From Lentisphaeria bacterium UBA2565 (lineage in GTDB: Bacteria; Verrucomicrobiota; Lentisphaeria; UBA2565): a stretch of 47,796 bases of DNA. Within the stretch, counting starts at the first letter, position 1. Every line of letters begins with the position of its first letter. Shown here piece after piece: positions 1 through 47,796 of the stretch. A model generated the notes under the pieces. It saw nothing but the letters and a program-made list of their open reading frames with translations. It was not told the DNA's origin and did no database searches. The position numbers were made by a program, and so were the translations under genes. The DNA lies in the NCBI GenBank assembly GCA_002340265.1, contig DDLT01000235.1, positions 1 to 47,796 on the forward strand, given 5' to 3'.

Positions 1-133
1 GACCTAAGTTGACGCTTACGTTATACGAGTCCTTATTTGCAGGACGAATCGCCTGCTGCACCTTAATCATCGCTTTAGCCAGTTCAGTAAACTCATCCGA
101 ACAAAGCAATTGACATTTCATCATCTCACACAT
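1..133 (-). CDS. hypothetical protein, N-terminal part only (gene runs off the left edge)
   Basis: ATG at 133 on the minus strand, preceded by GGAGG (plus 140-144) with a 6-nt spacer. The frame is open to position 1 and gives MCEMMKCQLLCSDEFTELAKAMIKVQQAIRPANKDSYNVSVNLG. The LAKAxxxxQxxIxxxxKD stretch faintly recalls N-termini of ERF/RecT-type annealing proteins, but 44 aa is too little to call. Confidence 0.5.
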   Translation of the reverse strand, partial: MCEMMKCQLLCSDEFTELAKAMIKVQQAIRPANKDSYNVSVNLG

Positions 134-505
134 CTAAAACCTCCAAGTTTAACAATTAATCAGCCAATCCAAGAAGGTGATATATATGTGAAATATTTTG
201 AAGAACATCTGATAGGTTTTTATTAGTGACGATATTTACTTAGCATTAGAAAGGATAGGTTTAGTAATTGAACTCTTCTTTACTTAAAGTATTTTAGAAC
301 CGGAAATGATGTGCAAGTTCTTATGCCATTTTTATGCCATCTAATGACTTGAGATGCCGTTATTATGACATTTTCGGTGAGTTTTGTTTTTTGTTTACCT
401 AGAGCTAAATTCGATACTTTTAAGTTCAATTGTTAACTTTTTTCATCATTTTTGAGCTTGATCCCTAGACTGTGAGTATACACCCCACCTCCACCAATAT
501 ATAAA

Positions 506-532
506 AGGCTGTCTTGTTTACCAAGATGGCCT
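506..532. terminator. hairpin flanked by T/A runs (bidirectional intrinsic terminator candidate)
   Basis: aggctgtcttg-tttac-caagatggcct forms an 11-bp stem with 2 G-U pairs. It is followed by ttttgcttttt on the plus strand and by ttttatatatt on the minus strand. Confidence 0.5.
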
Positions 533-550
533 TTTTGCTTTTTAGACAAT

Positions 551-581
551 AAAAAAGGCGACTCACAAAAGTGAATCGCCT
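551..581 (-). terminator. rho-independent terminator of tRNA-Leu
   Basis: Minus strand reads aggcgattcac-tttt-gtgagtcgcct followed by a T6 run, about 12 nt downstream of the tRNA CCA end. Confidence 0.7.
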
Positions 582-592
582 TTATAAAATAA

Positions 593-678
593 TGGTACCC
601 GGAGGGGGACTTGAACCCCCACGAACAATGTTCGGCAGATTTTAAGTCTGCTGCGTCTGCCAATTCCGCCATCCGGGC
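593..678 (-). tRNA. tRNA-Leu (anticodon UAA), CCA encoded
   Basis: Minus strand: GCCCGGA acceptor stem pairing with TCCGGGT, discriminator A, then CCA. The anticodon stem gcaga/tctgc carries loop CT-TAA-AA. A long variable arm (cgaacattgttcg) is typical of class II Leu tRNAs. T arm is gggggttcaagtccccc. Confidence 0.9.
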
Positions 679-799
679 AACAAAAAGCAAAGTTTTGAAT
701 GCTTAAAAAAGCCGGCATGTGTTGCACTTGCTCAGCTCGTTTGTATAGTAATCAGAGATTATTGTTTAGCAAGTAAATTTAACTCATTTTTGTGATTTT

Positions 800-1507
800 A
801 TGGAATGTAGACTTTCGAAGTTTTTAGCTCAATGTGGTGTCGCTTCACGCCGGGCTTCTGATGAACTTATTCAAGGCGGCGCGGTTAAGGTAAATGGTGA
901 AGTTGTGTTAACTCCTTTTACCAGAGTAAATAGCGATGTGGATGTAGTCGAGGTTAACGGGACTGTCTGTCGGTTTGAAGGTAAGAAAATCTATGTGATG
1001 TTGAACAAACCGCGTGGTTATGTCTGTACATCAAAGGATAAGTTCGCCGACAAGTTGGCGCTTGATCTGATTGATGTGCCGGAGCGCCTCTTCTCTGTTG
1101 GTCGCCTAGATAAGAATAGTGAGGGTTTGATTCTTTTCACTAATGACGGTGATTTTGCCCAGCGAATCGGACACCCTTCCTATTCGGTTCGGAAAAAGTA
1201 CTATGTAACAATTGACGGTTCTTTTTCCCGTGAAGACGGATTGACTCTAGAAAAGGGTATTGTTGATGAGGGAGAACGACTAAAGGCGGTATCGGTAAAA
1301 CCCCTTAAAAAGTCGAAGCGTTCGGATCGACAGGTCTTGGAATTTGTCCTGAATGAAGGAAAGAATCGGGAGATTCGCCGTATGTGTCGACATCTTGGTT
1401 GGCATGTAAAACGTCTTGAACGGGTAGAGATCGGTTCTTTGACTTTGGGAAAGCTCGCCACAGGTAGTTGGCGCGAATTGACAGCAAAGGAAGTCGCTCA
1501 GTTTTAA
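800..1507 (+). CDS. pseudouridine synthase, RsuA/RluB family (S4 domain + catalytic domain)
   Basis: N-terminal S4 motif RLSKFLAQCGVASRRASDELI and catalytic GRLDKNSEGLILFTNDG motif. Length 235 aa. Confidence 0.9.
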   Translation: MECRLSKFLAQCGVASRRASDELIQGGAVKVNGEVVLTPFTRVNSDVDVVEVNGTVCRFEGKKIYVMLNKPRGYVCTSKDKFADKLALDLIDVPERLFSVGRLDKNSEGLILFTNDGDFAQRIGHPSYSVRKKYYVTIDGSFSREDGLTLEKGIVDEGERLKAVSVKPLKKSKRSDRQVLEFVLNEGKNREIRRMCRHLGWHVKRLERVEIGSLTLGKLATGSWRELTAKEVAQF

Positions 1508-1704
1508 GTTAGTTGACTGGTTGGTTCGTTGGTTAGTTCGTTAGGAAGAACTTTGGCTGAACGGTCGTTGAACTGTAGAATAACTGATGTGCCGAGCAGG
1601 AGCTCGGCGTTCCCAGATTCGTAGTAAGACGATAGTGGTTAGAGGAGAGAAGTTGTTAGCTCTATATCCTCTTGCTCCTATCTCCTCACTTCGTGCAACT
1701 TGTG

Positions 1705-1742
1705 TAAAAACAAAAAGCCCGGTGGAGATTTCCAACCGGGCT
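1705..1742 (-). terminator. intrinsic terminator downstream of map (may also serve convergent 800-1507)
   Basis: agcccggt...accgggct hairpin (1716-1742). On the minus strand it is followed by tttttgttttt (1705-1715). Confidence 0.65.
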
Positions 1743-1808
1743 TTGATAAGCTTTCGACAATTGTTAAACAATGGTTCTGCTATGGTTTAACCATCGTTCC
1801 GCTATTGT

Positions 1809-2699
1809 TTACGGAAGTGTGAGGATTTCGGCACCTTTTTCGGTGACTAGAATCGTGTGCTCGAACTGGGCACTTGGCAACTTGTCTTTTGTTGTCGCTG
1901 TCCAGTTATCTTCCCAGATCTCTTCTTTATATGTCCCCATGTTGATCATCGGTTCGATTGTGAAGATCATCCCCGCTTTCAACACTTTCTTTTCACGTGC
2001 ATCGTAGTAGTGCGGAATGTAAAGCGAGTTGTGGAACTCTTCGCCGATTCCGTGCCCGCAGAACGCTTCTACCACACTGTAACCTTTCGGTTTTACAGTC
2101 TTTTCGATTGCGCGTCCGATATCACGAACTCTTGCGCCCGGTTTTACGACTTTGATCGCATTCTCTAAAGATTTACGGGTAGCTTCAACTAGCTTCTGAA
2201 CCGATTCCGGTACGTCGCCGACTAGAACTGTGGCGTTGGTGTCACCGTGAACACCATCTTTGAAGATAGTGACATCGATATTTACAATGTCGCCGTTTTT
2301 CAGTTTTGTGCTATCTGGAATACCGTGGCAAATCACTTCATTTACACTAGTGCAGACGCTTTTCGGATAACCATGGTAGTTAAGTGGACTTGGATAACCG
2401 CCTTCGGCAATGCAGGCGTTGTGAGCAATTTCATCAAGTTCATCAGTTGTGATGCCTTCGCGAACAGCCGCCATGGTTTTCTGCAACACTCTTGCCGCCG
2501 CTTTACAGGTGGAGCGCATTCTTTCAATGACGTCTTCCGAACAGATTACCGGTGTGCGTGAAATCGCAGGCGGTTGTCCTGTATCGGCGTACGAAGGTTT
2601 TTGGATAAACGGAGGAACTACACGAGTCGGACTTAAAATACCTTTAGTTACAGGTTCGATTGTCAGCCCATATTTATTGTCAGAATAATTTTTAGCCAT
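1809..2699 (-). CDS. map: type I methionine aminopeptidase with N-terminal extension
   Basis: 296 aa with a pita-bread fold signature: VCHGIP, DIVNIDVT, GHGIG, FTIEPM, QFEHT metal-ligand blocks. Confidence 0.95.
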   Translation of the reverse strand: MAKNYSDNKYGLTIEPVTKGILSPTRVVPPFIQKPSYADTGQPPAISRTPVICSEDVIERMRSTCKAAARVLQKTMAAVREGITTDELDEIAHNACIAEGGYPSPLNYHGYPKSVCTSVNEVICHGIPDSTKLKNGDIVNIDVTIFKDGVHGDTNATVLVGDVPESVQKLVEATRKSLENAIKVVKPGARVRDIGRAIEKTVKPKGYSVVEAFCGHGIGEEFHNSLYIPHYYDAREKKVLKAGMIFTIEPMINMGTYKEEIWEDNWTATTKDKLPSAQFEHTILVTEKGAEILTLP

Positions 2700-3687
2700 G
2701 GTTGATTATCTTTAGTACGTTAATTGTTAAAAAAGTCAGATAGAGCAGGGTGAATACGATCCCGTGCCAGCGTTTCAGCATCCATTTCATTCGCATGAAA
2801 ATCACGGTTAAACCTCCCGAAAGAAGCATGAATGGAATTAGAAATGTACTTGTTTCCGTATCAATCGGCATTGGTTTAATCGCAATTGTCAGACCCATTA
2901 CCAGTAGAATGTTGAAGATACAGCTTCCCACAATGTTACCGATGACGATGTCCGGCTTCGATTTTTTCAATCCGGCAAACGAGACGGCCACTTCCGGCAG
3001 AGATGTTCCGATCGCAATGATGGTTGCCGAGATAATACTTTTAGGAATTGAGAACTTTTCGGCTGTCCAGACGATGTTATCCACCATCATTTTTGCACCG
3101 AACGAGATCAGGAAGATTGTTGCAAGCAGCCACAAAAGCGCTTTCGGCATCGAGTCGATTGTAAAGAATCCGCTCTTCTCTTTCTCCTCCTCTTCTTCAT
3201 GAAGCGGTGGTGCTGAGTCGGCATGTTTTACCAGAAAATAGATATATCCCACACACCAGGAGATTAGAAGAACACCAGTCCAGCGGGGCAAGGTGTCGCC
3301 GATTAGGTAGATAAATCCGGCAAACACGGCAAAAACTGCCGCCATCATCAGCCCGTCACGATGAAAGATGGTTTTGCTGATGGGAAAGTCTTTGATGAGA
3401 ATAATCACTCCCAGCGCCAGAAGAATGTTGGTGATGTTGCTGCCGACGGCATTACCGATGGCAATTCCGGAACTTCCACTCAGCGAGGAATAGACGTTGG
3501 TGGCAAGTTCCGGTAGTGATGTCCCGATACTGACAAGGGTCAAACCGATAACGATTTCGGAAATGTGAAAGAATTCGGCGACAAACACAGACGCGTCGAC
3601 GAACTTATCGCTGCTTTTGCTGAGAATATAAAGTCCCAGAAGAAACAGCAGAATATTTATAGAAAGGCTATCGGTAAAAAGTTCCAT
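2692..3687 (-). CDS. Ca2+/cation antiporter (CaCA / YrbG-type Na+/Ca2+ exchanger) membrane protein
   Basis: 331 aa and polytopic. It has two alpha-repeat motifs, GTSLPELATNV and GTSLPEVAVSF, each followed by GNxVGSN. It overlaps map by 8 nt and abuts rsfS. Confidence 0.85.
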   Translation of the reverse strand: MELFTDSLSINILLFLLGLYILSKSSDKFVDASVFVAEFFHISEIVIGLTLVSIGTSLPELATNVYSSLSGSSGIAIGNAVGSNITNILLALGVIILIKDFPISKTIFHRDGLMMAAVFAVFAGFIYLIGDTLPRWTGVLLISWCVGYIYFLVKHADSAPPLHEEEEEKEKSGFFTIDSMPKALLWLLATIFLISFGAKMMVDNIVWTAEKFSIPKSIISATIIAIGTSLPEVAVSFAGLKKSKPDIVIGNIVGSCIFNILLVMGLTIAIKPMPIDTETSTFLIPFMLLSGGLTVIFMRMKWMLKRWHGIVFTLLYLTFLTINVLKIINHG

Positions 3688-3688
3688 A

Positions 3689-4093
3689 CTATTCAGAATC
3701 TTCTGTTTCTGTCACTTCAGGATAAATCTGTGTACCTTGCTCAAGCAGTTCTTCCATACGGTACTTCTGGCGTCCTTCGGGGTGGAAGATGTGAACGATC
3801 ACGTTTGGATAGTCCATTAGAATCCACTGACTTTCCGCTTTTCCGTCTGTACCTTTTGGCATTAGCTGAAGCTGTTCTTTCAACGCTTTGCCAATGTGAT
3901 TTGCAACCGCTTTAATGTGCGGCTCAGAAAAACCTGTACAAAGCACGTGGTAATCCGCAATTGCCGATTTGTTACCAAGATAATAGATAATTACATCTTC
4001 GGCTTTACGGTCTTCAGCAGTTTGTGCAGCTAGAAAAGCAGCCTTTTTTGTTAGTTCTTGAAACTCTTGCGCTTCTTTTTCGTCAATTCTCAC
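3689..4093 (-). CDS. rsfS: ribosome silencing factor RsfS (iojap family)
   Basis: 134 aa with DYHVLCTG, WILMDYPNVIVHIF and RQKYRMEELL blocks typical of RsfS. Confidence 0.9.
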   Translation of the reverse strand: MRIDEKEAQEFQELTKKAAFLAAQTAEDRKAEDVIIYYLGNKSAIADYHVLCTGFSEPHIKAVANHIGKALKEQLQLMPKGTDGKAESQWILMDYPNVIVHIFHPEGRQKYRMEELLEQGTQIYPEVTETEDSE

Positions 4094-4226
4094 TTTTACC
4101 TCAAAAATTTAATATGTTATTTAATTTGATTGCATAGTCTTTTACGTTCGGTAACTTACAAGCATAATCTTGTATGTCTAGCAGTCGCTTAACCGAATCA
4201 TTTTTAATCCTAATTAACTATCATAA

Positions 4227-5333
4227 ATGTCATTTCGTATACAAAAATATCTTAAGAAAAAAGCGTTTCTCAAACCTTTAGAAACTCTGTCCGAAAAGTC
4301 GCAATTTGAAGTGGCGGTGGTGATTCCCGTACTTGCTGAACTGGCACATTTGCCTCAAACTCTTCAATCTCTGCAAAAGGTGAGGGGAGATTTTGCGGTG
4401 ATTCTTGTCATTAACAATCGACTTAGTGCATCGACTCACCAAAAACAAGATAATCTGCAGACGCTTGAACAGTTGCGTAGCGGCGAACTGTCGATACCGA
4501 ATCTCTTTTGGATTGATTGTGCGTCGACGGGTAATGAGTTTTCCGAAAAAATGGGCGTTGGTTTAGCGCGACGTATCGGAATGGACTCTGCGTTGACAAT
4601 TTTATCAGAGAATGGATTTATTACAGCTCTCGATGCCGACACTTTGGTAGAACCGGATTATCTGGAACAGCTGAAAGCGACGCTTTGTGAACCCATTTCT
4701 GCCGGATACTTTCGTTTTCAGCATCAAAAGGCTGAAAATGCGGCACTTCAACATGCCATCGATTCGTACGAAGAGTATCTGCATCATTATGTGGAAGGTT
4801 TACAACTTGCCGGTTCACCTTACGCCTACCATTCAATTGGTTCAACCATGGCGGCAACCGCCGAAGCCTATGTATTGGCGGACGGCATTCCGGTAAAACG
4901 TCTTGCCGGAGAAGATTTCTATTTTCTGCAAAACGTTGCAAAGAGTTGTCGAATCGTTGAAATTCCGTCGACCGTTTATCCTTCAGCCCGCGTGTCCACC
5001 CGAACACCGTTTGGTACCGGACAACGTATGATTGAATACAAAGAGGGACGAAGTGGTGAACAACTCTTTTCAAAGTCCGCCTTCGAAAAGCTCGGTGAAT
5101 TTCTGAAAACAGTTGAACAACACATTGAGTCAGAAAACTGTGGATTTATTAATGAAATTCACAGCGATGTCCTTCACAAACAGTTAGATGAGTGCGGCTT
5201 TCAGTCAGTTTGGTCCAAGATCCAGTTAAACTACAAAAGCTCGGCAAACAAACTAAAAGCCTTTCACCGTTGGTTCGATGCATTGAAAACATTGAAACTG
5301 ATTAAAGGCTTGTCAGCTTTTGAACAGTTGTAG
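4227..5333 (+). CDS. GT-A fold (family 2-like) glycosyltransferase
   Basis: 368 aa. VAVVIPVLAE N-terminal strand, LDADT (DxD) motif, AGEDFYFLQ block. The family assignment rests on motif recognition only. Confidence 0.6.
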   Translation: MSFRIQKYLKKKAFLKPLETLSEKSQFEVAVVIPVLAELAHLPQTLQSLQKVRGDFAVILVINNRLSASTHQKQDNLQTLEQLRSGELSIPNLFWIDCASTGNEFSEKMGVGLARRIGMDSALTILSENGFITALDADTLVEPDYLEQLKATLCEPISAGYFRFQHQKAENAALQHAIDSYEEYLHHYVEGLQLAGSPYAYHSIGSTMAATAEAYVLADGIPVKRLAGEDFYFLQNVAKSCRIVEIPSTVYPSARVSTRTPFGTGQRMIEYKEGRSGEQLFSKSAFEKLGEFLKTVEQHIESENCGFINEIHSDVLHKQLDECGFQSVWSKIQLNYKSSANKLKAFHRWFDALKTLKLIKGLSAFEQL

Positions 5334-5345
5334 GACAGTTGTTTT

Positions 5346-5431
5346 TTTTGGATTGCGGGGAGGATTGCCGCTTTCTGAGAATCGTCAGTTTGTATTCGAT
5401 TAGCCTCACGCAGAGACGCTGAGTCGCAGTG
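5346..5431 (+). repeat. hairpin-containing intergenic repeat, copy A
   Basis: 5361-5411 is identical over 51 nt to 8640-8690. Flanking similarity extends to about 85 nt. It contains the gcgg..ccgc hairpin followed by tttctgagaatcgtcag. Confidence 0.85.
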
Positions 5432-5437
5432 GAATGA

Positions 5438-6994
5438 TTACTCTTTCTCCTTTAAACGCTTTATCGCCTTTTCTAGGTTCTCGATGACCCCTTCATTTAT
5501 TTCTTTTCTATCTTTGATAGTCTTTTCAAACCTTAGCTGTTTTTCCAGCAGAGGTATATCCTCTCTTGTCCCAATTGACTCTGCAAATGCTTCTGCACAC
5601 TCTTCTCGAATATAATGATATTTATCTGACAAACCTTTAACTAGAAAAGTATAGGCATCTTCTTTATTTAGGTAATCCCAGAATGAATAACCATCATTGC
5701 GAATGTCTTTGTTGTGGTGTTGCATTGCTTCTTTGATTAAGGTGACTACTTTGGGATTCTCTTTATCCATGAAACAAAAATAGTTATAAAAGTTTGTACC
5801 AAATGAGTCATGTTTAAATTCAGGCTCTAGCTCTAGTTTTATCCTTTTCATTATCAATTCATTTTCTCTTGGCGATTTATATTTATGAATGACCCAAGCT
5901 CCAAAATGTTGATCGAGACTAGTTTCTAGGAATCGTTTCTCGATGAGTGTCAAGACTCGTTGATCTTTAAAACCTTGATCATGCAGTTTATAAATAACTT
6001 GGCACAGGCTACGCCAGTCACCATGTTCGTCTGTAGTAGTGGGTGCCAGTTCAACAACTCTATCGAAAATATATTTTGCAGCCTTTTCATTTAATGGGAC
6101 ATCGACTTTGGGTTCGTTGCCAAAACCAGAGTCATCGTCTGAACCATTTACAACTGCTTTCATCCAGTCAATTGTTCCTTTTACTAGTATCTCTTCAGAT
6201 TGAAACCATTCAGGATTAATAAACTCCAGCTTTCCGTTGACGAAATCAATGATTTCAGTCTCTTTAAATTTATTACGACTCCACTCATAAGACGCTGTTT
6301 TAACAAACTTTAGCTGATCTTTAGTTCTCTCAGTTGGCTTACCCATAAGTTTAATTACGTCATTTTGAGTCATTCCTTTTTCAAAAGATAAACTCCCGGA
6401 GTTTCCTGCCAATTCTTTGAGCTTTTTCGTGTCAGCTTTTGTCCCTTTCTTTAGCTTCACAGACAGCATTAAATTGAGATACAGTTCACTCGGAATCAGT
6501 TCGTGAGTCCATTGAGTAAAAACTAAATAGCCACCTTTAAGAATTTCAATAGCTTTGAAATCTCCATGCTTCAAGAAGCTCAGTTTATATAAAGAGTTAT
6601 TATGAAAAAGGTATTTTAAGTAAACAATACGACCGCATGCACAATACCAATCAGGAAAACCTTCACTTTTGGAAAGAGATAAGCTGAGGTAAATTTCATC
6701 CTCAATCATCAGCATGTAGTCGCTATCCTCTTTCTTTAGTTTGATAAATTCACTGTCTGGGTATTTGAAGGAGATAAATTCGTCTTCATAGGTTTTCCAG
6801 TTATTGAACGAAAATTGTTTGGCCGCTTCAATTGCCTTTGGATTTTTAATGCCACCTAATCGCTTATTATAATACTTTGGACGTTCTGTCTTTTTGACAA
6901 GCTGAATCTCTTCTTTCAGTTTACTGAAGTCTTTGATCTGCTCTGCTTCGATAAACAGTGAGCTAAGCAGTAGTACAAGTGTAGCTTTAAGCAT
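5438..6994 (-). CDS. secreted hypothetical protein with C-terminal HEAT/armadillo-like repeats
   Basis: 518 aa. Signal-peptide-like N-terminus MLKATLVLLLSSLFIEAE, with SD aagggga upstream. C-terminal helical repeats (KDIRNDGYSFW..., YIREECAEAFAESIGTREDIPLLEKQL) resemble HEAT repeats. A+T-rich. Confidence 0.7.
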   Translation of the reverse strand: MLKATLVLLLSSLFIEAEQIKDFSKLKEEIQLVKKTERPKYYNKRLGGIKNPKAIEAAKQFSFNNWKTYEDEFISFKYPDSEFIKLKKEDSDYMLMIEDEIYLSLSLSKSEGFPDWYCACGRIVYLKYLFHNNSLYKLSFLKHGDFKAIEILKGGYLVFTQWTHELIPSELYLNLMLSVKLKKGTKADTKKLKELAGNSGSLSFEKGMTQNDVIKLMGKPTERTKDQLKFVKTASYEWSRNKFKETEIIDFVNGKLEFINPEWFQSEEILVKGTIDWMKAVVNGSDDDSGFGNEPKVDVPLNEKAAKYIFDRVVELAPTTTDEHGDWRSLCQVIYKLHDQGFKDQRVLTLIEKRFLETSLDQHFGAWVIHKYKSPRENELIMKRIKLELEPEFKHDSFGTNFYNYFCFMDKENPKVVTLIKEAMQHHNKDIRNDGYSFWDYLNKEDAYTFLVKGLSDKYHYIREECAEAFAESIGTREDIPLLEKQLRFEKTIKDRKEINEGVIENLEKAIKRLKEKE

Positions 6995-7093
6995 AATGTG
7001 TCCCCTTGATGATTATTGTTCGCTCTAAAGTAGACGGAAGAGTTGTAATTTCAATTTTTCCCTCTCAAGAGAAAATGATAGATGATTGCTCGT

Positions 7094-7109
7094 AAGCGAT
7101 GTATCGCTT
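7094..7109. promoter_or_regulatory. inverted repeat AAGCGAT-gt-ATCGCTT in a divergent promoter region
   Basis: Perfect 7-bp arms, located 28 bp to the left of the 17-nt island motif. Confidence 0.4.
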
Positions 7110-7136
7110 GACTGTGAGTTACAAAAATTGATTGTG

Positions 7137-7153
7137 ATTGAGGGAAGTCTGAC
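7137..7153 (+). promoter_or_regulatory. single copy of the island motif ATTGAGGGAAGTCTGAC
   Basis: Exact 17/17 match to the central units of the 21-bp tandem array at 12413-12475, in the same orientation. It lies about 130 bp upstream of the 7285 start. Confidence 0.6.
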
Positions 7154-7284
7154 AGCGGGGGCGTTAATAAAATTTTTTATTACGGTTTTCTTATTATAAA
7201 ATTGAACTATTTTGGAAAGTAAAACAAACATTATCAAGCTGTATTTGCAATTTTAAATCGTTTGACCGTAAGGTTCGTCATAGA

Positions 7285-7767
7285 ATGAATTTAGATCAGA
7301 TAGAACATAAAGAGAATCTCTACGTTTATTTTGCTGCGGATGCGCTGAAGTTACATACAGGTGAGTCTCCCAACCTTGAGGGACTTCTATTTCTTCTAAC
7401 TACTGGCGATGTCAGCCAAAAAATAAAGCTAAAAGATCAATTCCTTGCCTCGTCTATGGCCTCATATTGGAAAAGTGAATTAGAACACTTTCAAGTCAGT
7501 TACGATATGTGGCTAGACTCCTTTGATATTTCGCTTTCCAAATACCAGAAAAGTAAATTGAACCATCTTGATGCAGTTAAAAGCATGAGGATTGACAAAG
7601 CCAAGAAAGAGGAACTTATCTACCTACTATTTAATCTAAACTTAGTTCGAAATAATGAAGTTCCCATCTTAAATCATCCCAAAAAATTAGTTAAGGCCTT
7701 TCTGAATGATTCCAAAAAAGAAATTGCCAAACTACAACATGAAACTTTGGAGCTATTGAATTCATGA
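7285..7767 (+). CDS. hypothetical protein translationally coupled to Fic
   Basis: 160 aa. The stop overlaps the fic ATG (ATGA at 7764-7767). No recognisable family. Contains SPNLEG, which fits the [ST]xxxE[GN] pattern. Confidence 0.65.
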   Translation: MNLDQIEHKENLYVYFAADALKLHTGESPNLEGLLFLLTTGDVSQKIKLKDQFLASSMASYWKSELEHFQVSYDMWLDSFDISLSKYQKSKLNHLDAVKSMRIDKAKKEELIYLLFNLNLVRNNEVPILNHPKKLVKAFLNDSKKEIAKLQHETLELLNS

Positions 7768-8543
7768 AGTTTTTGGAGAAATACCCCAAGGACGTCAGAA
7801 CTGCTATCTTTGACGAAATTAAGCTGAAATGGACATTTCACTCGACTGGTTTGGAGGGCAATACCCTTACTTTAGGAGAGACCAAAGATGTAATTGCCGG
7901 AATGACTATTTCCGGGCATAGTTTGGTGGAACATAAAGAAGTTTATGAGCACGTACGGGCGATTGATCTTGTTAGCGAACTTCTTGATCAAGGTGGAAAA
8001 ATATCTCTCGACTACTTAAACCGACTCAATCATGCGGTTATGGATAAATTGACTGTCGATGTGATGGCACCTGTAGGTGAACTGAAATGTCAGGACAATG
8101 GTTGTCAGGTTTTTGTTGACGGTAGGCTTAAATGGATTCAATATTCACCAGTTGAGGTTACCGAACCTTTAATGAGAAAATGGATAAAGTTGTTCAATGG
8201 GGCAAATGTAAACTCATTTGATGACGCTATAAAACTGTTCGCTCAATTACACATAAGCTTTACTTCCATTCACCCTTATGCCGATGGTAATGGACGAATG
8301 GCTCGACTCCTTTCAAATATACCAGTTTTACTTGCTGGCTACCCACCTATCATTTTAAGCAGGGAAAACAAAGAGGAATATATTAGCATTCTTTCTCAAT
8401 ACTGCCGCAATGGCGGAATTCCCAATCATACGAATGATGAATTGGTAATGCTTGGCGAAGAGTTTGATAAGTTTGAGATTTTTGTAAAAAAAGAGTCTCA
8501 AGCGGTTTACGAGCTTCTATCTAAATACGAAAAACCGCAGTAA
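7764..8543 (+). CDS. Fic/Fido domain protein (putative AMPylase), class II-like
   Basis: Fic active-site motif HPYADGNGRMAR (HxFx[DE]GNGRxxR with F to Y). N-terminal HSTGLEGNTLTL matches the inhibitory [ST]xxxE[GN] helix. 259 aa. Confidence 0.9.
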   Translation: MKFLEKYPKDVRTAIFDEIKLKWTFHSTGLEGNTLTLGETKDVIAGMTISGHSLVEHKEVYEHVRAIDLVSELLDQGGKISLDYLNRLNHAVMDKLTVDVMAPVGELKCQDNGCQVFVDGRLKWIQYSPVEVTEPLMRKWIKLFNGANVNSFDDAIKLFAQLHISFTSIHPYADGNGRMARLLSNIPVLLAGYPPIILSRENKEEYISILSQYCRNGGIPNHTNDELVMLGEEFDKFEIFVKKESQAVYELLSKYEKPQ

Positions 8544-8561
8544 CTGTCTCTTTTGGCGGAA

Positions 8562-8754
8562 TTATGAAGTGCGGTGAGAATTGCCGCTTTCAAAACCGCA
8601 GATTAGGCAGATGGAGCAAATGTTTTATGGAGTGCGGCGAGGATTGCCGCTTTCTGAGAATCGTCAGTTTGTATTCGATTAGCCTCACGCTGAGTACGCA
8701 GGGGATGAATTTTATGTCGTGAAGCTTTGGAGTGCTGTGAGCATCACAGCTTTC
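8562..8754 (+). repeat. three tandem hairpin-core repeats including copy B of the long repeat
   Basis: Cores are at 8562-8591 (ttatgaagtgcggtgagaattgccgctttc), 8625-8654 (ttatggagtgcggcgaggattgccgctttc) and 8725-8754 (ctttggagtgctgtgagcatcacagctttc). 8640-8690 is identical to 5361-5411. Confidence 0.8.
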
Positions 8755-8777
8755 GGATATTTGGAATAAAACTAAAA

Positions 8778-8796
8778 AGCGGCGATTCTCGCCGCT
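8778..8796 (-). terminator. intrinsic terminator for the 8844-9473 gene
   Basis: agcggcga-ttc-tcgccgct forms an 8-bp GC-rich stem. On the minus strand it is followed by tttttagtttt. Confidence 0.6.
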
Positions 8797-8843
8797 TTCT
8801 GATTGTTCATGCAATAGCGATGACTCTCACTGTGCACCGAAAG

Positions 8844-9473
8844 TTATTTTGTTTCAATAACCCAAAACATTAATTTAACTTTTAAACCGAAAGCTTCTCC
8901 TGCATCAATTACACCAGGTGTTATAGATTCCTTTTCGAAATGTTCCTCTAATTCCCCACTAATGTCATTTATAACTTCTTCTATATTATTGCCCGCTGTA
9001 CGATTAGCAATTGAAGGATATTTGATCTGTGGTGGATACGGCGATTCTACTTCATCTTCTATATGGGTTGCTAATAAAATGTTATAGTTAGCAATTTCAT
9101 TGCCAATAATTTCCATACTACTTGAATCAACTTTAAGAGCATCTATATACTGATTTGTTCCTTTCTCTAAATTAAAATCTCCTGTGTACATTGCTTTTAG
9201 TTCGATTAAGGCTTTTGGATTAGTATTGTCTATCCAAGAGTAAGCCTTGGTATTTCCCTTAAGATCTTTACTTTTATCTTCAAGTAAAGCTATATCTACA
9301 CGCTTCCATTCGCGTGCCACAATTTCCTTGCAGCTTGGATTTGAGTGCAACTTATATGCCAATTTGTCACGAACTGGCATTTCCACCTTTGAAGTTAAAG
9401 CCAAGTAGGCTAATTCATTTTGGAGAAAGTCACTTCCTATAGCATTCAACGCATCAATTATTAATTTCATCAT
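8844..9473 (-). CDS. hypothetical protein, possible PD-(D/E)xK nuclease fold
   Basis: The ORF track starts at 9533, but GGGAGG plus a 6-nt spacer precedes the ATG at 9473 (MMKLIIDAL...). The pattern RVDIALLED ... ALIELKAMY (D ... ExK on predicted strands) fits a restriction-endonuclease-like core. The function call is tentative. Confidence 0.6.
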   Translation of the reverse strand: MMKLIIDALNAIGSDFLQNELAYLALTSKVEMPVRDKLAYKLHSNPSCKEIVAREWKRVDIALLEDKSKDLKGNTKAYSWIDNTNPKALIELKAMYTGDFNLEKGTNQYIDALKVDSSSMEIIGNEIANYNILLATHIEDEVESPYPPQIKYPSIANRTAGNNIEEVINDISGELEEHFEKESITPGVIDAGEAFGLKVKLMFWVIETK

Positions 9474-9578
9474 TGTCTTCCTCCCTAGTTTTGTCGTTTC
9501 GATTCTTTTTATTTTATGATTAATCTTTCTCAAAGATGATTATGGAACAAGTTCATGGCAAATTTATGGTATATCTTT

Positions 9579-11858
9579 TTACTTTTCTACCGATTTAAAA
9601 ATGAGCATGGTTGAAACATCATTCTTTAAATCTAAGGTGAAACCAGTGTTGGATCCATTTTTTAGTTCTAGTTCCCAAACAAAAAATTTGAACCCGCTAC
9701 GCTCGCGGGAGAATAAAAGATTTGTTTTGGTGAACCCAAGTTTTATTGCTCGCTCTTCTACATTCTTCCGACGCTTGTTTTCACCTATCGCCATATAAAT
9801 CACACCAGGCTTGATAACTGAAATTTTAAGTTCTGTTGGTGATTTTTTTAGATTCCAAGATTGCGGAGTAAAAGTTAACCCATCTAGCTCTTTAGGGATG
9901 TGGGATAATTTTGCTGCTGCATCATCCATAAGAGAGGAGACACCATTTTTAAGAATATCTGTTACTAATGTTTTATCTTTATCTTTGACCTTAACCTCTG
10001 CAAACTTAATTGTTTGCTTGAAGATAATCAGCATGTTAGAACTAATTTCAAGGTCGAAACGGTCTTTTACATTTGCTTGATATATGTTAAATAAGACGCT
10101 ACTACTTTTCCCGCCCTGTCGATTACAAGTTAAGTCGCTAAGAGTAAATCCGCGTTTTGTTAACGTTTTTAAATAGCTGTTTGTATCCCATTCAGGCATC
10201 GCTATATACATAACCCCCGGCTTTGACACTCGCGCTTTTATGGATATCTTTGATCCATTCATTACACCTTTCGTAAAACTCATTCCTTCTAACTGTGTTG
10301 GAATATTAAATAGTGTGTAACCTCTATTTGTAAGAGCCCTTTCTCCATTTTTAAATGTGCCTAGATTAATTGAACCACTGGACTGTAAATCTATAGATGC
10401 TGGTTCTGTGTCCTTGAATTGTTCATCTTTTTCTTTGATGCTATTCTCTTCTTTCTCTCTAAGCTTAAGAGTTTCTTCGCTAGTTTTACTCTCTTTGTTT
10501 TGTAAAATAACTCTAAAGCTAAACTTAGAACCATAGCCATGATCTCGTGTTGTATGCCAACCTTTCCTAGGGGTGGAGCCGCAGTTTGAAGGGGTGGAGC
10601 CGGGAAAACCTTTCACCATTACTTTTACCCTAGTTTTAATAATTTGCCCTGATGCATTTTTTACAAACTCTTTGCCAATAGGGTTTATCTTACTGACTTC
10701 ATTAAAGTCATAAGCAAAGTCACGACATAGTTCCCCAGCGTTTTCTAAGATTTCGTAAATTCCCCACGGGTTTGGTGGGTATGATTTTACTGGTTGTGTT
10801 GGACCAGTTACACCTCGTACTTTACCCTCTCTACCAGCTCGTGCCATATATTCCCATTGTGCGGCAGTCGGTAAGGTCACTTCCATTGATGAATCTATTT
10901 TATTTCTTTCAATTAACTGTTCTGTTAATTTCTTACAAAAGTCCATAGCATTGTGCCAACTGGGGCCAATGACAGGTCGCAAGTCCCCTTTTTCTTTTGA
11001 AGGGTTTTTCTGCATAATAGTTTCATACTGTTTTTGTGTGACCTCAGTTTCTCCAACCCAGAAATCATCGGTTAGTGTGACTTTATGAAGAGGTATAGAA
11101 GTGCCAACACCCCCGCGCATGAACGATCCCGGTTTGATATGAATCAGCTTCAGCTCCACATCATCGGCCAATTTGAGCGTTTTATAAATGATTTCTCTAT
11201 CTGTTGTAGAGGGCTGTTTCCCATCTTCTGAGATTGCCACACTATTCGAGCTTGCTAACGATTCTGTATTTATCATAGAGAACTCACCGATTTTGTCGAA
11301 ATTGTTTTCATCGGTTAAATAGTTTTTTAATTCCAATGCCTCTTTAATTTTCCCTTTTTGGGTAAGTTCGGTTTTTTTCTTATTTACTGCTTTAATGAAA
11401 TCCTCTTTTACTTTATCAAAAGTTGAACCATTCTTTTTATTCAAGGCTTTGATATTCTCTTTGAATTTTGTTTGGATTTTCAGGAACGTATTGTTTTTGC
11501 TGGTGCTACCAATTGGCTTCTGGGTGTCGTAGATTCCATTGACCAATTCTCGTGCGTTGGATATCACTTGCTTGACCTCCATCATTGTCTCAAGATCACC
11601 GGCTTTTTGGGCAGACTGGTAAACCTTTTTCAATGCTGAAACATACGACTTTATATGCCTCTTTAGTTCTAGCTCATACTTGCCTTGAAGTGAATTCGTA
11701 ATACCTTCAAACTTACTTTCCATTTTAACTAGTTCACTATTTAGCTCGTCTGCACTTGCATAATGGCAAACCACTGTCAGTAAAAATAGCAGAGTGTAAG
11801 CAACTTTCACCACACTATCTAATGCGAACTTATGGACGAAATTTATCAAAATTTTCAT
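9579..11858 (-). CDS. exported multidomain protein: coiled-coil + FGE-sulfatase (SUMF1/DUF323) fold + two C-terminal repeat domains
   Basis: 759 aa with a hydrophobic N-terminus. FGE-fold blocks: FWVGETEVTQKQYE, GPSWHNAMDFCKKLT, LPTAAQWEYMARAG, NPWGIYEILENAGELC, FSFRVIL. No CxxxxC catalytic pair in the C-terminal part of the domain. Confidence 0.85.
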   Translation of the reverse strand: MKILINFVHKFALDSVVKVAYTLLFLLTVVCHYASADELNSELVKMESKFEGITNSLQGKYELELKRHIKSYVSALKKVYQSAQKAGDLETMMEVKQVISNARELVNGIYDTQKPIGSTSKNNTFLKIQTKFKENIKALNKKNGSTFDKVKEDFIKAVNKKKTELTQKGKIKEALELKNYLTDENNFDKIGEFSMINTESLASSNSVAISEDGKQPSTTDREIIYKTLKLADDVELKLIHIKPGSFMRGGVGTSIPLHKVTLTDDFWVGETEVTQKQYETIMQKNPSKEKGDLRPVIGPSWHNAMDFCKKLTEQLIERNKIDSSMEVTLPTAAQWEYMARAGREGKVRGVTGPTQPVKSYPPNPWGIYEILENAGELCRDFAYDFNEVSKINPIGKEFVKNASGQIIKTRVKVMVKGFPGSTPSNCGSTPRKGWHTTRDHGYGSKFSFRVILQNKESKTSEETLKLREKEENSIKEKDEQFKDTEPASIDLQSSGSINLGTFKNGERALTNRGYTLFNIPTQLEGMSFTKGVMNGSKISIKARVSKPGVMYIAMPEWDTNSYLKTLTKRGFTLSDLTCNRQGGKSSSVLFNIYQANVKDRFDLEISSNMLIIFKQTIKFAEVKVKDKDKTLVTDILKNGVSSLMDDAAAKLSHIPKELDGLTFTPQSWNLKKSPTELKISVIKPGVIYMAIGENKRRKNVEERAIKLGFTKTNLLFSRERSGFKFFVWELELKNGSNTGFTLDLKNDVSTMLIFKSVEK

Positions 11859-12370
11859 GGTATGCCTCGTTATCTTTTGTTTTATGGAAGCTCCAAAGTA
11901 AAAAAGGGCAAATTTTTCATGTTAATTTACGAACTAAACTACCACATTCCATGAAGAGGCAACTTGGAGAGTATGTCCAAAGCACACCTGTATTATGCCG
12001 TGCATCTCTTGTATAAAAGTGGAAGTTTTGTCGTAGGAAATGAGCACTCAAAATGAGTAATAAATTGTAATTGACCTATTTTTTACGTTAAATGTTTATT
12101 AATCAGATAAACATAAACCTTTGTGGTTTGGCTAAATAGAACATGTTAAAAAGGTAACCATAATTGCTAAAATATCTTGCTGTAAACTCAAAGTTTCTGC
12201 AATTATATGTATTTATAAGTCGCAAGTATAAGACAGTATACTGTGTTCCTTGAGGTATAAGTCTCCTCTGTTAAGCTGTGTTGGTAGTGTAGGATGCAAC
12301 TACCTTTGAGCAACAATTTAACAATCGTTCAACTATACTGTTAATATAAACTTTTGATAGTCTGTTTGAA

Positions 12371-12517
12371 GTTGAGGGAAGTCTGAATGGAGTTGAGGGA
12401 AGTCTGACGGGAATTGAGGGAAGTCTGACGGGAATTGAGGGAAGTCTGACGGGAATTGAGGGAAGTCTGACGGGAGTTGAGGGAAGTGTGAATGGAGTTG
12501 AGGAAAGTCTGAATGAA
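12371..12517 (+). repeat. 7 x 21-bp perfect-phase tandem repeat (iteron-like / operator array)
   Basis: Units begin at 12371, 12392, 12413, 12434, 12455, 12476 and 12497. Consensus is RTTGAGGGAAGTCTGAMKGGA. The three central units are identical (ATTGAGGGAAGTCTGACGGGA) and the outer units diverge. Confidence 0.95.
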
Positions 12518-12714
12518 TGTGAGAAATGATATTTTTACCTTTCTTAATACTCACGTCACTAAAATAGATCAAGATTGGGCAATTTAGGAAATATGTCTGG
12601 CAAAAATTTCTTGACGCGTTAGAATACGTTAGCCGAAAAGTTTGAAGATAGCATGCTTTAAACTGGTCGGGGTATTCAACAAAAAAGTAAAAAAACAAAG
12701 AAAGGGTCAAACTT

Positions 12715-13371
12715 ATGGCAACAATTAGAAAAGGGGAGGCTGAAACTCTCGAACGGGCACGTGTCGCTTTAAACAATGCAACGCAACAACCAGAAATTGC
12801 CGCTGCGTTGGATAAAGAGGGGTATACTGCTGAAGTCATTGCCGAAGGAATTGCAGTATTGCAAGAAACTTTAACTACTTATAACCAAAATAGAGTAGAG
12901 CATGATGAAAAGTCTGCGGCTTATGCGTTGTTTACTGCTAAAAAAGAGTCAGTGATTAAAGCTTATCGAAAAGATAGAAAGAAGGCAAAGGTGGTTTTTC
13001 ACCATGATCATGTTGCAGGAGATAAGTTGGGGATTTTAAAATCTGTACCAGGTTCTTTTGTTGGTTGGCTTGAGCAGGTGAAGAGGTTTTATACATCAGC
13101 TTTGGCAGATGCAGATATACAAACTGCTCTTGGTAGACTGAAAATTACAAGTGATACCCTCACCGCAACAAACACTCTTATTGCTGAATTGGAGGATGCA
13201 CGTGCGGCATATCTTCGTGAGCGAGGAGAATCGCAGGATGCTGTAAAGGTGAAAGATGCGGCATTCCAGAGACTTGATGAGTGGATGAGTGATTTTTATG
13301 TGGTGGCTCGAATTGCCTTGGAGGATCATCCTCAACTATTGGAAGCGTTAGACAAGAGTGTGAAGAGTTAG
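12715..13371 (+). CDS. hypothetical all-helical protein
   Basis: 218 aa with no family recognised. It is followed by a clear terminator. The start sits about 200 bp downstream of the repeat array. Confidence 0.7.
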   Translation: MATIRKGEAETLERARVALNNATQQPEIAAALDKEGYTAEVIAEGIAVLQETLTTYNQNRVEHDEKSAAYALFTAKKESVIKAYRKDRKKAKVVFHHDHVAGDKLGILKSVPGSFVGWLEQVKRFYTSALADADIQTALGRLKITSDTLTATNTLIAELEDARAAYLRERGESQDAVKVKDAAFQRLDEWMSDFYVVARIALEDHPQLLEALDKSVKS

Positions 13372-13387
13372 CAAGGTTAACTTTTGA

Positions 13388-13416
13388 AGCCGGGAATTTA
13401 GTTCTCGGCTTTTTTA
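13388..13416 (+). terminator. rho-independent terminator
   Basis: agccgggaa-tttag-ttctcggct stem followed by tttttatt. Confidence 0.7.
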
Positions 13417-13511
13417 TTGGTTGTAAAAGGTGAAAAAATCTTTAGTTTGAATGTGGGTGAATGTTTTCTATGAATTACATTTGAACAAATCTGTTTAACT
13501 GACGCAAACTG

Positions 13512-14357
13512 ATGATAAAAGTGAGAAAAATAATGAGGAATAAGATGTGGTGGTTTTTGTTTCGTGTGGTTGTGCTGTTTTGTATTCTTTTGCCGATTGC
13601 AACGGTTTTTGCTCAGAAGAGTATGGTGTTTATTCCTTCTAAAAAGATGGGTTATACGCCGAAGATTATCGGGATTGATTTTAAAGAGTTGACGATTGGA
13701 ACTAATAAGTTGAACTGCTGGTGGATTCCTGCTAAAGCGGAAAAGGTTAAGGAAAATGTCAAAACGGTGATTTTTTGTCATGGAAACGCGGGGAATATCT
13801 CGAATCGTCTCGATACTGTCAATTTTTACCATAATGTGATGGACTGTAATTTGATGATTTTTGATTATAGCGGCTACGGCAAGTCGGGTGGAAAGGTCGG
13901 AGAGGAGGCTTGTTACAAGGACTCTCAGGAGGTGTATGACTACGTGGTTAAGAGTTTGAACATTGATCCGAAGAATATTCTCATTCATGGACGTTCGCTG
14001 GGCGGTGCGGTTGCGGTGGATTTGGTGGTCAACAAGAAGTGTGCGGGGCTGGTGATGGAGTCGACTTTTACATCGGTGCCGGATATGGCGGATGATATGG
14101 TGCCGATTTTTCCAATTCAGTGGTTTGTGAGTATTGATTTTGATAGCCTTGATAAGGTTGATAAGTTGAAAGTCCCAGTTTTGCTGATTCATAGCAAGGG
14201 GGATGAGGTGATTCCGTATAAAATGGGTGAGGCTCTTTTTAAGAAGGCGAAGAAGCCTAAGTTCTGGCTGGAAATTTCAGGAGATCACAACAGCGGGTGG
14301 ATTGAATCACAAAAAGTTTATAGTAAGGGAATGAAAGATTTTTTTGAGGCTTTATAG
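13512..14357 (+). CDS. alpha/beta hydrolase (BEM46/ABHD13-like), N-terminal membrane anchor
   Basis: FCHGNAGNI oxyanion region, nucleophile elbow HGRSLGG, late D and H (HSKGDEVIP, SGDHN). Several in-frame Met starts lie between 13512 and 13545. Confidence 0.85.
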   Translation: MIKVRKIMRNKMWWFLFRVVVLFCILLPIATVFAQKSMVFIPSKKMGYTPKIIGIDFKELTIGTNKLNCWWIPAKAEKVKENVKTVIFCHGNAGNISNRLDTVNFYHNVMDCNLMIFDYSGYGKSGGKVGEEACYKDSQEVYDYVVKSLNIDPKNILIHGRSLGGAVAVDLVVNKKCAGLVMESTFTSVPDMADDMVPIFPIQWFVSIDFDSLDKVDKLKVPVLLIHSKGDEVIPYKMGEALFKKAKKPKFWLEISGDHNSGWIESQKVYSKGMKDFFEAL

Positions 14358-14476
14358 TACCGCGCATATCAGCAAGCTCACACAGTCTTTTTTTAGAAAA
14401 AATAGGCTGTTTTTGTATATTTTATTGAAGCGCAGATTGCTGGTTACTTTCTTTAGAATAAACACAGGAGTAAACT

Positions 14477-15187
14477 GTGATAAAAATTTCTGATTGGTAT
14501 AAAGATTTTGCGGATGTGACTTTCCCGACTGTTTTTGTACGTTTGACTGACGCTGAGAAAGAGGCGTTGGTGAATAATAGCGAAGGTGAGGCGAAAGATC
14601 GTTTGTGGAATCGTCTGACTAACGCGCTTAATTCGATTCACGGTGGTGCGGTGATTAATGCGGATTGTTGTGCGCCGACTGATAGTAAGGCGTTTTGCCG
14701 TCGTCGAATCGTTCATACTCCAATCTCTTCCTGGAAGCAGTTGACTACGAGTGAAAAGGTGATTTCAGCGTTGAAGAGCGGTGAAACGGATACGTTGGCT
14801 TTAAGACCTTACCGCAGAATGGATCGTTCGCGTGAGTTCCGTCTTTTTGTGAAAAATGGCGAGTTGATTGCGGCTTCTCAGTATGATTTGAAGAAGAACT
14901 ACCCGCGTCTTGCGAAAAGACAGGATGAAATCTGGAGTGCGCTTAATGCGTTTTTTGCGGATTCTGTTAAACCGTTTTTAAGTTTTACTGATGTGGTTAT
15001 CGATGTGTATATGTGCGGTAACGGTCAGTTTCTTTTAGTAGATTTCAACGATTGGGGAGGCGAAACGGCGCCGTTGCTTTTGAGAAGTTGGGATCAGAAT
15101 ATTGAAGAGTTTTTGCAGAGTCGCCACCCGTTGATGCTTTTGGCAGCTCCTGTGAAAATGAGTGGAGACGTTTCGGTCTCTTTTTAG
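14477..15187 (+). CDS. Cdc123/D123-family ATP-grasp-like protein
   Basis: GTG start with AGGAG 5 nt upstream. The blocks VFVRL, CCAPTDSKAF, LRPYRRMDRSREFRLFVKNGELIAASQYD and VVIDVYMCGNGQFLLVDFNDWG...LLLRSW follow the order and spacing of the eukaryotic D123 family. Confidence 0.65.
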   Translation: MIKISDWYKDFADVTFPTVFVRLTDAEKEALVNNSEGEAKDRLWNRLTNALNSIHGGAVINADCCAPTDSKAFCRRRIVHTPISSWKQLTTSEKVISALKSGETDTLALRPYRRMDRSREFRLFVKNGELIAASQYDLKKNYPRLAKRQDEIWSALNAFFADSVKPFLSFTDVVIDVYMCGNGQFLLVDFNDWGGETAPLLLRSWDQNIEEFLQSRHPLMLLAAPVKMSGDVSVSF

Positions 15188-15276
15188 TTGGTTTGTTGGT
15201 TAGGTAGATAGTTGTTTAGCTTTTTGCTATTGAACCTAAAACTGACTGTTTTTTATGAATTAGTTCTTAATATAAT

Positions 15277-17529
15277 GTGATAAATATGAATAAACCTGAA
15301 CTTTTGGCTCCTGCCGGTAATCTGGCTTGTGCGCTTGCGGCTTTTGATGCGGGTGCGGATGCAGTTTATGCGGGATTGGACCGTTTTAATGCGCGTGAGA
15401 AGAGTGATAACTTTACCGCGGAACAGATGGGAAGTCTGATTGCTTATGCGCATCGTCATGCCCGCAAGGTGTATTTGACTTTGAATACGCTGGTGAAAGA
15501 GTCTGAACTTAAAGATGTGGTTGAGATGCTGGCGGAAATTGCATATTTGCGTCCGGATGCGGTGATTGTTCAGGATCTTGGTGTGATTTACATTCTTCGA
15601 AACTATTTTCCTGAGTTGACTATTCATGCATCGACACAGGTTGGTATTCACAACTCTGTCGGTATTAATGTGGCCAAACAGCTTGGTGCAGAACGTGTGA
15701 TTCTGGAACGTCAGGTGACTTTGACTGAACTTGATGAGCTGATGTCGAAGACTTCACTTGAAGTTGAGGTTTTTGTTCATGGCGCGCTTTGTTGTAGTGT
15801 GTCGGGCGGTTGTACTTTCTCATCATGGCTCGGCGGCTGGAGTGGTAATCGCGGTAAATGTAAACAGCCTTGCCGTCGTCGTTACTTTAACGAAAAGGGT
15901 AACGGCTTTTTCTTTTCTCCTCAAGATCTTTATACGCTTGATTTGATTCCACAGTTTAAGAAAATGGGCGTGGCATCGCTTAAAATTGAAGGCCGTTTGA
16001 AGAAACCGGACTATGTGACCCATGTGGTGAATGCGTATCGTATGATGATTGATAATGACGACGGTTCTAAGATTGGAGAAACGTTGAAGGCGGCTCGTGA
16101 GGAGCTTGCTAAAACTTCGGGAAGAAAGTGGTCGTCCGGTTTTTACACTGAGAAATCTCTCAAAAGTTTGATTAACTACACTCAGATTGGTGTGGCTGGA
16201 AATATCTGCGGTGAGGTGACTGATGTGAATGATAAGGCGTTCGCGGTGGATGTATCGCGTCGTCTGCACATTGGTGATCGTATTCGAATTCAACCTCGTT
16301 CGGGCGACGAAGGTACGGCGATGACTATCACGAAGATGTTTGTTGATAACCGCAGTGTGAAGAAGGCGGTTAAGGGCGAGCGTTGTGTGATTGCGTTTGA
16401 TCAGGCTAATAAAGTGCCGCGTGGACATGTGTATAAGATTGGTGTTTCGACGGATTCGATGGAATCTCGTATGAAGGTGTTACCTGAATTTAAGCCGTTG
16501 ATTGATCTCGATGTGGAAGTTTATGCGAATGAAGTTCGTGTGTTTGTGAAAGATCACTTTATCGAATGGAGCCACAAAGAGGTTTTTGCCCGCGCTGAGA
16601 AACGTCCTTGTACTGAGGAAACTTTTGTTGATGGCTTCAAGGCAACAGGCGACAGCAGCTTCACTCTTGGTAACTGTTCTGTGAAGTTTAATGGTGAATA
16701 CTTTGTGCCTGGCAGCGTGTTGAAACAGATTCGTAAGGCGTTTTGGTCATGGCTGGAATCGGAACTTTCTGTGGATGATATTCGTCTTGGGCAGCCGGGT
16801 TTGATGAAGTTTTACGAAGATTATAAGAAGTTTGACCTTGATGAAGACGCGGAGTTGAATATTTACGATCCGTCTTACGAGCGTCAGACTGATGTGTACT
16901 TTACGAAGCCGGAAAGTCATCTTCCAAAGAAGAAGTTTGATGTGTGTCGTTCGATTTTCTCTTATGACAAGAAGACGTCAGAAGTGGCATTACCGTTTTT
17001 CTGCTGTGAAGACCGTTTGGATAAGTTGCAGTCGCATATTGATCGAGCTTATGAATCGGGGATTCGCCGTTTCCGTGTGACGTCACTTTATCAGTTTGAC
17101 TTGTTGGCAAAATATTCGGATCTGAAACTTGCAGTTTCACATCCGTTCCCGATTACGAACTCTCTAGCTGTTCGTGTTCTTGACGAAGACTTTGGTGTGG
17201 CGAAGGCTCAGGCTTGGGTTGAATTGGACAAACATTCTATTAACCGTTTGGTTATGGCTTCGCCGATTAAGATTGAGATTTACAGATATGGACGAATCCC
17301 ATTGTTGATTACGCGTGCAGATATTCCTTACGAAGGGCGCATTTCTGACAGTCGTAAGAATCAGTTTGTGATTGTGAAAGATCGTTTCAGCAAGTTCAAT
17401 TACTTGTATGCTAAAGAGGTGATGATTATTCCAAAGGTGAATAATAGCGAAAACTATTATGACCTGACGAATGCGTCTTGGGGAGCAAAGGATGTGTCGA
17501 CATTCAACTTCGAGAAGGATTTCGTGTAA
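15277..17529 (+). CDS. peptidase U32 family protein, two-domain form with Fe-S cysteine cluster
   Basis: 750 aa. The N-terminus KPELLAPAGNL...AGADAVY and VHGALCCSVSGGCTFSSWLGGWSGNRGKCKQPCRRRY are classical U32 blocks. The C-terminal half is a degenerate second U32-like domain. The more likely start is the ATG at 15286. Confidence 0.9.
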   Translation: MINMNKPELLAPAGNLACALAAFDAGADAVYAGLDRFNAREKSDNFTAEQMGSLIAYAHRHARKVYLTLNTLVKESELKDVVEMLAEIAYLRPDAVIVQDLGVIYILRNYFPELTIHASTQVGIHNSVGINVAKQLGAERVILERQVTLTELDELMSKTSLEVEVFVHGALCCSVSGGCTFSSWLGGWSGNRGKCKQPCRRRYFNEKGNGFFFSPQDLYTLDLIPQFKKMGVASLKIEGRLKKPDYVTHVVNAYRMMIDNDDGSKIGETLKAAREELAKTSGRKWSSGFYTEKSLKSLINYTQIGVAGNICGEVTDVNDKAFAVDVSRRLHIGDRIRIQPRSGDEGTAMTITKMFVDNRSVKKAVKGERCVIAFDQANKVPRGHVYKIGVSTDSMESRMKVLPEFKPLIDLDVEVYANEVRVFVKDHFIEWSHKEVFARAEKRPCTEETFVDGFKATGDSSFTLGNCSVKFNGEYFVPGSVLKQIRKAFWSWLESELSVDDIRLGQPGLMKFYEDYKKFDLDEDAELNIYDPSYERQTDVYFTKPESHLPKKKFDVCRSIFSYDKKTSEVALPFFCCEDRLDKLQSHIDRAYESGIRRFRVTSLYQFDLLAKYSDLKLAVSHPFPITNSLAVRVLDEDFGVAKAQAWVELDKHSINRLVMASPIKIEIYRYGRIPLLITRADIPYEGRISDSRKNQFVIVKDRFSKFNYLYAKEVMIIPKVNNSENYYDLTNASWGAKDVSTFNFEKDFV

Positions 17530-18536
17530 TGGTTCGTCGCTTTCTGCTGCTTGTTTTAGCTGCTTTTGTCATTTCATGTGATTCTTCGAAACCTTACCAG
17601 CGTATAGAGGAGTTACTTGGAACTTTCGTGTCCGTTACTTTTTACGGTGATCGCGACGCTGCAGAGTCCGCTTCGGATGAAGTGTTTGAGTTTATTCAGG
17701 AGCTTCACAATTGTGTGAATATTTATGATAAGAAATCCGAACTATCGCAGTTGAACGCATCGGCTTTTGAAAAACCTGTTGTGTGTTCTGAACTTCTTTG
17801 GGACATTTTGCAGGATGCACGCTTTGGTTATGATATCTCAGAAGGTTACTTTGATGTGACTAGCGGCCCGTTGATGAAGCTTTGGGGATTTCACCGAAAG
17901 CGTTCGACTTGGCCGACTGAAAAGGAAGTCGCTGAAGCATTGAACAAGGTTGGGCTTTCTAAAGTGGTGTTTGATGAGAAAGCACGTTCGGTTTTCTTCA
18001 AAGAAAAAGGGATGGTTCTGGATTTTGGAGGAATTGCCAAAGGTTATGCGTTGGATCGCTGCAAAGCAATTGCTGAAAAGTATGGCATCGAGGTTGGGCT
18101 GATTGATCTTGGCGGAAATGTATACTGCTTTCCAACGGCACCTGATGGGCGTGACTCATATAATGTAGGTATTCGTCATCCACGTACGCGTGGTTTGCAT
18201 GATGCATTGCAACTGACAGACAGTTTTGTGGCAACAAGCGGTGATTATGAACGTTTTGTAGAGATTGATGGTAAGCGTGTGACGCATATTGTTAATCCTA
18301 AAACAGGTTATCCTGTAGAAAAGGTGGCTTCGGTTTCTGTTGTGACCGAAAAAGGAGTCTATTCTGATATCTTTTCGACGGCTATTTTTGTCGGAGGGAA
18401 AGAAATTTCTGAAAAAGTTGTAAAAAAATACCCTTCAACTCAGTATATGATAGTGGGAGTTGACGGCGTTGACAATTTTTCATTTTCGTTTCACGGTGAT
18501 GTTTGGCATGAAAATTGGATAAAAGACGCACAGTAA
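17529..18536 (+). CDS. apbE: FAD:protein FMN transferase ApbE, lipoprotein
   Basis: The ATG overlaps the U32 stop (TAATG). Lipobox LAAFVISC, then GGIAKGYALD and TSGDYERF blocks. The ORF-track start at 17478 lies inside the U32 gene and is unlikely. Confidence 0.9.
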   Translation: MVRRFLLLVLAAFVISCDSSKPYQRIEELLGTFVSVTFYGDRDAAESASDEVFEFIQELHNCVNIYDKKSELSQLNASAFEKPVVCSELLWDILQDARFGYDISEGYFDVTSGPLMKLWGFHRKRSTWPTEKEVAEALNKVGLSKVVFDEKARSVFFKEKGMVLDFGGIAKGYALDRCKAIAEKYGIEVGLIDLGGNVYCFPTAPDGRDSYNVGIRHPRTRGLHDALQLTDSFVATSGDYERFVEIDGKRVTHIVNPKTGYPVEKVASVSVVTEKGVYSDIFSTAIFVGGKEISEKVVKKYPSTQYMIVGVDGVDNFSFSFHGDVWHENWIKDAQ

Positions 18537-18611
18537 AGCTTCTTTATATTTTCTTGGGGAATCAGATCGATAATTATAATGTTAATATTTAAGCGAATCA
18601 GTTAGATACAG

Positions 18612-19754
18612 ATGAAAAGTGATTTTAAAATTTATGAACCGATAATCAGAGGTTCACACGGAAAACTGAAGCTCAATCATGTAGATTGGAAACAGAGTGT
18701 GGTTGTTCGTACGCCGAATTGGCTTGGTGATGCTTTAATGACGCTTCCTGCACTTTATCAACTGCGTAAAGTGATTCCGAAGAATGTGACATTTGATGTG
18801 GTTTGTCCGAGAAAACTTGCCAGCTTTTGGCAATGTGTGCCTTGGGTTGATAATATCATCGCTTTTCCGGGGCGGCGTGTAAATAGTGAAATTCGTGAGC
18901 GTATGATTAAACCGTTGAACCCTGGTGTGGCTGTGATTATGCCAAATTCGTTTGGTTCAGCAAAAGATATGTATATGCCGGGAGTTGTTCCTGTTCGTCT
19001 TGGTAGAAAAGGTAATCTACGCGGTGCACTTCTAAGTCATCGTTTGCCACAGTTTGTCCGTAAAAAAGGTAAAGATACGCATCATCAGGTAAGTGAGTAT
19101 TTTGATCTTGTGGAACCTTTTGGACGTATCGAGCGTTCTGTGGAGTTTCCTTTTTTGAATGTTGATGTGATGTTTTCTGACTCTTTTGCCTTTGAAATGC
19201 AGTTTCTTCTTGATGTGGAAGAGGAGGGGCGCCCGATTCTTGTGATGGCTCCTGGCGCGGCTTTCGGGCCTGCAAAACAGTGGCCGATTAGCAATTATAC
19301 TGAAGTGGCTAAAAGCTGGACTGCCGGCGGTGGTGCGGTTCTTATTGTGGGAACTGAGTCTGAACGTGTTCTAGGAAATCTGATTGCTGAAAGTTGCGGT
19401 CATGTTTATAATCTGGCTGGTCAGACTGATTTGAAAGAGTTGATTGCAATTCTTCAGATGGCGGATGTCTGTTTGTGTAATGACAGCGGTGCAATGCACC
19501 TTGCAGCTGCCTGCGGTTCAAAAGGTGTGGCAATTTTCGGTTCAACCTCTCCTGTGGCAACTGGCCCGATTGGCGGAACTTGGGTGATTGCTCAGCATCA
19601 CATGCCATGTTCTCCTTGCCTTGAACGTGAATGCCCGTTGCAGGTTAATAAATACCGTTGCTTAACTTCTATTACATCAGACGACGTTTACGAAGCTCTT
19701 TGTGACCTGATGATTTATTCTGTTGGTGATAAGTCGTCTGAACCTTCTTTCTAA
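18612..19754 (+). CDS. waaF: GT9 ADP-heptose:LPS heptosyltransferase (type II-like)
   Basis: VVVRTPNWLGDALMTLPAL N-terminal motif, CNDSGAMHLAAA block, 380 aa. The subtype (WaaF versus WaaC or WaaQ) is not certain. Confidence 0.8.
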   Translation: MKSDFKIYEPIIRGSHGKLKLNHVDWKQSVVVRTPNWLGDALMTLPALYQLRKVIPKNVTFDVVCPRKLASFWQCVPWVDNIIAFPGRRVNSEIRERMIKPLNPGVAVIMPNSFGSAKDMYMPGVVPVRLGRKGNLRGALLSHRLPQFVRKKGKDTHHQVSEYFDLVEPFGRIERSVEFPFLNVDVMFSDSFAFEMQFLLDVEEEGRPILVMAPGAAFGPAKQWPISNYTEVAKSWTAGGGAVLIVGTESERVLGNLIAESCGHVYNLAGQTDLKELIAILQMADVCLCNDSGAMHLAAACGSKGVAIFGSTSPVATGPIGGTWVIAQHHMPCSPCLERECPLQVNKYRCLTSITSDDVYEALCDLMIYSVGDKSSEPSF

Positions 19755-19773
19755 AAGCACTATTTAGACTTTC

Positions 19774-20964
19774 CTAAGACCACTTACCTTCACAGATATT
19801 TGGTGAGAAGAATGGTTCGTGATGATCTGTGATTGTCAGCATTGTCATTGCATAGTTCTGATAAACTCTTTCCCCGCTCATTTTATCACTGATTTGCATG
19901 GTGATATAGGCTTTTTCAACGCCAAGCATGACTTTGGGCACTTCCACTGAAAAATTGAACTTCTCTTGATCTTTTATCAATAGTTGCTGTTTATCCGCAG
20001 ACGATGAAACTACTGCAAGATTCTCTAAGTTTAGCGACAGAAAGTATAGACGAATTTCTACTTCTGCGTCTTTGTTTGAGAAGCCATTTACTGAAATTTT
20101 TAGTGAGTCACCAAACTTCACACTACTTTGCTTTTCAAGTTCCGAATCGTTAATATGAATTGCTTCGACATCAATATGCGATTTCTGTTCAATTTTAGGT
20201 TTGATTTGTCTGAACAGTTCAAGATATTTTTCGATTCCAGTCGCGATGTCATCGTATTCATGAATGACTTTTCCCTGATCCATTAAAATTACACGGTCAC
20301 AGATTCTATTTACAGAGTGGATGTTGTGAGAAATGAAAATGACCGCAGCGTTTTCACAAATTTGTTTTATCTTTGCAAAGCATTTATTTCTGAAACCAGC
20401 ATCGCCAACAGCTAGCACTTCATCAATTACCAGCACATCCGGTTCGGTATGAACTGCGATTGAGAAGCCGAGGCGTGCAACCATTCCCGAACTATAGGTT
20501 TGAACTGGACTGTCGATGGAATCTCGTATTTCAGCGAAGTCGATAATCTCATCAATTTTAAGATCGACCTCTTTTTTAGACATTCCAAGAATTGCCCCTT
20601 TTATGTAGATATTCTCACGACCTGTCAAAAGGGTATTGAAGCCCGCTGTCAACTGAATAAGTGCACAGACACGACCTTTCACAGATATATGACCGGTTTC
20701 CGGTTTCAGTAAGCCGATAAGCATTTTAAGAAGCGTGCTTTTTCCTGCACCATTGGGCCCGATAATACCGACGCACTCTCCGCGAGAAATGTTGAAGTTA
20801 ACATTTCGAACTGCGTAAAAGTCATGCTTCCTTAATTCATCATTTTTCCTGATCCCGAGAACCTCTTTACAGATGTCGGTCAATCCGTACCACAGTGAGG
20901 TTTTAAAGTCACGGCAGAACTTTTTGCTGATGTTATTAACTTTTACTAGTGTGTCGTTGTTCAT
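19774..20964 (-). CDS. polysaccharide/O-antigen ABC exporter ATPase (Wzt/TagH type) with C-terminal beta-sandwich domain
   Basis: Walker A GPNGAGKST, signature YSSGM, Walker B VLVIDE, plus a roughly 150-aa C-terminal extension as in Wzt. Confidence 0.9.
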   Translation of the reverse strand: MNNDTLVKVNNISKKFCRDFKTSLWYGLTDICKEVLGIRKNDELRKHDFYAVRNVNFNISRGECVGIIGPNGAGKSTLLKMLIGLLKPETGHISVKGRVCALIQLTAGFNTLLTGRENIYIKGAILGMSKKEVDLKIDEIIDFAEIRDSIDSPVQTYSSGMVARLGFSIAVHTEPDVLVIDEVLAVGDAGFRNKCFAKIKQICENAAVIFISHNIHSVNRICDRVILMDQGKVIHEYDDIATGIEKYLELFRQIKPKIEQKSHIDVEAIHINDSELEKQSSVKFGDSLKISVNGFSNKDAEVEIRLYFLSLNLENLAVVSSSADKQQLLIKDQEKFNFSVEVPKVMLGVEKAYITMQISDKMSGERVYQNYAMTMLTITDHHEPFFSPNICEGKWS

Positions 20965-20973
20965 AAATATCTA

Positions 20974-21834
20974 TTAGTTTGAAATACGTTCAATAAGGTG
21001 AGGAAGCGTCAGTTTTATAATGACCCACCCAGAAAAGAATATTAAAAGTGATGCAAAGGCAATAAGTCCAAATTGAACAGTCATCAATTCTCCTGTCCCC
21101 GTGAGCCATGCTCTTCCAGTTGTAAGTATTGGAGTTACTGGGTTCAGTTCTGTCAACTTTGCTACAAAACCATTAAAAGGTTTTGGATATACAATTGGCG
21201 TTAAATAAAACCAAAATTGGACCGCAAAGCCCAACACTCTTGACACATCATGATATAAAACTCCTACAGGAACCAGTAAAGTTCCAATTGAGGTTCCAAG
21301 AAGTATTAGAGCGAATATTGCTAAGGGGAATAGTAGAATCGAAGAAGAAAAAGAGATAGGGCTGAAAGCCATTACGATTACGATAATGATAAAGCGAATG
21401 ATAGAGTTGAATAAAACGCTACCAAGTCCGGAAATAAGTAAGGCTTCACGTGGGAAGTCTATTTTGGCAAGCATATTTTTTGCTCCGAGGAAACTGTTTA
21501 TAGGCGTGGATAGCGATTCGGCAAAACATTTCCAAAGCAGTGTTCCGATAAGCACGAAAACAGGGTAGGGGATTTCCGGTTCGGCGATATTGATAATATT
21601 GCTGGATTTTAGCAGTGTCCAGATTCCGGCAGTCACCAAAGCTGGAACAAAAATCCAGATAAAGCCGAGAAGGCTATGACGATATTGTGCAGATATGTTT
21701 CTGTGAAAAAGCCTCCAGGAAAGTTCTCGGGAGGCTATGAAGTCGTCTTTAATCTCTTTTAGGAGTTTTAGCGGAGATTTTATCAAAGGCTCGGAACTAT
21801 TGATCTGTTCCGAGCTTTTTTTATAGTTATGCAT
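20974..21834 (-). CDS. ABC-2 type polysaccharide exporter permease (Wzm/TagG type)
   Basis: 286 aa with six predicted TM segments. It lies directly upstream of the Wzt-like ATPase with a 9-nt gap. Confidence 0.85.
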   Translation of the reverse strand: MHNYKKSSEQINSSEPLIKSPLKLLKEIKDDFIASRELSWRLFHRNISAQYRHSLLGFIWIFVPALVTAGIWTLLKSSNIINIAEPEIPYPVFVLIGTLLWKCFAESLSTPINSFLGAKNMLAKIDFPREALLISGLGSVLFNSIIRFIIIVIVMAFSPISFSSSILLFPLAIFALILLGTSIGTLLVPVGVLYHDVSRVLGFAVQFWFYLTPIVYPKPFNGFVAKLTELNPVTPILTTGRAWLTGTGELMTVQFGLIAFASLLIFFSGWVIIKLTLPHLIERISN

Positions 21835-21843
21835 ATACCAATT

Positions 21844-24800
21844 CTATTTTAGAATTAAATCTTCATCTTCAGTCGTTGAATTGAAAATCCAGTAGCCAGT
21901 TGCAGGAAGCAGGAAGTCTCCATTGTTAAGCGGAGCATAGTCTTGGGCTCCATGGTTCCACTCGTTGGCATTTTGCATTGTACTTTTACTGTTATATAAA
22001 TATCTTGCAGCTGGTCCAACTAAATTCCAACCAGGCTTAACGGTAACTGTTTTGATACTGTATATTCCAGAGAATTTAATTGGTTCCACTGGGATATTTA
22101 CGCAAAATGCCCAGAAGCCCGTTAATGGCTGTAATTTAGACTTAAGAAAGTCAAGGTTTACTTGGTTGATTACGTCTCCTTTGCTATCCCATATACTGTC
22201 GATAGTAGACTTAGCAACCGTATCATAAGTTTGGTTAGTCGGGGTATATATAGAGATGCTTTCAACATATGACATCATTTCGTGTAATTTTGTTTCATCA
22301 ATTTCATTTGGTAATGAAATCATATTCCAGCCAATTTGTAAATCAAGGTCAAATTCGTAGGGGTGAGTCCCATTGGTGAATTCATCATAATCACTGATAC
22401 CATCACCGTCTGAGTCTTGGTTGCCGCCACTAGATAGTTCGGTACTTCCAAAATATATTTCTTCCCACATATCTGATATAGAGTCATTATCTAGGTCACT
22501 GTCAAAGCTTGCAGAGTTTCGCCAAAATATCGTAGTTTTGGTTACTGACGAGTTACCTAGGGTGTCATATGCGAAAAAATGAAGATCATAACGCCCATAG
22601 TTCATCTCGGGGAAATCTTCTGCCTTAAAGTAGTATTCTGGTATTGCTAAAAGTGAATCGATACTATTTGACTCGAAGACTTTGCCTGTTTTGTCACTTG
22701 TAAGAGTAAATCGATAACCTGCTATTTCACTACCACTATCTCCAGCAGTACTACCTTCACAGTAAATTTGGCTGTCAATGATACCAACGCCAGAGTGGGC
22801 TCTAGCTTCATCCCATGTTGGCCTTAAAATCAATGGGCTATTCGGTCCTGTTCTATCAACGTTGAAAGTATGTTTGCTCCATAAAAGTTGTTCATCATTC
22901 AAGGTACCCCCCGAATCTTCTGGATTAATTTTGGTATAAACTTTCATGGTAACGTTAAACAATTCTGATACAGAACTTATATCAATGTCAAGTTCAGTCC
23001 CACCGTTGATAAGTTCCGCTTTTTGCTCATCTGATAATGTCGTTACATAAATCGGGTCTAGATCACCGCTTTCTGATGCGTGATAACTGATGTTTATTCT
23101 GTTGAGGTAAGCCTCAGGGATATTGTTCTCCCAGTCACCCTTTAGGGTTAACGAGATTGAGTTTTTGTAGGAAGAGTTAGTTCCAAGTTTAGCTGATCGC
23201 GGTTTTTCTCCACGAACTTGTACTGACGGATCTCCAAAAAAGTGATACATCTTATTATTTTGGTCATAAGTCGTGTATTTTTTCGCATATTCATAAACTT
23301 CGCCCCAGGTTATTGACTCATCTGTTGAAATTTTGTGCACTATTTTATTTGCAAAGTTAGCTTCCCAAGATGCTCCAGCCAAACTACTTGCTGCTATGAT
23401 ATTAACTGCACCTTTTCGGTGATCCCCAGGAGCTGTGATATTGTCTCCTGTCTCGGATGCAAGCTTTCCTGCAATATATTGATAGCACAATGGAGCATAA
23501 TACGCTGAGTACTTTGCATTATGGTAACTTGCCATAAAGAAGCGACCTGTATTACAGGTAGCCCATACAAAACATCCAGGTTTTGTAATACCGAAATTGT
23601 TACTTTCACCATTGTTATCATCCTTATAGTCAATGGACTTAAGAACCTTATAGTTATCTAGGAATTCAGATGCCCCATGCCCTTGATAAATTGAGTTTGT
23701 AATCCCGGTTATATTAGAATTTATGATTTTACCATTCATTTTATCTGCCCCAGTATAAGGCGTTGTACTCGAGTTATCGTCAGTTATGGCTTCATTAACA
23801 TCGTCAAGCATGATAGTAGGTAGCTTATCCCCATGGTGCTTCAATTGTTTCTCGGAAAAGGATGCCCCCTCGTTTTCACCGGCCAAGAGAGAAAAGGTAT
23901 CAGGCGCCTTATAGTCAATACGCTTTTTTAGCCAGGATGTTAGGTCTGACTCTGTATAAACAGGAAGGCGAGCAATTACTTTGTCAAGCTTATTCCAGTT
24001 GCAGTATATATCATCACTACTAGTGAAACCTCCCTGAGAACTATAGAAATAACCTGTTGGTACCCCAGGTGTTTGTACATGGTATTTAACAGGAGAATTT
24101 TTCTTGTAGTCAGGAGAGGTAGAACTGACTAAGAGGACATTTCTCAAGTGTGGGTTTTGATTCAGAAAGTTGATAATCCCATGAGGCCCATAAATCCCAC
24201 CTCCGTAAACATCAATAATTTGTTCAATTGTAACATATATGGGGCTAACGCCTGCAATTTCGTGAACCGCTTGAATCTTCGGCTCAGTTGTATCTCCGTC
24301 TTCGTCAATGTCAGTTGTATCCTTTAGCTCATGCCAAATTTTATAAAGATCTGAACTTATATAACTACTGTTATTTTGCCAAGGAGCTAAAGTATAATCG
24401 GAGAAGTCATCTTCTCCCGGTAACTTAGTTTGTCTTAATTGCTGGAAATAGTTATAATCGCTAGGAATTATCGCAACGTAGTCCTTTTGGTTTGTGTTTA
24501 CTGCCCTTAGCTCTTTTTCTTCATCAAATGTTAGGGGACTGGAGCTCCCTCTAACGGGCCCTGATGTTACGTGTATGCTTTTGAAAGTCCCCGGTATAGT
24601 GAAAATGTTTGAATCATTTTTTGAGCCTATTAATGATTCTTTACCGACTTTATTTCCCATGTTAACTGCTATGTTTGCATTGTATAGCCTAATAGTTCCG
24701 CTGTACTCTTCAGCCACTTTTATGTTGAGATGCGGTGGCAGGGCTCCATATTCACTGTTAGGAAGGTCTGTGTTCACTTTAGCAGGCTCAAGTTTATATC

Positions 24801-25755
24801 CTTCATCGTCTTGCTCTCCTTCTTCAAGAACTGGTACGTATAGTTCGAAAATATCAGGATAGACTTTAAAGCCATCAAGTGGGGTCACTGTTATTCGAGC
24901 ATTGGTGGCTCTGTTTAATACTGCAGACGGAAACTCTGCTTCAAATAAAAATTGACCAATACTGTTTAGATGACAGTTTATTGTGTGTGTATCATTAATC
25001 TTTACCTCTATGGTGCGTAGCTCAGAGCTGTGGTTGTCACTGTCATAGGTTGATAAAATCAACTTTGCATTCTTGTTCATATTTACTTTAGGAGTGTCAA
25101 GAGGTATGTCATAATTCTGGGTTGTTGTTATTTTTTTCCCATTCCAAGGAGTTCCATTTGCCCCACTTAGTGCCAAGTTTAGATATAAACTTTCATCTTT
25201 TTTGTAAATTCGGGTCATCTCTCCATTAGCATTCACAACAGCGTTGTATCCATTATTTCCTAGCCAGTTTGTCTCCTGAGTTTGGTTGGATAACGTTATC
25301 GGAGTAGACGCAAGGTTTTGGATCGTAAGATCGCCTGCCCAAACGTAGTTTCGGTTAGTGTAGAAGTCATCCACGGGTTGAACAAACGTGTACCAATTAT
25401 TGCCTAGTTTGTAGAGAGGCAGTTTTACTCCCGCATTGTAAATTGAGAAGTTTTGTCCCTGTTTATGAAATCCGATAGTCTGTGCATTTGAATTTTTTAC
25501 TTCAGTTACATCTGAAAGATCGAGATTACCTTCTGAATCCCTAAATGGTATAGCTTCTGTAATATTGTACAAGCCGGCAATTGCGATAGGTTCAGATCTT
25601 CTTGCATAACCTGTTTGAACAGGAGTTTCTGTCGTATAAAGCCTTCTATGCCCGTCAAAATGTACTTTTTGACCAACCACAGACATTGTTTCACAGTATG
25701 TCTTAGTTGCTGAAAATAGTGAAACTAAAAATAGAAAAACATATTTTTTTATCAT
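21844..25755 (-). CDS. large secreted protein with probable clan CD (gingipain/C25-like) protease core and Ca-binding TSP3-like repeats
   Basis: 1303 aa, signal peptide MIKKYVFLFLVSLFSA. Candidate His/Cys dyad IYQGHGASEF ... GCFVWATCNTGRFF, 35-41 residues apart. C-terminal DSDLDNDSISD / DSDGDGISDYDE acidic repeats. There is a 9-nt gap to the Wzm gene. Confidence 0.6.
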   Translation of the reverse strand: MIKKYVFLFLVSLFSATKTYCETMSVVGQKVHFDGHRRLYTTETPVQTGYARRSEPIAIAGLYNITEAIPFRDSEGNLDLSDVTEVKNSNAQTIGFHKQGQNFSIYNAGVKLPLYKLGNNWYTFVQPVDDFYTNRNYVWAGDLTIQNLASTPITLSNQTQETNWLGNNGYNAVVNANGEMTRIYKKDESLYLNLALSGANGTPWNGKKITTTQNYDIPLDTPKVNMNKNAKLILSTYDSDNHSSELRTIEVKINDTHTINCHLNSIGQFLFEAEFPSAVLNRATNARITVTPLDGFKVYPDIFELYVPVLEEGEQDDEGYKLEPAKVNTDLPNSEYGALPPHLNIKVAEEYSGTIRLYNANIAVNMGNKVGKESLIGSKNDSNIFTIPGTFKSIHVTSGPVRGSSSPLTFDEEKELRAVNTNQKDYVAIIPSDYNYFQQLRQTKLPGEDDFSDYTLAPWQNNSSYISSDLYKIWHELKDTTDIDEDGDTTEPKIQAVHEIAGVSPIYVTIEQIIDVYGGGIYGPHGIINFLNQNPHLRNVLLVSSTSPDYKKNSPVKYHVQTPGVPTGYFYSSQGGFTSSDDIYCNWNKLDKVIARLPVYTESDLTSWLKKRIDYKAPDTFSLLAGENEGASFSEKQLKHHGDKLPTIMLDDVNEAITDDNSSTTPYTGADKMNGKIINSNITGITNSIYQGHGASEFLDNYKVLKSIDYKDDNNGESNNFGITKPGCFVWATCNTGRFFMASYHNAKYSAYYAPLCYQYIAGKLASETGDNITAPGDHRKGAVNIIAASSLAGASWEANFANKIVHKISTDESITWGEVYEYAKKYTTYDQNNKMYHFFGDPSVQVRGEKPRSAKLGTNSSYKNSISLTLKGDWENNIPEAYLNRINISYHASESGDLDPIYVTTLSDEQKAELINGGTELDIDISSVSELFNVTMKVYTKINPEDSGGTLNDEQLLWSKHTFNVDRTGPNSPLILRPTWDEARAHSGVGIIDSQIYCEGSTAGDSGSEIAGYRFTLTSDKTGKVFESNSIDSLLAIPEYYFKAEDFPEMNYGRYDLHFFAYDTLGNSSVTKTTIFWRNSASFDSDLDNDSISDMWEEIYFGSTELSSGGNQDSDGDGISDYDEFTNGTHPYEFDLDLQIGWNMISLPNEIDETKLHEMMSYVESISIYTPTNQTYDTVAKSTIDSIWDSKGDVINQVNLDFLKSKLQPLTGFWAFCVNIPVEPIKFSGIYSIKTVTVKPGWNLVGPAARYLYNSKSTMQNANEWNHGAQDYAPLNNGDFLLPATGYWIFNSTTEDEDLILK

Positions 25756-25868
25756 AACTCGCCCCGCTTAAAAAAAAAAATTCCTGTAAAAAGGATTTAT
25801 AATACAACTACGTCAACTGGTTAAGTTATTCTTTTAATTATTTTTTACAATATTTGGTAATGTTATTG

Positions 25869-25898
25869 TAAAAAAAAAGCCCGCCATGTAGGCGGGCT
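25869..25898 (-). terminator. strong rho-independent terminator
   Basis: agcccgcc-atgta-ggcgggct forms a perfect 8-bp stem, followed by T8-9 on the minus strand. It lies 19 nt downstream of the 25917-26195 gene. Confidence 0.85.
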
Positions 25899-25916
25899 TA
25901 TAAAAGTGCTTTTAGC

Positions 25917-26195
25917 TTACCACTGGTCAGCTTCGTACTCATTATCTGTATAAGTGTCTTGAACACCATTGTTGTCAACAAAACCACTTGCTCCAGATGA
26001 ATTAAGTCCACCTTCTGAATTTCCAGCCTGGATGATAGATTTTTCTGTTGTGATAGTTTCGAACTCTTCGCCTTTGTTCCAGCGTTCTGCGTTTTCAGCA
26101 TCAACGATGTGGATCATTCCAGCGTTACGGTCGATAAGTGCTAGCTTGTCTTCAACTTCGACAAGAAATACGTTTTCTTTTCCTAATTTAGCCAT
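25917..26195 (-). CDS. small acidic hypothetical protein
   Basis: 92 aa monocistronic unit with its own strong terminator. No family recognised. Confidence 0.6.
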   Translation of the reverse strand: MAKLGKENVFLVEVEDKLALIDRNAGMIHIVDAENAERWNKGEEFETITTEKSIIQAGNSEGGLNSSGASGFVDNNGVQDTYTDNEYEADQW

Positions 26196-26300
26196 TTTTT
26201 ATACCCTGTTACAGTTTTAGTTGCAGATTTATTTCGATTGTGAGAACAATTTAGTGACTCATAATTGAGATGTCAAAGGATTTTTGAATATTTTTTTTCT

Positions 26301-26942
26301 CTAAGTATAAAAAAAGTTTACAAATTTAGACAGTTCCACATAAGTGGCAGGAAATCCGGCAATTAAAACACGGTTTTTCTCTGCATTATAAACTTTACCA
26401 TTTAGTGTTGTGTAGGTTACGCCAGTTTCATCTAGAAAAAGTTTGGCGGCAGCAATGTCATAAAGCTGTAAATCTGTTTCCCAGAATCCTTGAAGATAAC
26501 CCGCTGCAAGGTAGGATGAATCTAATGCAGCGGATCCCATTCGGCGAATGCCTCTGGATTTGTTTAAAACTTCAGTAGCACATGCAAAAAAGTTTTTCTG
26601 CATGTCTTTTGACCGATAAGGAAAGCCGGTTCCGATTAAAGCATTCTCAATTTTTAGACTTGGGTCAACTTTCGAGCAGAGTTTATTGTTGTGGTAAAGC
26701 CCTTGACCTTTAATTGCTGTAAAAATATCACCAGTCGCAGGCTGATACACAACACCCAGCTTTGGTTCTCCACTTTCATATAAAGCTACAGAGATGGAAA
26801 ATTGAGCTAAACCGGAAAGGTAGTTGGTGGTTCCGTCAATCGGATCAACAATCCATTCCGTCGGCTGTCTATCCGCTTCAGTCTCTCTCCATAAAAGCCA
26901 CTTCCTGGTAAAAAAGAAAGACTTTCTGGAGAAGTTCTTCCA
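26301..26942 (-). pseudogene. inositol monophosphatase (SuhB/IMPase) family gene, 5'-truncated and frameshifted
   Basis: In-frame EWIVDPIDGTTNY (about 26835-26875) lies upstream of the first possible start (GTG at 26750). There is no ATG, GTG or TTG between the rimO stop (26943) and that motif. The preceding FLPGSGFYGE block reads in another frame, across a gagagag run. Confidence 0.6.
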
Positions 26943-28286
26943 CTAAATCAAATCTCCGAATAGATCGTAGGTGTCGGCTTCCGTGATTTTAACTTTGATG
27001 GCTGCCGGCAAATATTCGCAATCTTCAGGAATTGAGACATGAACCAGATTGTCAACTTCCGGTGCGTCACCGTAAGTTCTACCAATAATGCCTTCTTCAC
27101 TTTCACCTTCAATAATTACATCAAGTTCTTGACCAACCTTTTTCTGGTTGTTTTTGAAGGCAATTTCAGACTGAAACTTCATTAGTTCATCACAACGCTC
27201 TGCTGCAACTTCAGCTGGAACCAGTCCTTCTGTAATTTCTGCGGCAGAAGTCCCTTCTTCCGGAGAGTAGGTAAAGACACCAAGTCGGTCGAACTCAGTA
27301 TCAAGGATAAATTGTTTAAGAGATTGGTAATCTTCTTCGGTTTCACCAGGGAAGCCGACAATGAAAGTACTTCGAAGTGTCACGTTCGGAATATTGGCTT
27401 TGATTTTTTTCACCAATTCACGTGTTTTTTCTTCATCTGTTGCACGTTTCATTGCTTTTAAAACTGGAGTTGATACGTGCTGAAGTGGAATGTCCACATA
27501 AGGAACTAGATGTTCAGATGTTGCGAACATTTCGATTACTTCATCGGTGAAGTGAAGTGGATGTGTGTAAAGAATTCGAATACAGAAATCACCTTCAATT
27601 TTATCAAGTTCTTCGATAAGCTGAGGGAGTGACGCTTTTTCTTTCAGGTCTTTTCCGTAACTGGTTGTATCCTGAGCAATCAGAATAAGTTCATAAACGC
27701 CGTTGTTAACAAGGTTTTGAGCCTCTCGAACAATTGAATCGACTGGTCGGGAACGCTGAAGCCCTCGAATTGATGGTATCGCACAGAATGCACATTTGTG
27801 GTTGCAGCCTTCGGCAATTTTTACGTATGCATAAGTTGAAGGAGTCAACTGAAGACGCGGCGTTTCTTCATCATAAATGTAAGTACATTCTTTGATTTCC
27901 GGAATTCCGGCGATTCCTTCGTACATATCAGCAACAAGTTCAGAGAACTTTGAGACGTCATTTAGTCCCATGAAAAGGTCGACATCTGGGTATTGGTTTT
28001 GAACTTCTTCTATATTTCGCTGTGGTAGACAGCCTGCAACAACGACTTTGCGATGTTTCTGCTGTTTTTTCCAAAGAAGAGCTTCAAGAATGTTTTGCTC
28101 TGCTTCGGTTCTCGCATCAAAGATGAAGCTGCAGGTGTTGATTAGGAAAATGTCGGCTTCTTCTGCATAAGGCGTAATCATAATTCCAGAGCTTACGGCA
28201 GAACCTGCCATGATTTCGGTGTCGAGCCAGTTTTTGGCACAACCGAGACTTACTATGTATAGTTGTAGATTTTTTTTCATGGTCAC
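26943..28286 (-). CDS. rimO: ribosomal protein S12 methylthiotransferase RimO (radical SAM MTTase)
   Basis: N-terminal VSLGCAKNWLDTE, radical SAM CNHKCAFCAIP and a C-terminal TRAM domain. The ATG at 28280 is an alternative to the GTG at 28286. Confidence 0.85.
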   Translation of the reverse strand: MTMKKNLQLYIVSLGCAKNWLDTEIMAGSAVSSGIMITPYAEEADIFLINTCSFIFDARTEAEQNILEALLWKKQQKHRKVVVAGCLPQRNIEEVQNQYPDVDLFMGLNDVSKFSELVADMYEGIAGIPEIKECTYIYDEETPRLQLTPSTYAYVKIAEGCNHKCAFCAIPSIRGLQRSRPVDSIVREAQNLVNNGVYELILIAQDTTSYGKDLKEKASLPQLIEELDKIEGDFCIRILYTHPLHFTDEVIEMFATSEHLVPYVDIPLQHVSTPVLKAMKRATDEEKTRELVKKIKANIPNVTLRSTFIVGFPGETEEDYQSLKQFILDTEFDRLGVFTYSPEEGTSAAEITEGLVPAEVAAERCDELMKFQSEIAFKNNQKKVGQELDVIIEGESEEGIIGRTYGDAPEVDNLVHVSIPEDCEYLPAAIKVKITEADTYDLFGDLI

Positions 28287-28345
28287 TTAGTTTGTTAGTC
28301 AGTTAGGTGTTTAGTTGGTTCGCGATTTAAATTAATCACTATTAA

Positions 28346-29584
28346 TTACTTTCGAGTAATTAAAGCCGCTGCTTCGAAGTGTGAAGTCTGCGGGAACATA
28401 TCAAAAGCTTGAATTTTGTCGATTTTGAATTTTCCGGATTCCATAATTTTGCTTAAATCACGTGCCATTGTCGCCGGGTTGCACGAAATCATTACGATGG
28501 CTTTGAAGTCAGCCTTACAGATTTTTTCTAAAGCTTTCTGGTCACAGCCAGTTCTTGGTGGATCCATAATGATGACAGTTTCTGCCGGGTTGCAGTCGTG
28601 AATGATCTCGTTGAAGATAATTTTATCAGAACCGCAGTAAAAACGACGATTGACCAAACCTGCATTAAGCGTGTTAACCTGAGCAGCTCGAACCGCATTT
28701 TCGTCAATATCAAAAGTGAAGACTTCCATCTCGGCCGGAAGGTGAAGTCCGAAAACTCCAACTCCACAGTATGAATCGATTGCACTTTCGGCTCCGGTTT
28801 CTTCAACCCAATTTGCGACGGTTTTGAACATCTCTTCGGCAACTGGAATATTTACTTGAAAGAAGCTACCAAGTGGAACGCGTACCTCAAATTCGTTAAT
28901 TTGTTCAACAAGCCAAGGATAGCTTTCGGGAGCTTTGCCGAAAAATGCGTGCGCATCGCCTTTGGTTGTAGAACGAATCGTGCAGGAAAGCGGTTTTTTA
29001 CGAGTCGCATTTTTCTTCCCCCACTTCATTTTGTTCAGTTTTGGAAGTGTCTTGTTGATTTCTTCTTTTACCAGTTCACAGCGACGAATTCCGTTAATCG
29101 ATTTGTTGTCTTCGCCGACAAAACCGTAATCAAGGTAATCTTCGGTCAAACGAACTGGATGAAGGTTGATTTTGTTTCGGTAGTTGTATTTTTGCGGACT
29201 TTCGACAATTGGAAGCTGTTCAGTTTCAGAAATGTCCAGTTTACCGATTCTTGTCAGTTGATCAACAAGTTGCTTCTGTTTGATCTCCAGCTGCTTCTCG
29301 TAACAGATGTGTTCGTACTGACTGATTGGCGAAACGCCGTAATCTTTGCTTTTCGGTTCAATACGACAATCGGCTGGTTCCAAAACTTCATCAATTACCG
29401 CTTCGGCAAAGCGTTTTTTTACTTTGCGAATCTTTACACGCAATTTGTCGCCCGGCGCAGAGTAGGGGACAAAGATAGTTTGCCCGTTGTCAGCAATACC
29501 GACACCATTTCCACCAAATGCGATGTCTTTTATCGTTATGATAATGTTTTGTCCAACATAAAGTTTGTTAGAATCAGAACTCAT
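28346..29584 (-). CDS. TrmA/RlmD family RNA (uracil-5)-methyltransferase with N-terminal TRAM domain
   Basis: DPPRTG, ISCNPATMARD and DMFPQTSHFE motifs, 412 aa. The CxxxxxCxxC Fe-S motif of E. coli RlmD is not evident. Confidence 0.85.
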   Translation of the reverse strand: MSSDSNKLYVGQNIIITIKDIAFGGNGVGIADNGQTIFVPYSAPGDKLRVKIRKVKKRFAEAVIDEVLEPADCRIEPKSKDYGVSPISQYEHICYEKQLEIKQKQLVDQLTRIGKLDISETEQLPIVESPQKYNYRNKINLHPVRLTEDYLDYGFVGEDNKSINGIRRCELVKEEINKTLPKLNKMKWGKKNATRKKPLSCTIRSTTKGDAHAFFGKAPESYPWLVEQINEFEVRVPLGSFFQVNIPVAEEMFKTVANWVEETGAESAIDSYCGVGVFGLHLPAEMEVFTFDIDENAVRAAQVNTLNAGLVNRRFYCGSDKIIFNEIIHDCNPAETVIIMDPPRTGCDQKALEKICKADFKAIVMISCNPATMARDLSKIMESGKFKIDKIQAFDMFPQTSHFEAAALITRK

Positions 29585-29764
29585 ATATTATACTCAATTT
29601 TGAAAATATTTTTGTTTTGTAAACTTTTCAGTCTCAGGATGATTTCGGCGGTAAGGTAGCACGATATTTATTTTTTACAGATAGGATGTGATATTTTCGT
29701 ATAGAAGTTCAAACAAACCTAATTAGATTAACGCATATTTGAATTTAAAATCTGGAGTGTTTCG

Positions 29765-30601
29765 ATGTCTCGAAAAATTATAAAAATTAGTCTGATTGTT
29801 TTAGCTGTGTTTTTCCTGATTGTATACCTTGTGGTACTTTTTGGTTTAGCACCAATTGTGAACAAGGTGACAAGTAAGTTTGCCCCTGAAATCTTAGGTT
29901 GTGAAGTTAATATTGACGATGTGGATGTATATCCAGCGTTCAATGGATGCACAGTTCAGGGAATTATTGTCGGTAATCCGGAAGGTTTTAATACTGAAAC
30001 GGCATTTATTCTTGATGAAGTGACGGTTCAGGTGCAGCTGACTTCTTTGACGTCTGATACCATCGTGGTTAAGAATGTGATTGTTGATGGAGCGAGAGTG
30101 ACCTATGAGCAGGACTTGAACACTGCAAACCTTTTTACAATTCAGAAAAATATCGAAGAGTATGTAAAAAAACTGTCTGAGGGGAAAGTTGTTGATGAAA
30201 CCCCTGAAGAAGATACGGTTGCTGAGGAGCTTACTGAGGGTTCAAAAAAGCTTGTTATCGAGAACTTCGAATTTAAAAATGCCAAAGTTGACTTTAGTGC
30301 TGTTATTATGGGCGGTAAGTCTATGACATTACCAATTCCAGATATTCAGTTAAAAGATATTGGTAAGGATGAAGATGGTGGAGCGAGTGTTTCTGACATC
30401 ATACGTGAAATTTTCAACGAGATTGTAAAGTCATGTACAAATGTAGTTTCAGGTGTCGGTAGAGGACTTAAAAAAGCAGGCGGAGCTGTGATTGGAGGGG
30501 CTAAAGATTTGGGATCTGGCACGGTTAATGTAATAAAAGATGCTGGAAGTATTTTCGGTCTCGGCGGTTCAAAAGAGGAAAAAAAGGACGACGAAAAGTA
30601 A
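29765..30601 (+). CDS. membrane-anchored hypothetical protein
   Basis: 278 aa with an N-terminal TM helix (ISLIVLAVFFLIVYLVVLFGL) and a Gly-rich, charged C-terminus. The stop abuts the convergent PMM stop. Confidence 0.65.
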   Translation: MSRKIIKISLIVLAVFFLIVYLVVLFGLAPIVNKVTSKFAPEILGCEVNIDDVDVYPAFNGCTVQGIIVGNPEGFNTETAFILDEVTVQVQLTSLTSDTIVVKNVIVDGARVTYEQDLNTANLFTIQKNIEEYVKKLSEGKVVDETPEEDTVAEELTEGSKKLVIENFEFKNAKVDFSAVIMGGKSMTLPIPDIQLKDIGKDEDGGASVSDIIREIFNEIVKSCTNVVSGVGRGLKKAGGAVIGGAKDLGSGTVNVIKDAGSIFGLGGSKEEKKDDEK

Positions 30602-31927
30602 TTACTTTACGAATTCGTTTATAAGACGATAAAGTTCATTAATCCTCAAGCGTTGATCTTGGGGATTTTTTGTTTCTACTACAAGGCGAAGTAGAGATTC
30701 GGTGTTTGAATGGCGCAGGTTAAACCACCAATCAGGAAAGGTTATGGTCAAACCATCAAGGTAGTCGTGCTCCCCATCTTGGTATTTTGCTTCGAGGCAG
30801 TTAATGAGCGAGTCGATTCCATCAAGTTCAATATTGATTTCTCCACTATGCGAATAGCGCTGGAACTCTTCAGCAACTTCACTGAACTTCTTATTCTGCT
30901 TTTGTAAAATGTTACAGATATAAATTAGGGCGAGTGCCTGCGATTCGGAGAAGTAGTTTTCTTTGAAATAGTAATGACCGGAAAGTTCAAAACCGAAAAC
31001 TGAATCAGTTTCACGCATTTTATTCTTGATGACTGCGTGTCCGACTGGAACACGTTCGGCTGTTCCACCAGCTTCAGAAATCAGTTCATCCACAGAGTGT
31101 GAACATCTGACGCCGTAGACAACTTTCTTCTCGGAACCGGAAGTGATAATTTCCTTCGCAATCATTGCCCCGGTAATATCCATACCGATGATATTGCCGT
31201 TTTCATCCACAAAGCCGGCACGATCAGCATCGCCATCGTAGGCCACTCCAAAGTCGGCACCTTCTTCAACCACCGTGTAACAAAGCTCTTCAAGAGTACT
31301 TTTCTTTAGTGGGTTAGCTTCGTGTTTTGGGTAACTGCCATCAGAAATATCATTTAGTGGAATTATGTCAAAATAGTGCTTTACCGCTTCAAGCTCTTTT
31401 ATCCCCATGGCGTTGGCGTAATCAACGACGATTTTGGGACGCTTTTTGAATGTGATAAATTTTTCGAGGTGTTTTCGGTATTGCGGGATTATTGTGGAAA
31501 CTTCTGTAACTTTTTTTGGGGGATAGTCGATTGTATTGAGTTGTTTGACAATTTCCTGAATCTTATCGAGACCTTGGTTTTGCGAAATTGGTTTGGTATT
31601 TTTCCCGCAAATCTTAAAGCCATTCCAGTCTTTTGTGTTGTGAGATGCCGTAATCATGACACTGAAATCACTTTGCAGATAGCCGTTGGCAAAATAGTTC
31701 ATCGGGGTTGAACAGAGCCCGATATTGATTACTTTGCTTCCTCCGTAATTGAGCCCGCAACAAAGAGCCTGAAACAGTTTCGGCGAACTTATACGATTAT
31801 CATGACCTATTACAGCAGTTCCTTTGTTGAAATAAATTGCCAGCGCATGACCGAGTTTTTCGGCGAACGTTTCGGTTAGTTCTGTGCCGTAAATCCCTCG
31901 TATGTCGTATTTTTTGAAGATTGTCAA
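30602..31927 (-). CDS. phosphomannomutase/phosphoglucomutase (alpha-D-phosphohexomutase)
   Basis: Active-site ITASHNTKDWNGFK, Mg site GVAYDGDADR, sugar loop GFELSGHYYF. Confidence 0.9.
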   Translation of the reverse strand: MTIFKKYDIRGIYGTELTETFAEKLGHALAIYFNKGTAVIGHDNRISSPKLFQALCCGLNYGGSKVINIGLCSTPMNYFANGYLQSDFSVMITASHNTKDWNGFKICGKNTKPISQNQGLDKIQEIVKQLNTIDYPPKKVTEVSTIIPQYRKHLEKFITFKKRPKIVVDYANAMGIKELEAVKHYFDIIPLNDISDGSYPKHEANPLKKSTLEELCYTVVEEGADFGVAYDGDADRAGFVDENGNIIGMDITGAMIAKEIITSGSEKKVVYGVRCSHSVDELISEAGGTAERVPVGHAVIKNKMRETDSVFGFELSGHYYFKENYFSESQALALIYICNILQKQNKKFSEVAEEFQRYSHSGEINIELDGIDSLINCLEAKYQDGEHDYLDGLTITFPDWWFNLRHSNTESLLRLVVETKNPQDQRLRINELYRLINEFVK

Positions 31928-32076
31928 GTTTGACCTCTTAAAGTGTGAAGTGGTTTCAGTCAGAATGATTTTAGTTAAGATTTAACTATTTTCAATAACT
32001 CTTATTCAAAAGAGCAATAATTCATTTAAATTTAGCCGTTGAATAAAATAAAAGTTTACATAAAAGAGGACATAAA

Positions 32077-32796
32077 ATGTTGAAATTAGGGGTCAATATT
32101 GACCATGTAGCTACAGTAAGACAGGCTCGTCTGGGAATAGAACCTTCACCTATGAAAGCGGCTGATGAATGTGAAAAGGCAGGCTGCTTTGGAATCACCG
32201 CTCATTTGCGTGAAGATCGGCGCCATATTATCGATTCTGATATTGTTGCTTTGGCAAAGCAGGTGGAAAACCTGAACATGGAAATGGCTGTAACCGATGA
32301 AATGGTTGATATTGCATTAGCGAACAAGCCAAATAGTGTTTGTCTTGTTCCTGAAAAGCGCGAAGAGCTGACAACAGAAGGTGGCTTAGATGTAATTGGT
32401 ATCAAAGATAAGCTTTCGACTGCAATTTCCCGCTTTCAGGAAAATGGTATTTTGGTTAGTCTTTTTATCGACCCGGAAGAAGATCAGATTCGAATGGCGG
32501 CTGAACTTGGTGCAGAATACATCGAACTTCATACTGGAACATTTGCAAATGCCGACGGCGAAGAGCAATTGACTGAACTCGACCGATTGATTGAAGGTGC
32601 AAAGCTTGCTCATAATCTGGGAATTAAGGTAAATGCCGGACATGGAATTGATTACGTAAATATTGAATTGATCAAAAAAATTCCGCATTTGGTGGAACTT
32701 AATATTGGGCACAGTATTGTTTCTCGATCAATTTTTGTCGGAATGAGGCAGGCTGTAAAAGAGATGATCGATTTAATGGCTGATTATACAGGTTAG
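32077..32796 (+). CDS. pdxJ: pyridoxine 5'-phosphate synthase
   Basis: LGVNIDHVATVRQAR, GITAHLREDRRHI, EYIELHTG and NAGHG blocks. 239 aa. Confidence 0.95.
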   Translation: MLKLGVNIDHVATVRQARLGIEPSPMKAADECEKAGCFGITAHLREDRRHIIDSDIVALAKQVENLNMEMAVTDEMVDIALANKPNSVCLVPEKREELTTEGGLDVIGIKDKLSTAISRFQENGILVSLFIDPEEDQIRMAAELGAEYIELHTGTFANADGEEQLTELDRLIEGAKLAHNLGIKVNAGHGIDYVNIELIKKIPHLVELNIGHSIVSRSIFVGMRQAVKEMIDLMADYTG

Positions 32797-32807
32797 TAGG
32801 TAATTTT

Positions 32808-33587
32808 ATGGGATTTTTTGACGCACATTCACACACTCCTGGGCTAAGCTATTGCTGTTCTCCGGAAGTCACAATTCAGCACTACGCAGATGCCATTGAT
32901 GCAAATAGCTGGCTGGATGGTGTGGTGATTACAAATCATGGATTTTCGTCATATTTCCCCCCTGAAATTACTAAAACTTGGAAGTTTATGCGTGAACCTG
33001 AACTTTTCGACGAGTATGAAGATTTCGGGAATGAGCGCATAATGGATTTTGTCGGTCAGTTGGCCACATTTTGTAATCCTAATCTGGTGATGGGGATGGA
33101 AGTTGAGATGCTTTCAAATGGTCAGTTTACGTTGTCTGACAAAATTGCCTATTTTATTGATGTGAAAATCGGAAGCCTTCACTGGGGACCTACTGAACTT
33201 GTTGATAGAAGCCATCCTTCAACCGTTTGGGATTATGTACTTTCGTATTATGAGAGAATGCTTCGCAAAGGTGTGGATGTTATTGCTCATCCATTTCGCT
33301 GGCCTTTGAAAAATCTGAAGATTTCGCCGGATGCATCTATTATTCAAGACTTCGTAAGTTTACTGAAAAAATACAACACTGCTGCTGAAATTAACGGTCG
33401 TTTTCGTAATGCAAACGATGAATTCCTTTTGCAGGAAATGATGGGGGAAGGTGTTAAAATTGCCTTTTCTTCAGACGCACATCGCCCGGAAAACGTTGGC
33501 GACTTTAGTTATCATTTCGAACTTTTAGAGAAACTTGGACTGACTCTCGATGATATCGATTTTTGGCGTCCAAATGCAACTTATTAA
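32808..33587 (+). CDS. PHP-domain metal-dependent phosphoesterase
   Basis: FDAHSHT start motif, VITNHG, AHPFRW and FSSDAHRP histidine blocks typical of the PHP / histidinol-phosphatase family. Confidence 0.75.
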   Translation: MGFFDAHSHTPGLSYCCSPEVTIQHYADAIDANSWLDGVVITNHGFSSYFPPEITKTWKFMREPELFDEYEDFGNERIMDFVGQLATFCNPNLVMGMEVEMLSNGQFTLSDKIAYFIDVKIGSLHWGPTELVDRSHPSTVWDYVLSYYERMLRKGVDVIAHPFRWPLKNLKISPDASIIQDFVSLLKKYNTAAEINGRFRNANDEFLLQEMMGEGVKIAFSSDAHRPENVGDFSYHFELLEKLGLTLDDIDFWRPNATY

Positions 33588-33602
33588 AATGAGATATAAT
33601 TT

Positions 33603-34214
33603 ATGATTTCACTTCTTACTGGAAAAGTTGTAGAACTTGAATTTCCACGTGCTGTAATCGATGTAAATGGCGTCGGTTACGAAGTTTTTATTCCTATGAG
33701 TACTTACGACTCTTTACCTCACAACGGACAGGTGTCATTGAAAATCCTTACCGTGGTTCGTGAAGATGCCATTACACTTTACGGTTTTGCAACAAAAGAG
33801 GAAAAAAGCCTTTTTCTTCTACTCAACACTGTATCTGGAATCGGCCCGAAACTTTCGCTAAATATTTTGAGTGCTTTGCCAGTTTCACACATTTGCACGT
33901 TGATTGCCGAAAGTAATATCGTTGCACTTTCAAAAATTAATGGGCTTGGAAAGAAAACTGCTGAACGACTAAGTGTAGAACTTCGTGAAAAAGTGGGGAA
34001 TATTTACATTTCAGGTGAAGAACCTGTTGCTTCATTAAACCTTGAAAGCAAGTTAAGTAAAGACGCAGAAGATGCTATTTCGGCGCTTTCAACACTTGGT
34101 TACAAAGACACCGTGGCAAGAAAAGCGGTAGTTAAAGTAATGACGAAAATGGATGAAAGTGAGCAAGTTGTTGAAAACCTGATTCGTAAATCGTTACAAC
34201 TTCTTAACTCGTAA
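33603..34214 (+). CDS. ruvA: Holliday junction branch migration complex subunit RuvA
   Basis: MISLLTGKV...VIDVNGVGYEV, HhH motifs VSGIGPKLSL and INGLGKKTAERL. 203 aa. Confidence 0.93.
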   Translation: MISLLTGKVVELEFPRAVIDVNGVGYEVFIPMSTYDSLPHNGQVSLKILTVVREDAITLYGFATKEEKSLFLLLNTVSGIGPKLSLNILSALPVSHICTLIAESNIVALSKINGLGKKTAERLSVELREKVGNIYISGEEPVASLNLESKLSKDAEDAISALSTLGYKDTVARKAVVKVMTKMDESEQVVENLIRKSLQLLNS

Positions 34215-34328
34215 AAGTTTCAGGTTAGCAAGTTTAAGGCTTTATGTTGGCAGGTTTCAGGTTGACATTTGCATGTTGTAGGATGCGAACCTGTGTGTTC
34301 GCCCTGAGAAAGTTGCAGATTGACTCCT

Positions 34329-35045
34329 TTATCTTTTTACGCGCTTTTGGGTCATACAAAAGGCACCGACGATAAAAACTAATAGGTTTATATAAAAGAG
34401 CAGTGGGTTGCGAAACCAGTTGCTCTTTTTCATTTTTGGGTAAACAAACTTCGTTCCGCTTACTCTCTCAATGAATTCTATGTCTGCGCTATACTTTTCC
34501 AGCGGTAGATGATTTGCTTTGTTTGGTAGAATAAAAGCGATAGATCCTTTTTTCTCACAGCTTAAGATTTTGTAGAATGCAGTTGGAATAGGAACTTTTG
34601 AATTTGCCAATTTAACTTCGTAGTCGAAAAGTGTTCCAGTGACGATTTTCAATTCAGTTTCATTCCAACCACGAATTTTTTCCTCTAAACTGAGCCAACT
34701 GCCTCTGTTAAACTCCGGTTTCTGCGGCGTAATATTAGTCATCAGAAATGTAGATTGAAGTGCTTCCTTAGAAAAGTTTAAATCGCCTGCTGGAACTAAA
34801 TGTCCTCTATCAAAACCACTTTTTGCATAGTCTTTTGACTCGTAAGAGTTAACCCGTTCGTCTGTAAGATATTTATTTCCTTTTCTTGAAAACTCTTTTT
34901 CTGAACTTATCAGACTGTGCTTTGTCCAAACTGTCGTTCTTAACTCATTATCCCAACCGACAGAATAGTAATCATTTTCGAGAACTGTCGGCTCTGCAAA
35001 AACGATTGATGTGATAACTGAAATAAATGTGAAAAGTTTAAGCAT
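34329..35045 (-). CDS. DNA/RNA non-specific endonuclease (NUC1/EndoG beta-beta-alpha-Me family), signal peptide plus C-terminal TM anchor
   Basis: FDRGHLVPAGD active-site motif followed by NITPQ and FNRG. N-terminal MLKLFTFISVITSIVFA. C-terminal LLFYINLLVFIVGAFCM followed by basic residues. Confidence 0.85.
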   Translation of the reverse strand: MLKLFTFISVITSIVFAEPTVLENDYYSVGWDNELRTTVWTKHSLISSEKEFSRKGNKYLTDERVNSYESKDYAKSGFDRGHLVPAGDLNFSKEALQSTFLMTNITPQKPEFNRGSWLSLEEKIRGWNETELKIVTGTLFDYEVKLANSKVPIPTAFYKILSCEKKGSIAFILPNKANHLPLEKYSADIEFIERVSGTKFVYPKMKKSNWFRNPLLFYINLLVFIVGAFCMTQKRVKR

Positions 35046-35093
35046 AATCTTTCTCCGTGCATTGAAGAAAGATAGCGTCTATAAAATCTTATA

Positions 35094-35124
35094 CAATAAA
35101 AAAGGTCGCCGTGGGTGGCGACCT
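35094..35124 (-). terminator. rho-independent terminator of the sulfatase 35134-36552
   Basis: aggtcgcc-gtgggt-ggcgacct forms a perfect 8-bp stem. The minus strand continues ttttttatt. Confidence 0.8.
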
Positions 35125-35133
35125 TGTGAACTT

Positions 35134-36552
35134 TTATTTGTTTTTAAAGCTTTTAAGTTTCTCTTTCAGTTTCTTTCTGAAATTAACAAGCTTCTCTTTT
35201 TGCTCCGGCTTCCGGGCAAGATTTGTGAACTGTAATGGATCATTGATCATATCGTACAACTCTTCTTCGCCATCCGGGTATTGCATGTAAGCCCAGTTTT
35301 TAGTTCTCAGCGCATTGTTGCCTCCATTCCAGCTGTAGGCTGCATCACGAACTTTTTTATTGATATTTTTCGTTAGAAGAGGTGCTAGACTTTTACCATG
35401 GACAGCCGCCGGTTTCGGCAAGCCTGCCAGATCCGAAAGGGTAGGGTAAAGATCTACAAGTTCTACAATCGATTCACTTTCTCCCTTCAGACCACCCGGA
35501 ACTGAAATAATCAAAGGAACTCGACTGACTTCTTCGTGAAGAGCATACTTTTCCCAAAGGCCATGCTCTCCAAGGTGATAACCGTGGTCACTAAGGAATA
35601 CAATCGCGGTTTCGTCACGGATTCCAAGTTCATCCAACTCTTTCATCACACGACCCAGCTGGTCATCCATAAAAGTAACAGACGCGTAGTAAGCACGCCA
35701 CATACGTTTCTGATTATCAATGTACTTATCGATTCCAGATTTTGTACCTAGAGTACCTGCACGCCCTTTCACTGGAATGTCATCCAAATCGTTTTCGACA
35801 GTTTTAGGAAGTTTGATTTTATCTAGCGGATACATATCGAAATATTTCTTCGGTGCAACCATAGGGTAGTGAGGACGTACAAATCCTAAACCGATAAAGA
35901 AAGGTTTGTCTTGGCTTTTACGCATCATTTCAATGGCTTTGTCGGCAGCTTTGTAATCCGGCTGGTCAGATCCGTCACCTTCAGATTCCACAGATACAAA
36001 CATTCTCCATCTTGTCCCAGTAGACTGACGGTTTTCCATATCATCGGCGTCTTTGAAATCATTCTTGTTCAAAAGAGCGTATTTACCGGGTGTATGAGCT
36101 TCAAGACCTTTAGCGTTGTACTTCTCAACCCATGATGCAGGATGATCATGTCCATCGGTTCCAGCGACTGTATCCCCTGGAACACGCATGTGGTAAACTT
36201 TACCGGAACGTGCGGTGTAGTAACCGTTATTTTTAAAGTGCTCAGCGACACTTACATGATCTTTCAGGTTCGCTTTATAACGTCCCATCATGAAAGATGC
36301 ACGGGATGGCGCACACCAAACTGCATTACAGTATGCACGTGTAAAAACTACACCGTCTTTGGCCAATGCATCGATATTAGGAGTTTGGACCAAATCCTCG
36401 CCGTAGCAGCTGAGTGTAGTTTTCAGGTCGTCTGCCACAATAAAAAGAACATTTTTAACTTTGGTTTGTTCTTCAGCAAAACTGTAGCTTGATACGGCTG
36501 TCATTGCCGCAAGTGAAATCATAGACAAATTCGTTTTCATAAAACTCTCCAC
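35134..36552 (-). CDS. secreted Cys-type sulfatase (iduronate-2-sulfatase-like)
   Basis: NVLFIVADDL and CAPSRASFMMGR (CxPxR formylglycine motif), plus a signal peptide. 472 aa. Confidence 0.92.
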   Translation of the reverse strand: MESFMKTNLSMISLAAMTAVSSYSFAEEQTKVKNVLFIVADDLKTTLSCYGEDLVQTPNIDALAKDGVVFTRAYCNAVWCAPSRASFMMGRYKANLKDHVSVAEHFKNNGYYTARSGKVYHMRVPGDTVAGTDGHDHPASWVEKYNAKGLEAHTPGKYALLNKNDFKDADDMENRQSTGTRWRMFVSVESEGDGSDQPDYKAADKAIEMMRKSQDKPFFIGLGFVRPHYPMVAPKKYFDMYPLDKIKLPKTVENDLDDIPVKGRAGTLGTKSGIDKYIDNQKRMWRAYYASVTFMDDQLGRVMKELDELGIRDETAIVFLSDHGYHLGEHGLWEKYALHEEVSRVPLIISVPGGLKGESESIVELVDLYPTLSDLAGLPKPAAVHGKSLAPLLTKNINKKVRDAAYSWNGGNNALRTKNWAYMQYPDGEEELYDMINDPLQFTNLARKPEQKEKLVNFRKKLKEKLKSFKNK

Positions 36553-36652
36553 ACATTATTTTTTCTGATGCAGATAATTTATGTGCGTACGTTAGATTTT
36601 GTATAGCAGTAAATTTGTTAAAAGTTAGGAAAAACGCTTATGTCCTTCCTGT

Positions 36653-36688
36653 AAAACAAAAAAGGCGCGAAGTCAAAAACTCCACGCC
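36653..36688 (-). terminator. intrinsic terminator after the GspK-like gene
   Basis: Minus strand reads ggcgtggag-tttttga-cttcgcgcc, followed by ttttttgtttt. Confidence 0.6.
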
Positions 36689-36710
36689 TGAATTTAAGTA
36701 TTAGTTATCT

Positions 36711-39641
36711 CTAGTAACTTTCTAGTACGGTATTTTCAAGAATTTCAAAACGACCCGTATCTTTAGGACGTTTCATAATTGTCATAATTTTTTGTTGACC
36801 CATAATTTTAAACCATGAATCATTTCTGATATCTGATTCTCCAAGAAGTTCAAGTTTTACATACCCATTAAGGCGAGGGTCATCATCATCACCTTGTGCA
36901 ATATCATCAAGAATCTGAGATTGTACAGACGACATATATGTCAATTTTTGATAAGTCGATACATAGCGATACAGGTTGAAGTTAATTTTGACCTGATCAG
37001 CAAGTTTACCTATCAACTCTTCAGCATAGAAATCTGCCTTCTCCTTGTCATAGCCACCTTTATAGTTTAGCTTATTTTTACCAGGGTTATCGTACATCAC
37101 GCACCAAATACCTTCTTTATCCCCTATTTGTGAGGCGAGGTGGTCTTTGACGTAACCAGCCTTCTTAGGTTTTATTCCCTCATCACCACCTTTTTTTATT
37201 GCCGTGAGCAATGCGTTTTTATCAGTGCCAGTAAGCGAAGAAGGCACAGGATAGACCTTGGAACTTACGCCGGTAAAAGTGGAGTTCATTGTTGCTTGGT
37301 TATTTTCAAATATATGTTTAAAAATAAAATCCCAATATTTCTTATTTGGATTAAAAATATTTATGCATGGGTAAGTTTCAATCTGCTCTGTTAGCTTTAT
37401 TTGATTCAGCAGTGCTGCATCTCCCATTGCGTATTTGCCAGTATATTCATAGCTTGGGTTCTCCCATGCCATATTATTATTTAATTGGGAACCCCCCGCT
37501 ATTTTCCCATATTGCCCCGCTACTTTTCCCCCTTGCTTTTCCCCCTGACCTACTTTACAGGATGACTTAAGGTTGATTGTTCGCCATGGCTCTCCACGAT
37601 GAATACAACCTAGCTCCCATAGGGTTGTAATTTGGGCATTTCGAATAAATCCTGTAGAAGGTTTGAATGGGTTTGACTCATTATCAATTAAGTTCTCTGA
37701 GTCTGGGTAAAAATCGTTAGAGATGGTAATCTCGGAAAATGACTCGCCGTCACCCTGTACCCAGTTACTGTCGTGGGTTTTAGCGTAAAGGTTTCGATGC
37801 TGGACCTCTCCTGCAAAGTTTAGATAGTTATTACAGCGTGGATCTCTAAATTCAACGAGAAAACTATGTGGGGCACCTTCTCTCAGGTTCTTGAGCTCTC
37901 CCTTGCCAAAGCCCTTTAATAAGGTCACATCAGACAACGCTCCACTTGTTTGCACTTCCACCACAAGCTTATCGAATTTAAGGATGTCTAAGTTTTTAAA
38001 CTCTGTATCAATCAACTCAGTTGATTTTACCTCCACTATCTGGGTCGAATTTTGGCTGCATGAGGTCAATTCTGTCGAGCTGGTAATGACCGTTTCTGCA
38101 TCTTGTAATATGGCTTTGAAAGATACATCGGCACTGAGTTCTTTATTGTAGATGTTGGCTAGTTGAACTTTTGCCTTAACTTCCTTAATCTTGAAAAGGG
38201 TCTTACTTTGGGTACCATCAGCATCTATGCTTGGAGTAAATTTTACGGTGATATTTACTCCAGCAATATACGGAGTCTCTTCCAAACCACAGTATTCAAT
38301 TTTATCAGTTGTCTCAATATCAGTGTAATCTGTTAGTGCCCTAGAGTCAGAATCACTATAATCTATGAGATTCGCTGCGACTTGCTTTTGTAACTGCTTA
38401 CTATATTGGGCATTTTTATTATCAAGTGAACCTGATATATGCGCTAACCAAGGTATGAAGTCAACATTTTTGTTGATATAAATGTTGTTTTTATTATTAT
38501 TTTTTTCACGATCAATGACCTGTTCAAGAACAGCTGCTGCCTGCTGTCCATCACCTTTACGGAATTTTGAAGTATCAAAAAAATCATATTGCTGTTGGTA
38601 GGTTTCAGGAGCTTGTATCAGTGTTTCAACATTCTTTTCTTTTGTTAAGTTACCGACAAAGTAGCGGTGTATAAAGCGTCTTTCGGTCCAATCATTATTT
38701 AAGTTTTTAGGGATGTAGTGCATAAACTCTCCCGTGGGGAAAGAGTAAGGGGTAAATAAGTTATATGCATCTCTGGCATTTCGTTCTTCTGCTGGTTTTG
38801 GATATTTATGGTCTTTGGCAAATAACCCTTCGTTCCAGATATGACGCCATGATTCCCAAAAACGTGGTTCCCCATTTAGTTCGGGTAAATCTGATAACCC
38901 TTTACTGAGAGCTCCTTTGTCCAGATTTAATTTGTCAAACATGGTCTCTATATCGTAGAAATTTGAGTGCAATAGATCATGATCTCTATTATAAAGGATT
39001 CCGTTTAAGTCGAACTTGATTGATTCATCTACCATAAAATACATATATCGTCCAGTGATAAATGTATTCTGCGATGCAATATTCCCGGCAATTCTATCAC
39101 GCCCTGTTTGAACTTCATCTTGCAGTGCTATTTTTGAATTGTCCAGGTCAGTGTCGGAGTTTCTACCGAAATCATTCCACCATGCAAGGTTGTTTTTTCC
39201 ATTTGCGCTTAGAGAGGTAGAATATATGTCATCAACTTCAGGAGTTGCTGTAAATCCCAGATTGAAAGCAATTGCTTGTCCATCTTTTTTGTCTTCGAAT
39301 TTACTTATTCCACCTCTACTCCAGTCTGGGTTTCCGTCATGGATTATTTTATCAGATGTATAGTCATAAGCTAAAGGCCAGTCTTCAGTATTTTTACCTG
39401 CGGATTTAAGCTGTTGTATTTTGGATGCTTTTTCACCCCCTGCCTGAAGGGGGAACAGGGTTAGGACATTGCTATCTGCTGAGAACCTTTTGGTTGCTGC
39501 ATCATCGACATGAAAACTTGATACCATAAGGTCTATTCGGGCAGTAAAGATAAAACTTACCACTATTACTAAAAGCAGGCTTAACATCCCAAGGGAAATT
39601 AAAAGAGCAATCCCTTTTTCATTTTTACTATTGAATGTCAT
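36711..39641 (-). CDS. giant GspK-like minor pseudopilin
   Basis: 976 aa. The N-terminus NEKG-IALLISLGMLSLLLVIVV is a prepilin-like hydrophobic helix lacking Glu5, as in GspK. It overlaps the upstream pseudopilin gene by 14 nt. Confidence 0.6.
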   Translation of the reverse strand: MTFNSKNEKGIALLISLGMLSLLLVIVVSFIFTARIDLMVSSFHVDDAATKRFSADSNVLTLFPLQAGGEKASKIQQLKSAGKNTEDWPLAYDYTSDKIIHDGNPDWSRGGISKFEDKKDGQAIAFNLGFTATPEVDDIYSTSLSANGKNNLAWWNDFGRNSDTDLDNSKIALQDEVQTGRDRIAGNIASQNTFITGRYMYFMVDESIKFDLNGILYNRDHDLLHSNFYDIETMFDKLNLDKGALSKGLSDLPELNGEPRFWESWRHIWNEGLFAKDHKYPKPAEERNARDAYNLFTPYSFPTGEFMHYIPKNLNNDWTERRFIHRYFVGNLTKEKNVETLIQAPETYQQQYDFFDTSKFRKGDGQQAAAVLEQVIDREKNNNKNNIYINKNVDFIPWLAHISGSLDNKNAQYSKQLQKQVAANLIDYSDSDSRALTDYTDIETTDKIEYCGLEETPYIAGVNITVKFTPSIDADGTQSKTLFKIKEVKAKVQLANIYNKELSADVSFKAILQDAETVITSSTELTSCSQNSTQIVEVKSTELIDTEFKNLDILKFDKLVVEVQTSGALSDVTLLKGFGKGELKNLREGAPHSFLVEFRDPRCNNYLNFAGEVQHRNLYAKTHDSNWVQGDGESFSEITISNDFYPDSENLIDNESNPFKPSTGFIRNAQITTLWELGCIHRGEPWRTINLKSSCKVGQGEKQGGKVAGQYGKIAGGSQLNNNMAWENPSYEYTGKYAMGDAALLNQIKLTEQIETYPCINIFNPNKKYWDFIFKHIFENNQATMNSTFTGVSSKVYPVPSSLTGTDKNALLTAIKKGGDEGIKPKKAGYVKDHLASQIGDKEGIWCVMYDNPGKNKLNYKGGYDKEKADFYAEELIGKLADQVKINFNLYRYVSTYQKLTYMSSVQSQILDDIAQGDDDDPRLNGYVKLELLGESDIRNDSWFKIMGQQKIMTIMKRPKDTGRFEILENTVLESY

Positions 39642-40455
39642 AGTTTCTCGGTCCTTGTTTTATAAAAATTCTCTTGAAAAATGTTTTCTTTGTTTTAATC
39701 GGGTTACTCGCAGCCTCCGTTTGTGGGTCAAAGAGAGTGACTTCAACATCTACACTTGTGGGGAGGTTGTTATAGTTGCGCATGACGGCAATTATCGCCT
39801 CGTCCATTATCACTACTCTGCCTCCACACATTGGGTTGTCATTACCCCCCTTAGTCTTAGGAGTTCCTGCTGTTACATAGTTTTGGGTTGTAGGCGTGGG
39901 CATTCGAGCTGCACATTGTATATCCAATACACCTTTTGCTATTGGATAGAAATTTGAACCGCTATCTTTCCATTTACTTGAGCTTTGCCCTGCTAATTCA
40001 CCATAAAAATTCCACTTTGATGATCTGTTTGTGGTTACTGATCTTTTAAAAAATCTTACGGGTTCTCCACTAAGGTCTGTGACTTCTTCTCTATGTATTG
40101 TTTGTGAGTCTACTTTGTAGGTGATTTCAGCCAGTGTGGAACTGTTGTCTGCTGCATCATTCGCCAGCGTGGCAACCATTAAGGGAAAAGGCCCATTTCC
40201 CTTTGAATCATTTATCATGGCAAAAGGTATCTCTCTTTTGAACTCCTTTGATGCAACCGCATGTCGTAAGTCATTTTCTATAGTATCAAAAATCAGTTGT
40301 GCATTAGCCTGTACTCTTGATATTCCCTCTGTAATTTTTTTTACACTTTGAGCTTGGACGAAGAAGTTCATCAATATAACCATAATTATGGAGAAAATAG
40401 CAAGAGACGCAATAAGCTCAATCACCGTAAATTTTTTAGTAAACATAGTACTCAA
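39628..40455 (-). CDS. prepilin-type N-terminal domain protein (GspJ-like minor pseudopilin)
   Basis: MSTMFTKK-FTVIELIASLAIFSIIMVIL has F+1 and E+5 with a hydrophobic helix. 275 aa. Confidence 0.75.
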   Translation of the reverse strand: MSTMFTKKFTVIELIASLAIFSIIMVILMNFFVQAQSVKKITEGISRVQANAQLIFDTIENDLRHAVASKEFKREIPFAMINDSKGNGPFPLMVATLANDAADNSSTLAEITYKVDSQTIHREEVTDLSGEPVRFFKRSVTTNRSSKWNFYGELAGQSSSKWKDSGSNFYPIAKGVLDIQCAARMPTPTTQNYVTAGTPKTKGGNDNPMCGGRVVIMDEAIIAVMRNYNNLPTSVDVEVTLFDPQTEAASNPIKTKKTFFKRIFIKQGPRNYDIQ

Positions 40456-41230
40456 ACTCCCTACTATTTCTTTTTTCTATAGCCGCTTCGGCAGGCCACT
40501 CAATTCGAATTACTAGTCCGCATGAGTCTTTGTCTGTTATAGAGAGCTGCGTCCCTGAATAAGACCTCATGCCTATTTTAGGTGAAACTACAACAGTTGC
40601 GATGCAGTCAAATTCGACAATATTTTCGTTATCAACTTCAGTTGTCCACTTCATGTAGTGGCACTTGGACCATGTGTCTTTCTCTACGTCCATATTGCTA
40701 TTGACGGCATTTTGAGCTCCAGTTGGGTTGGCATGCCCACTTTTTCTTAGCTCAAAGTTGCTAGGGAAATTTCTATCTTGTTTTGGGTTGGGAATAAGTA
40801 GCTCCCCATTTTCAAAATCATATTCTTCAAATTCCTGAGGCTCAGGTAGCCCCATTTCCCAAACTGTTTTTGTTTTAGTTCCTGCTATTTGACGCATATT
40901 CATTTCAGTTGCAGTGATGTAGCCTGTTTCAAAACCAAAAGAACGCATTTTACTGGCATAGTTAGCTTCTTTAGCTACATAAATAGAAAGGTCGAATCGT
41001 TCGCATTCTGCTTTGGTGTAATTGGCCATGGTTTCTGCGGCTAGACTGACGTAGAAGTTGTCCTGCGCTTTTCGGTGGGTTTTTAGCCCGATGGATAGGA
41101 GAGAAATTACTGAGAGAAAGCCGATTGATATCACGGCCATCGCTAAGAGTATCTCTATCATGTTGAAGTTTCGTCTGTTCATTTTTGTCCCCGTTATAGA
41201 TGTTGTCACAACTTGTTCTGTTGTGTTCAA
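40436..41230 (-). CDS. prepilin-type N-terminal domain protein (GspH/I-like minor pseudopilin)
   Basis: RRN-FNMIEILLAMAVISIGFLSVISLL has F+1 and E+5. The more likely start is Met17 (41182), which gives a short basic leader MNRRN. Confidence 0.75.
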   Translation of the reverse strand: MNTTEQVVTTSITGTKMNRRNFNMIEILLAMAVISIGFLSVISLLSIGLKTHRKAQDNFYVSLAAETMANYTKAECERFDLSIYVAKEANYASKMRSFGFETGYITATEMNMRQIAGTKTKTVWEMGLPEPQEFEEYDFENGELLIPNPKQDRNFPSNFELRKSGHANPTGAQNAVNSNMDVEKDTWSKCHYMKWTTEVDNENIVEFDCIATVVVSPKIGMRSYSGTQLSITDKDSCGLVIRIEWPAEAAIEKRNSREFEYYVY

Positions 41231-41496
41231 AACTTTGCCCTAAGTCTTGAATCATCTCTTTAAAAATTAAAACGACTTCTTCAAATAAACTTATCGCATT
41301 TGTAAACCGGAGTTTAAAAATGTGATGTAATTTATGATTGAAGATTATTATTTTTGCCCGAAAATGTATGTTCTTGTTCGGGGGCTGTCAATGACAAATG
41401 AGCAACAAATGCTAGGAGTTATTTCATTACAGGGATTTTGTAATGAAACTGTAAGAATTGTGCAACTCTTTTGAAAACAAATTGCATTGGTTAAAC

Positions 41497-41522
41497 ACAA
41501 AAAAGGGAACCTTTCGGCTCCC
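41497..41522 (-). terminator. intrinsic terminator of the sulfatase 41531-43024
   Basis: Minus strand reads gggagcc-gaaa-ggttccc, followed by ttttttgtgttt. Confidence 0.7.
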
Positions 41523-41530
41523 TTTAAAAC

Positions 41531-43024
41531 TTAATGTTTTTTAGATTTTTTCTTCTTCGGTTTCTTTTCGCGCTTTGGTGGTAGACGGTGAATGATTCCG
41601 GTTTCGCGAACATGTTGCAGTTTGTCTTTCAGTTGTGACTGAAACTGCTCGATTACGGCTTTGTATTCAGGCTTTGCCGCAAGGTTGGTATACTGCTTTG
41701 GATCTTTTTTCATATCGTAAAGCTGCATGCCCAGTGACGCGTCTTCACCATGTTGAATAAATGACCACTTTTCTGTGCGTAACAAGAAACCTTTGTTGTT
41801 TACACAGAACGCGGCATCACGAACTTTCTTCGATGGATCGTTTAACAATTTGGTGATGTTTTTACCTTGAACATGTTTCGGCACTTCAAGACCGCAAAGT
41901 GAGGCGACTGTCGGATAAAGGTCTACGAGTTCGACAAATGAGTTACAACGCCCCGGCTTTTGACCTGGTACTTTGATAATCAGCGGCACTTGCGATGATT
42001 CATCCATCAAACCGACCTTTGACCAGAAGTCATGCTCGCCAAGATGATAACCATGATCACTTGTAAAGATGACAATAGTGTTATCTTCCAAACCCTCTTT
42101 TTTCAACACGTCAAGCACTTTTCCAACTTGAGTATCCATATAAGTCACAGAAGCGTAGTAGCCGGAAACTACTTTTTTCTGTTGCTCAATACTCATTTTG
42201 GTTCCTTGAGAAGTCTTGTAATTGATTCCGGGTTTTGGAATATCAGCCTGATCATTTTCAACTTTCTCCGGTAGAACCATCGATTTGAATGGGAACTGTT
42301 CGAAATATTTTTTAGGTGCTACAAATGGCACATGCGGACGAACAAATCCGACAGCAAGAAAGAACTTTTCATCTTTCAGCTCTTTCAACAGTTCGCATGC
42401 TTTTTTTGCAGTTTTTCCGTCAGAATGGAAAAGGTCACCACCATCGGCTTTCACATTGATGAATGCAGTTCCTCCACCCATTCCCTTGTGCACTTTAGTA
42501 CCATCTGGATTACCCGAAAGTAGTTCGGCCTCTCCGGCACAGTCTGCTTCAGGTCCTTTGCTGTTGAACTTCTGAGTCCAAGATGCCGGATCGTCGGCCC
42601 CGTCAGTACCTTTATAAATATCTCCGGGAACACCCATGTGGTAAATTTTGCTTACACGTGTCGCATTATAGCCGTTATTTTTGAAGTGCTGACTCCATGT
42701 CGGCGTGTCAGGTCCGACATTCTTACGACCGCTGTTATATCCGAAGTTACGAGTGGCGTGCGGGTAATAACTGTACATGAAAGATGCACGTGAAGGACCG
42801 CAGACCGGAAACTGGCAGTAAGCCTGAGTGAAAACTGTACCTTCTTCGGCAATTCTTTCTACATTCGGTGTTGGACAGGCCTTGTTATCGTAAGTAGAAA
42901 TTGCTGTCGCTGTCAGGTCATCGGCGATAATAAAAAGGACATTGTAATCTTTTTGTTGAATTTTGTCAGCCGCAAAAAGTCCTGCGCCTGACATTAAAAT
43001 TGAAGATGCTACAAATTTGTTCAT
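41531..43024 (-). CDS. secreted Cys-type sulfatase (paralog of 35134-36552) with poly-Lys tail
   Basis: NVLFIIADDL and CGPSRASFMYS motifs, with C-terminal PPKREKKPKKKKSKKH. The start overlaps the upstream stop (TAATG). Confidence 0.92.
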   Translation of the reverse strand: MNKFVASSILMSGAGLFAADKIQQKDYNVLFIIADDLTATAISTYDNKACPTPNVERIAEEGTVFTQAYCQFPVCGPSRASFMYSYYPHATRNFGYNSGRKNVGPDTPTWSQHFKNNGYNATRVSKIYHMGVPGDIYKGTDGADDPASWTQKFNSKGPEADCAGEAELLSGNPDGTKVHKGMGGGTAFINVKADGGDLFHSDGKTAKKACELLKELKDEKFFLAVGFVRPHVPFVAPKKYFEQFPFKSMVLPEKVENDQADIPKPGINYKTSQGTKMSIEQQKKVVSGYYASVTYMDTQVGKVLDVLKKEGLEDNTIVIFTSDHGYHLGEHDFWSKVGLMDESSQVPLIIKVPGQKPGRCNSFVELVDLYPTVASLCGLEVPKHVQGKNITKLLNDPSKKVRDAAFCVNNKGFLLRTEKWSFIQHGEDASLGMQLYDMKKDPKQYTNLAAKPEYKAVIEQFQSQLKDKLQHVRETGIIHRLPPKREKKPKKKKSKKH

Positions 43025-44391
43025 TATTTTTTACCCTTCTTTTTCTTATTCTTACCTTTGCTTTTGTTCTTTTTATACTCTTCAGCAAGTTTATCATATT
43101 TATGAATTTTCAGCCCTTCTATCGGCATTTCTTTAATCTTTGCCTGGAGCTTTACTTTGATAGTTTTTTGTTCTTCTGAAAGCTTTTCGACCTCTAAAGG
43201 AGTCTCTTCCATTACATCGTTTTTGATATCGAAGAAGCGTCCGTCTGCGTACAATTTATAACGTTCGGTTCTAGCAAAAATACCTGCAACCTTGCTATTT
43301 CCTTTGAAGTATGACACGTAGGCGATGTTGTCGTGATTCGACTTTTCGCCTTTGATGGAAGAAAGAAAACTTTCACCGTCAAAAACTACATCTTTCGGAA
43401 GTTCTGCTTTTCCGGCATCAGCAATGGTCGGAAGAATGTCTGAGAAATCGATTACGTCATTGCTGACTTTTCCTTTTGCACCTGACTTCGGCCAGTAACT
43501 GATGAACGGTACACGTGTCCCTGCATCCGTCATCTTTCCTTTACCACCGCGAATTGTTTCACCATTCAGCTTTGAATAGATCTTTGTGTTGGTTCCATTG
43601 TCACCGGTAAACATAATCAACGTGTTATCGGCGATACCGTTTTTCTCAAGGTTTTTGACGAGTTTACCCATCAAGAAATCCATGTATTCCATCATATCTT
43701 CGAAGTTCTTTTGATTATCTTTACACTTTCTGTCTTCAGAGTGAGGAGTTGGAACAAAAGGATCGTGTACTAGAATCATCGGGTAGTAGATAAAGAACGG
43801 CTTATCTTTTTTACGATCGATAAAGTCTGTCACTTTGTTGAAAAGCACATCCGGACCATAGATGTCATTTCCAAACTGTTTCGTTTCGCCATTCAGGTTA
43901 AGCAATGGAGCCCAAAAACGTCCACCAAGAGATTCCACCTGCCATAGGTAGTACTCGTCAAAACCGGATTTGCTAGGGTGCATTCCTGTTTTGTTCAGAT
44001 AGTGACTTTGATTGTAGTGACCGAAAAGCTGCCATTTACCAGCAAGACAAGTTTCATAGCCTGCATCTGACATCACATGACCGAAGGTTTTCTCCTCTCC
44101 ATTTAACACGCGGAATGCCGAGTAGTTTCGTGTGTTAGTCTGGCCTGTCATAATTTTATTACGAGTCGGTGTACAAAGTGGGTTTGAGTAGGCGTGAGTG
44201 AAAATAACACCCTGTTCCGCCATCTTGTCTAAATTAGGAGTTTTATACTGTTTACTGCCGCTGAAACCAAAGCACTCGTAGCCGACATCGTCAGCCATAA
44301 TCATAATTACATTTGGTTTTTCTGTTTGAGCTGTTACCACGGTCGTTAGAGCGGTTGCGCAAATTGCCGCTGATTTTGTGAAAATGGACAT
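43024..44391 (-). CDS. secreted Cys-type sulfatase (arylsulfatase A-like) with poly-Lys tail
   Basis: NVIMIMADDVG and CTPTRNKIMTGQ motifs, with C-terminal KKNKSKGKNKKKKGKK. Confidence 0.92.
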   Translation of the reverse strand: MSIFTKSAAICATALTTVVTAQTEKPNVIMIMADDVGYECFGFSGSKQYKTPNLDKMAEQGVIFTHAYSNPLCTPTRNKIMTGQTNTRNYSAFRVLNGEEKTFGHVMSDAGYETCLAGKWQLFGHYNQSHYLNKTGMHPSKSGFDEYYLWQVESLGGRFWAPLLNLNGETKQFGNDIYGPDVLFNKVTDFIDRKKDKPFFIYYPMILVHDPFVPTPHSEDRKCKDNQKNFEDMMEYMDFLMGKLVKNLEKNGIADNTLIMFTGDNGTNTKIYSKLNGETIRGGKGKMTDAGTRVPFISYWPKSGAKGKVSNDVIDFSDILPTIADAGKAELPKDVVFDGESFLSSIKGEKSNHDNIAYVSYFKGNSKVAGIFARTERYKLYADGRFFDIKNDVMEETPLEVEKLSEEQKTIKVKLQAKIKEMPIEGLKIHKYDKLAEEYKKNKSKGKNKKKKGKK

Positions 44392-44499
44392 AAGCTTTTT
44401 CTCTTTTTAATTATTTAGTTCAATGTGTACTTACTTATACTCCATTAAGGAATTCCTCTTAACAGCAATATCAAGATATTCTTAGCGAATATTTACTGA

Positions 44500-44544
44500 A
44501 ATAAAAAAGGGGCTCACTTAGCGATGGTGACTAATTGAACCCCT
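44500..44544 (-). terminator. orphan intrinsic terminator inside the divergent sulfatase promoter region
   Basis: Minus strand reads aggggttcaattag-tcaccatcg-ctaagtgagcccct, a 14-bp stem with 1 mismatch and 1 G-U pair, followed by ttttttat. It lies about 110 nt upstream of the ATG at 44391. Confidence 0.65.
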
Positions 44545-44775
44545 TCAGGGAGAAGAAATATGTAAAGTTTTAACTTGTTTATCAGCTTAATTTGTTCATA
44601 TATACAATGCGAGATTTTGCCGTATAACAGATTTTTGTGAAAAAATGATAAAAAATGTTTATTTTGAATAAACTTTCTTCTTCAGTGATATAAAAATACT
44701 TTTTTTTTATGAAGTGGTGTCACTTTTGTGATGTTGAATTGTTTACATATATAGAGAACATAGAAAAAGGAGATA

Positions 44776-46131
44776 TTGATGAAAAAAATTACTACAGCTG
44801 TCGCATGTTTCAGTACTATTGCGTCAATTTCAGCTCAGGACAAAAAGCCGAACGTCCTGCTAATTCTTGCCGATGACCTTGGTTACAATGATTTGGGTTA
44901 TCAGGGTTCAAAGCATATTAAAACCCCACATTTAGACAAATTGGCTGCGCAAAGTGTTCGTTTTACCGATGCACATGTGACTTCACCGGTTTGCAGTCCT
45001 TCACGTGCAGGTTTAATGACAGGTCGCTACCAGCAACGCTTTGGACACGAAGGAAACTGCCCGAGACGTCCAGACGGTATGGATGTAAATGAGAAAACTA
45101 TGGCGCAGGCATTGAAAAAGCAGGGCTACAAAACTGCGCTTTTCGGGAAATGGCACCTTGGAGATGAAAAACACCAGTATCCGAATGTTCGTGGTTTTGA
45201 CGAATTCTGGGGACTGCGTGAAGGAAGTCGTAATTACTTTTTCAACAAAAAGAGTGACTTAAAAAAAGATAATCCAAAAGCAATTGAACACAATGGAAAA
45301 GCGGTTGAATGGAGTGGACATTTGACGGATCGCCTTACCGATAAAACTATTGAATACATTGATGCCAATAAAGAAAATCCGTTCTTTATTTTCCTCTCTT
45401 ATACTGCACCGCATGGACCACTTCAGTCAGCCAAAGAAGATCTGAAAGCTTTAGGTACAAAAGACAACTATGCCGGATTGGTCTACGGAATGGATCGCAA
45501 TATTGGCAGAGTGATTAAAAATCTTGAAGACAACAAGCTGATGGATAACACAATCATCTGGTTTCTTAGTGACAATGGAGGAACTGTTAAACAGGCGTCG
45601 AATCTTCCTCTTGGCGGAAAAAAAGGCACTGAGTTCGAAGGCGGACATCGCGTGCCGATGCTGATGTATTGGAAAGGCAAAGTTCCAGCTGGAAAAGATT
45701 ATGATGAATTAGTTTCATCTATGGATATCTATGCAACTTCTGTAAAAGCAGCAGGAGGAACTCTGAAGCAGGAACGTCCGCTTGACGGAAAAGATCTAAC
45801 TCCATTTATAAACAATGAGGCCAAAGGAATTCCACACAAAGCGCTTTATTTCCGTAAATTGGAGTGTGCATCTCTACGTTATGGTGACTGGAAAATGATC
45901 CGTGTGGATAAACTGGGTTACGGACTTTATGATCTGAAAAAAGATATTGGTGAAAACAAAAACCTCGCTAAAGAAATGCCTGAAAAACTAGCAGAAATGA
46001 AAGCGATGCTTAAAAAGTGGGAACAGGATAAAATGAAACCGCTTTGGAGTGAAGGGGTGAAATGGGAGAAAGTTCGCCACAAAGATCACAAAATAAAATT
46101 TGAAACTGGAGTCCTTCCAGGTTTTAACTAG
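44776..46131 (+). CDS. secreted Cys-type sulfatase (arylsulfatase)
   Basis: SD aaggag upstream. NVLLILADDLGYND and CSPSRAGLMTGRY motifs, with a signal peptide. 451 aa. Confidence 0.92.
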   Translation: MMKKITTAVACFSTIASISAQDKKPNVLLILADDLGYNDLGYQGSKHIKTPHLDKLAAQSVRFTDAHVTSPVCSPSRAGLMTGRYQQRFGHEGNCPRRPDGMDVNEKTMAQALKKQGYKTALFGKWHLGDEKHQYPNVRGFDEFWGLREGSRNYFFNKKSDLKKDNPKAIEHNGKAVEWSGHLTDRLTDKTIEYIDANKENPFFIFLSYTAPHGPLQSAKEDLKALGTKDNYAGLVYGMDRNIGRVIKNLEDNKLMDNTIIWFLSDNGGTVKQASNLPLGGKKGTEFEGGHRVPMLMYWKGKVPAGKDYDELVSSMDIYATSVKAAGGTLKQERPLDGKDLTPFINNEAKGIPHKALYFRKLECASLRYGDWKMIRVDKLGYGLYDLKKDIGENKNLAKEMPEKLAEMKAMLKKWEQDKMKPLWSEGVKWEKVRHKDHKIKFETGVLPGFN

Positions 46132-46197
46132 AACCTGAGTCCGTGATGGATTCAGGTAAAATATTTCCCCGAACTGCACCTAAATTAAGGAGAGAGT

Positions 46198-47640
46198 ATG
46201 AAGGTCGCAACTACGTTAGGATCAGCTTTTATGCTGACGAGTCTTATGGCTCAACAGAAACCGAATATTATTTACATTTTGGCGGATGATGCCGGAATTG
46301 GAGACTTCGGCTGTTATGGACAGAAAAAGATAAAAACGCCGAATGTGGATAAACTTTGTGCCGAAGGTATGAAGTTTACCCAACACTATTCTGGAAGTAC
46401 AGTTTGCGGACCTTCGCGAAGCTGCCTTATGACGGGACAGCATGTGGGAAATACAAGAGTTCGTGGAAATGGCGGTTTTTCCCTTCACGACGAAGATATT
46501 ACGGTCGCAGAAGTCCTGAAAGATGCCGGATATACCACCGGGACAATAGGCAAATGGGGACTTGGCGAAGTCAAAGCCTACGGCGGCAAAAAGGGCACAG
46601 AAGATAAAGCTCCCGGCGCCCCGTGGAAACAGGGTTTTGACTTCTTTTATGGTTATTTAAACCATTCAAATGCCCACCGTTATTATCCTAATTACATCTG
46701 GCGAAATGACAAAAAAGTCCTTTTCCCCGACAATGCAAAAAAGCGCACCGACTATATTCACGACCACTTTACCAAAGAAGCGGTTGGATTTATTGAAGAC
46801 AATAAAGACAAACCATTTTTTCTTTACCTTGCCTATACCACGCCGCATGTCGATTTGGACGTGCCGGAAGACTCTATGGAACCCTATTACGATATGTTCA
46901 AACCGGAAAAACCACGAGGTGGTGGCGGTTACAGAAAGCATAAGACTCCGCACTCCTGTTTCGCCGGAATGATTTCCCGAATGGATCGTGATGTCGGTTC
47001 AATTATTGATACTTTGAAAAAGTTAAAGATCGATAAAAACACCTTAGTCATCTTTACCAGTGACAACGGTGCGACAAACGCCGGCGGCGCAGACCCGAAC
47101 TTCTTTGATAGCAACAGTATTTACCGTGGTGTAAAACGTGACCTTTACGAAGGCGGCGTACGTGCCCCTCACATTGCATGGTGGCCGGGTAAAATCAAAG
47201 CTGGAACTGTAACTGACCATATTTCCACTCAATGGGACTTCATGGCGACTGCCGCAGAACTTGTCGGCGTAAAATGTCCGAAGCAGTCAGACGGAATCTC
47301 TTTTCTTCCCACTCTTCTTCAGAAAGGAAAGCAGGGCAAACATGCTCATCTGTACTGGGAGTTTTATGAGCAAGGTGGAAAACAGGCAGTAAGAAAAGGC
47401 AACTGGAAAGCCGTCCGTTTGAACGTATTGAAAAATCCAAAAGCAAAAATTCAGCTGTTTAACCTTTCAAAAGATGTGGAAGAGAAAAGTAATGTGGCTT
47501 CCAAATATCCAGAGGTCGCCGCAAAAATGACGCAGTTGATGGATTCAACCCGTTCAGAAAGTGACTACTTTAGCTTTGAGAAAGGCGGTGAGATGAAAAC
47601 AAAAAAGGGTAAGAAGTCCAAAAAAGGTAAAAAGAAATGA
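46198..47640 (+). CDS. secreted Cys-type sulfatase with poly-Lys tail
   Basis: SD aaggagag upstream. [11 protein letters not shown] and [13 protein letters not shown] motifs, with C-terminal [14 protein letters not shown]. Confidence 0.92.
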
Positions 47641-47796
47641 TTAGATCAATTTTAACAACAGGGCTGGTCAGTTCTGCTCTCCTAAATGCGGTAAGTGAAG
47701 ACAGACCGAATATCTTGTGGATTACATCAGAGGACAACAGCGTCGATTACATTGGTTGTTATGGGAACGAAATGATCAACACGCCGAATATCGACA
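47637..47796 (+). CDS. sulfatase, N-terminal fragment (runs off the right edge)
   Basis: The ATG overlaps the previous stop (ATGA). [35 protein letters not shown]... is a signal peptide followed by the sulfatase N-terminal metal-binding block. Confidence 0.75.

What the first reader, a model, noticed from the sequence alone, without database searches (positions are those of the whole stretch)
8844..11858. Two-gene operon: exported FGE-fold protein without the catalytic Cys pair, followed by a PD-(D/E)xK-like ORF
The 759-aa protein has an unmistakable FGE-sulfatase (SUMF1) fold signature. The segment where true formylglycine-generating enzymes carry CxxxxC reads KGFPGSTPSNCGSTPRKGW, with a single Cys, so it is probably a binding or other non-FGE paralog. 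It also has a long N-terminal coiled-coil.

Forty-five bp downstream is a 209-aa ORF with a strong SD. Its D...ExK pattern (RVDIALLED / ALIELKAMY) resembles restriction-endonuclease-fold nucleases.

Pairing an apparently exported sensor-like protein with a cytoplasmic nuclease-like protein is not an arrangement I recognise.
Basis: partly seen in the sequence, partly recalled or inferred. Interest (0 to 1): 0.6.

Follow-up and report, generated by a model that had tools for sequence, protein, structure and literature searches.

The report
Unrelated neighbours: FGE-fold protein, solitary nuclease
Two adjacent genes, one for an exported non-enzymatic FGE-fold protein and one for a small restriction-endonuclease-like protein, are both real, but they appear to be chance neighbours rather than a functional pair.

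Summary
Both ORFs exist on the minus strand: 11858..9579 (759 aa) and 9473..8844 (209 aa).

**The 759-aa protein**
- It has a signal-peptide-like N-terminus and a Pfam FGE-sulfatase domain (E 1.6e-17) without the catalytic Cys pair. In this genome 8 of 9 FGE-domain paralogs lack that pair.
- It ends in two copies of a domain whose model matches the C-terminal accessory domain of GH2 and GH138 glycoside hydrolases (Z 13.3 and 11.6).
- It reads as a secreted binding protein, typical of this sulfatase-rich, coral-associated genome.

**The 209-aa protein**
- It belongs to a ~200-aa family with no Pfam entry. E20, D60 and E91 are invariant and K93 nearly so.
- The fold evidence is middling: the best match is R.SwaI at Z 7.7.
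- Ten of 41 members give weak hits to the HsdR N-terminal family.

**The pairing**
- Pairing is not supported. None of 50 loci from many phyla that carry the small gene encodes anything like the FGE protein, and no neighbour is conserved.
- About a third of those loci lie beside mobile, toxin-antitoxin or defence genes.
- The "45 bp" spacing is to a TTG. The ATG with the Shine-Dalgarno site lies 105 nt downstream of the stop.
- A crude test did not support the coiled-coil.

Interest is low.

The parts
9579..11858 (-). Gene for the 759-aa exported FGE-fold protein (P0079)
   Evidence: ORF listed and translated. Pfam PF03781 E 1.6e-17. The only relative covering more than the FGE domain is P0082 (81% identity, 620 aa).
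11751..11858 (-). Signal-peptide-like N-terminus (aa 1-36, ...VCHYASA|DE)
   Evidence: The hydropathy maximum of the whole protein is at aa 11-31, followed by an A-x-A-like site. This is a heuristic; no SignalP was run.
11187..11750 (-). K/E/S/N-rich, probably helical spacer (aa 37-224). The coiled-coil is not confirmed.
   Evidence: The heptad test was not significant: 33 of 200 shuffles reached the observed value. No Pfam match.
10449..11186 (-). FGE-sulfatase / C-type-lectin-like domain (aa ~225-470) without the catalytic Cys pair
   Evidence: Paralog alignment: RGGSFLCNDDYC in C168:32041-32958 against VKGFPGSTPSNC here.
9975..10376 (-). C-terminal domain, copy 1 (aa 495-628), like the accessory domain of GH2 and GH138 enzymes
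   Evidence: AF2 pLDDT 84.5. VIA Z 13.3 to 6hpd_A 860-989 and 11.6 to 6hze_A 739-871, with the next row at 4.5. Foldseek TMq 0.69, E 2.3e-3.
9582..9974 (-). C-terminal domain, copy 2 (aa 629-759)
   Evidence: Internal duplication: 30% identity, E 9e-11 between the two copies.
9474..9578 (-). 105-nt AT-rich spacer between the two genes
   Evidence: Sequence read. The consensus scan found no minus-strand promoter-like or terminator-like site here.
9480..9485 (-). Shine-Dalgarno GGGAGG of the small gene
8844..9473 (-). Gene for the 209-aa PD-(D/E)xK-like protein (P0080). Codons: E20 9416-9414, D60 9296-9294, E91 9203-9201, K93 9197-9195.
8774..8800 (-). Terminator-like hairpin after the small gene (12-bp stem, then a T run)
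8560..8830 (.). Dispersed short repeats in the convergent intergenic region
   Evidence: 14 further matches in the MAG, including a 77-nt copy at 5344-5419 of the window (alignment). Contigs break here and depth spikes.

Best explanation
These are two independent genes that happen to lie head-to-tail in a low-GC accessory stretch (about 5.4-12.7 kb) of a chromosome otherwise full of housekeeping and sulfatase genes.

**Gene 1** encodes an exported, non-catalytic protein. A signal-like N-terminus is followed by a K/E-rich spacer, then an FGE/C-type-lectin-fold domain that lacks the copper-binding Cys pair. It ends with two copies of a domain otherwise found at the C-terminus of GH2 and GH138 glycoside hydrolases and attached to BNR/sialidase-like proteins in related genomes. 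The inferred role is extracytoplasmic binding of a glycan or protein ligand, not sulfatase maturation.

**Gene 2** encodes a cytoplasmic, solitary ~200-aa metal-dependent endonuclease of the PD-(D/E)xK superfamily. Its catalytic residues are E20, D60, E91 and K93, and it is distantly like the HsdR N-terminal nuclease domain. The family is scattered across phyla and on plasmids without any fixed partner gene. It was probably acquired horizontally, and it may act in defence (type IV-like restriction) or in mobile-element biology.

**Shown:** the domains, motifs, distribution and lack of synteny. **Inferred:** export, ligand binding, nuclease activity and horizontal acquisition.
For: **Gene 1**
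- PF03781 E 1.6e-17.
- The best solved relatives by sequence are non-FGE members: T. denticola variable protein 1 (2y3c, E 6.3e-8) and PorK/GldK.
- Nine PF03781 matches occur in the genome, and only 1 of the 9 has CxxxxC.
- Of 50,303 library hits, the 150 listed match only aa ~133-484, except P0082.
- The C-terminal domain model (pLDDT 84.5) gives Z 13.3 and 11.6 to the GH2 and GH138 C-terminal domains, with the next row at Z 4.5.
- Weak relatives of that domain (E 1.7e-5 to 3.8e-3) occur in 6 other genomes of 150 in the class. In 3 of those 6 ORFs the domain is fused to BNR_2.

**Gene 2**
- 78 homologues at E<=1e-3 among 213 candidates, none with Pfam domains.
- Invariant E20, D60 and E91, nearly invariant K93, plus T136, K151 and Y152.
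- AF2 pLDDT 93.6 places D60 at the start of a strand and E91/K93 in the next long strand.
- The wide fold search gives R.SwaI at Z 7.7, followed by EcoRV, BglI, BamHI, OkrAI, MunI, BglII, Hjc, NucC, Card1, CdiA-CT, DUF820 and others at Z 4.7-6.2.
- 10 of 41 members hit HSDR_N (best E 0.003) and 3 hit HSDR_N_2.
- hhalign lines RxD...P.aLiELK up with RRPD...PVAVLELK of an HsdR.

**No link between them**
- tblastn of P0079 found 0 hits in 50 loci (569,623 nt), all of which hold the small gene.
- No neighbour family is shared by more than 3 of 46 loci. The one 3-locus cluster is antisense ORFs over the family gene itself.
- No ORF of at least 35 aa within 900 nt is shared by more than 2 loci.
- None of 40 related genomes has the small gene.
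- Small-gene GC is 0.340 against 0.409 for the genome, within the lowest ~6% of 630-nt windows.
Against: - The genes are on the same strand, 105 nt apart, with no terminator-like site between them and one after the second gene.
- One contig from an RNA library spans 8721-10871, which covers the small gene, the gap and the 3' part of the FGE gene. Co-transcription is therefore possible. That library also covers the convergent Fic gene evenly, so it may simply hold DNA.
- The same order is kept in contigs of a run whose sequence differs by several percent (X8).
- The lineage is poorly sampled: only one genome of the same order among those searched. Conservation of the pair within the lineage could not be tested.
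- Fold evidence for the nuclease is middling. Foldseek gave no PDB match at E<=1e-3. Z 7.7 is tied with IF3 C-terminal-domain matches to aa 86-209.
- Only 5 of 38 loci have PADLOC-type neighbours within two genes, so a defence role is weakly founded.
Confidence: 0.7

Rival explanations
1. This is a lineage-specific operon. The small nuclease gene is transcribed from the FGE gene's promoter as a passenger (moron-like insertion), or it cooperates with the FGE protein in this lineage only.
For: Same strand, a 105-nt gap, no terminator-like site in the gap and a hairpin terminator after the second gene. An RNA-library contig bridges the gap. The order is kept in a diverged strain (X8).
Against: A contig across two genes shows no single transcript, and the library may hold DNA. 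The two products are predicted to be in different compartments. There is no synteny elsewhere.
Confidence: 0.2
2. This is a conflict module in which the Cys-less FGE-fold protein is an immunity protein or sensor and the PD-(D/E)xK protein is the toxin or effector. Models for this are the Tsi3-type T6SS immunity proteins and the STAND receptors with FGE-sulfatase sensor domains.
For: FGE-domain proteins without the catalytic cysteines act as T6SS immunity proteins (Lopez et al., bioRxiv 10.1101/2021.05.21.445229; abstract and section 7 read). FGE-sulfatase sensors occur in defence-associated STAND proteins (10.64898/2026.01.04.697583; one figure-legend passage seen). A Fic gene with PADLOC PDC-S04/SoFic matches lies next door.
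Against: - The FGE protein has a signal-like N-terminus and glycoside-hydrolase-type accessory domains. The nuclease has no delivery or NTPase domain.
- Neither protein has a PADLOC match.
- None of 50 loci pairs the two families.
- No T6SS-type Pfam family appeared among the 31 window ORFs scanned.
Confidence: 0.05
3. The FGE-fold protein is the variable target protein of a diversity-generating retroelement, and the divergent C-terminal part of its lectin-fold domain is the variable region.
For: The best solved relative by sequence is Treponema denticola variable protein 1 (2y3c, E 6.3e-8). That this protein is a DGR target is recalled, not from a call. The ligand-site segment is the most divergent among the 9 paralogs.
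Against: No second copy (template repeat) of any part of the gene exists in the 3.32-Mb assembly apart from a 27-nt chance-level match. The only reverse-transcriptase matches are on two short other contigs. The assembly is 85.7% complete, so absence is not proven.
Confidence: 0.03

Closest known systems
Non-catalytic FGE-sulfatase (PF03781) domain proteins: T. denticola variable protein 1 (2y3c), PorK/GldK, Tsi3
   Same: The FGE/C-type-lectin-like domain is recognised by Pfam and by PDB sequence hits. The two active-site cysteines are absent, as reported for Tsi3 homologues.
   Different: The architecture is unique so far. A signal-like N-terminus, a ~190-aa K/E-rich spacer and two GH2/GH138-type accessory domains are found together only in one 81%-identical protein. 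The RGGSW-like motif is also degenerate here (VKGFPGS).
Formylglycine-generating enzyme (SUMF1 and bacterial FGE; e.g. 1y1e, 6muj)
   Same: The same domain family. The alignment to solved FGEs covers aa 354-404 at E ~0.004-0.009.
   Different: The alignment stops before the catalytic segment and there is no CxxxxC. The genome has a separate paralog with RGGSFLCNDDYCAGYR (C168:32041-32958, 275 bits) that can serve the sulfatases.
PD-(D/E)xK nucleases: the HsdR N-terminal domain (PF04313, PF13588) and small type II enzymes such as R.SwaI
   Same: E...D...ExK on helix, strand and strand. HSDR_N hits in 10 of 41 members. Motif-level hhalign match to an HsdR. R.SwaI Z 7.7 over the whole length.
   Different: No member reaches any Pfam cut-off, and the window's own protein has no hit at E<=5. 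There is no helicase or methylase partner. A DNA methylase lies within two genes in 1 of the 38 genome loci scanned (L045) and in 1 of the 4 annotated plasmid records (Neptuniibacter). Extra invariant residues (K29, D36, R54, E55, T136, K151, Y152) define a family of its own.
C-terminal accessory domain of GH2 beta-glucuronidase (6hpd) and GH138 BP0997 (6hze)
   Same: The fold of the duplicated C-terminal domain: Z 13.3 (rmsd 2.3, 114 aligned) and Z 11.6 (rmsd 2.4, 116 aligned).
   Different: Here it is attached to an FGE-fold domain rather than a glycosidase. Sequence identity is 12-15%. The function of that domain is not known to me.

Membership tests
Formylglycine-generating enzyme (bona fide FGE) | FGE-sulfatase domain fold | tested here: met
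   PF03781 E 1.6e-17, above the cut-off. PDB FGE chains at E 0.004-0.009.
Formylglycine-generating enzyme (bona fide FGE) | Two active-site cysteines (CxxxxC) that bind copper | tested here: not met
   There is no CxxxxC. The single Cys426 aligns outside the pair seen in the genome's own FGE-like paralog. The requirement is taken from the text read.
PD-(D/E)xK nuclease superfamily | Conserved acidic/lysine catalytic motif D...(D/E)xK, often with a helix-1 Glu | tested here: met
   E20, D60 and E91 are invariant and K93 is at least 90% conserved in 41 sequences.
PD-(D/E)xK nuclease superfamily | Alpha-beta-beta-beta-alpha-beta core, with the motif residues on strands 2 and 3 | tested here: inconclusive
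   The model has H20-27/H31-44, E51-56, E59-64, E86-96, H103-123 and E128-138. The best match is R.SwaI at Z 7.7, and more than 20 of the 50 rows are restriction-fold entries. However, Z is below 8, it is tied with IF3-C-like matches, and Foldseek gave nothing at E<=1e-3. Model coordinates could not be inspected.
PD-(D/E)xK nuclease superfamily | Significant profile match to a member family | tested here: inconclusive
   HSDR_N hits in 10 of 41 members (best E 0.003) and HSDR_N_2 in 3 of 41, all below cut-off, with none for the window's protein. hhalign probability was 4.5% over 28 columns.
PD-(D/E)xK nuclease superfamily | Metal-dependent nuclease activity | not testable with these tools
   This needs an enzyme assay.
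Type II restriction-modification system | Cognate DNA methyltransferase gene adjacent | tested here: not met
   No DNA methylase was found among the 31 window ORFs scanned. Among the 148 flanking ORFs of 38 genome loci, only L045 has an N6_Mtase/Eco57I ORF. Of the 4 annotated plasmid contexts, one (Neptuniibacter) has an Eco57I-type methylase two genes away.
Known anti-phage defence systems (PADLOC-DB 2.0) | Match to a system protein model | tested here: not met
   No PADLOC family at E<=0.1 for either protein.
T6SS effector-immunity module with an FGE-like immunity protein (Tsi3 type) | Recurrent adjacency of the FGE-like gene with its effector, and T6SS genes nearby | tested here: not met
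   None of 50 loci pairs the families. No T6SS-type Pfam family was found in the window ORFs scanned. Presence of a T6SS elsewhere in the genome was not tested.
Diversity-generating retroelement target | Template repeat of the variable region and a nearby reverse transcriptase | tested here: not met
   No repeat of the gene exists in the assembly. RT matches are only on contigs C331 and C111. The assembly is 85.7% complete.

The most novel reading that the evidence does not exclude
In this poorly sampled lineage, the exported Cys-less FGE/lectin-fold protein and the cytoplasmic PD-(D/E)xK nuclease are a co-transcribed functional pair. An envelope-side binding protein would be coupled to an intracellular nuclease, an arrangement not described so far. 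A more modest novel reading is independent of the pair, and I put it at about 0.25. In that reading the small gene represents an unnamed family of solitary, HsdR-N-like nucleases that act as a single-gene, type IV-like restriction or defence function.
Probability: 0.05. Interest if true: 0.65.

Novelty: new member of a known kind. Interest (0 to 1): 0.2.

Why it matters
The result mostly clears away a false lead. Cys-less FGE-domain proteins are the rule in this genome (8 of 9 paralogs), and adjacency to a nuclease gene is not a system.

Two modest points remain:
- A ~200-aa PD-(D/E)xK-like family with strictly conserved catalytic residues has no Pfam, NCBIfam, PHROG or PADLOC model. It occurs in many bacterial phyla and in one archaeal-labelled MAG, and about a third of the loci examined lie beside mobile, toxin-antitoxin or defence genes. 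It is therefore a cheap candidate for a nuclease and phage-defence test.
- A domain known only from the C-termini of GH2 and GH138 enzymes is shown to travel with FGE-fold and BNR-type proteins in this bacterial class.

Tried and rejected
- **DGR target idea.** blastn of the whole gene against the assembly found only itself and one 27-nt match.
- **Closest relatives' context.** Two metagenome scans gave nothing: none with P0080, and only two weak partial hits (39% over 56 aa) with P0002. The contig of the 71%-identical homologue could therefore not be examined.
- **Phage records.** No tblastn match for the small protein. The BFVD fold search gave nothing at E<=1e-3.
- **Solved structures by sequence for the nuclease family profile.** Only a chance-level amidase hit, E 1.1.
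- **Fic link.** A Fic gene lies convergent to the small gene here and in L029. Only 1 of 50 loci shows this, and the similarity is limited to the Fic motif region (SoFic match). I rejected it as a pattern.
- **C-terminal domain homologues by word-index search.** Only the protein itself and a close fragment.
- **Rfam on 8400-12800.** No match at E<=0.1.
- **ESM Atlas.** The nearest named clusters for the small protein were MunI, PDDEXK_18 and AccI at 0.75-0.76. I used these as leads only. For the C-terminal half the Atlas returned only unnamed PVC-type clusters.
- **RNA-library contigs.** They could not show transcription or an operon.
Full report
**What is there.** The window is contig C126 of a 3.32-Mb, 343-contig assembly that is 85.7% complete. 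Its DNA recurs in coral metagenome runs. On the minus strand lie a 759-aa ORF (11858..9579) and, downstream, an ORF ending at 8844. The list gives the second ORF as 229 aa from a TTG at 9533. The sequence shows ATG-ATG at 9473/9470, preceded by GGGAGG at 9485-9480. Homologues start at that point, and the database representative of the identical protein is 208 aa. The gene is therefore 9473..8844 (209 aa), and the gap to the upstream stop is 105 nt, not 45. A hairpin with a T run follows at 8800-8774. No terminator-like or minus-strand promoter-like site was found in the gap.

**The large protein.**
- *FGE domain.* Pfam places an FGE-sulfatase domain at aa ~238-347, plus a second stretch (E 1.6e-17). 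Solved relatives by sequence are Treponema denticola variable protein 1 (E 6.3e-8), PorK/GldK, and at E ~0.007 true FGEs. The alignment to the true FGEs ends just before their catalytic segment.
- *Catalytic cysteines.* The genome has nine PF03781 matches. In a MAFFT alignment only one, C168:32041-32958 (275 bits), carries RGGSFLCNDDYCAGYR. The window's protein reads VKGFPGSTPSNCGSTPRKG there, and its single Cys does not fall on either catalytic position. FGE needs the two cysteines to hold copper (text read), so this protein is not an FGE. The same holds for 8 of the 9 paralogs, so the loss is ordinary here.
- *N-terminus.* It reads MKILINFVHKFALDSVVKVAYTLLFLLTVVCHYASA|DE, contains the hydropathy maximum of the protein, and looks like a Sec signal. 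No signal-peptide predictor was available.
- *Spacer.* The stretch aa 37-224 is K/E/S/N-rich with one proline. A crude heptad test did not separate it from shuffles: 33 of 200 reached the observed value. The coiled-coil is unconfirmed.
- *C-terminal duplication.* The C-terminal 265 aa are two copies of one domain (30% identity, E 9e-11).
- *Relatives.* An exhaustive HMMER search gave 50,303 hits. Among the 150 listed, only one protein (P0082, 81% identical, 620 aa) matches outside aa ~133-484. Word-index searches of the C-terminal part found only the protein itself and a close fragment. Six other genomes of 150 in the class have weak matches (E 1.7e-5 to 3.8e-3) inside large ORFs, and three of those six ORFs carry BNR_2 domains.
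- *C-terminal fold.* A model of copy 1 built on nine such segments (pLDDT 84.5) matches the C-terminal domains of a GH2 beta-glucuronidase (6hpd_A 860-989: Z 13.3, rmsd 2.3, 114 aligned) and of the GH138 enzyme BP0997 (Z 11.6). The next row is at Z 4.5. Foldseek agrees, with TMq 0.69 and 0.66 at E 2.3e-3 and 4.7e-3.
- *Reading.* The protein looks like an exported binding protein of the carbohydrate-active world. This fits a window that also holds five sulfatase genes.

**The small protein.**
- *Family.* It matches no Pfam, NCBIfam, PADLOC or PHROG model. It has 78 homologues at E<=1e-3 among 213 candidates, nearly all 185-230 aa and none with Pfam domains.
- *Conserved residues.* In 41 aligned members, E20 (NELAYLALTSK), D36, R54-E55, D60 (RxD), E91, T136, K151-Y152 and G192 are invariant, and K93 is nearly so.
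- *Model.* The AlphaFold model is confident (pLDDT 93.6). It puts E20 on a helix, D60 at the start of strand 59-64 and E91/K93 in strand 86-96. This is the classical layout of restriction-endonuclease-like nucleases; the topology is established knowledge, recalled.
- *Fold searches.* These are only middling. Foldseek found nothing at E<=1e-3 in the PDB. The search independent of Foldseek put R.SwaI first (Z 7.7, rmsd 4.2, 126 aligned). It was followed by many restriction-fold entries at Z 4.7-6.2, among them EcoRV, BglI, BamHI, OkrAI, MunI, BglII, Hjc, NucC, Card1, CdiA-CT, DUF820-type proteins and CinB/CidB. These were mixed with IF3-C-like and methyltransferase rows.
- *Profile evidence.* Scanned one by one, 10 of 41 members hit HSDR_N (best E 0.003) and 3 hit HSDR_N_2, all below cut-off, and the window's own protein hit nothing. 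hhalign aligned the family's RxD...P.aLiELK with RRPD...PVAVLELK of an HsdR from locus L005, at low probability (4.5%). The Atlas's nearest named clusters were all restriction-type, at lead-level scores.
- *Verdict.* Together this makes superfamily membership likely (about 0.8) but not proven.

**Is it a pair?**
- *Distribution.* The family was found at 46 loci in species-representative genomes. These include Alpha- and Gammaproteobacteria, Streptomyces and other Actinomycetota, Planctomycetaceae, Bacteroidota, Nitrospira and others, plus one MAG labelled Nanoarchaeia. It also occurs on 5 plasmid records, in no phage record, and in none of 40 genomes related to this one.
- *No shared neighbours.* Clustering ORFs of at least 80 aa within 4 kb gave no neighbour family in more than 3 of 46 loci. 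The one 3-locus cluster is antisense ORFs over the family gene itself. For ORFs of at least 35 aa within 900 nt, no cluster spans more than 2 loci.
- *No FGE neighbour.* tblastn with the FGE-fold protein found nothing (E<=0.01) in the 50 loci (569,623 nt), every one of which holds the small gene.
- *What the neighbours are.* I Pfam-scanned the two ORFs on each side in 38 loci, 148 ORFs in all. Eight loci were dropped because my ORF picker did not select the family gene there. None hit PF03781. Twelve of the 38 loci had mobile, toxin-antitoxin or restriction-type neighbours: integrases, transposases, a relaxase, AbiE, HsdR, Zeta, ParE, a Gp49-like protein, DddA-like/Imm1, Fic and Mrr with a type IIG enzyme. 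Five of the 38 had PADLOC matches at E<=1e-10. The rest were metabolic or unannotated. Plasmid contexts are equally varied.
- *Local setting.* The small gene has GC 0.340 against 0.409 for the genome. It sits in a low-GC stretch together with a 518-aa ORF and a 160-aa ORF that overlaps a Fic gene (PADLOC PDC-S04/SoFic matches). That stretch lies between housekeeping genes of higher GC.
- *Transcription.* A contig of a metatranscriptome library spans 8721-10871, and a diverged strain keeps the order. Neither shows a common transcript or a shared function.

**Verdict.** The non-FGE reading and the nuclease-like reading are supported, but the unrecognised arrangement is best explained as chance adjacency of two unrelated genes. 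FGE-fold proteins do serve as immunity proteins or sensors elsewhere, so I keep a small probability for a lineage-specific link. What is left is an unnamed, patchily distributed nuclease family and a travelling glycoside-hydrolase accessory domain. Both are new members of known kinds.

**Caveats.**
I did not verify the taxonomy.
- Supplementary files of the two preprints were not seen.

Noticed in passing
window 7285-8543 (+): A 160-aa ORF overlaps by 4 nt a 259-aa Fic-domain gene (Pfam Fic E 7e-12). The Fic gene has PADLOC matches to PDC-S04 (E 5e-27) and SoFic. This looks like a two-gene Fic module, convergent with the small nuclease gene.
   Followed up: partly
window 8623-8699 and 5344-5419: A 77-nt segment is repeated at 94% identity in the same orientation. 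The two copies bracket the 518-aa ORF and the Fic pair. This could be the ends of an inserted segment, or copies of an intergenic repeat.
   Followed up: partly
window ~8720-8757: A ~33-nt core is present at about a dozen other places in the MAG, several at contig ends. Contigs of four runs break here and depth spikes. It looks like a REP/MITE-like dispersed repeat.
   Followed up: partly
window 12370-12512: A 21-nt tandem repeat of 6.8 copies at 92% match lies in the 856-nt divergent intergenic region upstream of the FGE-fold gene. One partial copy lies elsewhere in the genome. Rfam gave no match.
   Followed up: partly
window 12000-19000: GC skew on the + strand is unusually high (0.17-0.33 per kb), beginning abruptly at ~12 kb where gene orientation switches to +.
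   Followed up: no
G000:C168:32041-33760: The one FGE paralog with the catalytic CxxxxC (359-aa frame) lies next to a second, Cys-less PF03781 gene on the same strand.
   Followed up: no
window 12715-13371 (+): A 218-aa protein matches NCBIfam 'PQLLE family protein' at E 1.5e-70. The family has no stated function.
   Followed up: no
window 34329-36552 and 41531-47640: Five sulfatase genes (Pfam Sulfatase + SGSH_C) and an Endonuclease_NS gene lie in the right half of the window.
   Followed up: no

Follow-up and report, generated by a model that had tools for sequence, protein, structure and literature searches.

Tandem direct repeats of the heptamer TAACTGA have been described upstream of start codons in Beggiatoaceae, Cyanobacteria and five Bacteroidetes (MacGregor 2015, PMC4679880). 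A post-transcriptional factor acting on them, such as S1, Csp or CsrA, is suspected but unproven (PMC4679880). Among described phenomena, these repeats are the nearest to the array analysed here, which is found upstream of a gene encoding a 218-aa protein of the PQLLE family in a DNA stretch of 47,796 nucleotides, denominated the window. In both cases tandem repeats are intergenic, run in the forward orientation and end a few to tens of nt before a start codon. Copy numbers vary, assemblies are broken at the repeats, and the genes located downstream have no common function. The present unit differs in being 21 nt long, devoid of a 7-nt sub-period, lineage-specific and unrelated in sequence to the heptamer, and the arrays are nearly obligate to one protein family (76/78 loci). 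In the window, the gap separating array and ATG is also longer (198 nt).

Type III toxin-antitoxin systems (toxIN, cptIN, tenpIN) are a second term of comparison. Known type III antitoxin repeats measure 34-45 nt. The known toxins are endoribonucleases, and the repeats fold into structured RNA. As in these systems, promoter (predicted in our case), repeat array and gene follow each other on one strand, and the resulting module is autonomous and sometimes mobile. In contrast, the protein encoded here is all-helical and has no match to ToxN, CptN, TenpN or defence families in Pfam, PADLOC, NCBIfam or PDB. Moreover, in the window no terminator intervenes between repeats and gene, the repeats are predicted to be unstructured, and similar arrays are found in front of other genes as well.

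Plasmid and phage iterons resemble the array in being direct repeats of about 20 bp (7 x 21 bp here), phased on whole helical turns and located near a gene in an A+T-rich region. The locus differs from them, because it lacks both a Rep gene and DnaA boxes, belongs to a family not residing on plasmids or phages, and features a strand-biased array set between a predicted promoter and a start codon. The GGA repeats of CsrB/RsmZ, and the triplets bound by TRAP in trp leaders, are many short purine motifs evenly spaced along single-stranded RNA. Evenly spaced purine motifs, in RNA predicted to be single-stranded and possibly suited to multivalent binding, are found also here, and in the window they include GGA. 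Unlike those of CsrB/RsmZ, these motifs are not exposed in hairpin loops, and most other PQLLE arrays lack GGA (e.g. GAAGCAA...AAATGTAA).

The repeat array and its surroundings in the window

Direct reading of the + strand confirmed seven phased 21-bp units at 12371-12517, where the earlier note had placed them. Tandem Repeats Finder detected the same repeats at 12370-12512 (period 21, 6.8 copies, 92% matches, no indels, score 223), by far the strongest tandem array of the window. In the 5' to 3' direction the units are GTTGAGGGAAGTCTGAATGGA, GTTGAGGGAAGTCTGACGGGA, three copies of ATTGAGGGAAGTCTGACGGGA, GTTGAGGGAAGTGTGAATGGA and GTTGAGGAAAGTCTGAATGAA. The centre of the array is thus made of three identical units, and the edge units are degenerate, as previously remarked. 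All seven share the core GTTGAGGGAAGT. One more degenerate unit, matching the consensus at 12/21 positions, leads the array at 12350-12370 (+), and the repeat register reaches here. Allowing up to 3 mismatches, a 15-nt core has 10 matches in the window vs 1.7 expected, a number reached in 0/100 shuffles. At the same threshold, the count of the motif TTTAACAATCGTTC in the window is not above chance. Each unit holds two GGA motifs, which makes 14 per array. Across 27 units from two lineages only 4 substitutions fall in the core GTTGAGGGAAGT, and unit differences cluster at fixed positions. Such position-specific conservation can partly result from the higher-order (42-nt) structure of the repeats, rather than from selection. 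The array is 49.7% G+C, and its + strand is 72% purine. The intergenic region in which it lies (11859-12714) is A+T-rich, as the earlier note had it (35.6% G+C vs 40.3% window-wide). Folding of the array RNA gave no more structure than shuffles (z = +0.9), and neither strand beats its shuffles. The unit may be read by eye as two OmpR-like 10.5-nt half-sites; this reading has been discarded, as no lag-10/11 signal is detected family-wide.

It is very improbable that the array is either a coding heptad repeat, (VEGSLNG)n, or the origin of an integrated replicon. One + strand frame is indeed open across the array, some unit variants are synonymous in it, and a 139-aa ORF had been called by JGI over a 20-unit version. 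In the window, however, this frame is interrupted by a TAA 27 nt before the array starts, and ATG, GTG and TTG are all missing ahead of unit 6. The possibility, raised in the earlier note, that the repeats are part of a translated protein was accordingly not borne out. The 350 nt preceding the gene were examined in 69 non-redundant homologous loci: the longest + strand ORF there has a median length of 30 codons, and in-frame stops occur at a median of 15 nt before the ATG. No conserved ORF covers the arrays at other loci, and the coding hypothesis has been rejected. As to an origin, the flanks of the array are A+T-rich (33% G+C), a feature not specific to origins. No Rep gene was found, no match to the DnaA box TTATCCACA with at most one mismatch is present in 11859-12714, and plasmid or viral homologues are missing. 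In 10 contigs the locus is flanked by chromosomal genes. The iteron, handcuffing or titration array and the cryptic origin suggested at first are therefore not supported: Rep and DnaA box are lacking, the family is not represented in PLSDB or IMG/VR, and arrays lie between predicted promoter and ATG.

A sequence exactly matching the Bacteroidetes -7 consensus TAHHTTTG, TACCTTTG, is found at 12301-12308 (+), and is conserved in the relative L012. The -7 box is separated by 4-5 nt from the start site in Bacteroidetes (PMC6847099), and transcription is predicted from the position of the box to start at about 12313-12314 (+). The motif ATTTAACAATCGTTC (12316-12331, +) is located just downstream of the predicted start site. 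Motifs resembling ttATATTTAACAWTnrGTTC are found just 5' of the arrays in many distant PQLLE loci (among which L014, L019, L025, L047, L061, L065 and L066), and ATTTAACAATCGTTC may be a promoter-proximal element or the 5' end of the RNA. Downstream of the array, the rest of the predicted 5' leader (12518-12714, +) includes an A-rich translation initiation region, and a block, AAAATAGnTnAAGAnTTGnCAATTTAG, conserved also in a relative at 77% identity (L011). No terminator was found on the + strand in 12518-12714, and the RNA structure of this spacer is weak (z = -1.2). In the window lineage a second promoter may be located between array and ATG; the array would then lie upstream of a promoter there. 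The gene for the 218-aa protein spans 12715-13371 (+), and starts 198 nt from the array end, in line with the approximately 200 bp originally reported. A terminator-like hairpin followed by a T run closes the unit at 13386-13412 (+). The succession of predicted promoter, repeats, gene and terminator suggests a monocistronic unit. Other neighbours of the locus encode FGE-sulfatase-domain and alpha/beta-hydrolase proteins.

The exact satellite copy signalled by the earlier note at 7137-7153 is also real. The 17-nt sequence ATTGAGGGAAGTCTGAC is the longest exact string common to array and satellite, and is found on the same (+) strand, as a single copy, in the divergent region that precedes the 160-aa/Fic gene pair. 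The satellite is among the 10 matches to the 15-nt core. By our own estimate, about 6e-6 occurrences of a 17-mer are expected by chance in 2 x 47.8 kb. Five contigs from the same strain carry the satellite unchanged. The best -7-like box of the 160-aa gene (TGTATTTG, 7240-7247, read by eye) follows about 90 nt farther downstream, so that the satellite is probably outside the leader of this gene. Neither terminators nor notable structures were found at the satellite (z = -1.2 for the region). Only two distant homologue clusters are known for the 160-aa protein, both on ICE-like contigs carrying ArdC, T4SS coupling-protein or resolvase genes, and the repeat motif was found at neither. The satellite could be a second site for the same factor as the array, or the remnant of a local duplication. 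It could also be an antisense target of the array RNA, if the leader of the divergent 518-aa gene reaches that far.

The number of repeats is not constant. The 218-aa protein is residue-for-residue identical in 14 metagenome contigs, several of which are from coral black-band-disease samples. Among the contigs spanning the array, L002 has 5 units, L003 has 8, and five others, like the window, have 7. In L012, which encodes a 98%-identical protein, the units are about 20, sharing this core but differing in their 3' halves; all these copy numbers come from short-read assemblies, in which identical units can be collapsed or expanded by assemblers. Differences from contig to contig are confined to the number of identical central units, and the 1-kb flanks on both sides are 100% identical among 5-, 7- and 8-unit contigs. 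Four contigs start within the array. With the assembly caveat, the VNTR behaviour surmised in the earlier note is supported, and the locus is length-variable. The phase switch imagined along with it holds only for variation in length among contigs. A switch acting through the spacing of promoter elements is unlikely, since the repeats do not separate such elements but follow the predicted -7 box; they are not part of the ORF either. Arrays of this kind interrupt short-read assemblies, and many contigs end within them. They are hypervariable strain markers, and give rise to spurious gene calls (e.g. the 139-aa ORF and a 73-aa ORF).

Periodic arrays upstream of PQLLE genes

The 218-aa protein belongs to NCBIfam NF052641, "PQLLE family protein" (237 bits, cutoff 80, E = 1.5e-70, residues 6-213), a family named solely after a conserved motif. 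It has no Pfam, PADLOC or significant PHROGs match. The AlphaFold2 model is all-alpha (pLDDT 88), and neither a PDB sequence match nor a significant Foldseek match in PDB or BFVD was obtained. Family members are acidic (pI 4.7-6.0) and have no recognisable DNA-binding domain. In a large protein library the family has 2775 cluster representatives at 50% identity (E <= 1e-3). Named members are from Bacteroidota (Prolixibacter, Draconibacterium, Saccharicrinis, Tenacibaculum). The protein is unusually conserved, identity being about 50-58% across orders. Scanning one genome per GTDB species yielded at least 221 loci with relatives, 80 of which were taken for analysis. PQLLE loci are often several per genome, and often close to contig ends. 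The module is autonomous, and its neighbours vary. Some modules sit beside cation-efflux, P-type ATPase and DUF302 genes, on a metal-resistance island. This segment is identical in different genera, and is therefore mobile. Homologues of the family were not found in PLSDB plasmids or IMG/VR viral contigs, and neither PQLLE nor 21-bp arrays in Bacteroidetes are mentioned in the searched literature.

The link between the array and the 218-aa ORF drawn in the earlier note proved right, and extends to the relatives of the gene. In the 400 nt upstream of the gene, the best autocorrelation lag is 42 in 58 and 21 in 18 of 78 homologous loci from GTDB Bacteroidota genomes (76/78 in total). Over the 69 non-redundant loci, mean identity at lags 21, 42 and 63 reaches 0.517, 0.516 and 0.484, respectively, vs a baseline of 0.289 +/- 0.014; sub-periods of 7, 10, 11 or 14 nt gave no signal in these loci (0.304 at lag 7, 0.305 at lag 14). 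Tandem Repeats Finder similarly detected arrays with a period of 21, 42 or 63 nt just 5' of the gene in most loci. The purine-rich strand is always the sense strand of the gene, with a mean purine content of 0.65 (above 0.6 in 62/69 loci) vs 0.53 farther upstream; the 69 loci are not independent, as orientation and period are inherited along with the linked gene. Unit sequences vary by lineage, as illustrated by GAAGCAACGCAAATGTAAGTC, TAAGGAATGCATGGGAAGCCA and GCCCGGTAGCAAAACACCGTC. The best circular alignments of the window unit to units of other lineages match 8-12/21 positions, no better than shuffles, and homology between lineages at the unit level is not claimed. Period, position, strand and composition are conserved across PQLLE loci; the sequence of the unit is not. 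A periodic (21/42-nt), purine-rich, sense-strand array between promoter-like boxes and ATG is thus a family-wide feature, and the array in the window is probably the local version of the repeat leader that precedes PQLLE genes throughout Bacteroidota. Array, length polymorphism and absence from replicons are all directly observed. In the window and in 34 related loci, the only matches above the Rfam gathering threshold are tRNA, Bacteroidales-1 and SRP, all away from the arrays. No Rfam family for the arrays, and no paper describing them in the searched literature, was found.

The arrangement recalls the type III systems, and the repeats might be processed to unit-length RNAs neutralising a PQLLE toxin, as ToxI does for ToxN. 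Promoter, tandem direct repeats, hairpin (in 16/69 loci) and gene occur in the same order, the module is autonomous with variable neighbours, and paralogues within one genome each have a different repeat sequence of their own. Identical copies are found on the metal-resistance island common to different genera, and the 42-nt super-period (58/78 loci) is close to the size of antitoxin repeats. Against this, the all-helical protein matches no toxin family in Pfam, PADLOC or NCBIfam, and its conservation across orders is unusual. Phage and plasmid collections contain no family members. In the window no terminator separates repeats and gene, and hairpins found elsewhere lack T runs; the repeats are predicted to be unstructured, and arrays of the same class precede housekeeping genes with no PQLLE gene. 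A toxin-antitoxin module is, on balance, a doubtful interpretation.

Arrays located away from PQLLE genes were identified by scanning metagenomes for neighbouring pairs of units of the most frequent class, GAAGSAA-N3-AAWTGYAA-N3-GAAGSAA. Of the 60 loci returned, 35 have true arrays, about 14 of which precede a PQLLE gene. Sense-orientation arrays of this class are found 18-35 nt upstream of murC (directly after murG), of a purU-like gene and of tex. Others are located 150 and 450 nt upstream of a hydrolase gene and of rmuC. About 10 arrays form a multi-copy orphan family in two metagenomes. These elements are made of 14-25 units, have conserved flanks and carry a G+C-rich conserved tail of about 340 nt; no ORF directly downstream and no Rfam match were found for them. 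The position of the arrays before murC, the purU-like gene and tex, including the one between murG and murC, fits a leader or intercistronic RNA element.

Scattering of similar arrays in unrelated intergenic regions would also be expected of a functionless minisatellite, a product of slippage tolerated in a long leader, in which the period is kept by descent and unequal crossing-over. Identical central units with degenerate edges, fast changes in copy number, 42/63-nt higher-order structures typical of satellites, and unit sequences not conserved between lineages all agree with this view. It hardly accounts, however, for a periodic array being kept in 76/78 loci from several orders while the unit sequence has turned over completely. 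Moreover, arrays do not vary in strand, composition or position, and within them cores are nearly invariant. We regard a functionless origin of the repeats as rather unlikely.

Signals for transcription and translation

In the 69 non-redundant loci, the periodicity usually extends up to 1-50 nt from the ATG, leaving no room for a promoter in between in most of them. An exact TAHHTTTG is found within 150 nt upstream of the array in only 15/69 loci, vs 3.7 expected, and many of the other arrays are preceded by boxes close to the consensus, such as TATATTTA. No exact TAHHTTTG was found in the 69 loci either inside the arrays or between array and ATG. The interval from -50 to -17 hosts G+C-rich hairpins, which differ in sequence and lack T runs, in 16/69 loci vs 2.3 +/- 1.5 in shuffles; this excess makes it likely that the interval is RNA. 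Closer to the gene, A is found at -12, -11 and -13 in 94%, 84% and 66% of the loci, respectively, and the last 30 nt are almost G-free. This pattern matches the determinants of efficient initiation in Bacteroidetes (PMC6847099). Boxes located upstream, arrays close to the ATG, hairpins and A-rich initiation regions argue that transcription runs through the array, which would then belong to the mRNA leader. Position and strand thus point to a transcribed leader, rather than to a DNA-binding array upstream of a promoter, as judged from the nucleotide sequence. From the start at about 12313 to the ATG, the predicted leader of the window gene is about 400 nt long; the mean leader length in Flavobacterium johnsoniae is 33 nt (PMC6847099).

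Two further candidate signals within the units have been discarded. Start-stop mini-ORFs in each unit (AUGUAA, UUG...UGA) are not general, and are missing for example in Prolixibacter, whose units have no start codon. SD-like motifs (TAAGGAG, AAGGAA) are present in some unit classes only. The contig of about 1 kb examined for transcript ends is a low-coverage metagenome contig.

The repeats could alternatively work as DNA, providing sites phased on one face of the helix to a DNA-binding regulator, with the array serving as operator, roadblock or titration sink, and the satellite belonging to the same regulon. The period of 21 bp corresponds to two helical turns, and is conserved family-wide while the sequence is not. 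A different promoter region hosts the exact 17-nt satellite, which is probably not part of the 160-aa gene's leader, and in the window lineage conserved sequence is found within the 198 nt separating array and ATG. The notion of a DNA site is at odds with the consistent coincidence of purine strand and sense strand, with most arrays being downstream of -7 boxes and abutting the start codon, and with the presence of arrays inside an operon, between murG and murC. Linked genes for DNA-binding proteins were not found, and the acidic PQLLE protein is itself a poor candidate, having no recognisable DNA-binding domain. A DNA-level function is therefore unlikely. The 21-bp period, which such a function predicts, is nonetheless unexplained by action at the RNA level, and counts against a repeat leader.

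Possible action of the repeats and significance

The reading that we prefer, to which we assign an even chance, is that the repeats make up a hypervariable leader, which is transcribed and works as RNA by way of a putative trans-acting factor. We infer the start site, the action as RNA, and both existence and identity of the binding factor. Transcription would most likely start at about 12313, right after the -7 box TACCTTTG, and 7-8 repeats would be copied into the approximately 400-nt leader of the mRNA for the 218-aa protein. The leader RNA would feature an unstructured purine-rich stretch, showing the 12-nt core GUUGAGGGAAGU every 21 nt. A multivalent single-stranded RNA of this sort may provide a cis-regulatory platform, bound by a trans-acting factor, which might be an RNA-binding protein or the SD-independent Bacteroidota ribosome, or S1. 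Binding of the factor would set translation or stability of the PQLLE mRNA. Changes in the number of units by slipped-strand events (5 to about 20 units have been seen) would alter the valency of the platform, and hence tune expression.

The leader and the arrays found elsewhere could conceivably be parts of one Bacteroidota system of post-transcriptional control, not described so far. Leader repeats, always in front of PQLLE genes and sometimes of murC, purU and tex, would be recognised by a factor devoted to them, perhaps the PQLLE protein itself, which would then act on the leader of its own mRNA, and the orphan elements with the approximately 340-nt tail would be decoy RNAs. The logic would be analogous to that of Csr/Rsm, the parts being unrelated. 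We hold so comprehensive a scheme to be improbable.

The array is conserved, widespread in Bacteroidota and directly testable. If the interpretation as a repeat leader is true, one uncharacterised protein family would carry a leader about ten times as long as the 33-nt mean of Flavobacterium johnsoniae, in which period, strand and position have been kept and the sequence has turned over. The repeats would then offer a testable handle on post-transcriptional control in a phylum that lacks Shine-Dalgarno-guided initiation, and in which few cis-regulatory RNAs are known.

Sequences flanking the array in PQLLE leaders

In 16 of the 69 non-redundant loci encoding PQLLE proteins (NCBIfam NF052641), against 2.3 expected, a short G+C-rich hairpin separates the repeat array from the initiation region. 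These hairpins, found for example in L044, L071, L073, L042 and L079 (L-numbers denote loci fetched from genomes and metagenomes), are located at positions -50 to -17 from the ATG, vary in sequence among loci and lack a downstream T run. The PQLLE locus of the window itself lacks a hairpin between array and initiation region.

Window positions 11859-12300, which make up the upstream half of the intergenic region (856 bp) hosting the array, were compared with positions 4107-4560 of L012, a relative encoding a 98%-identical PQLLE protein. Overall identity is 82%, and blocks of high identity are kept. One corresponds to cactcaaaatgagtaataaattgtaat, and a second conserved stretch is found around ctgcaattata...tatttataagtcgcaag. 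These blocks may be signals of the divergent gene encoding a 759-aa protein, or a further element.

The motif TTTAACAATCGTTC (12317-12330) lies downstream of the point where transcription of the array is predicted to start. Similar sequences, with 1-2 mismatches, are the 2.2 copies of the 22-nt unit GTTTAACAATCGTTCCGCTATG found at 1763-1811, where the minus-strand gene 1809-2699 has its 3' end. When the threshold is loosened, the TTTAACAATCGTTC motif is no more frequent than expected by chance.

Arrays outside PQLLE leaders and ORFs called on arrays

21-nt arrays of the commonest unit class, GAAGSAA...AAWTGYAA, are also found before genes other than PQLLE, in L107 (about 2281-2691, in the orientation of the pattern), L101/L109, L097 and L064 (5238-5440). 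All are in sense orientation. They are located between murG and murC, 30 nt upstream of the latter, and ahead of a purU-like gene (at 18 nt), tex (at 35 nt) and an S9/S33 hydrolase gene (at 150 nt).

Orphan arrays, of 14-25 units of 21 nt each and with conserved upstream flanks, form a multi-copy family in the metagenomes Ga0116193 and Ga0208826 (L100, L105, L116, L118, L123, L138, L145, L151 and L153). None of the nine has a directly downstream ORF; each is followed by a conserved G+C-rich tail of about 340 nt, including several hairpins, and no Rfam match was found. The family may represent a large repeat-containing ncRNA or a non-autonomous element.

Gene callers put ORFs on the 21-nt arrays (139 aa on the plus strand, 73 aa on the minus strand), as seen in L012 (4645-5064) and L006 (6498-6719). 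The 80-140 extra N-terminal residues of some database PQLLE proteins (P0127, P0136, P0216) may be the same artefact.

Other genes of the window and mobile contexts

An overlapping gene pair (7285-8543) encodes a 160-aa protein and a 259-aa Fic-domain protein, the latter matching in PADLOC PDC-S04 and SoFic, two candidate defence families. The sole homologues of the 160-aa protein also have Fic partner genes, and their contigs carry ArdC, T4SS coupling-protein or resolvase genes. The pair looks like a horizontally acquired module. A minus-strand ORF of 1303 aa (21844-25755) features a gingipain-type Peptidase_C25 domain, and is followed by ABC transporter genes.

In L014, L015, L016, L017, L024, and in the group L022/L023/L026, the PQLLE gene and its repeat leader adjoin genes encoding cation-efflux (CDF), YnfA, P-type ATPase and DUF302 proteins. 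The 300 nt upstream do not differ between genomes classified in separate genera (Lentimicrobium, Paludibacter, Mangrovibacterium, Draconibacterium, Saccharicrinis), which indicates that these PQLLE modules belong to a mobile metal-resistance segment of recent spread.

Follow-up and report, generated by a model that had tools for sequence, protein, structure and literature searches.

The Verru_Chthon cassette is a multi-copy, four-gene set in Verrucomicrobium and Chthoniobacter, whose proteins A, B, C and D are the NCBIfam/TIGRFAM families TIGR02600, TIGR02598, TIGR02599 and TIGR02596, respectively. To our knowledge this cassette is uncharacterised, and a literature search for it found no paper. 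Large-tip sets of minor pilins also occur in type IV pili, examples being FimU-PilVWX-PilY1 of Pseudomonas and PilA2-ComZ of Thermus.

Modular pilins with a large tip subunit are exemplified by PilB of Streptococcus sanguinis (PMC8179133). [quoted passage not shown] According to the same review, pseudopilus assembly is affected in gspI, gspJ and gspK mutants but not in gspH mutants, and a Gly at position −1 is absolutely critical for cleavage by the prepilin peptidase (PMC4471445). In Planctomycetes, finally, the capture of polysaccharides by pilin-like ‘fishing-rod’ fibres has been put forward as a hypothesis (Boedeker et al. 2017, as cited in PMC12078418).

Gene layout of the locus

The window, i.e. 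the whole stretch of DNA analysed here, is a metagenomic scaffold of 47,796 nucleotides from Lentisphaeria bacterium UBA2565. A preliminary description had reported three overlapping minus-strand genes with prepilin-type N-termini, and the list of open reading frames (ORFs) indeed holds all three where it placed them, co-directional and with N-termini of the I, J and K types. The relevant features are as follows, a hyphen separating residues −1 and +1:

40436..41182, minus strand: B-like gene (GspI/PilV-like, Verru_Chthon-B-like), 248 aa from ATG, N-terminus MNRRN-FNMIEILLAMAVISIGF
39628..40446, minus strand: C-like gene (GspJ-like, Verru_Chthon-C-like), 272 aa, N-terminus MFTKK-FTVIELIASLAIFSII
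36711..39641, minus strand: large A-like gene (GspK-type N-terminus, Verru_Chthon-A-like), 976 aa, ...NEKG-IALLISLGMLSLLLV, without Glu5
41363..41391, minus strand: promoter-like TTGACA-17-TACATT from a consensus scan (10/12 matches), in the gap of 300 bp that precedes the trio
36663..36689, minus strand: intrinsic-terminator-like hairpin (12-bp stem, 6 GC pairs, T-run), 22 nt past the stop of the large gene
41502..41525, minus strand: terminator-like hairpin closing the upstream sulfatase gene

The longest B-like ORF (40436-41230) encodes 264 aa from a TTG at 41230; the start adopted here is the ATG at 41182, which gives MNRRN-FNMIEIL and is common to homologues. Similarly, the longest C-like ORF (39628-40455) encodes 275 aa from a TTG, and gene callers choose the ATG at 40446 (MFTKK-FTVIEL). 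The C-like gene overlaps the B-like gene by 11 nt from this ATG, or by 20 nt from the TTG at 40455, and the large gene overlaps the C-like gene by 14 nt in either case. The large protein begins with ...NEKG-IALLISL, i.e. a Gly followed by a hydrophobic helix without Glu at +5, and, at 976 aa versus 327 aa for E. coli GspK, it is about three times the usual size, as had been noted.

All promoter and terminator calls are consensus matches only, and promoter-like sites are as numerous in the region as expected from shuffled sequence, so that the promoter is weak evidence. At the level of such a match, the hairpin behind the large gene gives the trio the terminator of its own that had been claimed for it. 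Since the hairpin at 41502..41525 closes the upstream sulfatase gene, the trio would form a separate transcription unit. Pfam and motif scans of the entire window found no secretion ATPase, platform, secretin, prepilin peptidase or major pseudopilin, in agreement with the preliminary description, and no pilin-motif ORF besides the trio.

A cassette family of the Lentisphaerota

The trio is a cut-down copy (B-C-A) of a cassette that recurs across the Lentisphaerota, where the large-subunit family comprises 4,173 protein clusters at 50% identity and 149 relatives were found in species genomes. The usual gene order is H/D-like, B, C, large A and a small secreted protein; C and A are found together in 53 loci, and B, C and A in 38. 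Because the same N-terminal types follow each other in the same order in more than 50 independent loci, the arrangement of the trio is not a matter of chance. Many relatives carry D-B-C-A, the D gene being absent at the window locus. In relatives, the gene preceding the cassette matches Verru_Chthon D/GspH in nine of ten cases, once over the full profile (E = 3.6e-12). This upstream gene, the type-specific N-terminal helices and the gspI-J-K order all bear out the identification of the trio as I/J/K-like.

Its orphan location, by contrast, is no oddity but normal for the family: T2SS core genes lie near cassettes in only 1-2 of 86 loci, and a GspE homologue (E = 1e-122) was found in one Lentisphaera locus. 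Genes scoring above the Pfam T2SS_G gathering threshold stand beside cassettes in at least five loci (L006, L020, L021, L049 and L051). Related genomes contain from two to at least five cassette copies, arranged in tandem in L004 and L032. The orthologues of the trio are intact and full-length at 48-69% identity, with a dN/dS of ~0.07 for the C-like gene against its orthologue in L089.

Judged by profile scores, the best model at each position is the corresponding Verru_Chthon cassette protein, followed by GspH, GspI, GspJ or GspK, all matches being below the curated cut-offs and mostly confined to the N-terminal helix. The N-terminus of the B-like protein weakly matches PilV (7e-8; 33.1 bits against a cut-off of 52.2), GspI (1e-3; 19.5 against 44.35 for the curated NCBIfam model) and Verru_Chthon B (4e-3; 17.3 against 51.4). 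The C-like protein matches Verru_Chthon C at 2e-7 (30.6 bits against 256.5) and GspJ with 14.7 bits against 64.85. On its own, the large protein has no Pfam or NCBIfam match, including to the models of GspK (cut-off 130 bits) and Verru_Chthon_A (332.3 bits). Across the families, where the best relatives reach 44-48 bits with the Verru_Chthon models, Verru_Chthon B is matched by 28 of 37 B proteins (PilV by 24) and Verru_Chthon C by 46 of 47 C proteins (gspJ by 29). Among 12 large proteins, six match Verru_Chthon_A and seven GspK (best E = 7.7e-5), only over the N-terminal ~60 residues. Alignment of the C family with E. coli GspJ by hhalign covers 66 columns at 95% probability and takes in the entire alpha1 helix.

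In the B-like and C-like proteins of the trio, a short basic leader precedes Phe at +1 and Glu at +5, and the hydrophobic helix is ~20 residues long. Glu5 is invariant in the B and C families and absent from all 68 of the 68 large proteins with the Gly motif, in which +5 is Phe, Leu, Met, Tyr, Ile or Val. Lengths of ~800-1,400 aa are the norm among the large proteins, so the giant size that had been highlighted is usual for the family. An invariant block of the large family (QVAANLIDYxDxD ... CGLEExPY) resembles GspK (IADYIDVDD...HGAEDSFY) without reaching significance (E = 0.07-0.37).

Searches of PDB sequences with the profiles of the three families found no GspI/J/K, PilV/W/X or other minor-pilin globular domain. 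AF2 models of the B-like and large proteins, both of moderate confidence, show N-terminal helices of 58-59 residues followed by beta-strands. In the B-like model (pLDDT 69.9), a 59-residue helix is combined with a C-terminal antiparallel sheet; in the large one (pLDDT 62.6), a helix at residues 8-65 precedes a confidently modelled beta-sandwich at ~458-600. Foldseek against the PDB gave no significant match for the B-like model and no significant pilin match for either (best E = 4.6e-3 and 0.33), returning only generic Ig-like sandwiches for the large protein. The predicted structures are compatible with a pilin architecture, for which Foldseek provides no confirmation.

A candidate tip and priming complex

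The trio is thus probably a minimal B-C-A minor-pseudopilin cassette, equivalent to I-J-K, of a type that is widespread and multi-copy in the Lentisphaerota and a diverged sister of the Verru_Chthon cassette; it would prime or cap a GspG-type fibre of a machine encoded elsewhere, its location among sulfatase genes being a matter of local synteny. The N-terminal helices would insert the three proteins into the inner membrane, where B and C may pair and then recruit the large subunit, which would act as the cap since no other subunit could top it. The resulting trimer may then prime the polymerisation of GspG-type pseudopilins, with the ATPase, platform and secretin supplied from other parts of the genome. 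An absent H-like gene fits a functional trio, given that gspH is dispensable for assembly (PMC4471445). The outer ~900 residues of the large subunit, the Ig-like beta-sandwich among them, would come to lie at the fibre tip and could set what the fibre binds, be it cargo or a surface, whereas multiple cassettes per genome may represent alternative tips for one machine. Functional coupling to the flanking sulfatases would not be expected.

The residue at −1

The residue at −1 is Asn in the B-like and Lys in the C-like protein, and only the large protein has Gly. These residues are as first described, yet what appeared to be an oddity of the locus is a lineage-wide norm: of 167 related pilin-like proteins, genuine GspG-domain pseudopilins among them, just 7 (~4%) have Gly at −1, compared with five of five E. 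coli controls (GspG-K). Processing of the B and C proteins must be called putative, because they lack the Gly considered critical for cleavage (PMC4471445).

This raises the question as to whether the N-termini are uncleaved signal-anchors and the trio a membrane-tethered periplasmic or surface complex with a role other than in a fibre. Such a reading would accommodate Asn and Lys at −1 and the scarcity of Gly among the relatives, given that Gly is required in all bacterial systems studied (PMC4471445), as well as the lack of globular similarity to solved pilins in profile and Foldseek searches and of any homologue of prepilin peptidases across related loci totalling 1.4 Mb. We nevertheless consider it unlikely. 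A peptidase is not expected beside the cassettes anyway, conservation extends to both the H-I-J-K-like order and the K-type loss of Glu5, and the genuine GspG-domain pseudopilins of the same lineage have the same non-Gly site. Moreover, +1 is Phe or Tyr in at least 90% of sequences and +5 invariably Glu in independent alignments of B and C, right beside a −1 position that varies freely, a pattern that is hard to explain without a cleavage-exposed N-terminus used in fibre packing.

The preferred reading, a minor-pseudopilin cassette serving a GspG-type fibre, invites a more speculative extension, which we regard as possible but doubtful. Lentisphaerota might build GspG-type fibres from subunits with nearly any residue at −1 and only Phe+1 and Glu+5 fixed, and the numerous cassettes with giant tips in each genome, the trio being a minimal one, might serve as interchangeable tips of a single machine. 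If so, the lineage would possess either a prepilin peptidase of relaxed or different −1 specificity or an assembly route without canonical cleavage. The lineage-wide loss of this ‘invariant’ Gly is the most interesting remaining point.

The sulfatase neighbourhood

Paralogous iduronate-sulfatase-like genes do flank the trio on both sides, as first observed: the two are 44% identical (E = 1e-134), and the one downstream of the trio has a match in human iduronate-2-sulfatase (E = 3e-48). Of the six-sulfatase cluster that had been described, five genes are complete and the sixth is truncated by the window end.

From this setting, the preliminary description had derived a dedicated fibre tip that adheres to sulfated polysaccharides, or serves secretion towards them, and is coupled to the surrounding sulfatases (S1-type in the case of the two flanking genes). 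The Planctomycetes proposal (PMC12078418) and the reported induction of secretion-system genes by laminarin in cultured Lentisphaerae (PMC11361711) would speak for such a device. So would one further relative that has kept the sulfatase surroundings with a large protein of only 48% identity, which makes a clade-specific link possible. Yet the survey of sulfatase-pseudopilin co-localisation suggested at the time found no association, the outcome named beforehand as counting against the idea: a sulfatase lies within 10 kb at 1 of ~82 other independent cassette loci and at none of those in the genus Lentisphaera. In L089, a 62%-identical relative, the large gene is followed directly by the endonuclease gene with no sulfatase in between, and together these two results leave a role specific to sulfated glycans unsupported. 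On either side, a terminator stands between the trio and the neighbouring sulfatase gene. Divergence of the trio is much faster than that of the sulfatase next to it (51-65% versus 86% identity), and searches of the large protein turned up no carbohydrate-binding domain. What the trio appears to be anchored to is an endonuclease-RuvA-PdxJ block, not the sulfatases. We thus consider a dedicated sulfated-glycan tip improbable, and the position of the trio among sulfatase genes looks like a local accident rather than a reflection of function.

It is very improbable that the trio caps a DNA-uptake (competence) pilus in which the large subunit, as a DNA receptor like ComZ of Thermus, would work with the adjacent secreted nuclease. 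In favour of this reading, three of three close relatives keep RuvA and a DNA/RNA non-specific endonuclease with a signal peptide in synteny with the trio, RdgC and exonuclease VII genes occur near one orthologous cassette group and the C family weakly matches ComGE/ComGF, but endonuclease or RuvA homologues are near none of ~80 other cassettes (RdgC at four loci, XseA at two), the ComG matches are confined to the N-terminal helix and weaker than those to Verru_Chthon and GspJ, and ComEA, ComEC and DprA genes are absent from the window.

Significance of the cassette family

The trio locus is an ordinary member of its family and, as such, gives no pointer to a sulfatase-linked device for adhesion or secretion. 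Of greater importance than the locus is the family, which comprises thousands of clusters, has no Pfam model and is experimentally unstudied. In the Lentisphaerota, it is the counterpart of the Verru_Chthon cassettes, themselves uncharacterised, and it ties these to the GspH-I-J-K priming complex through gene order and the adjacency of GspG-domain genes. It also exposes a lineage that does not conserve Gly at −1, a residue which reviews call invariant and critical in bacterial prepilins, and thereby bears on substrate recognition by prepilin peptidases and on the diversification of type IV filaments in the PVC superphylum.

Comparison with known systems

Like the Planctomycetes proposed to use ‘fishing-rod’ pili, the hosts of the cassettes belong to the PVC bacteria and have many sulfatases and pilin-like proteins. 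Unlike in that hypothesis, to which no genes have been assigned in the source, cassettes and sulfatases are not associated here.

With the minor-pilin sets of type IV pili, the trio shares an orphan operon distant from machine genes, a large subunit proposed to sit at the tip and confer fibre binding, and a weak PilV-type N-terminal match of its B-like protein. It differs in that no PilY1 or ComZ homology was detected, with no PilY1-type domain in the large protein or its neighbours, and in that the major subunits accompanying the relatives are GspG-type rather than PilA-type.

The resemblance to the T2SS GspH-GspI-GspJ-GspK set (XcpU-V-W-X) extends to gene order, overlapping genes and a largest subunit encoded last. 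B and C have the Phe+1 and Glu5 of GspI and GspJ, the large protein has the Gly, the hydrophobic stretch and the missing Glu5 of GspK, and the cassettes of relatives are preceded by an H-like gene and have G-like genes close by; without H, the trio is equivalent to the three subunits that priming requires (PMC4471445). The differences are that all curated cut-offs (TIGR01707, TIGR01711, NF037980) are missed, that similarity is restricted to the alpha1 helix, that the large subunit is three times bigger than GspK and has an Ig-like sandwich, that the I-like (B) subunit is twice as large as GspI, that B and C lack Gly at −1, and that cassettes lie apart from machine genes in several copies per genome.

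From the Verru_Chthon cassette, the trio is set apart by its host phylum, Lentisphaerota, by scores far under the curated cut-offs, by three genes instead of four, with D missing, and, among relatives, by the extra small secreted protein downstream. The Verru_Chthon proteins are nonetheless the best-scoring family at each position across the relatives (D 9/10, B 28/37, C 46/47, A 6/12), and the two share a large A subunit (the A profile has 1,296 positions), multiple copies in related genomes and a home in the PVC superphylum.

Trio structure and transcription

The three overlapping minus-strand genes, initially read as a GspI-J-K-like tip operon, are a real feature whose anatomy was correctly read. 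The trio probably belongs to a known kind of system, the minor-pseudopilin priming/tip cassette, and represents a diverged, minimal form within a PVC-specific lineage of such cassettes; this lineage is uncharacterised and, for Verrucomicrobia, has been listed only as the 'Verru_Chthon cassette'. The genes and their flanking signals are:

40436-41230, minus strand: B-like (GspI-like) gene, longest ORF
39628-40455, minus strand: C-like (GspJ-like) gene, longest ORF
36711-39641, minus strand: large A-like (GspK-type) gene, 976 aa
36689-36663: strong terminator-like hairpin 3′ of the large gene (consensus match only)
41525-41502: terminator-like hairpin ending the upstream sulfatase gene (consensus match only)
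41391-41363: promoter-like site in the 300-bp gap (consensus match only)

Counted on the longest ORFs, the genes overlap by 20 and 14 nt. Because homologues share the N-terminus MNRRNFNMIEIL, the most likely start of the B-like gene is the ATG at 41182 (248 aa); for the C-like gene, gene callers choose the ATG at 40446 (272 aa). All three ORFs and their N-termini were found as first described: MNRRN followed by FNMIEILLAMAVISIGF in the B-like protein, MFTKK followed by FTVIELIASLAIFSII in the C-like protein and ...NEKG followed by IALLISLGMLSLLLV, which lacks Glu at +5, in the large protein.

Given the two terminator-like hairpins and the promoter-like site, the trio looks like a transcription unit of its own, and the terminator previously attributed to it corresponds to the hairpin at 36689-36663. 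That the operon is functional is supported by purifying selection, i.e. a dN/dS of ~0.07 for the C-like gene (other values were mostly not computable, synonymous sites being saturated) together with full-length orthologues that are intact at 48-69% identity.

Relationship to known families

Searched alone against Pfam and NCBIfam, the three proteins gave no match or only weak N-terminal ones, and none of them has a Pfam family. A word-indexed search returned only 14 relatives of the large protein; an exhaustive search with its profile recovered 4,173 representative clusters at E <= 1e-3, of which 620 reached E <= 1e-30; most of the proteins are full-length (800-1,100 aa). In a scan of one genome per species, the 149 relatives were nearly all from Lentisphaerota—Victivallales, Lentisphaerales, Oligosphaera ethanolica and strain zth2—and included three MAGs labelled Verrucomicrobia. 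Cassettes are multi-copy in several genomes, with tandem copies among them. A literature search found no paper on Verru_Chthon cassettes or Lentisphaerota pseudopilins.

Cassette positions in about 82 independent related loci, with NCBIfam matches from per-member scans (counts of members; all scores far below curated cut-offs)
Position; length; N-terminus; occurrence; NCBIfam matches
Upstream pilin-like genes (0-3 per locus); –; FTLVE-type; 44 genes; gene upstream of B best Verru_Chthon D 9/10, second GspH
B-like; about 215 aa; F-N-[ML]-[IV]-E; 38 upstream of the C+A pair; best Verru_Chthon B 28/37, also PilV 24/37
C-like; about 284 aa; FTLIE; 53 upstream of the large gene; best Verru_Chthon C 46/47 (best 1e-14), also gspJ 29/47
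Large protein; 800-1,400 aa; Gly then hydrophobic helix in 68/81, Glu at +5 in 0/68; 81 of at least 700 aa; best Verru_Chthon_A 6/12 (best 6.5e-12), also GspK 7/12, confined to the first ~60 residues
Small secreted non-pilin protein, downstream; about 195 aa; –; 49 loci; –

Judged by these matches, the cassette positions appear to correspond one-to-one, and consistently, to Verru_Chthon D, B, C and A; one gene upstream of B matches Verru_Chthon D over 194/196 profile positions (E 3.6e-12). The window's trio and its close relatives have neither an upstream pilin-like gene nor the downstream small gene, and the trio is the minimal B-C-A form of the cassette.

When the family profiles were compared by hhalign with genuine E. 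coli K-12 pseudopilins, the alignments were restricted to the alpha1 helices: 66 columns between the C family and GspJ (probability 95%), 38 between the large family and GspK (47%) and 38 between the B family and GspI (18%). The large family also has an invariant block, QVAANLIDYxDxD ... YCGLEExPY, resembling IADYIDVDDSPRFHGAEDSFY of E. coli GspK; with the helix removed, hhalign paired the second halves of the block and of the GspK motif without reaching significance (E 0.07-0.37).

The small downstream protein (~165-230 aa, Lys-rich, with a signal peptide and no Pfam family) is encoded directly 3′ of the large gene, for instance at L005:13293-13880, L006:10040-10537 and L004:12834-13388 and at 46 further loci, and may be an unrecognised fifth component. 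Modules of large subunit plus small secreted protein occur in tandem, three at L032:8948-19849 and two at L004:6352-13388, behind one single H/B/C-like gene set, which looks like alternative tip subunits on one shared base. At L006:11829-20043, behind a cassette that has two GspG-type genes, lies a gene for a protein of >4,645 aa with LamG and fn3 repeats, which could be cargo or a fibre-associated adhesin. At L045:16864-20403 and L059:1681-5220 (minus strand), the large-subunit homologue is broken into ORFs of 136, 778 and 318 aa, probably a pseudogenised cassette copy. Recurrent downstream genes of ~430 and ~360 aa proved to encode a MurD-like ligase and RdgC, which one orthologous cassette group adjoins (the ligase at 10 loci); both were rejected as cassette parts on grounds of housekeeping synteny, as were downstream genes of ~550 aa for their housekeeping-type N-termini.

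A possible pilin fold and the residue at -1

Profile searches of the three families against all PDB sequences did not find a minor-pilin globular domain; the A and B families returned nothing, and the C family matched major pilins in their N-terminal helices only. For the large protein, the AF2 model (pLDDT 62.6, pTM 0.60) has an N-terminal helix of 58 residues and, besides poorly defined regions, a beta-sandwich predicted with confidence at ~458-600; Foldseek with this model gave only generic Ig-like sandwiches of glycoside hydrolases (best E 4.6e-3). In the B-like model (pLDDT 69.9, pTM 0.68), a 59-residue helix leads into an antiparallel sheet of high local confidence; the model has no significant Foldseek match (best E 0.33). 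These models are compatible with a pilin fold beyond the helix in both proteins.

The preliminary description rightly remarked on the non-Gly residue at -1 of the B- and C-like proteins, which turns out to be no peculiarity of this operon. Among 167 pilin-like ORFs of the related loci, only seven carry Gly at -1 and 12 carry it anywhere from -3 to -1, the -1 position being filled by 20 different residues (R, Y, F, N, P, H, K, S and others) behind short, basic leaders, with fixed Phe/Tyr at +1 and Glu at +5. Even GspG-domain proteins above the T2SS_G gathering score have N, F, A, H, D or Q there (examples without Gly are encoded at L006:10482-11666, L021:12052-14763 and L020:12670-13971), whereas Gly is found in each of the five Gsp pseudopilins of E. 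coli. The deviation is a lineage-wide trait, in contradiction to the textbook rule for bacterial prepilins; no paper on non-Gly prepilin sites in PVC bacteria was found in a literature search. In independent alignments, at least 90% of members have Phe at +1 and every one has Glu at +5, and this conservation beside a free -1 position suggests that prepilin cleavage still occurs, with relaxed specificity. That the trio consists instead of uncleaved membrane anchors never forming a fibre is in keeping with the missing Gly and with the lack of a recognisable pilin globular domain, and seems unlikely next to the conserved +1 and +5 residues. Among all the findings, this lineage-wide loss of Gly at -1 most deserves follow-up.

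Genomic neighbourhood

As first reported, the window holds no fibre-machine genes: ATPase, platform, secretin, prepilin peptidase and major pseudopilin were all not found. Across the related loci, no GspF, L, M or O was found near cassettes, and core machine genes are almost never adjacent, the one clear GspE lying at L029 (E 1e-122) and one possible secretin at L013. Orphan location is therefore normal for these cassettes, a trait they share with many minor-pilin operons. The giant subunit and the orphan position, previously taken as peculiarities, are indeed present, but both are typical of the family, as are the non-Gly sites. The major subunits that accompany the cassettes belong to the GspG class: GspG-like ORFs occur in 21 related loci, and six of ten scanned passed the Pfam T2SS_G gathering score (two genes at L006 and one each at L020, L021, L049 and L051).

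The window belongs to a 62.6-kb metagenomic scaffold with identical copies in two other assemblies and holds, apart from the trio, housekeeping genes and sulfatase genes. The cluster described as having six sulfatases has five complete genes, the sixth running out of the window. The two flanking the trio are paralogous and iduronate-sulfatase-like, as had been stated, with 44% mutual identity and a match of the downstream one to human iduronate-2-sulfatase (E 3e-48).

This setting had suggested a tip specific to sulfated glycans. Yet a survey of the 10 kb around cassettes, run with an HMM of the five sulfatases in the window, found a sulfatase at only 1 of about 82 independent loci (L030) and at none of the Lentisphaera-genus loci; trios without sulfatase association, which the proposal itself had named as counting against it, are thus what was observed. 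A relative at 48% identity keeps the order sulfatase-trio-sulfatase-endonuclease-RuvA, and in one at 62% the large gene is followed directly by endonuclease, RuvA and PdxJ. The trio appears anchored to this housekeeping block, and the surrounding sulfatases vary. When the window is compared with the 48% relative, identity is 86% for the adjacent sulfatase and 51-65% for the trio. Survey, varying sulfatases, identity contrast and terminators together argue that the sulfatase neighbourhood is incidental. A link of the trio to sulfatases is not supported, a sulfated-glycan tip is improbable, and a clade-specific link retains a small residual chance. A competence-pilus tip acting with the adjacent nuclease is highly improbable, as the other cassettes all lack a nearby nuclease or RuvA gene and a competence association was not found.

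The endonuclease itself (34329-35045, minus strand) is a DNA/RNA non-specific enzyme with a DRGH motif, a signal peptide at the N-terminus and a hydrophobic anchor at the C-terminus; its synteny with the trio holds in the three close relatives, and it was not found near cassettes elsewhere. A 759-aa protein encoded at 9579-11858 (minus), ~25 kb away from the sulfatase cluster, has an FGE-sulfatase (sulfatase-modifying factor) domain. An ABC-2 permease and ATPase pair (20974-21834 and 19774-20964) is directly preceded upstream by an ORF of 1,303 aa (21844-25755, minus), which begins with a signal-peptide-like N-terminus and has no Pfam domain. At 7285-8543 (plus), a 160-aa ORF without Pfam domain shares 4 nt with a Fic/DOC-domain gene and may form a toxin-antitoxin-like pair with it. 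GC skew is strongly positive at 12001-20000 (0.18-0.31, vs ~0 in the remaining window), coinciding with a plus-strand run of hydrolase, D123/ATP-grasp, U32 peptidase, ApbE and heptosyltransferase genes.

A possible mode of action

Following the GspI-J-K paradigm as summarised in PMC4471445, the B- and C-like proteins of the priming/tip cassette would form a pair in the inner membrane and bring in the large K-type subunit to cap it. The B-C-A trimer could then prime a machine whose genes lie elsewhere to assemble GspG-type subunits. Binding specificity would come from the cap's large outer part, and several cassettes per genome might supply alternative tips. The trio resembles GspI-J-K of the T2SS in composition: the three subunits required for priming there are the equivalents of those encoded here, with no H-like gene among them (PMC4471445).
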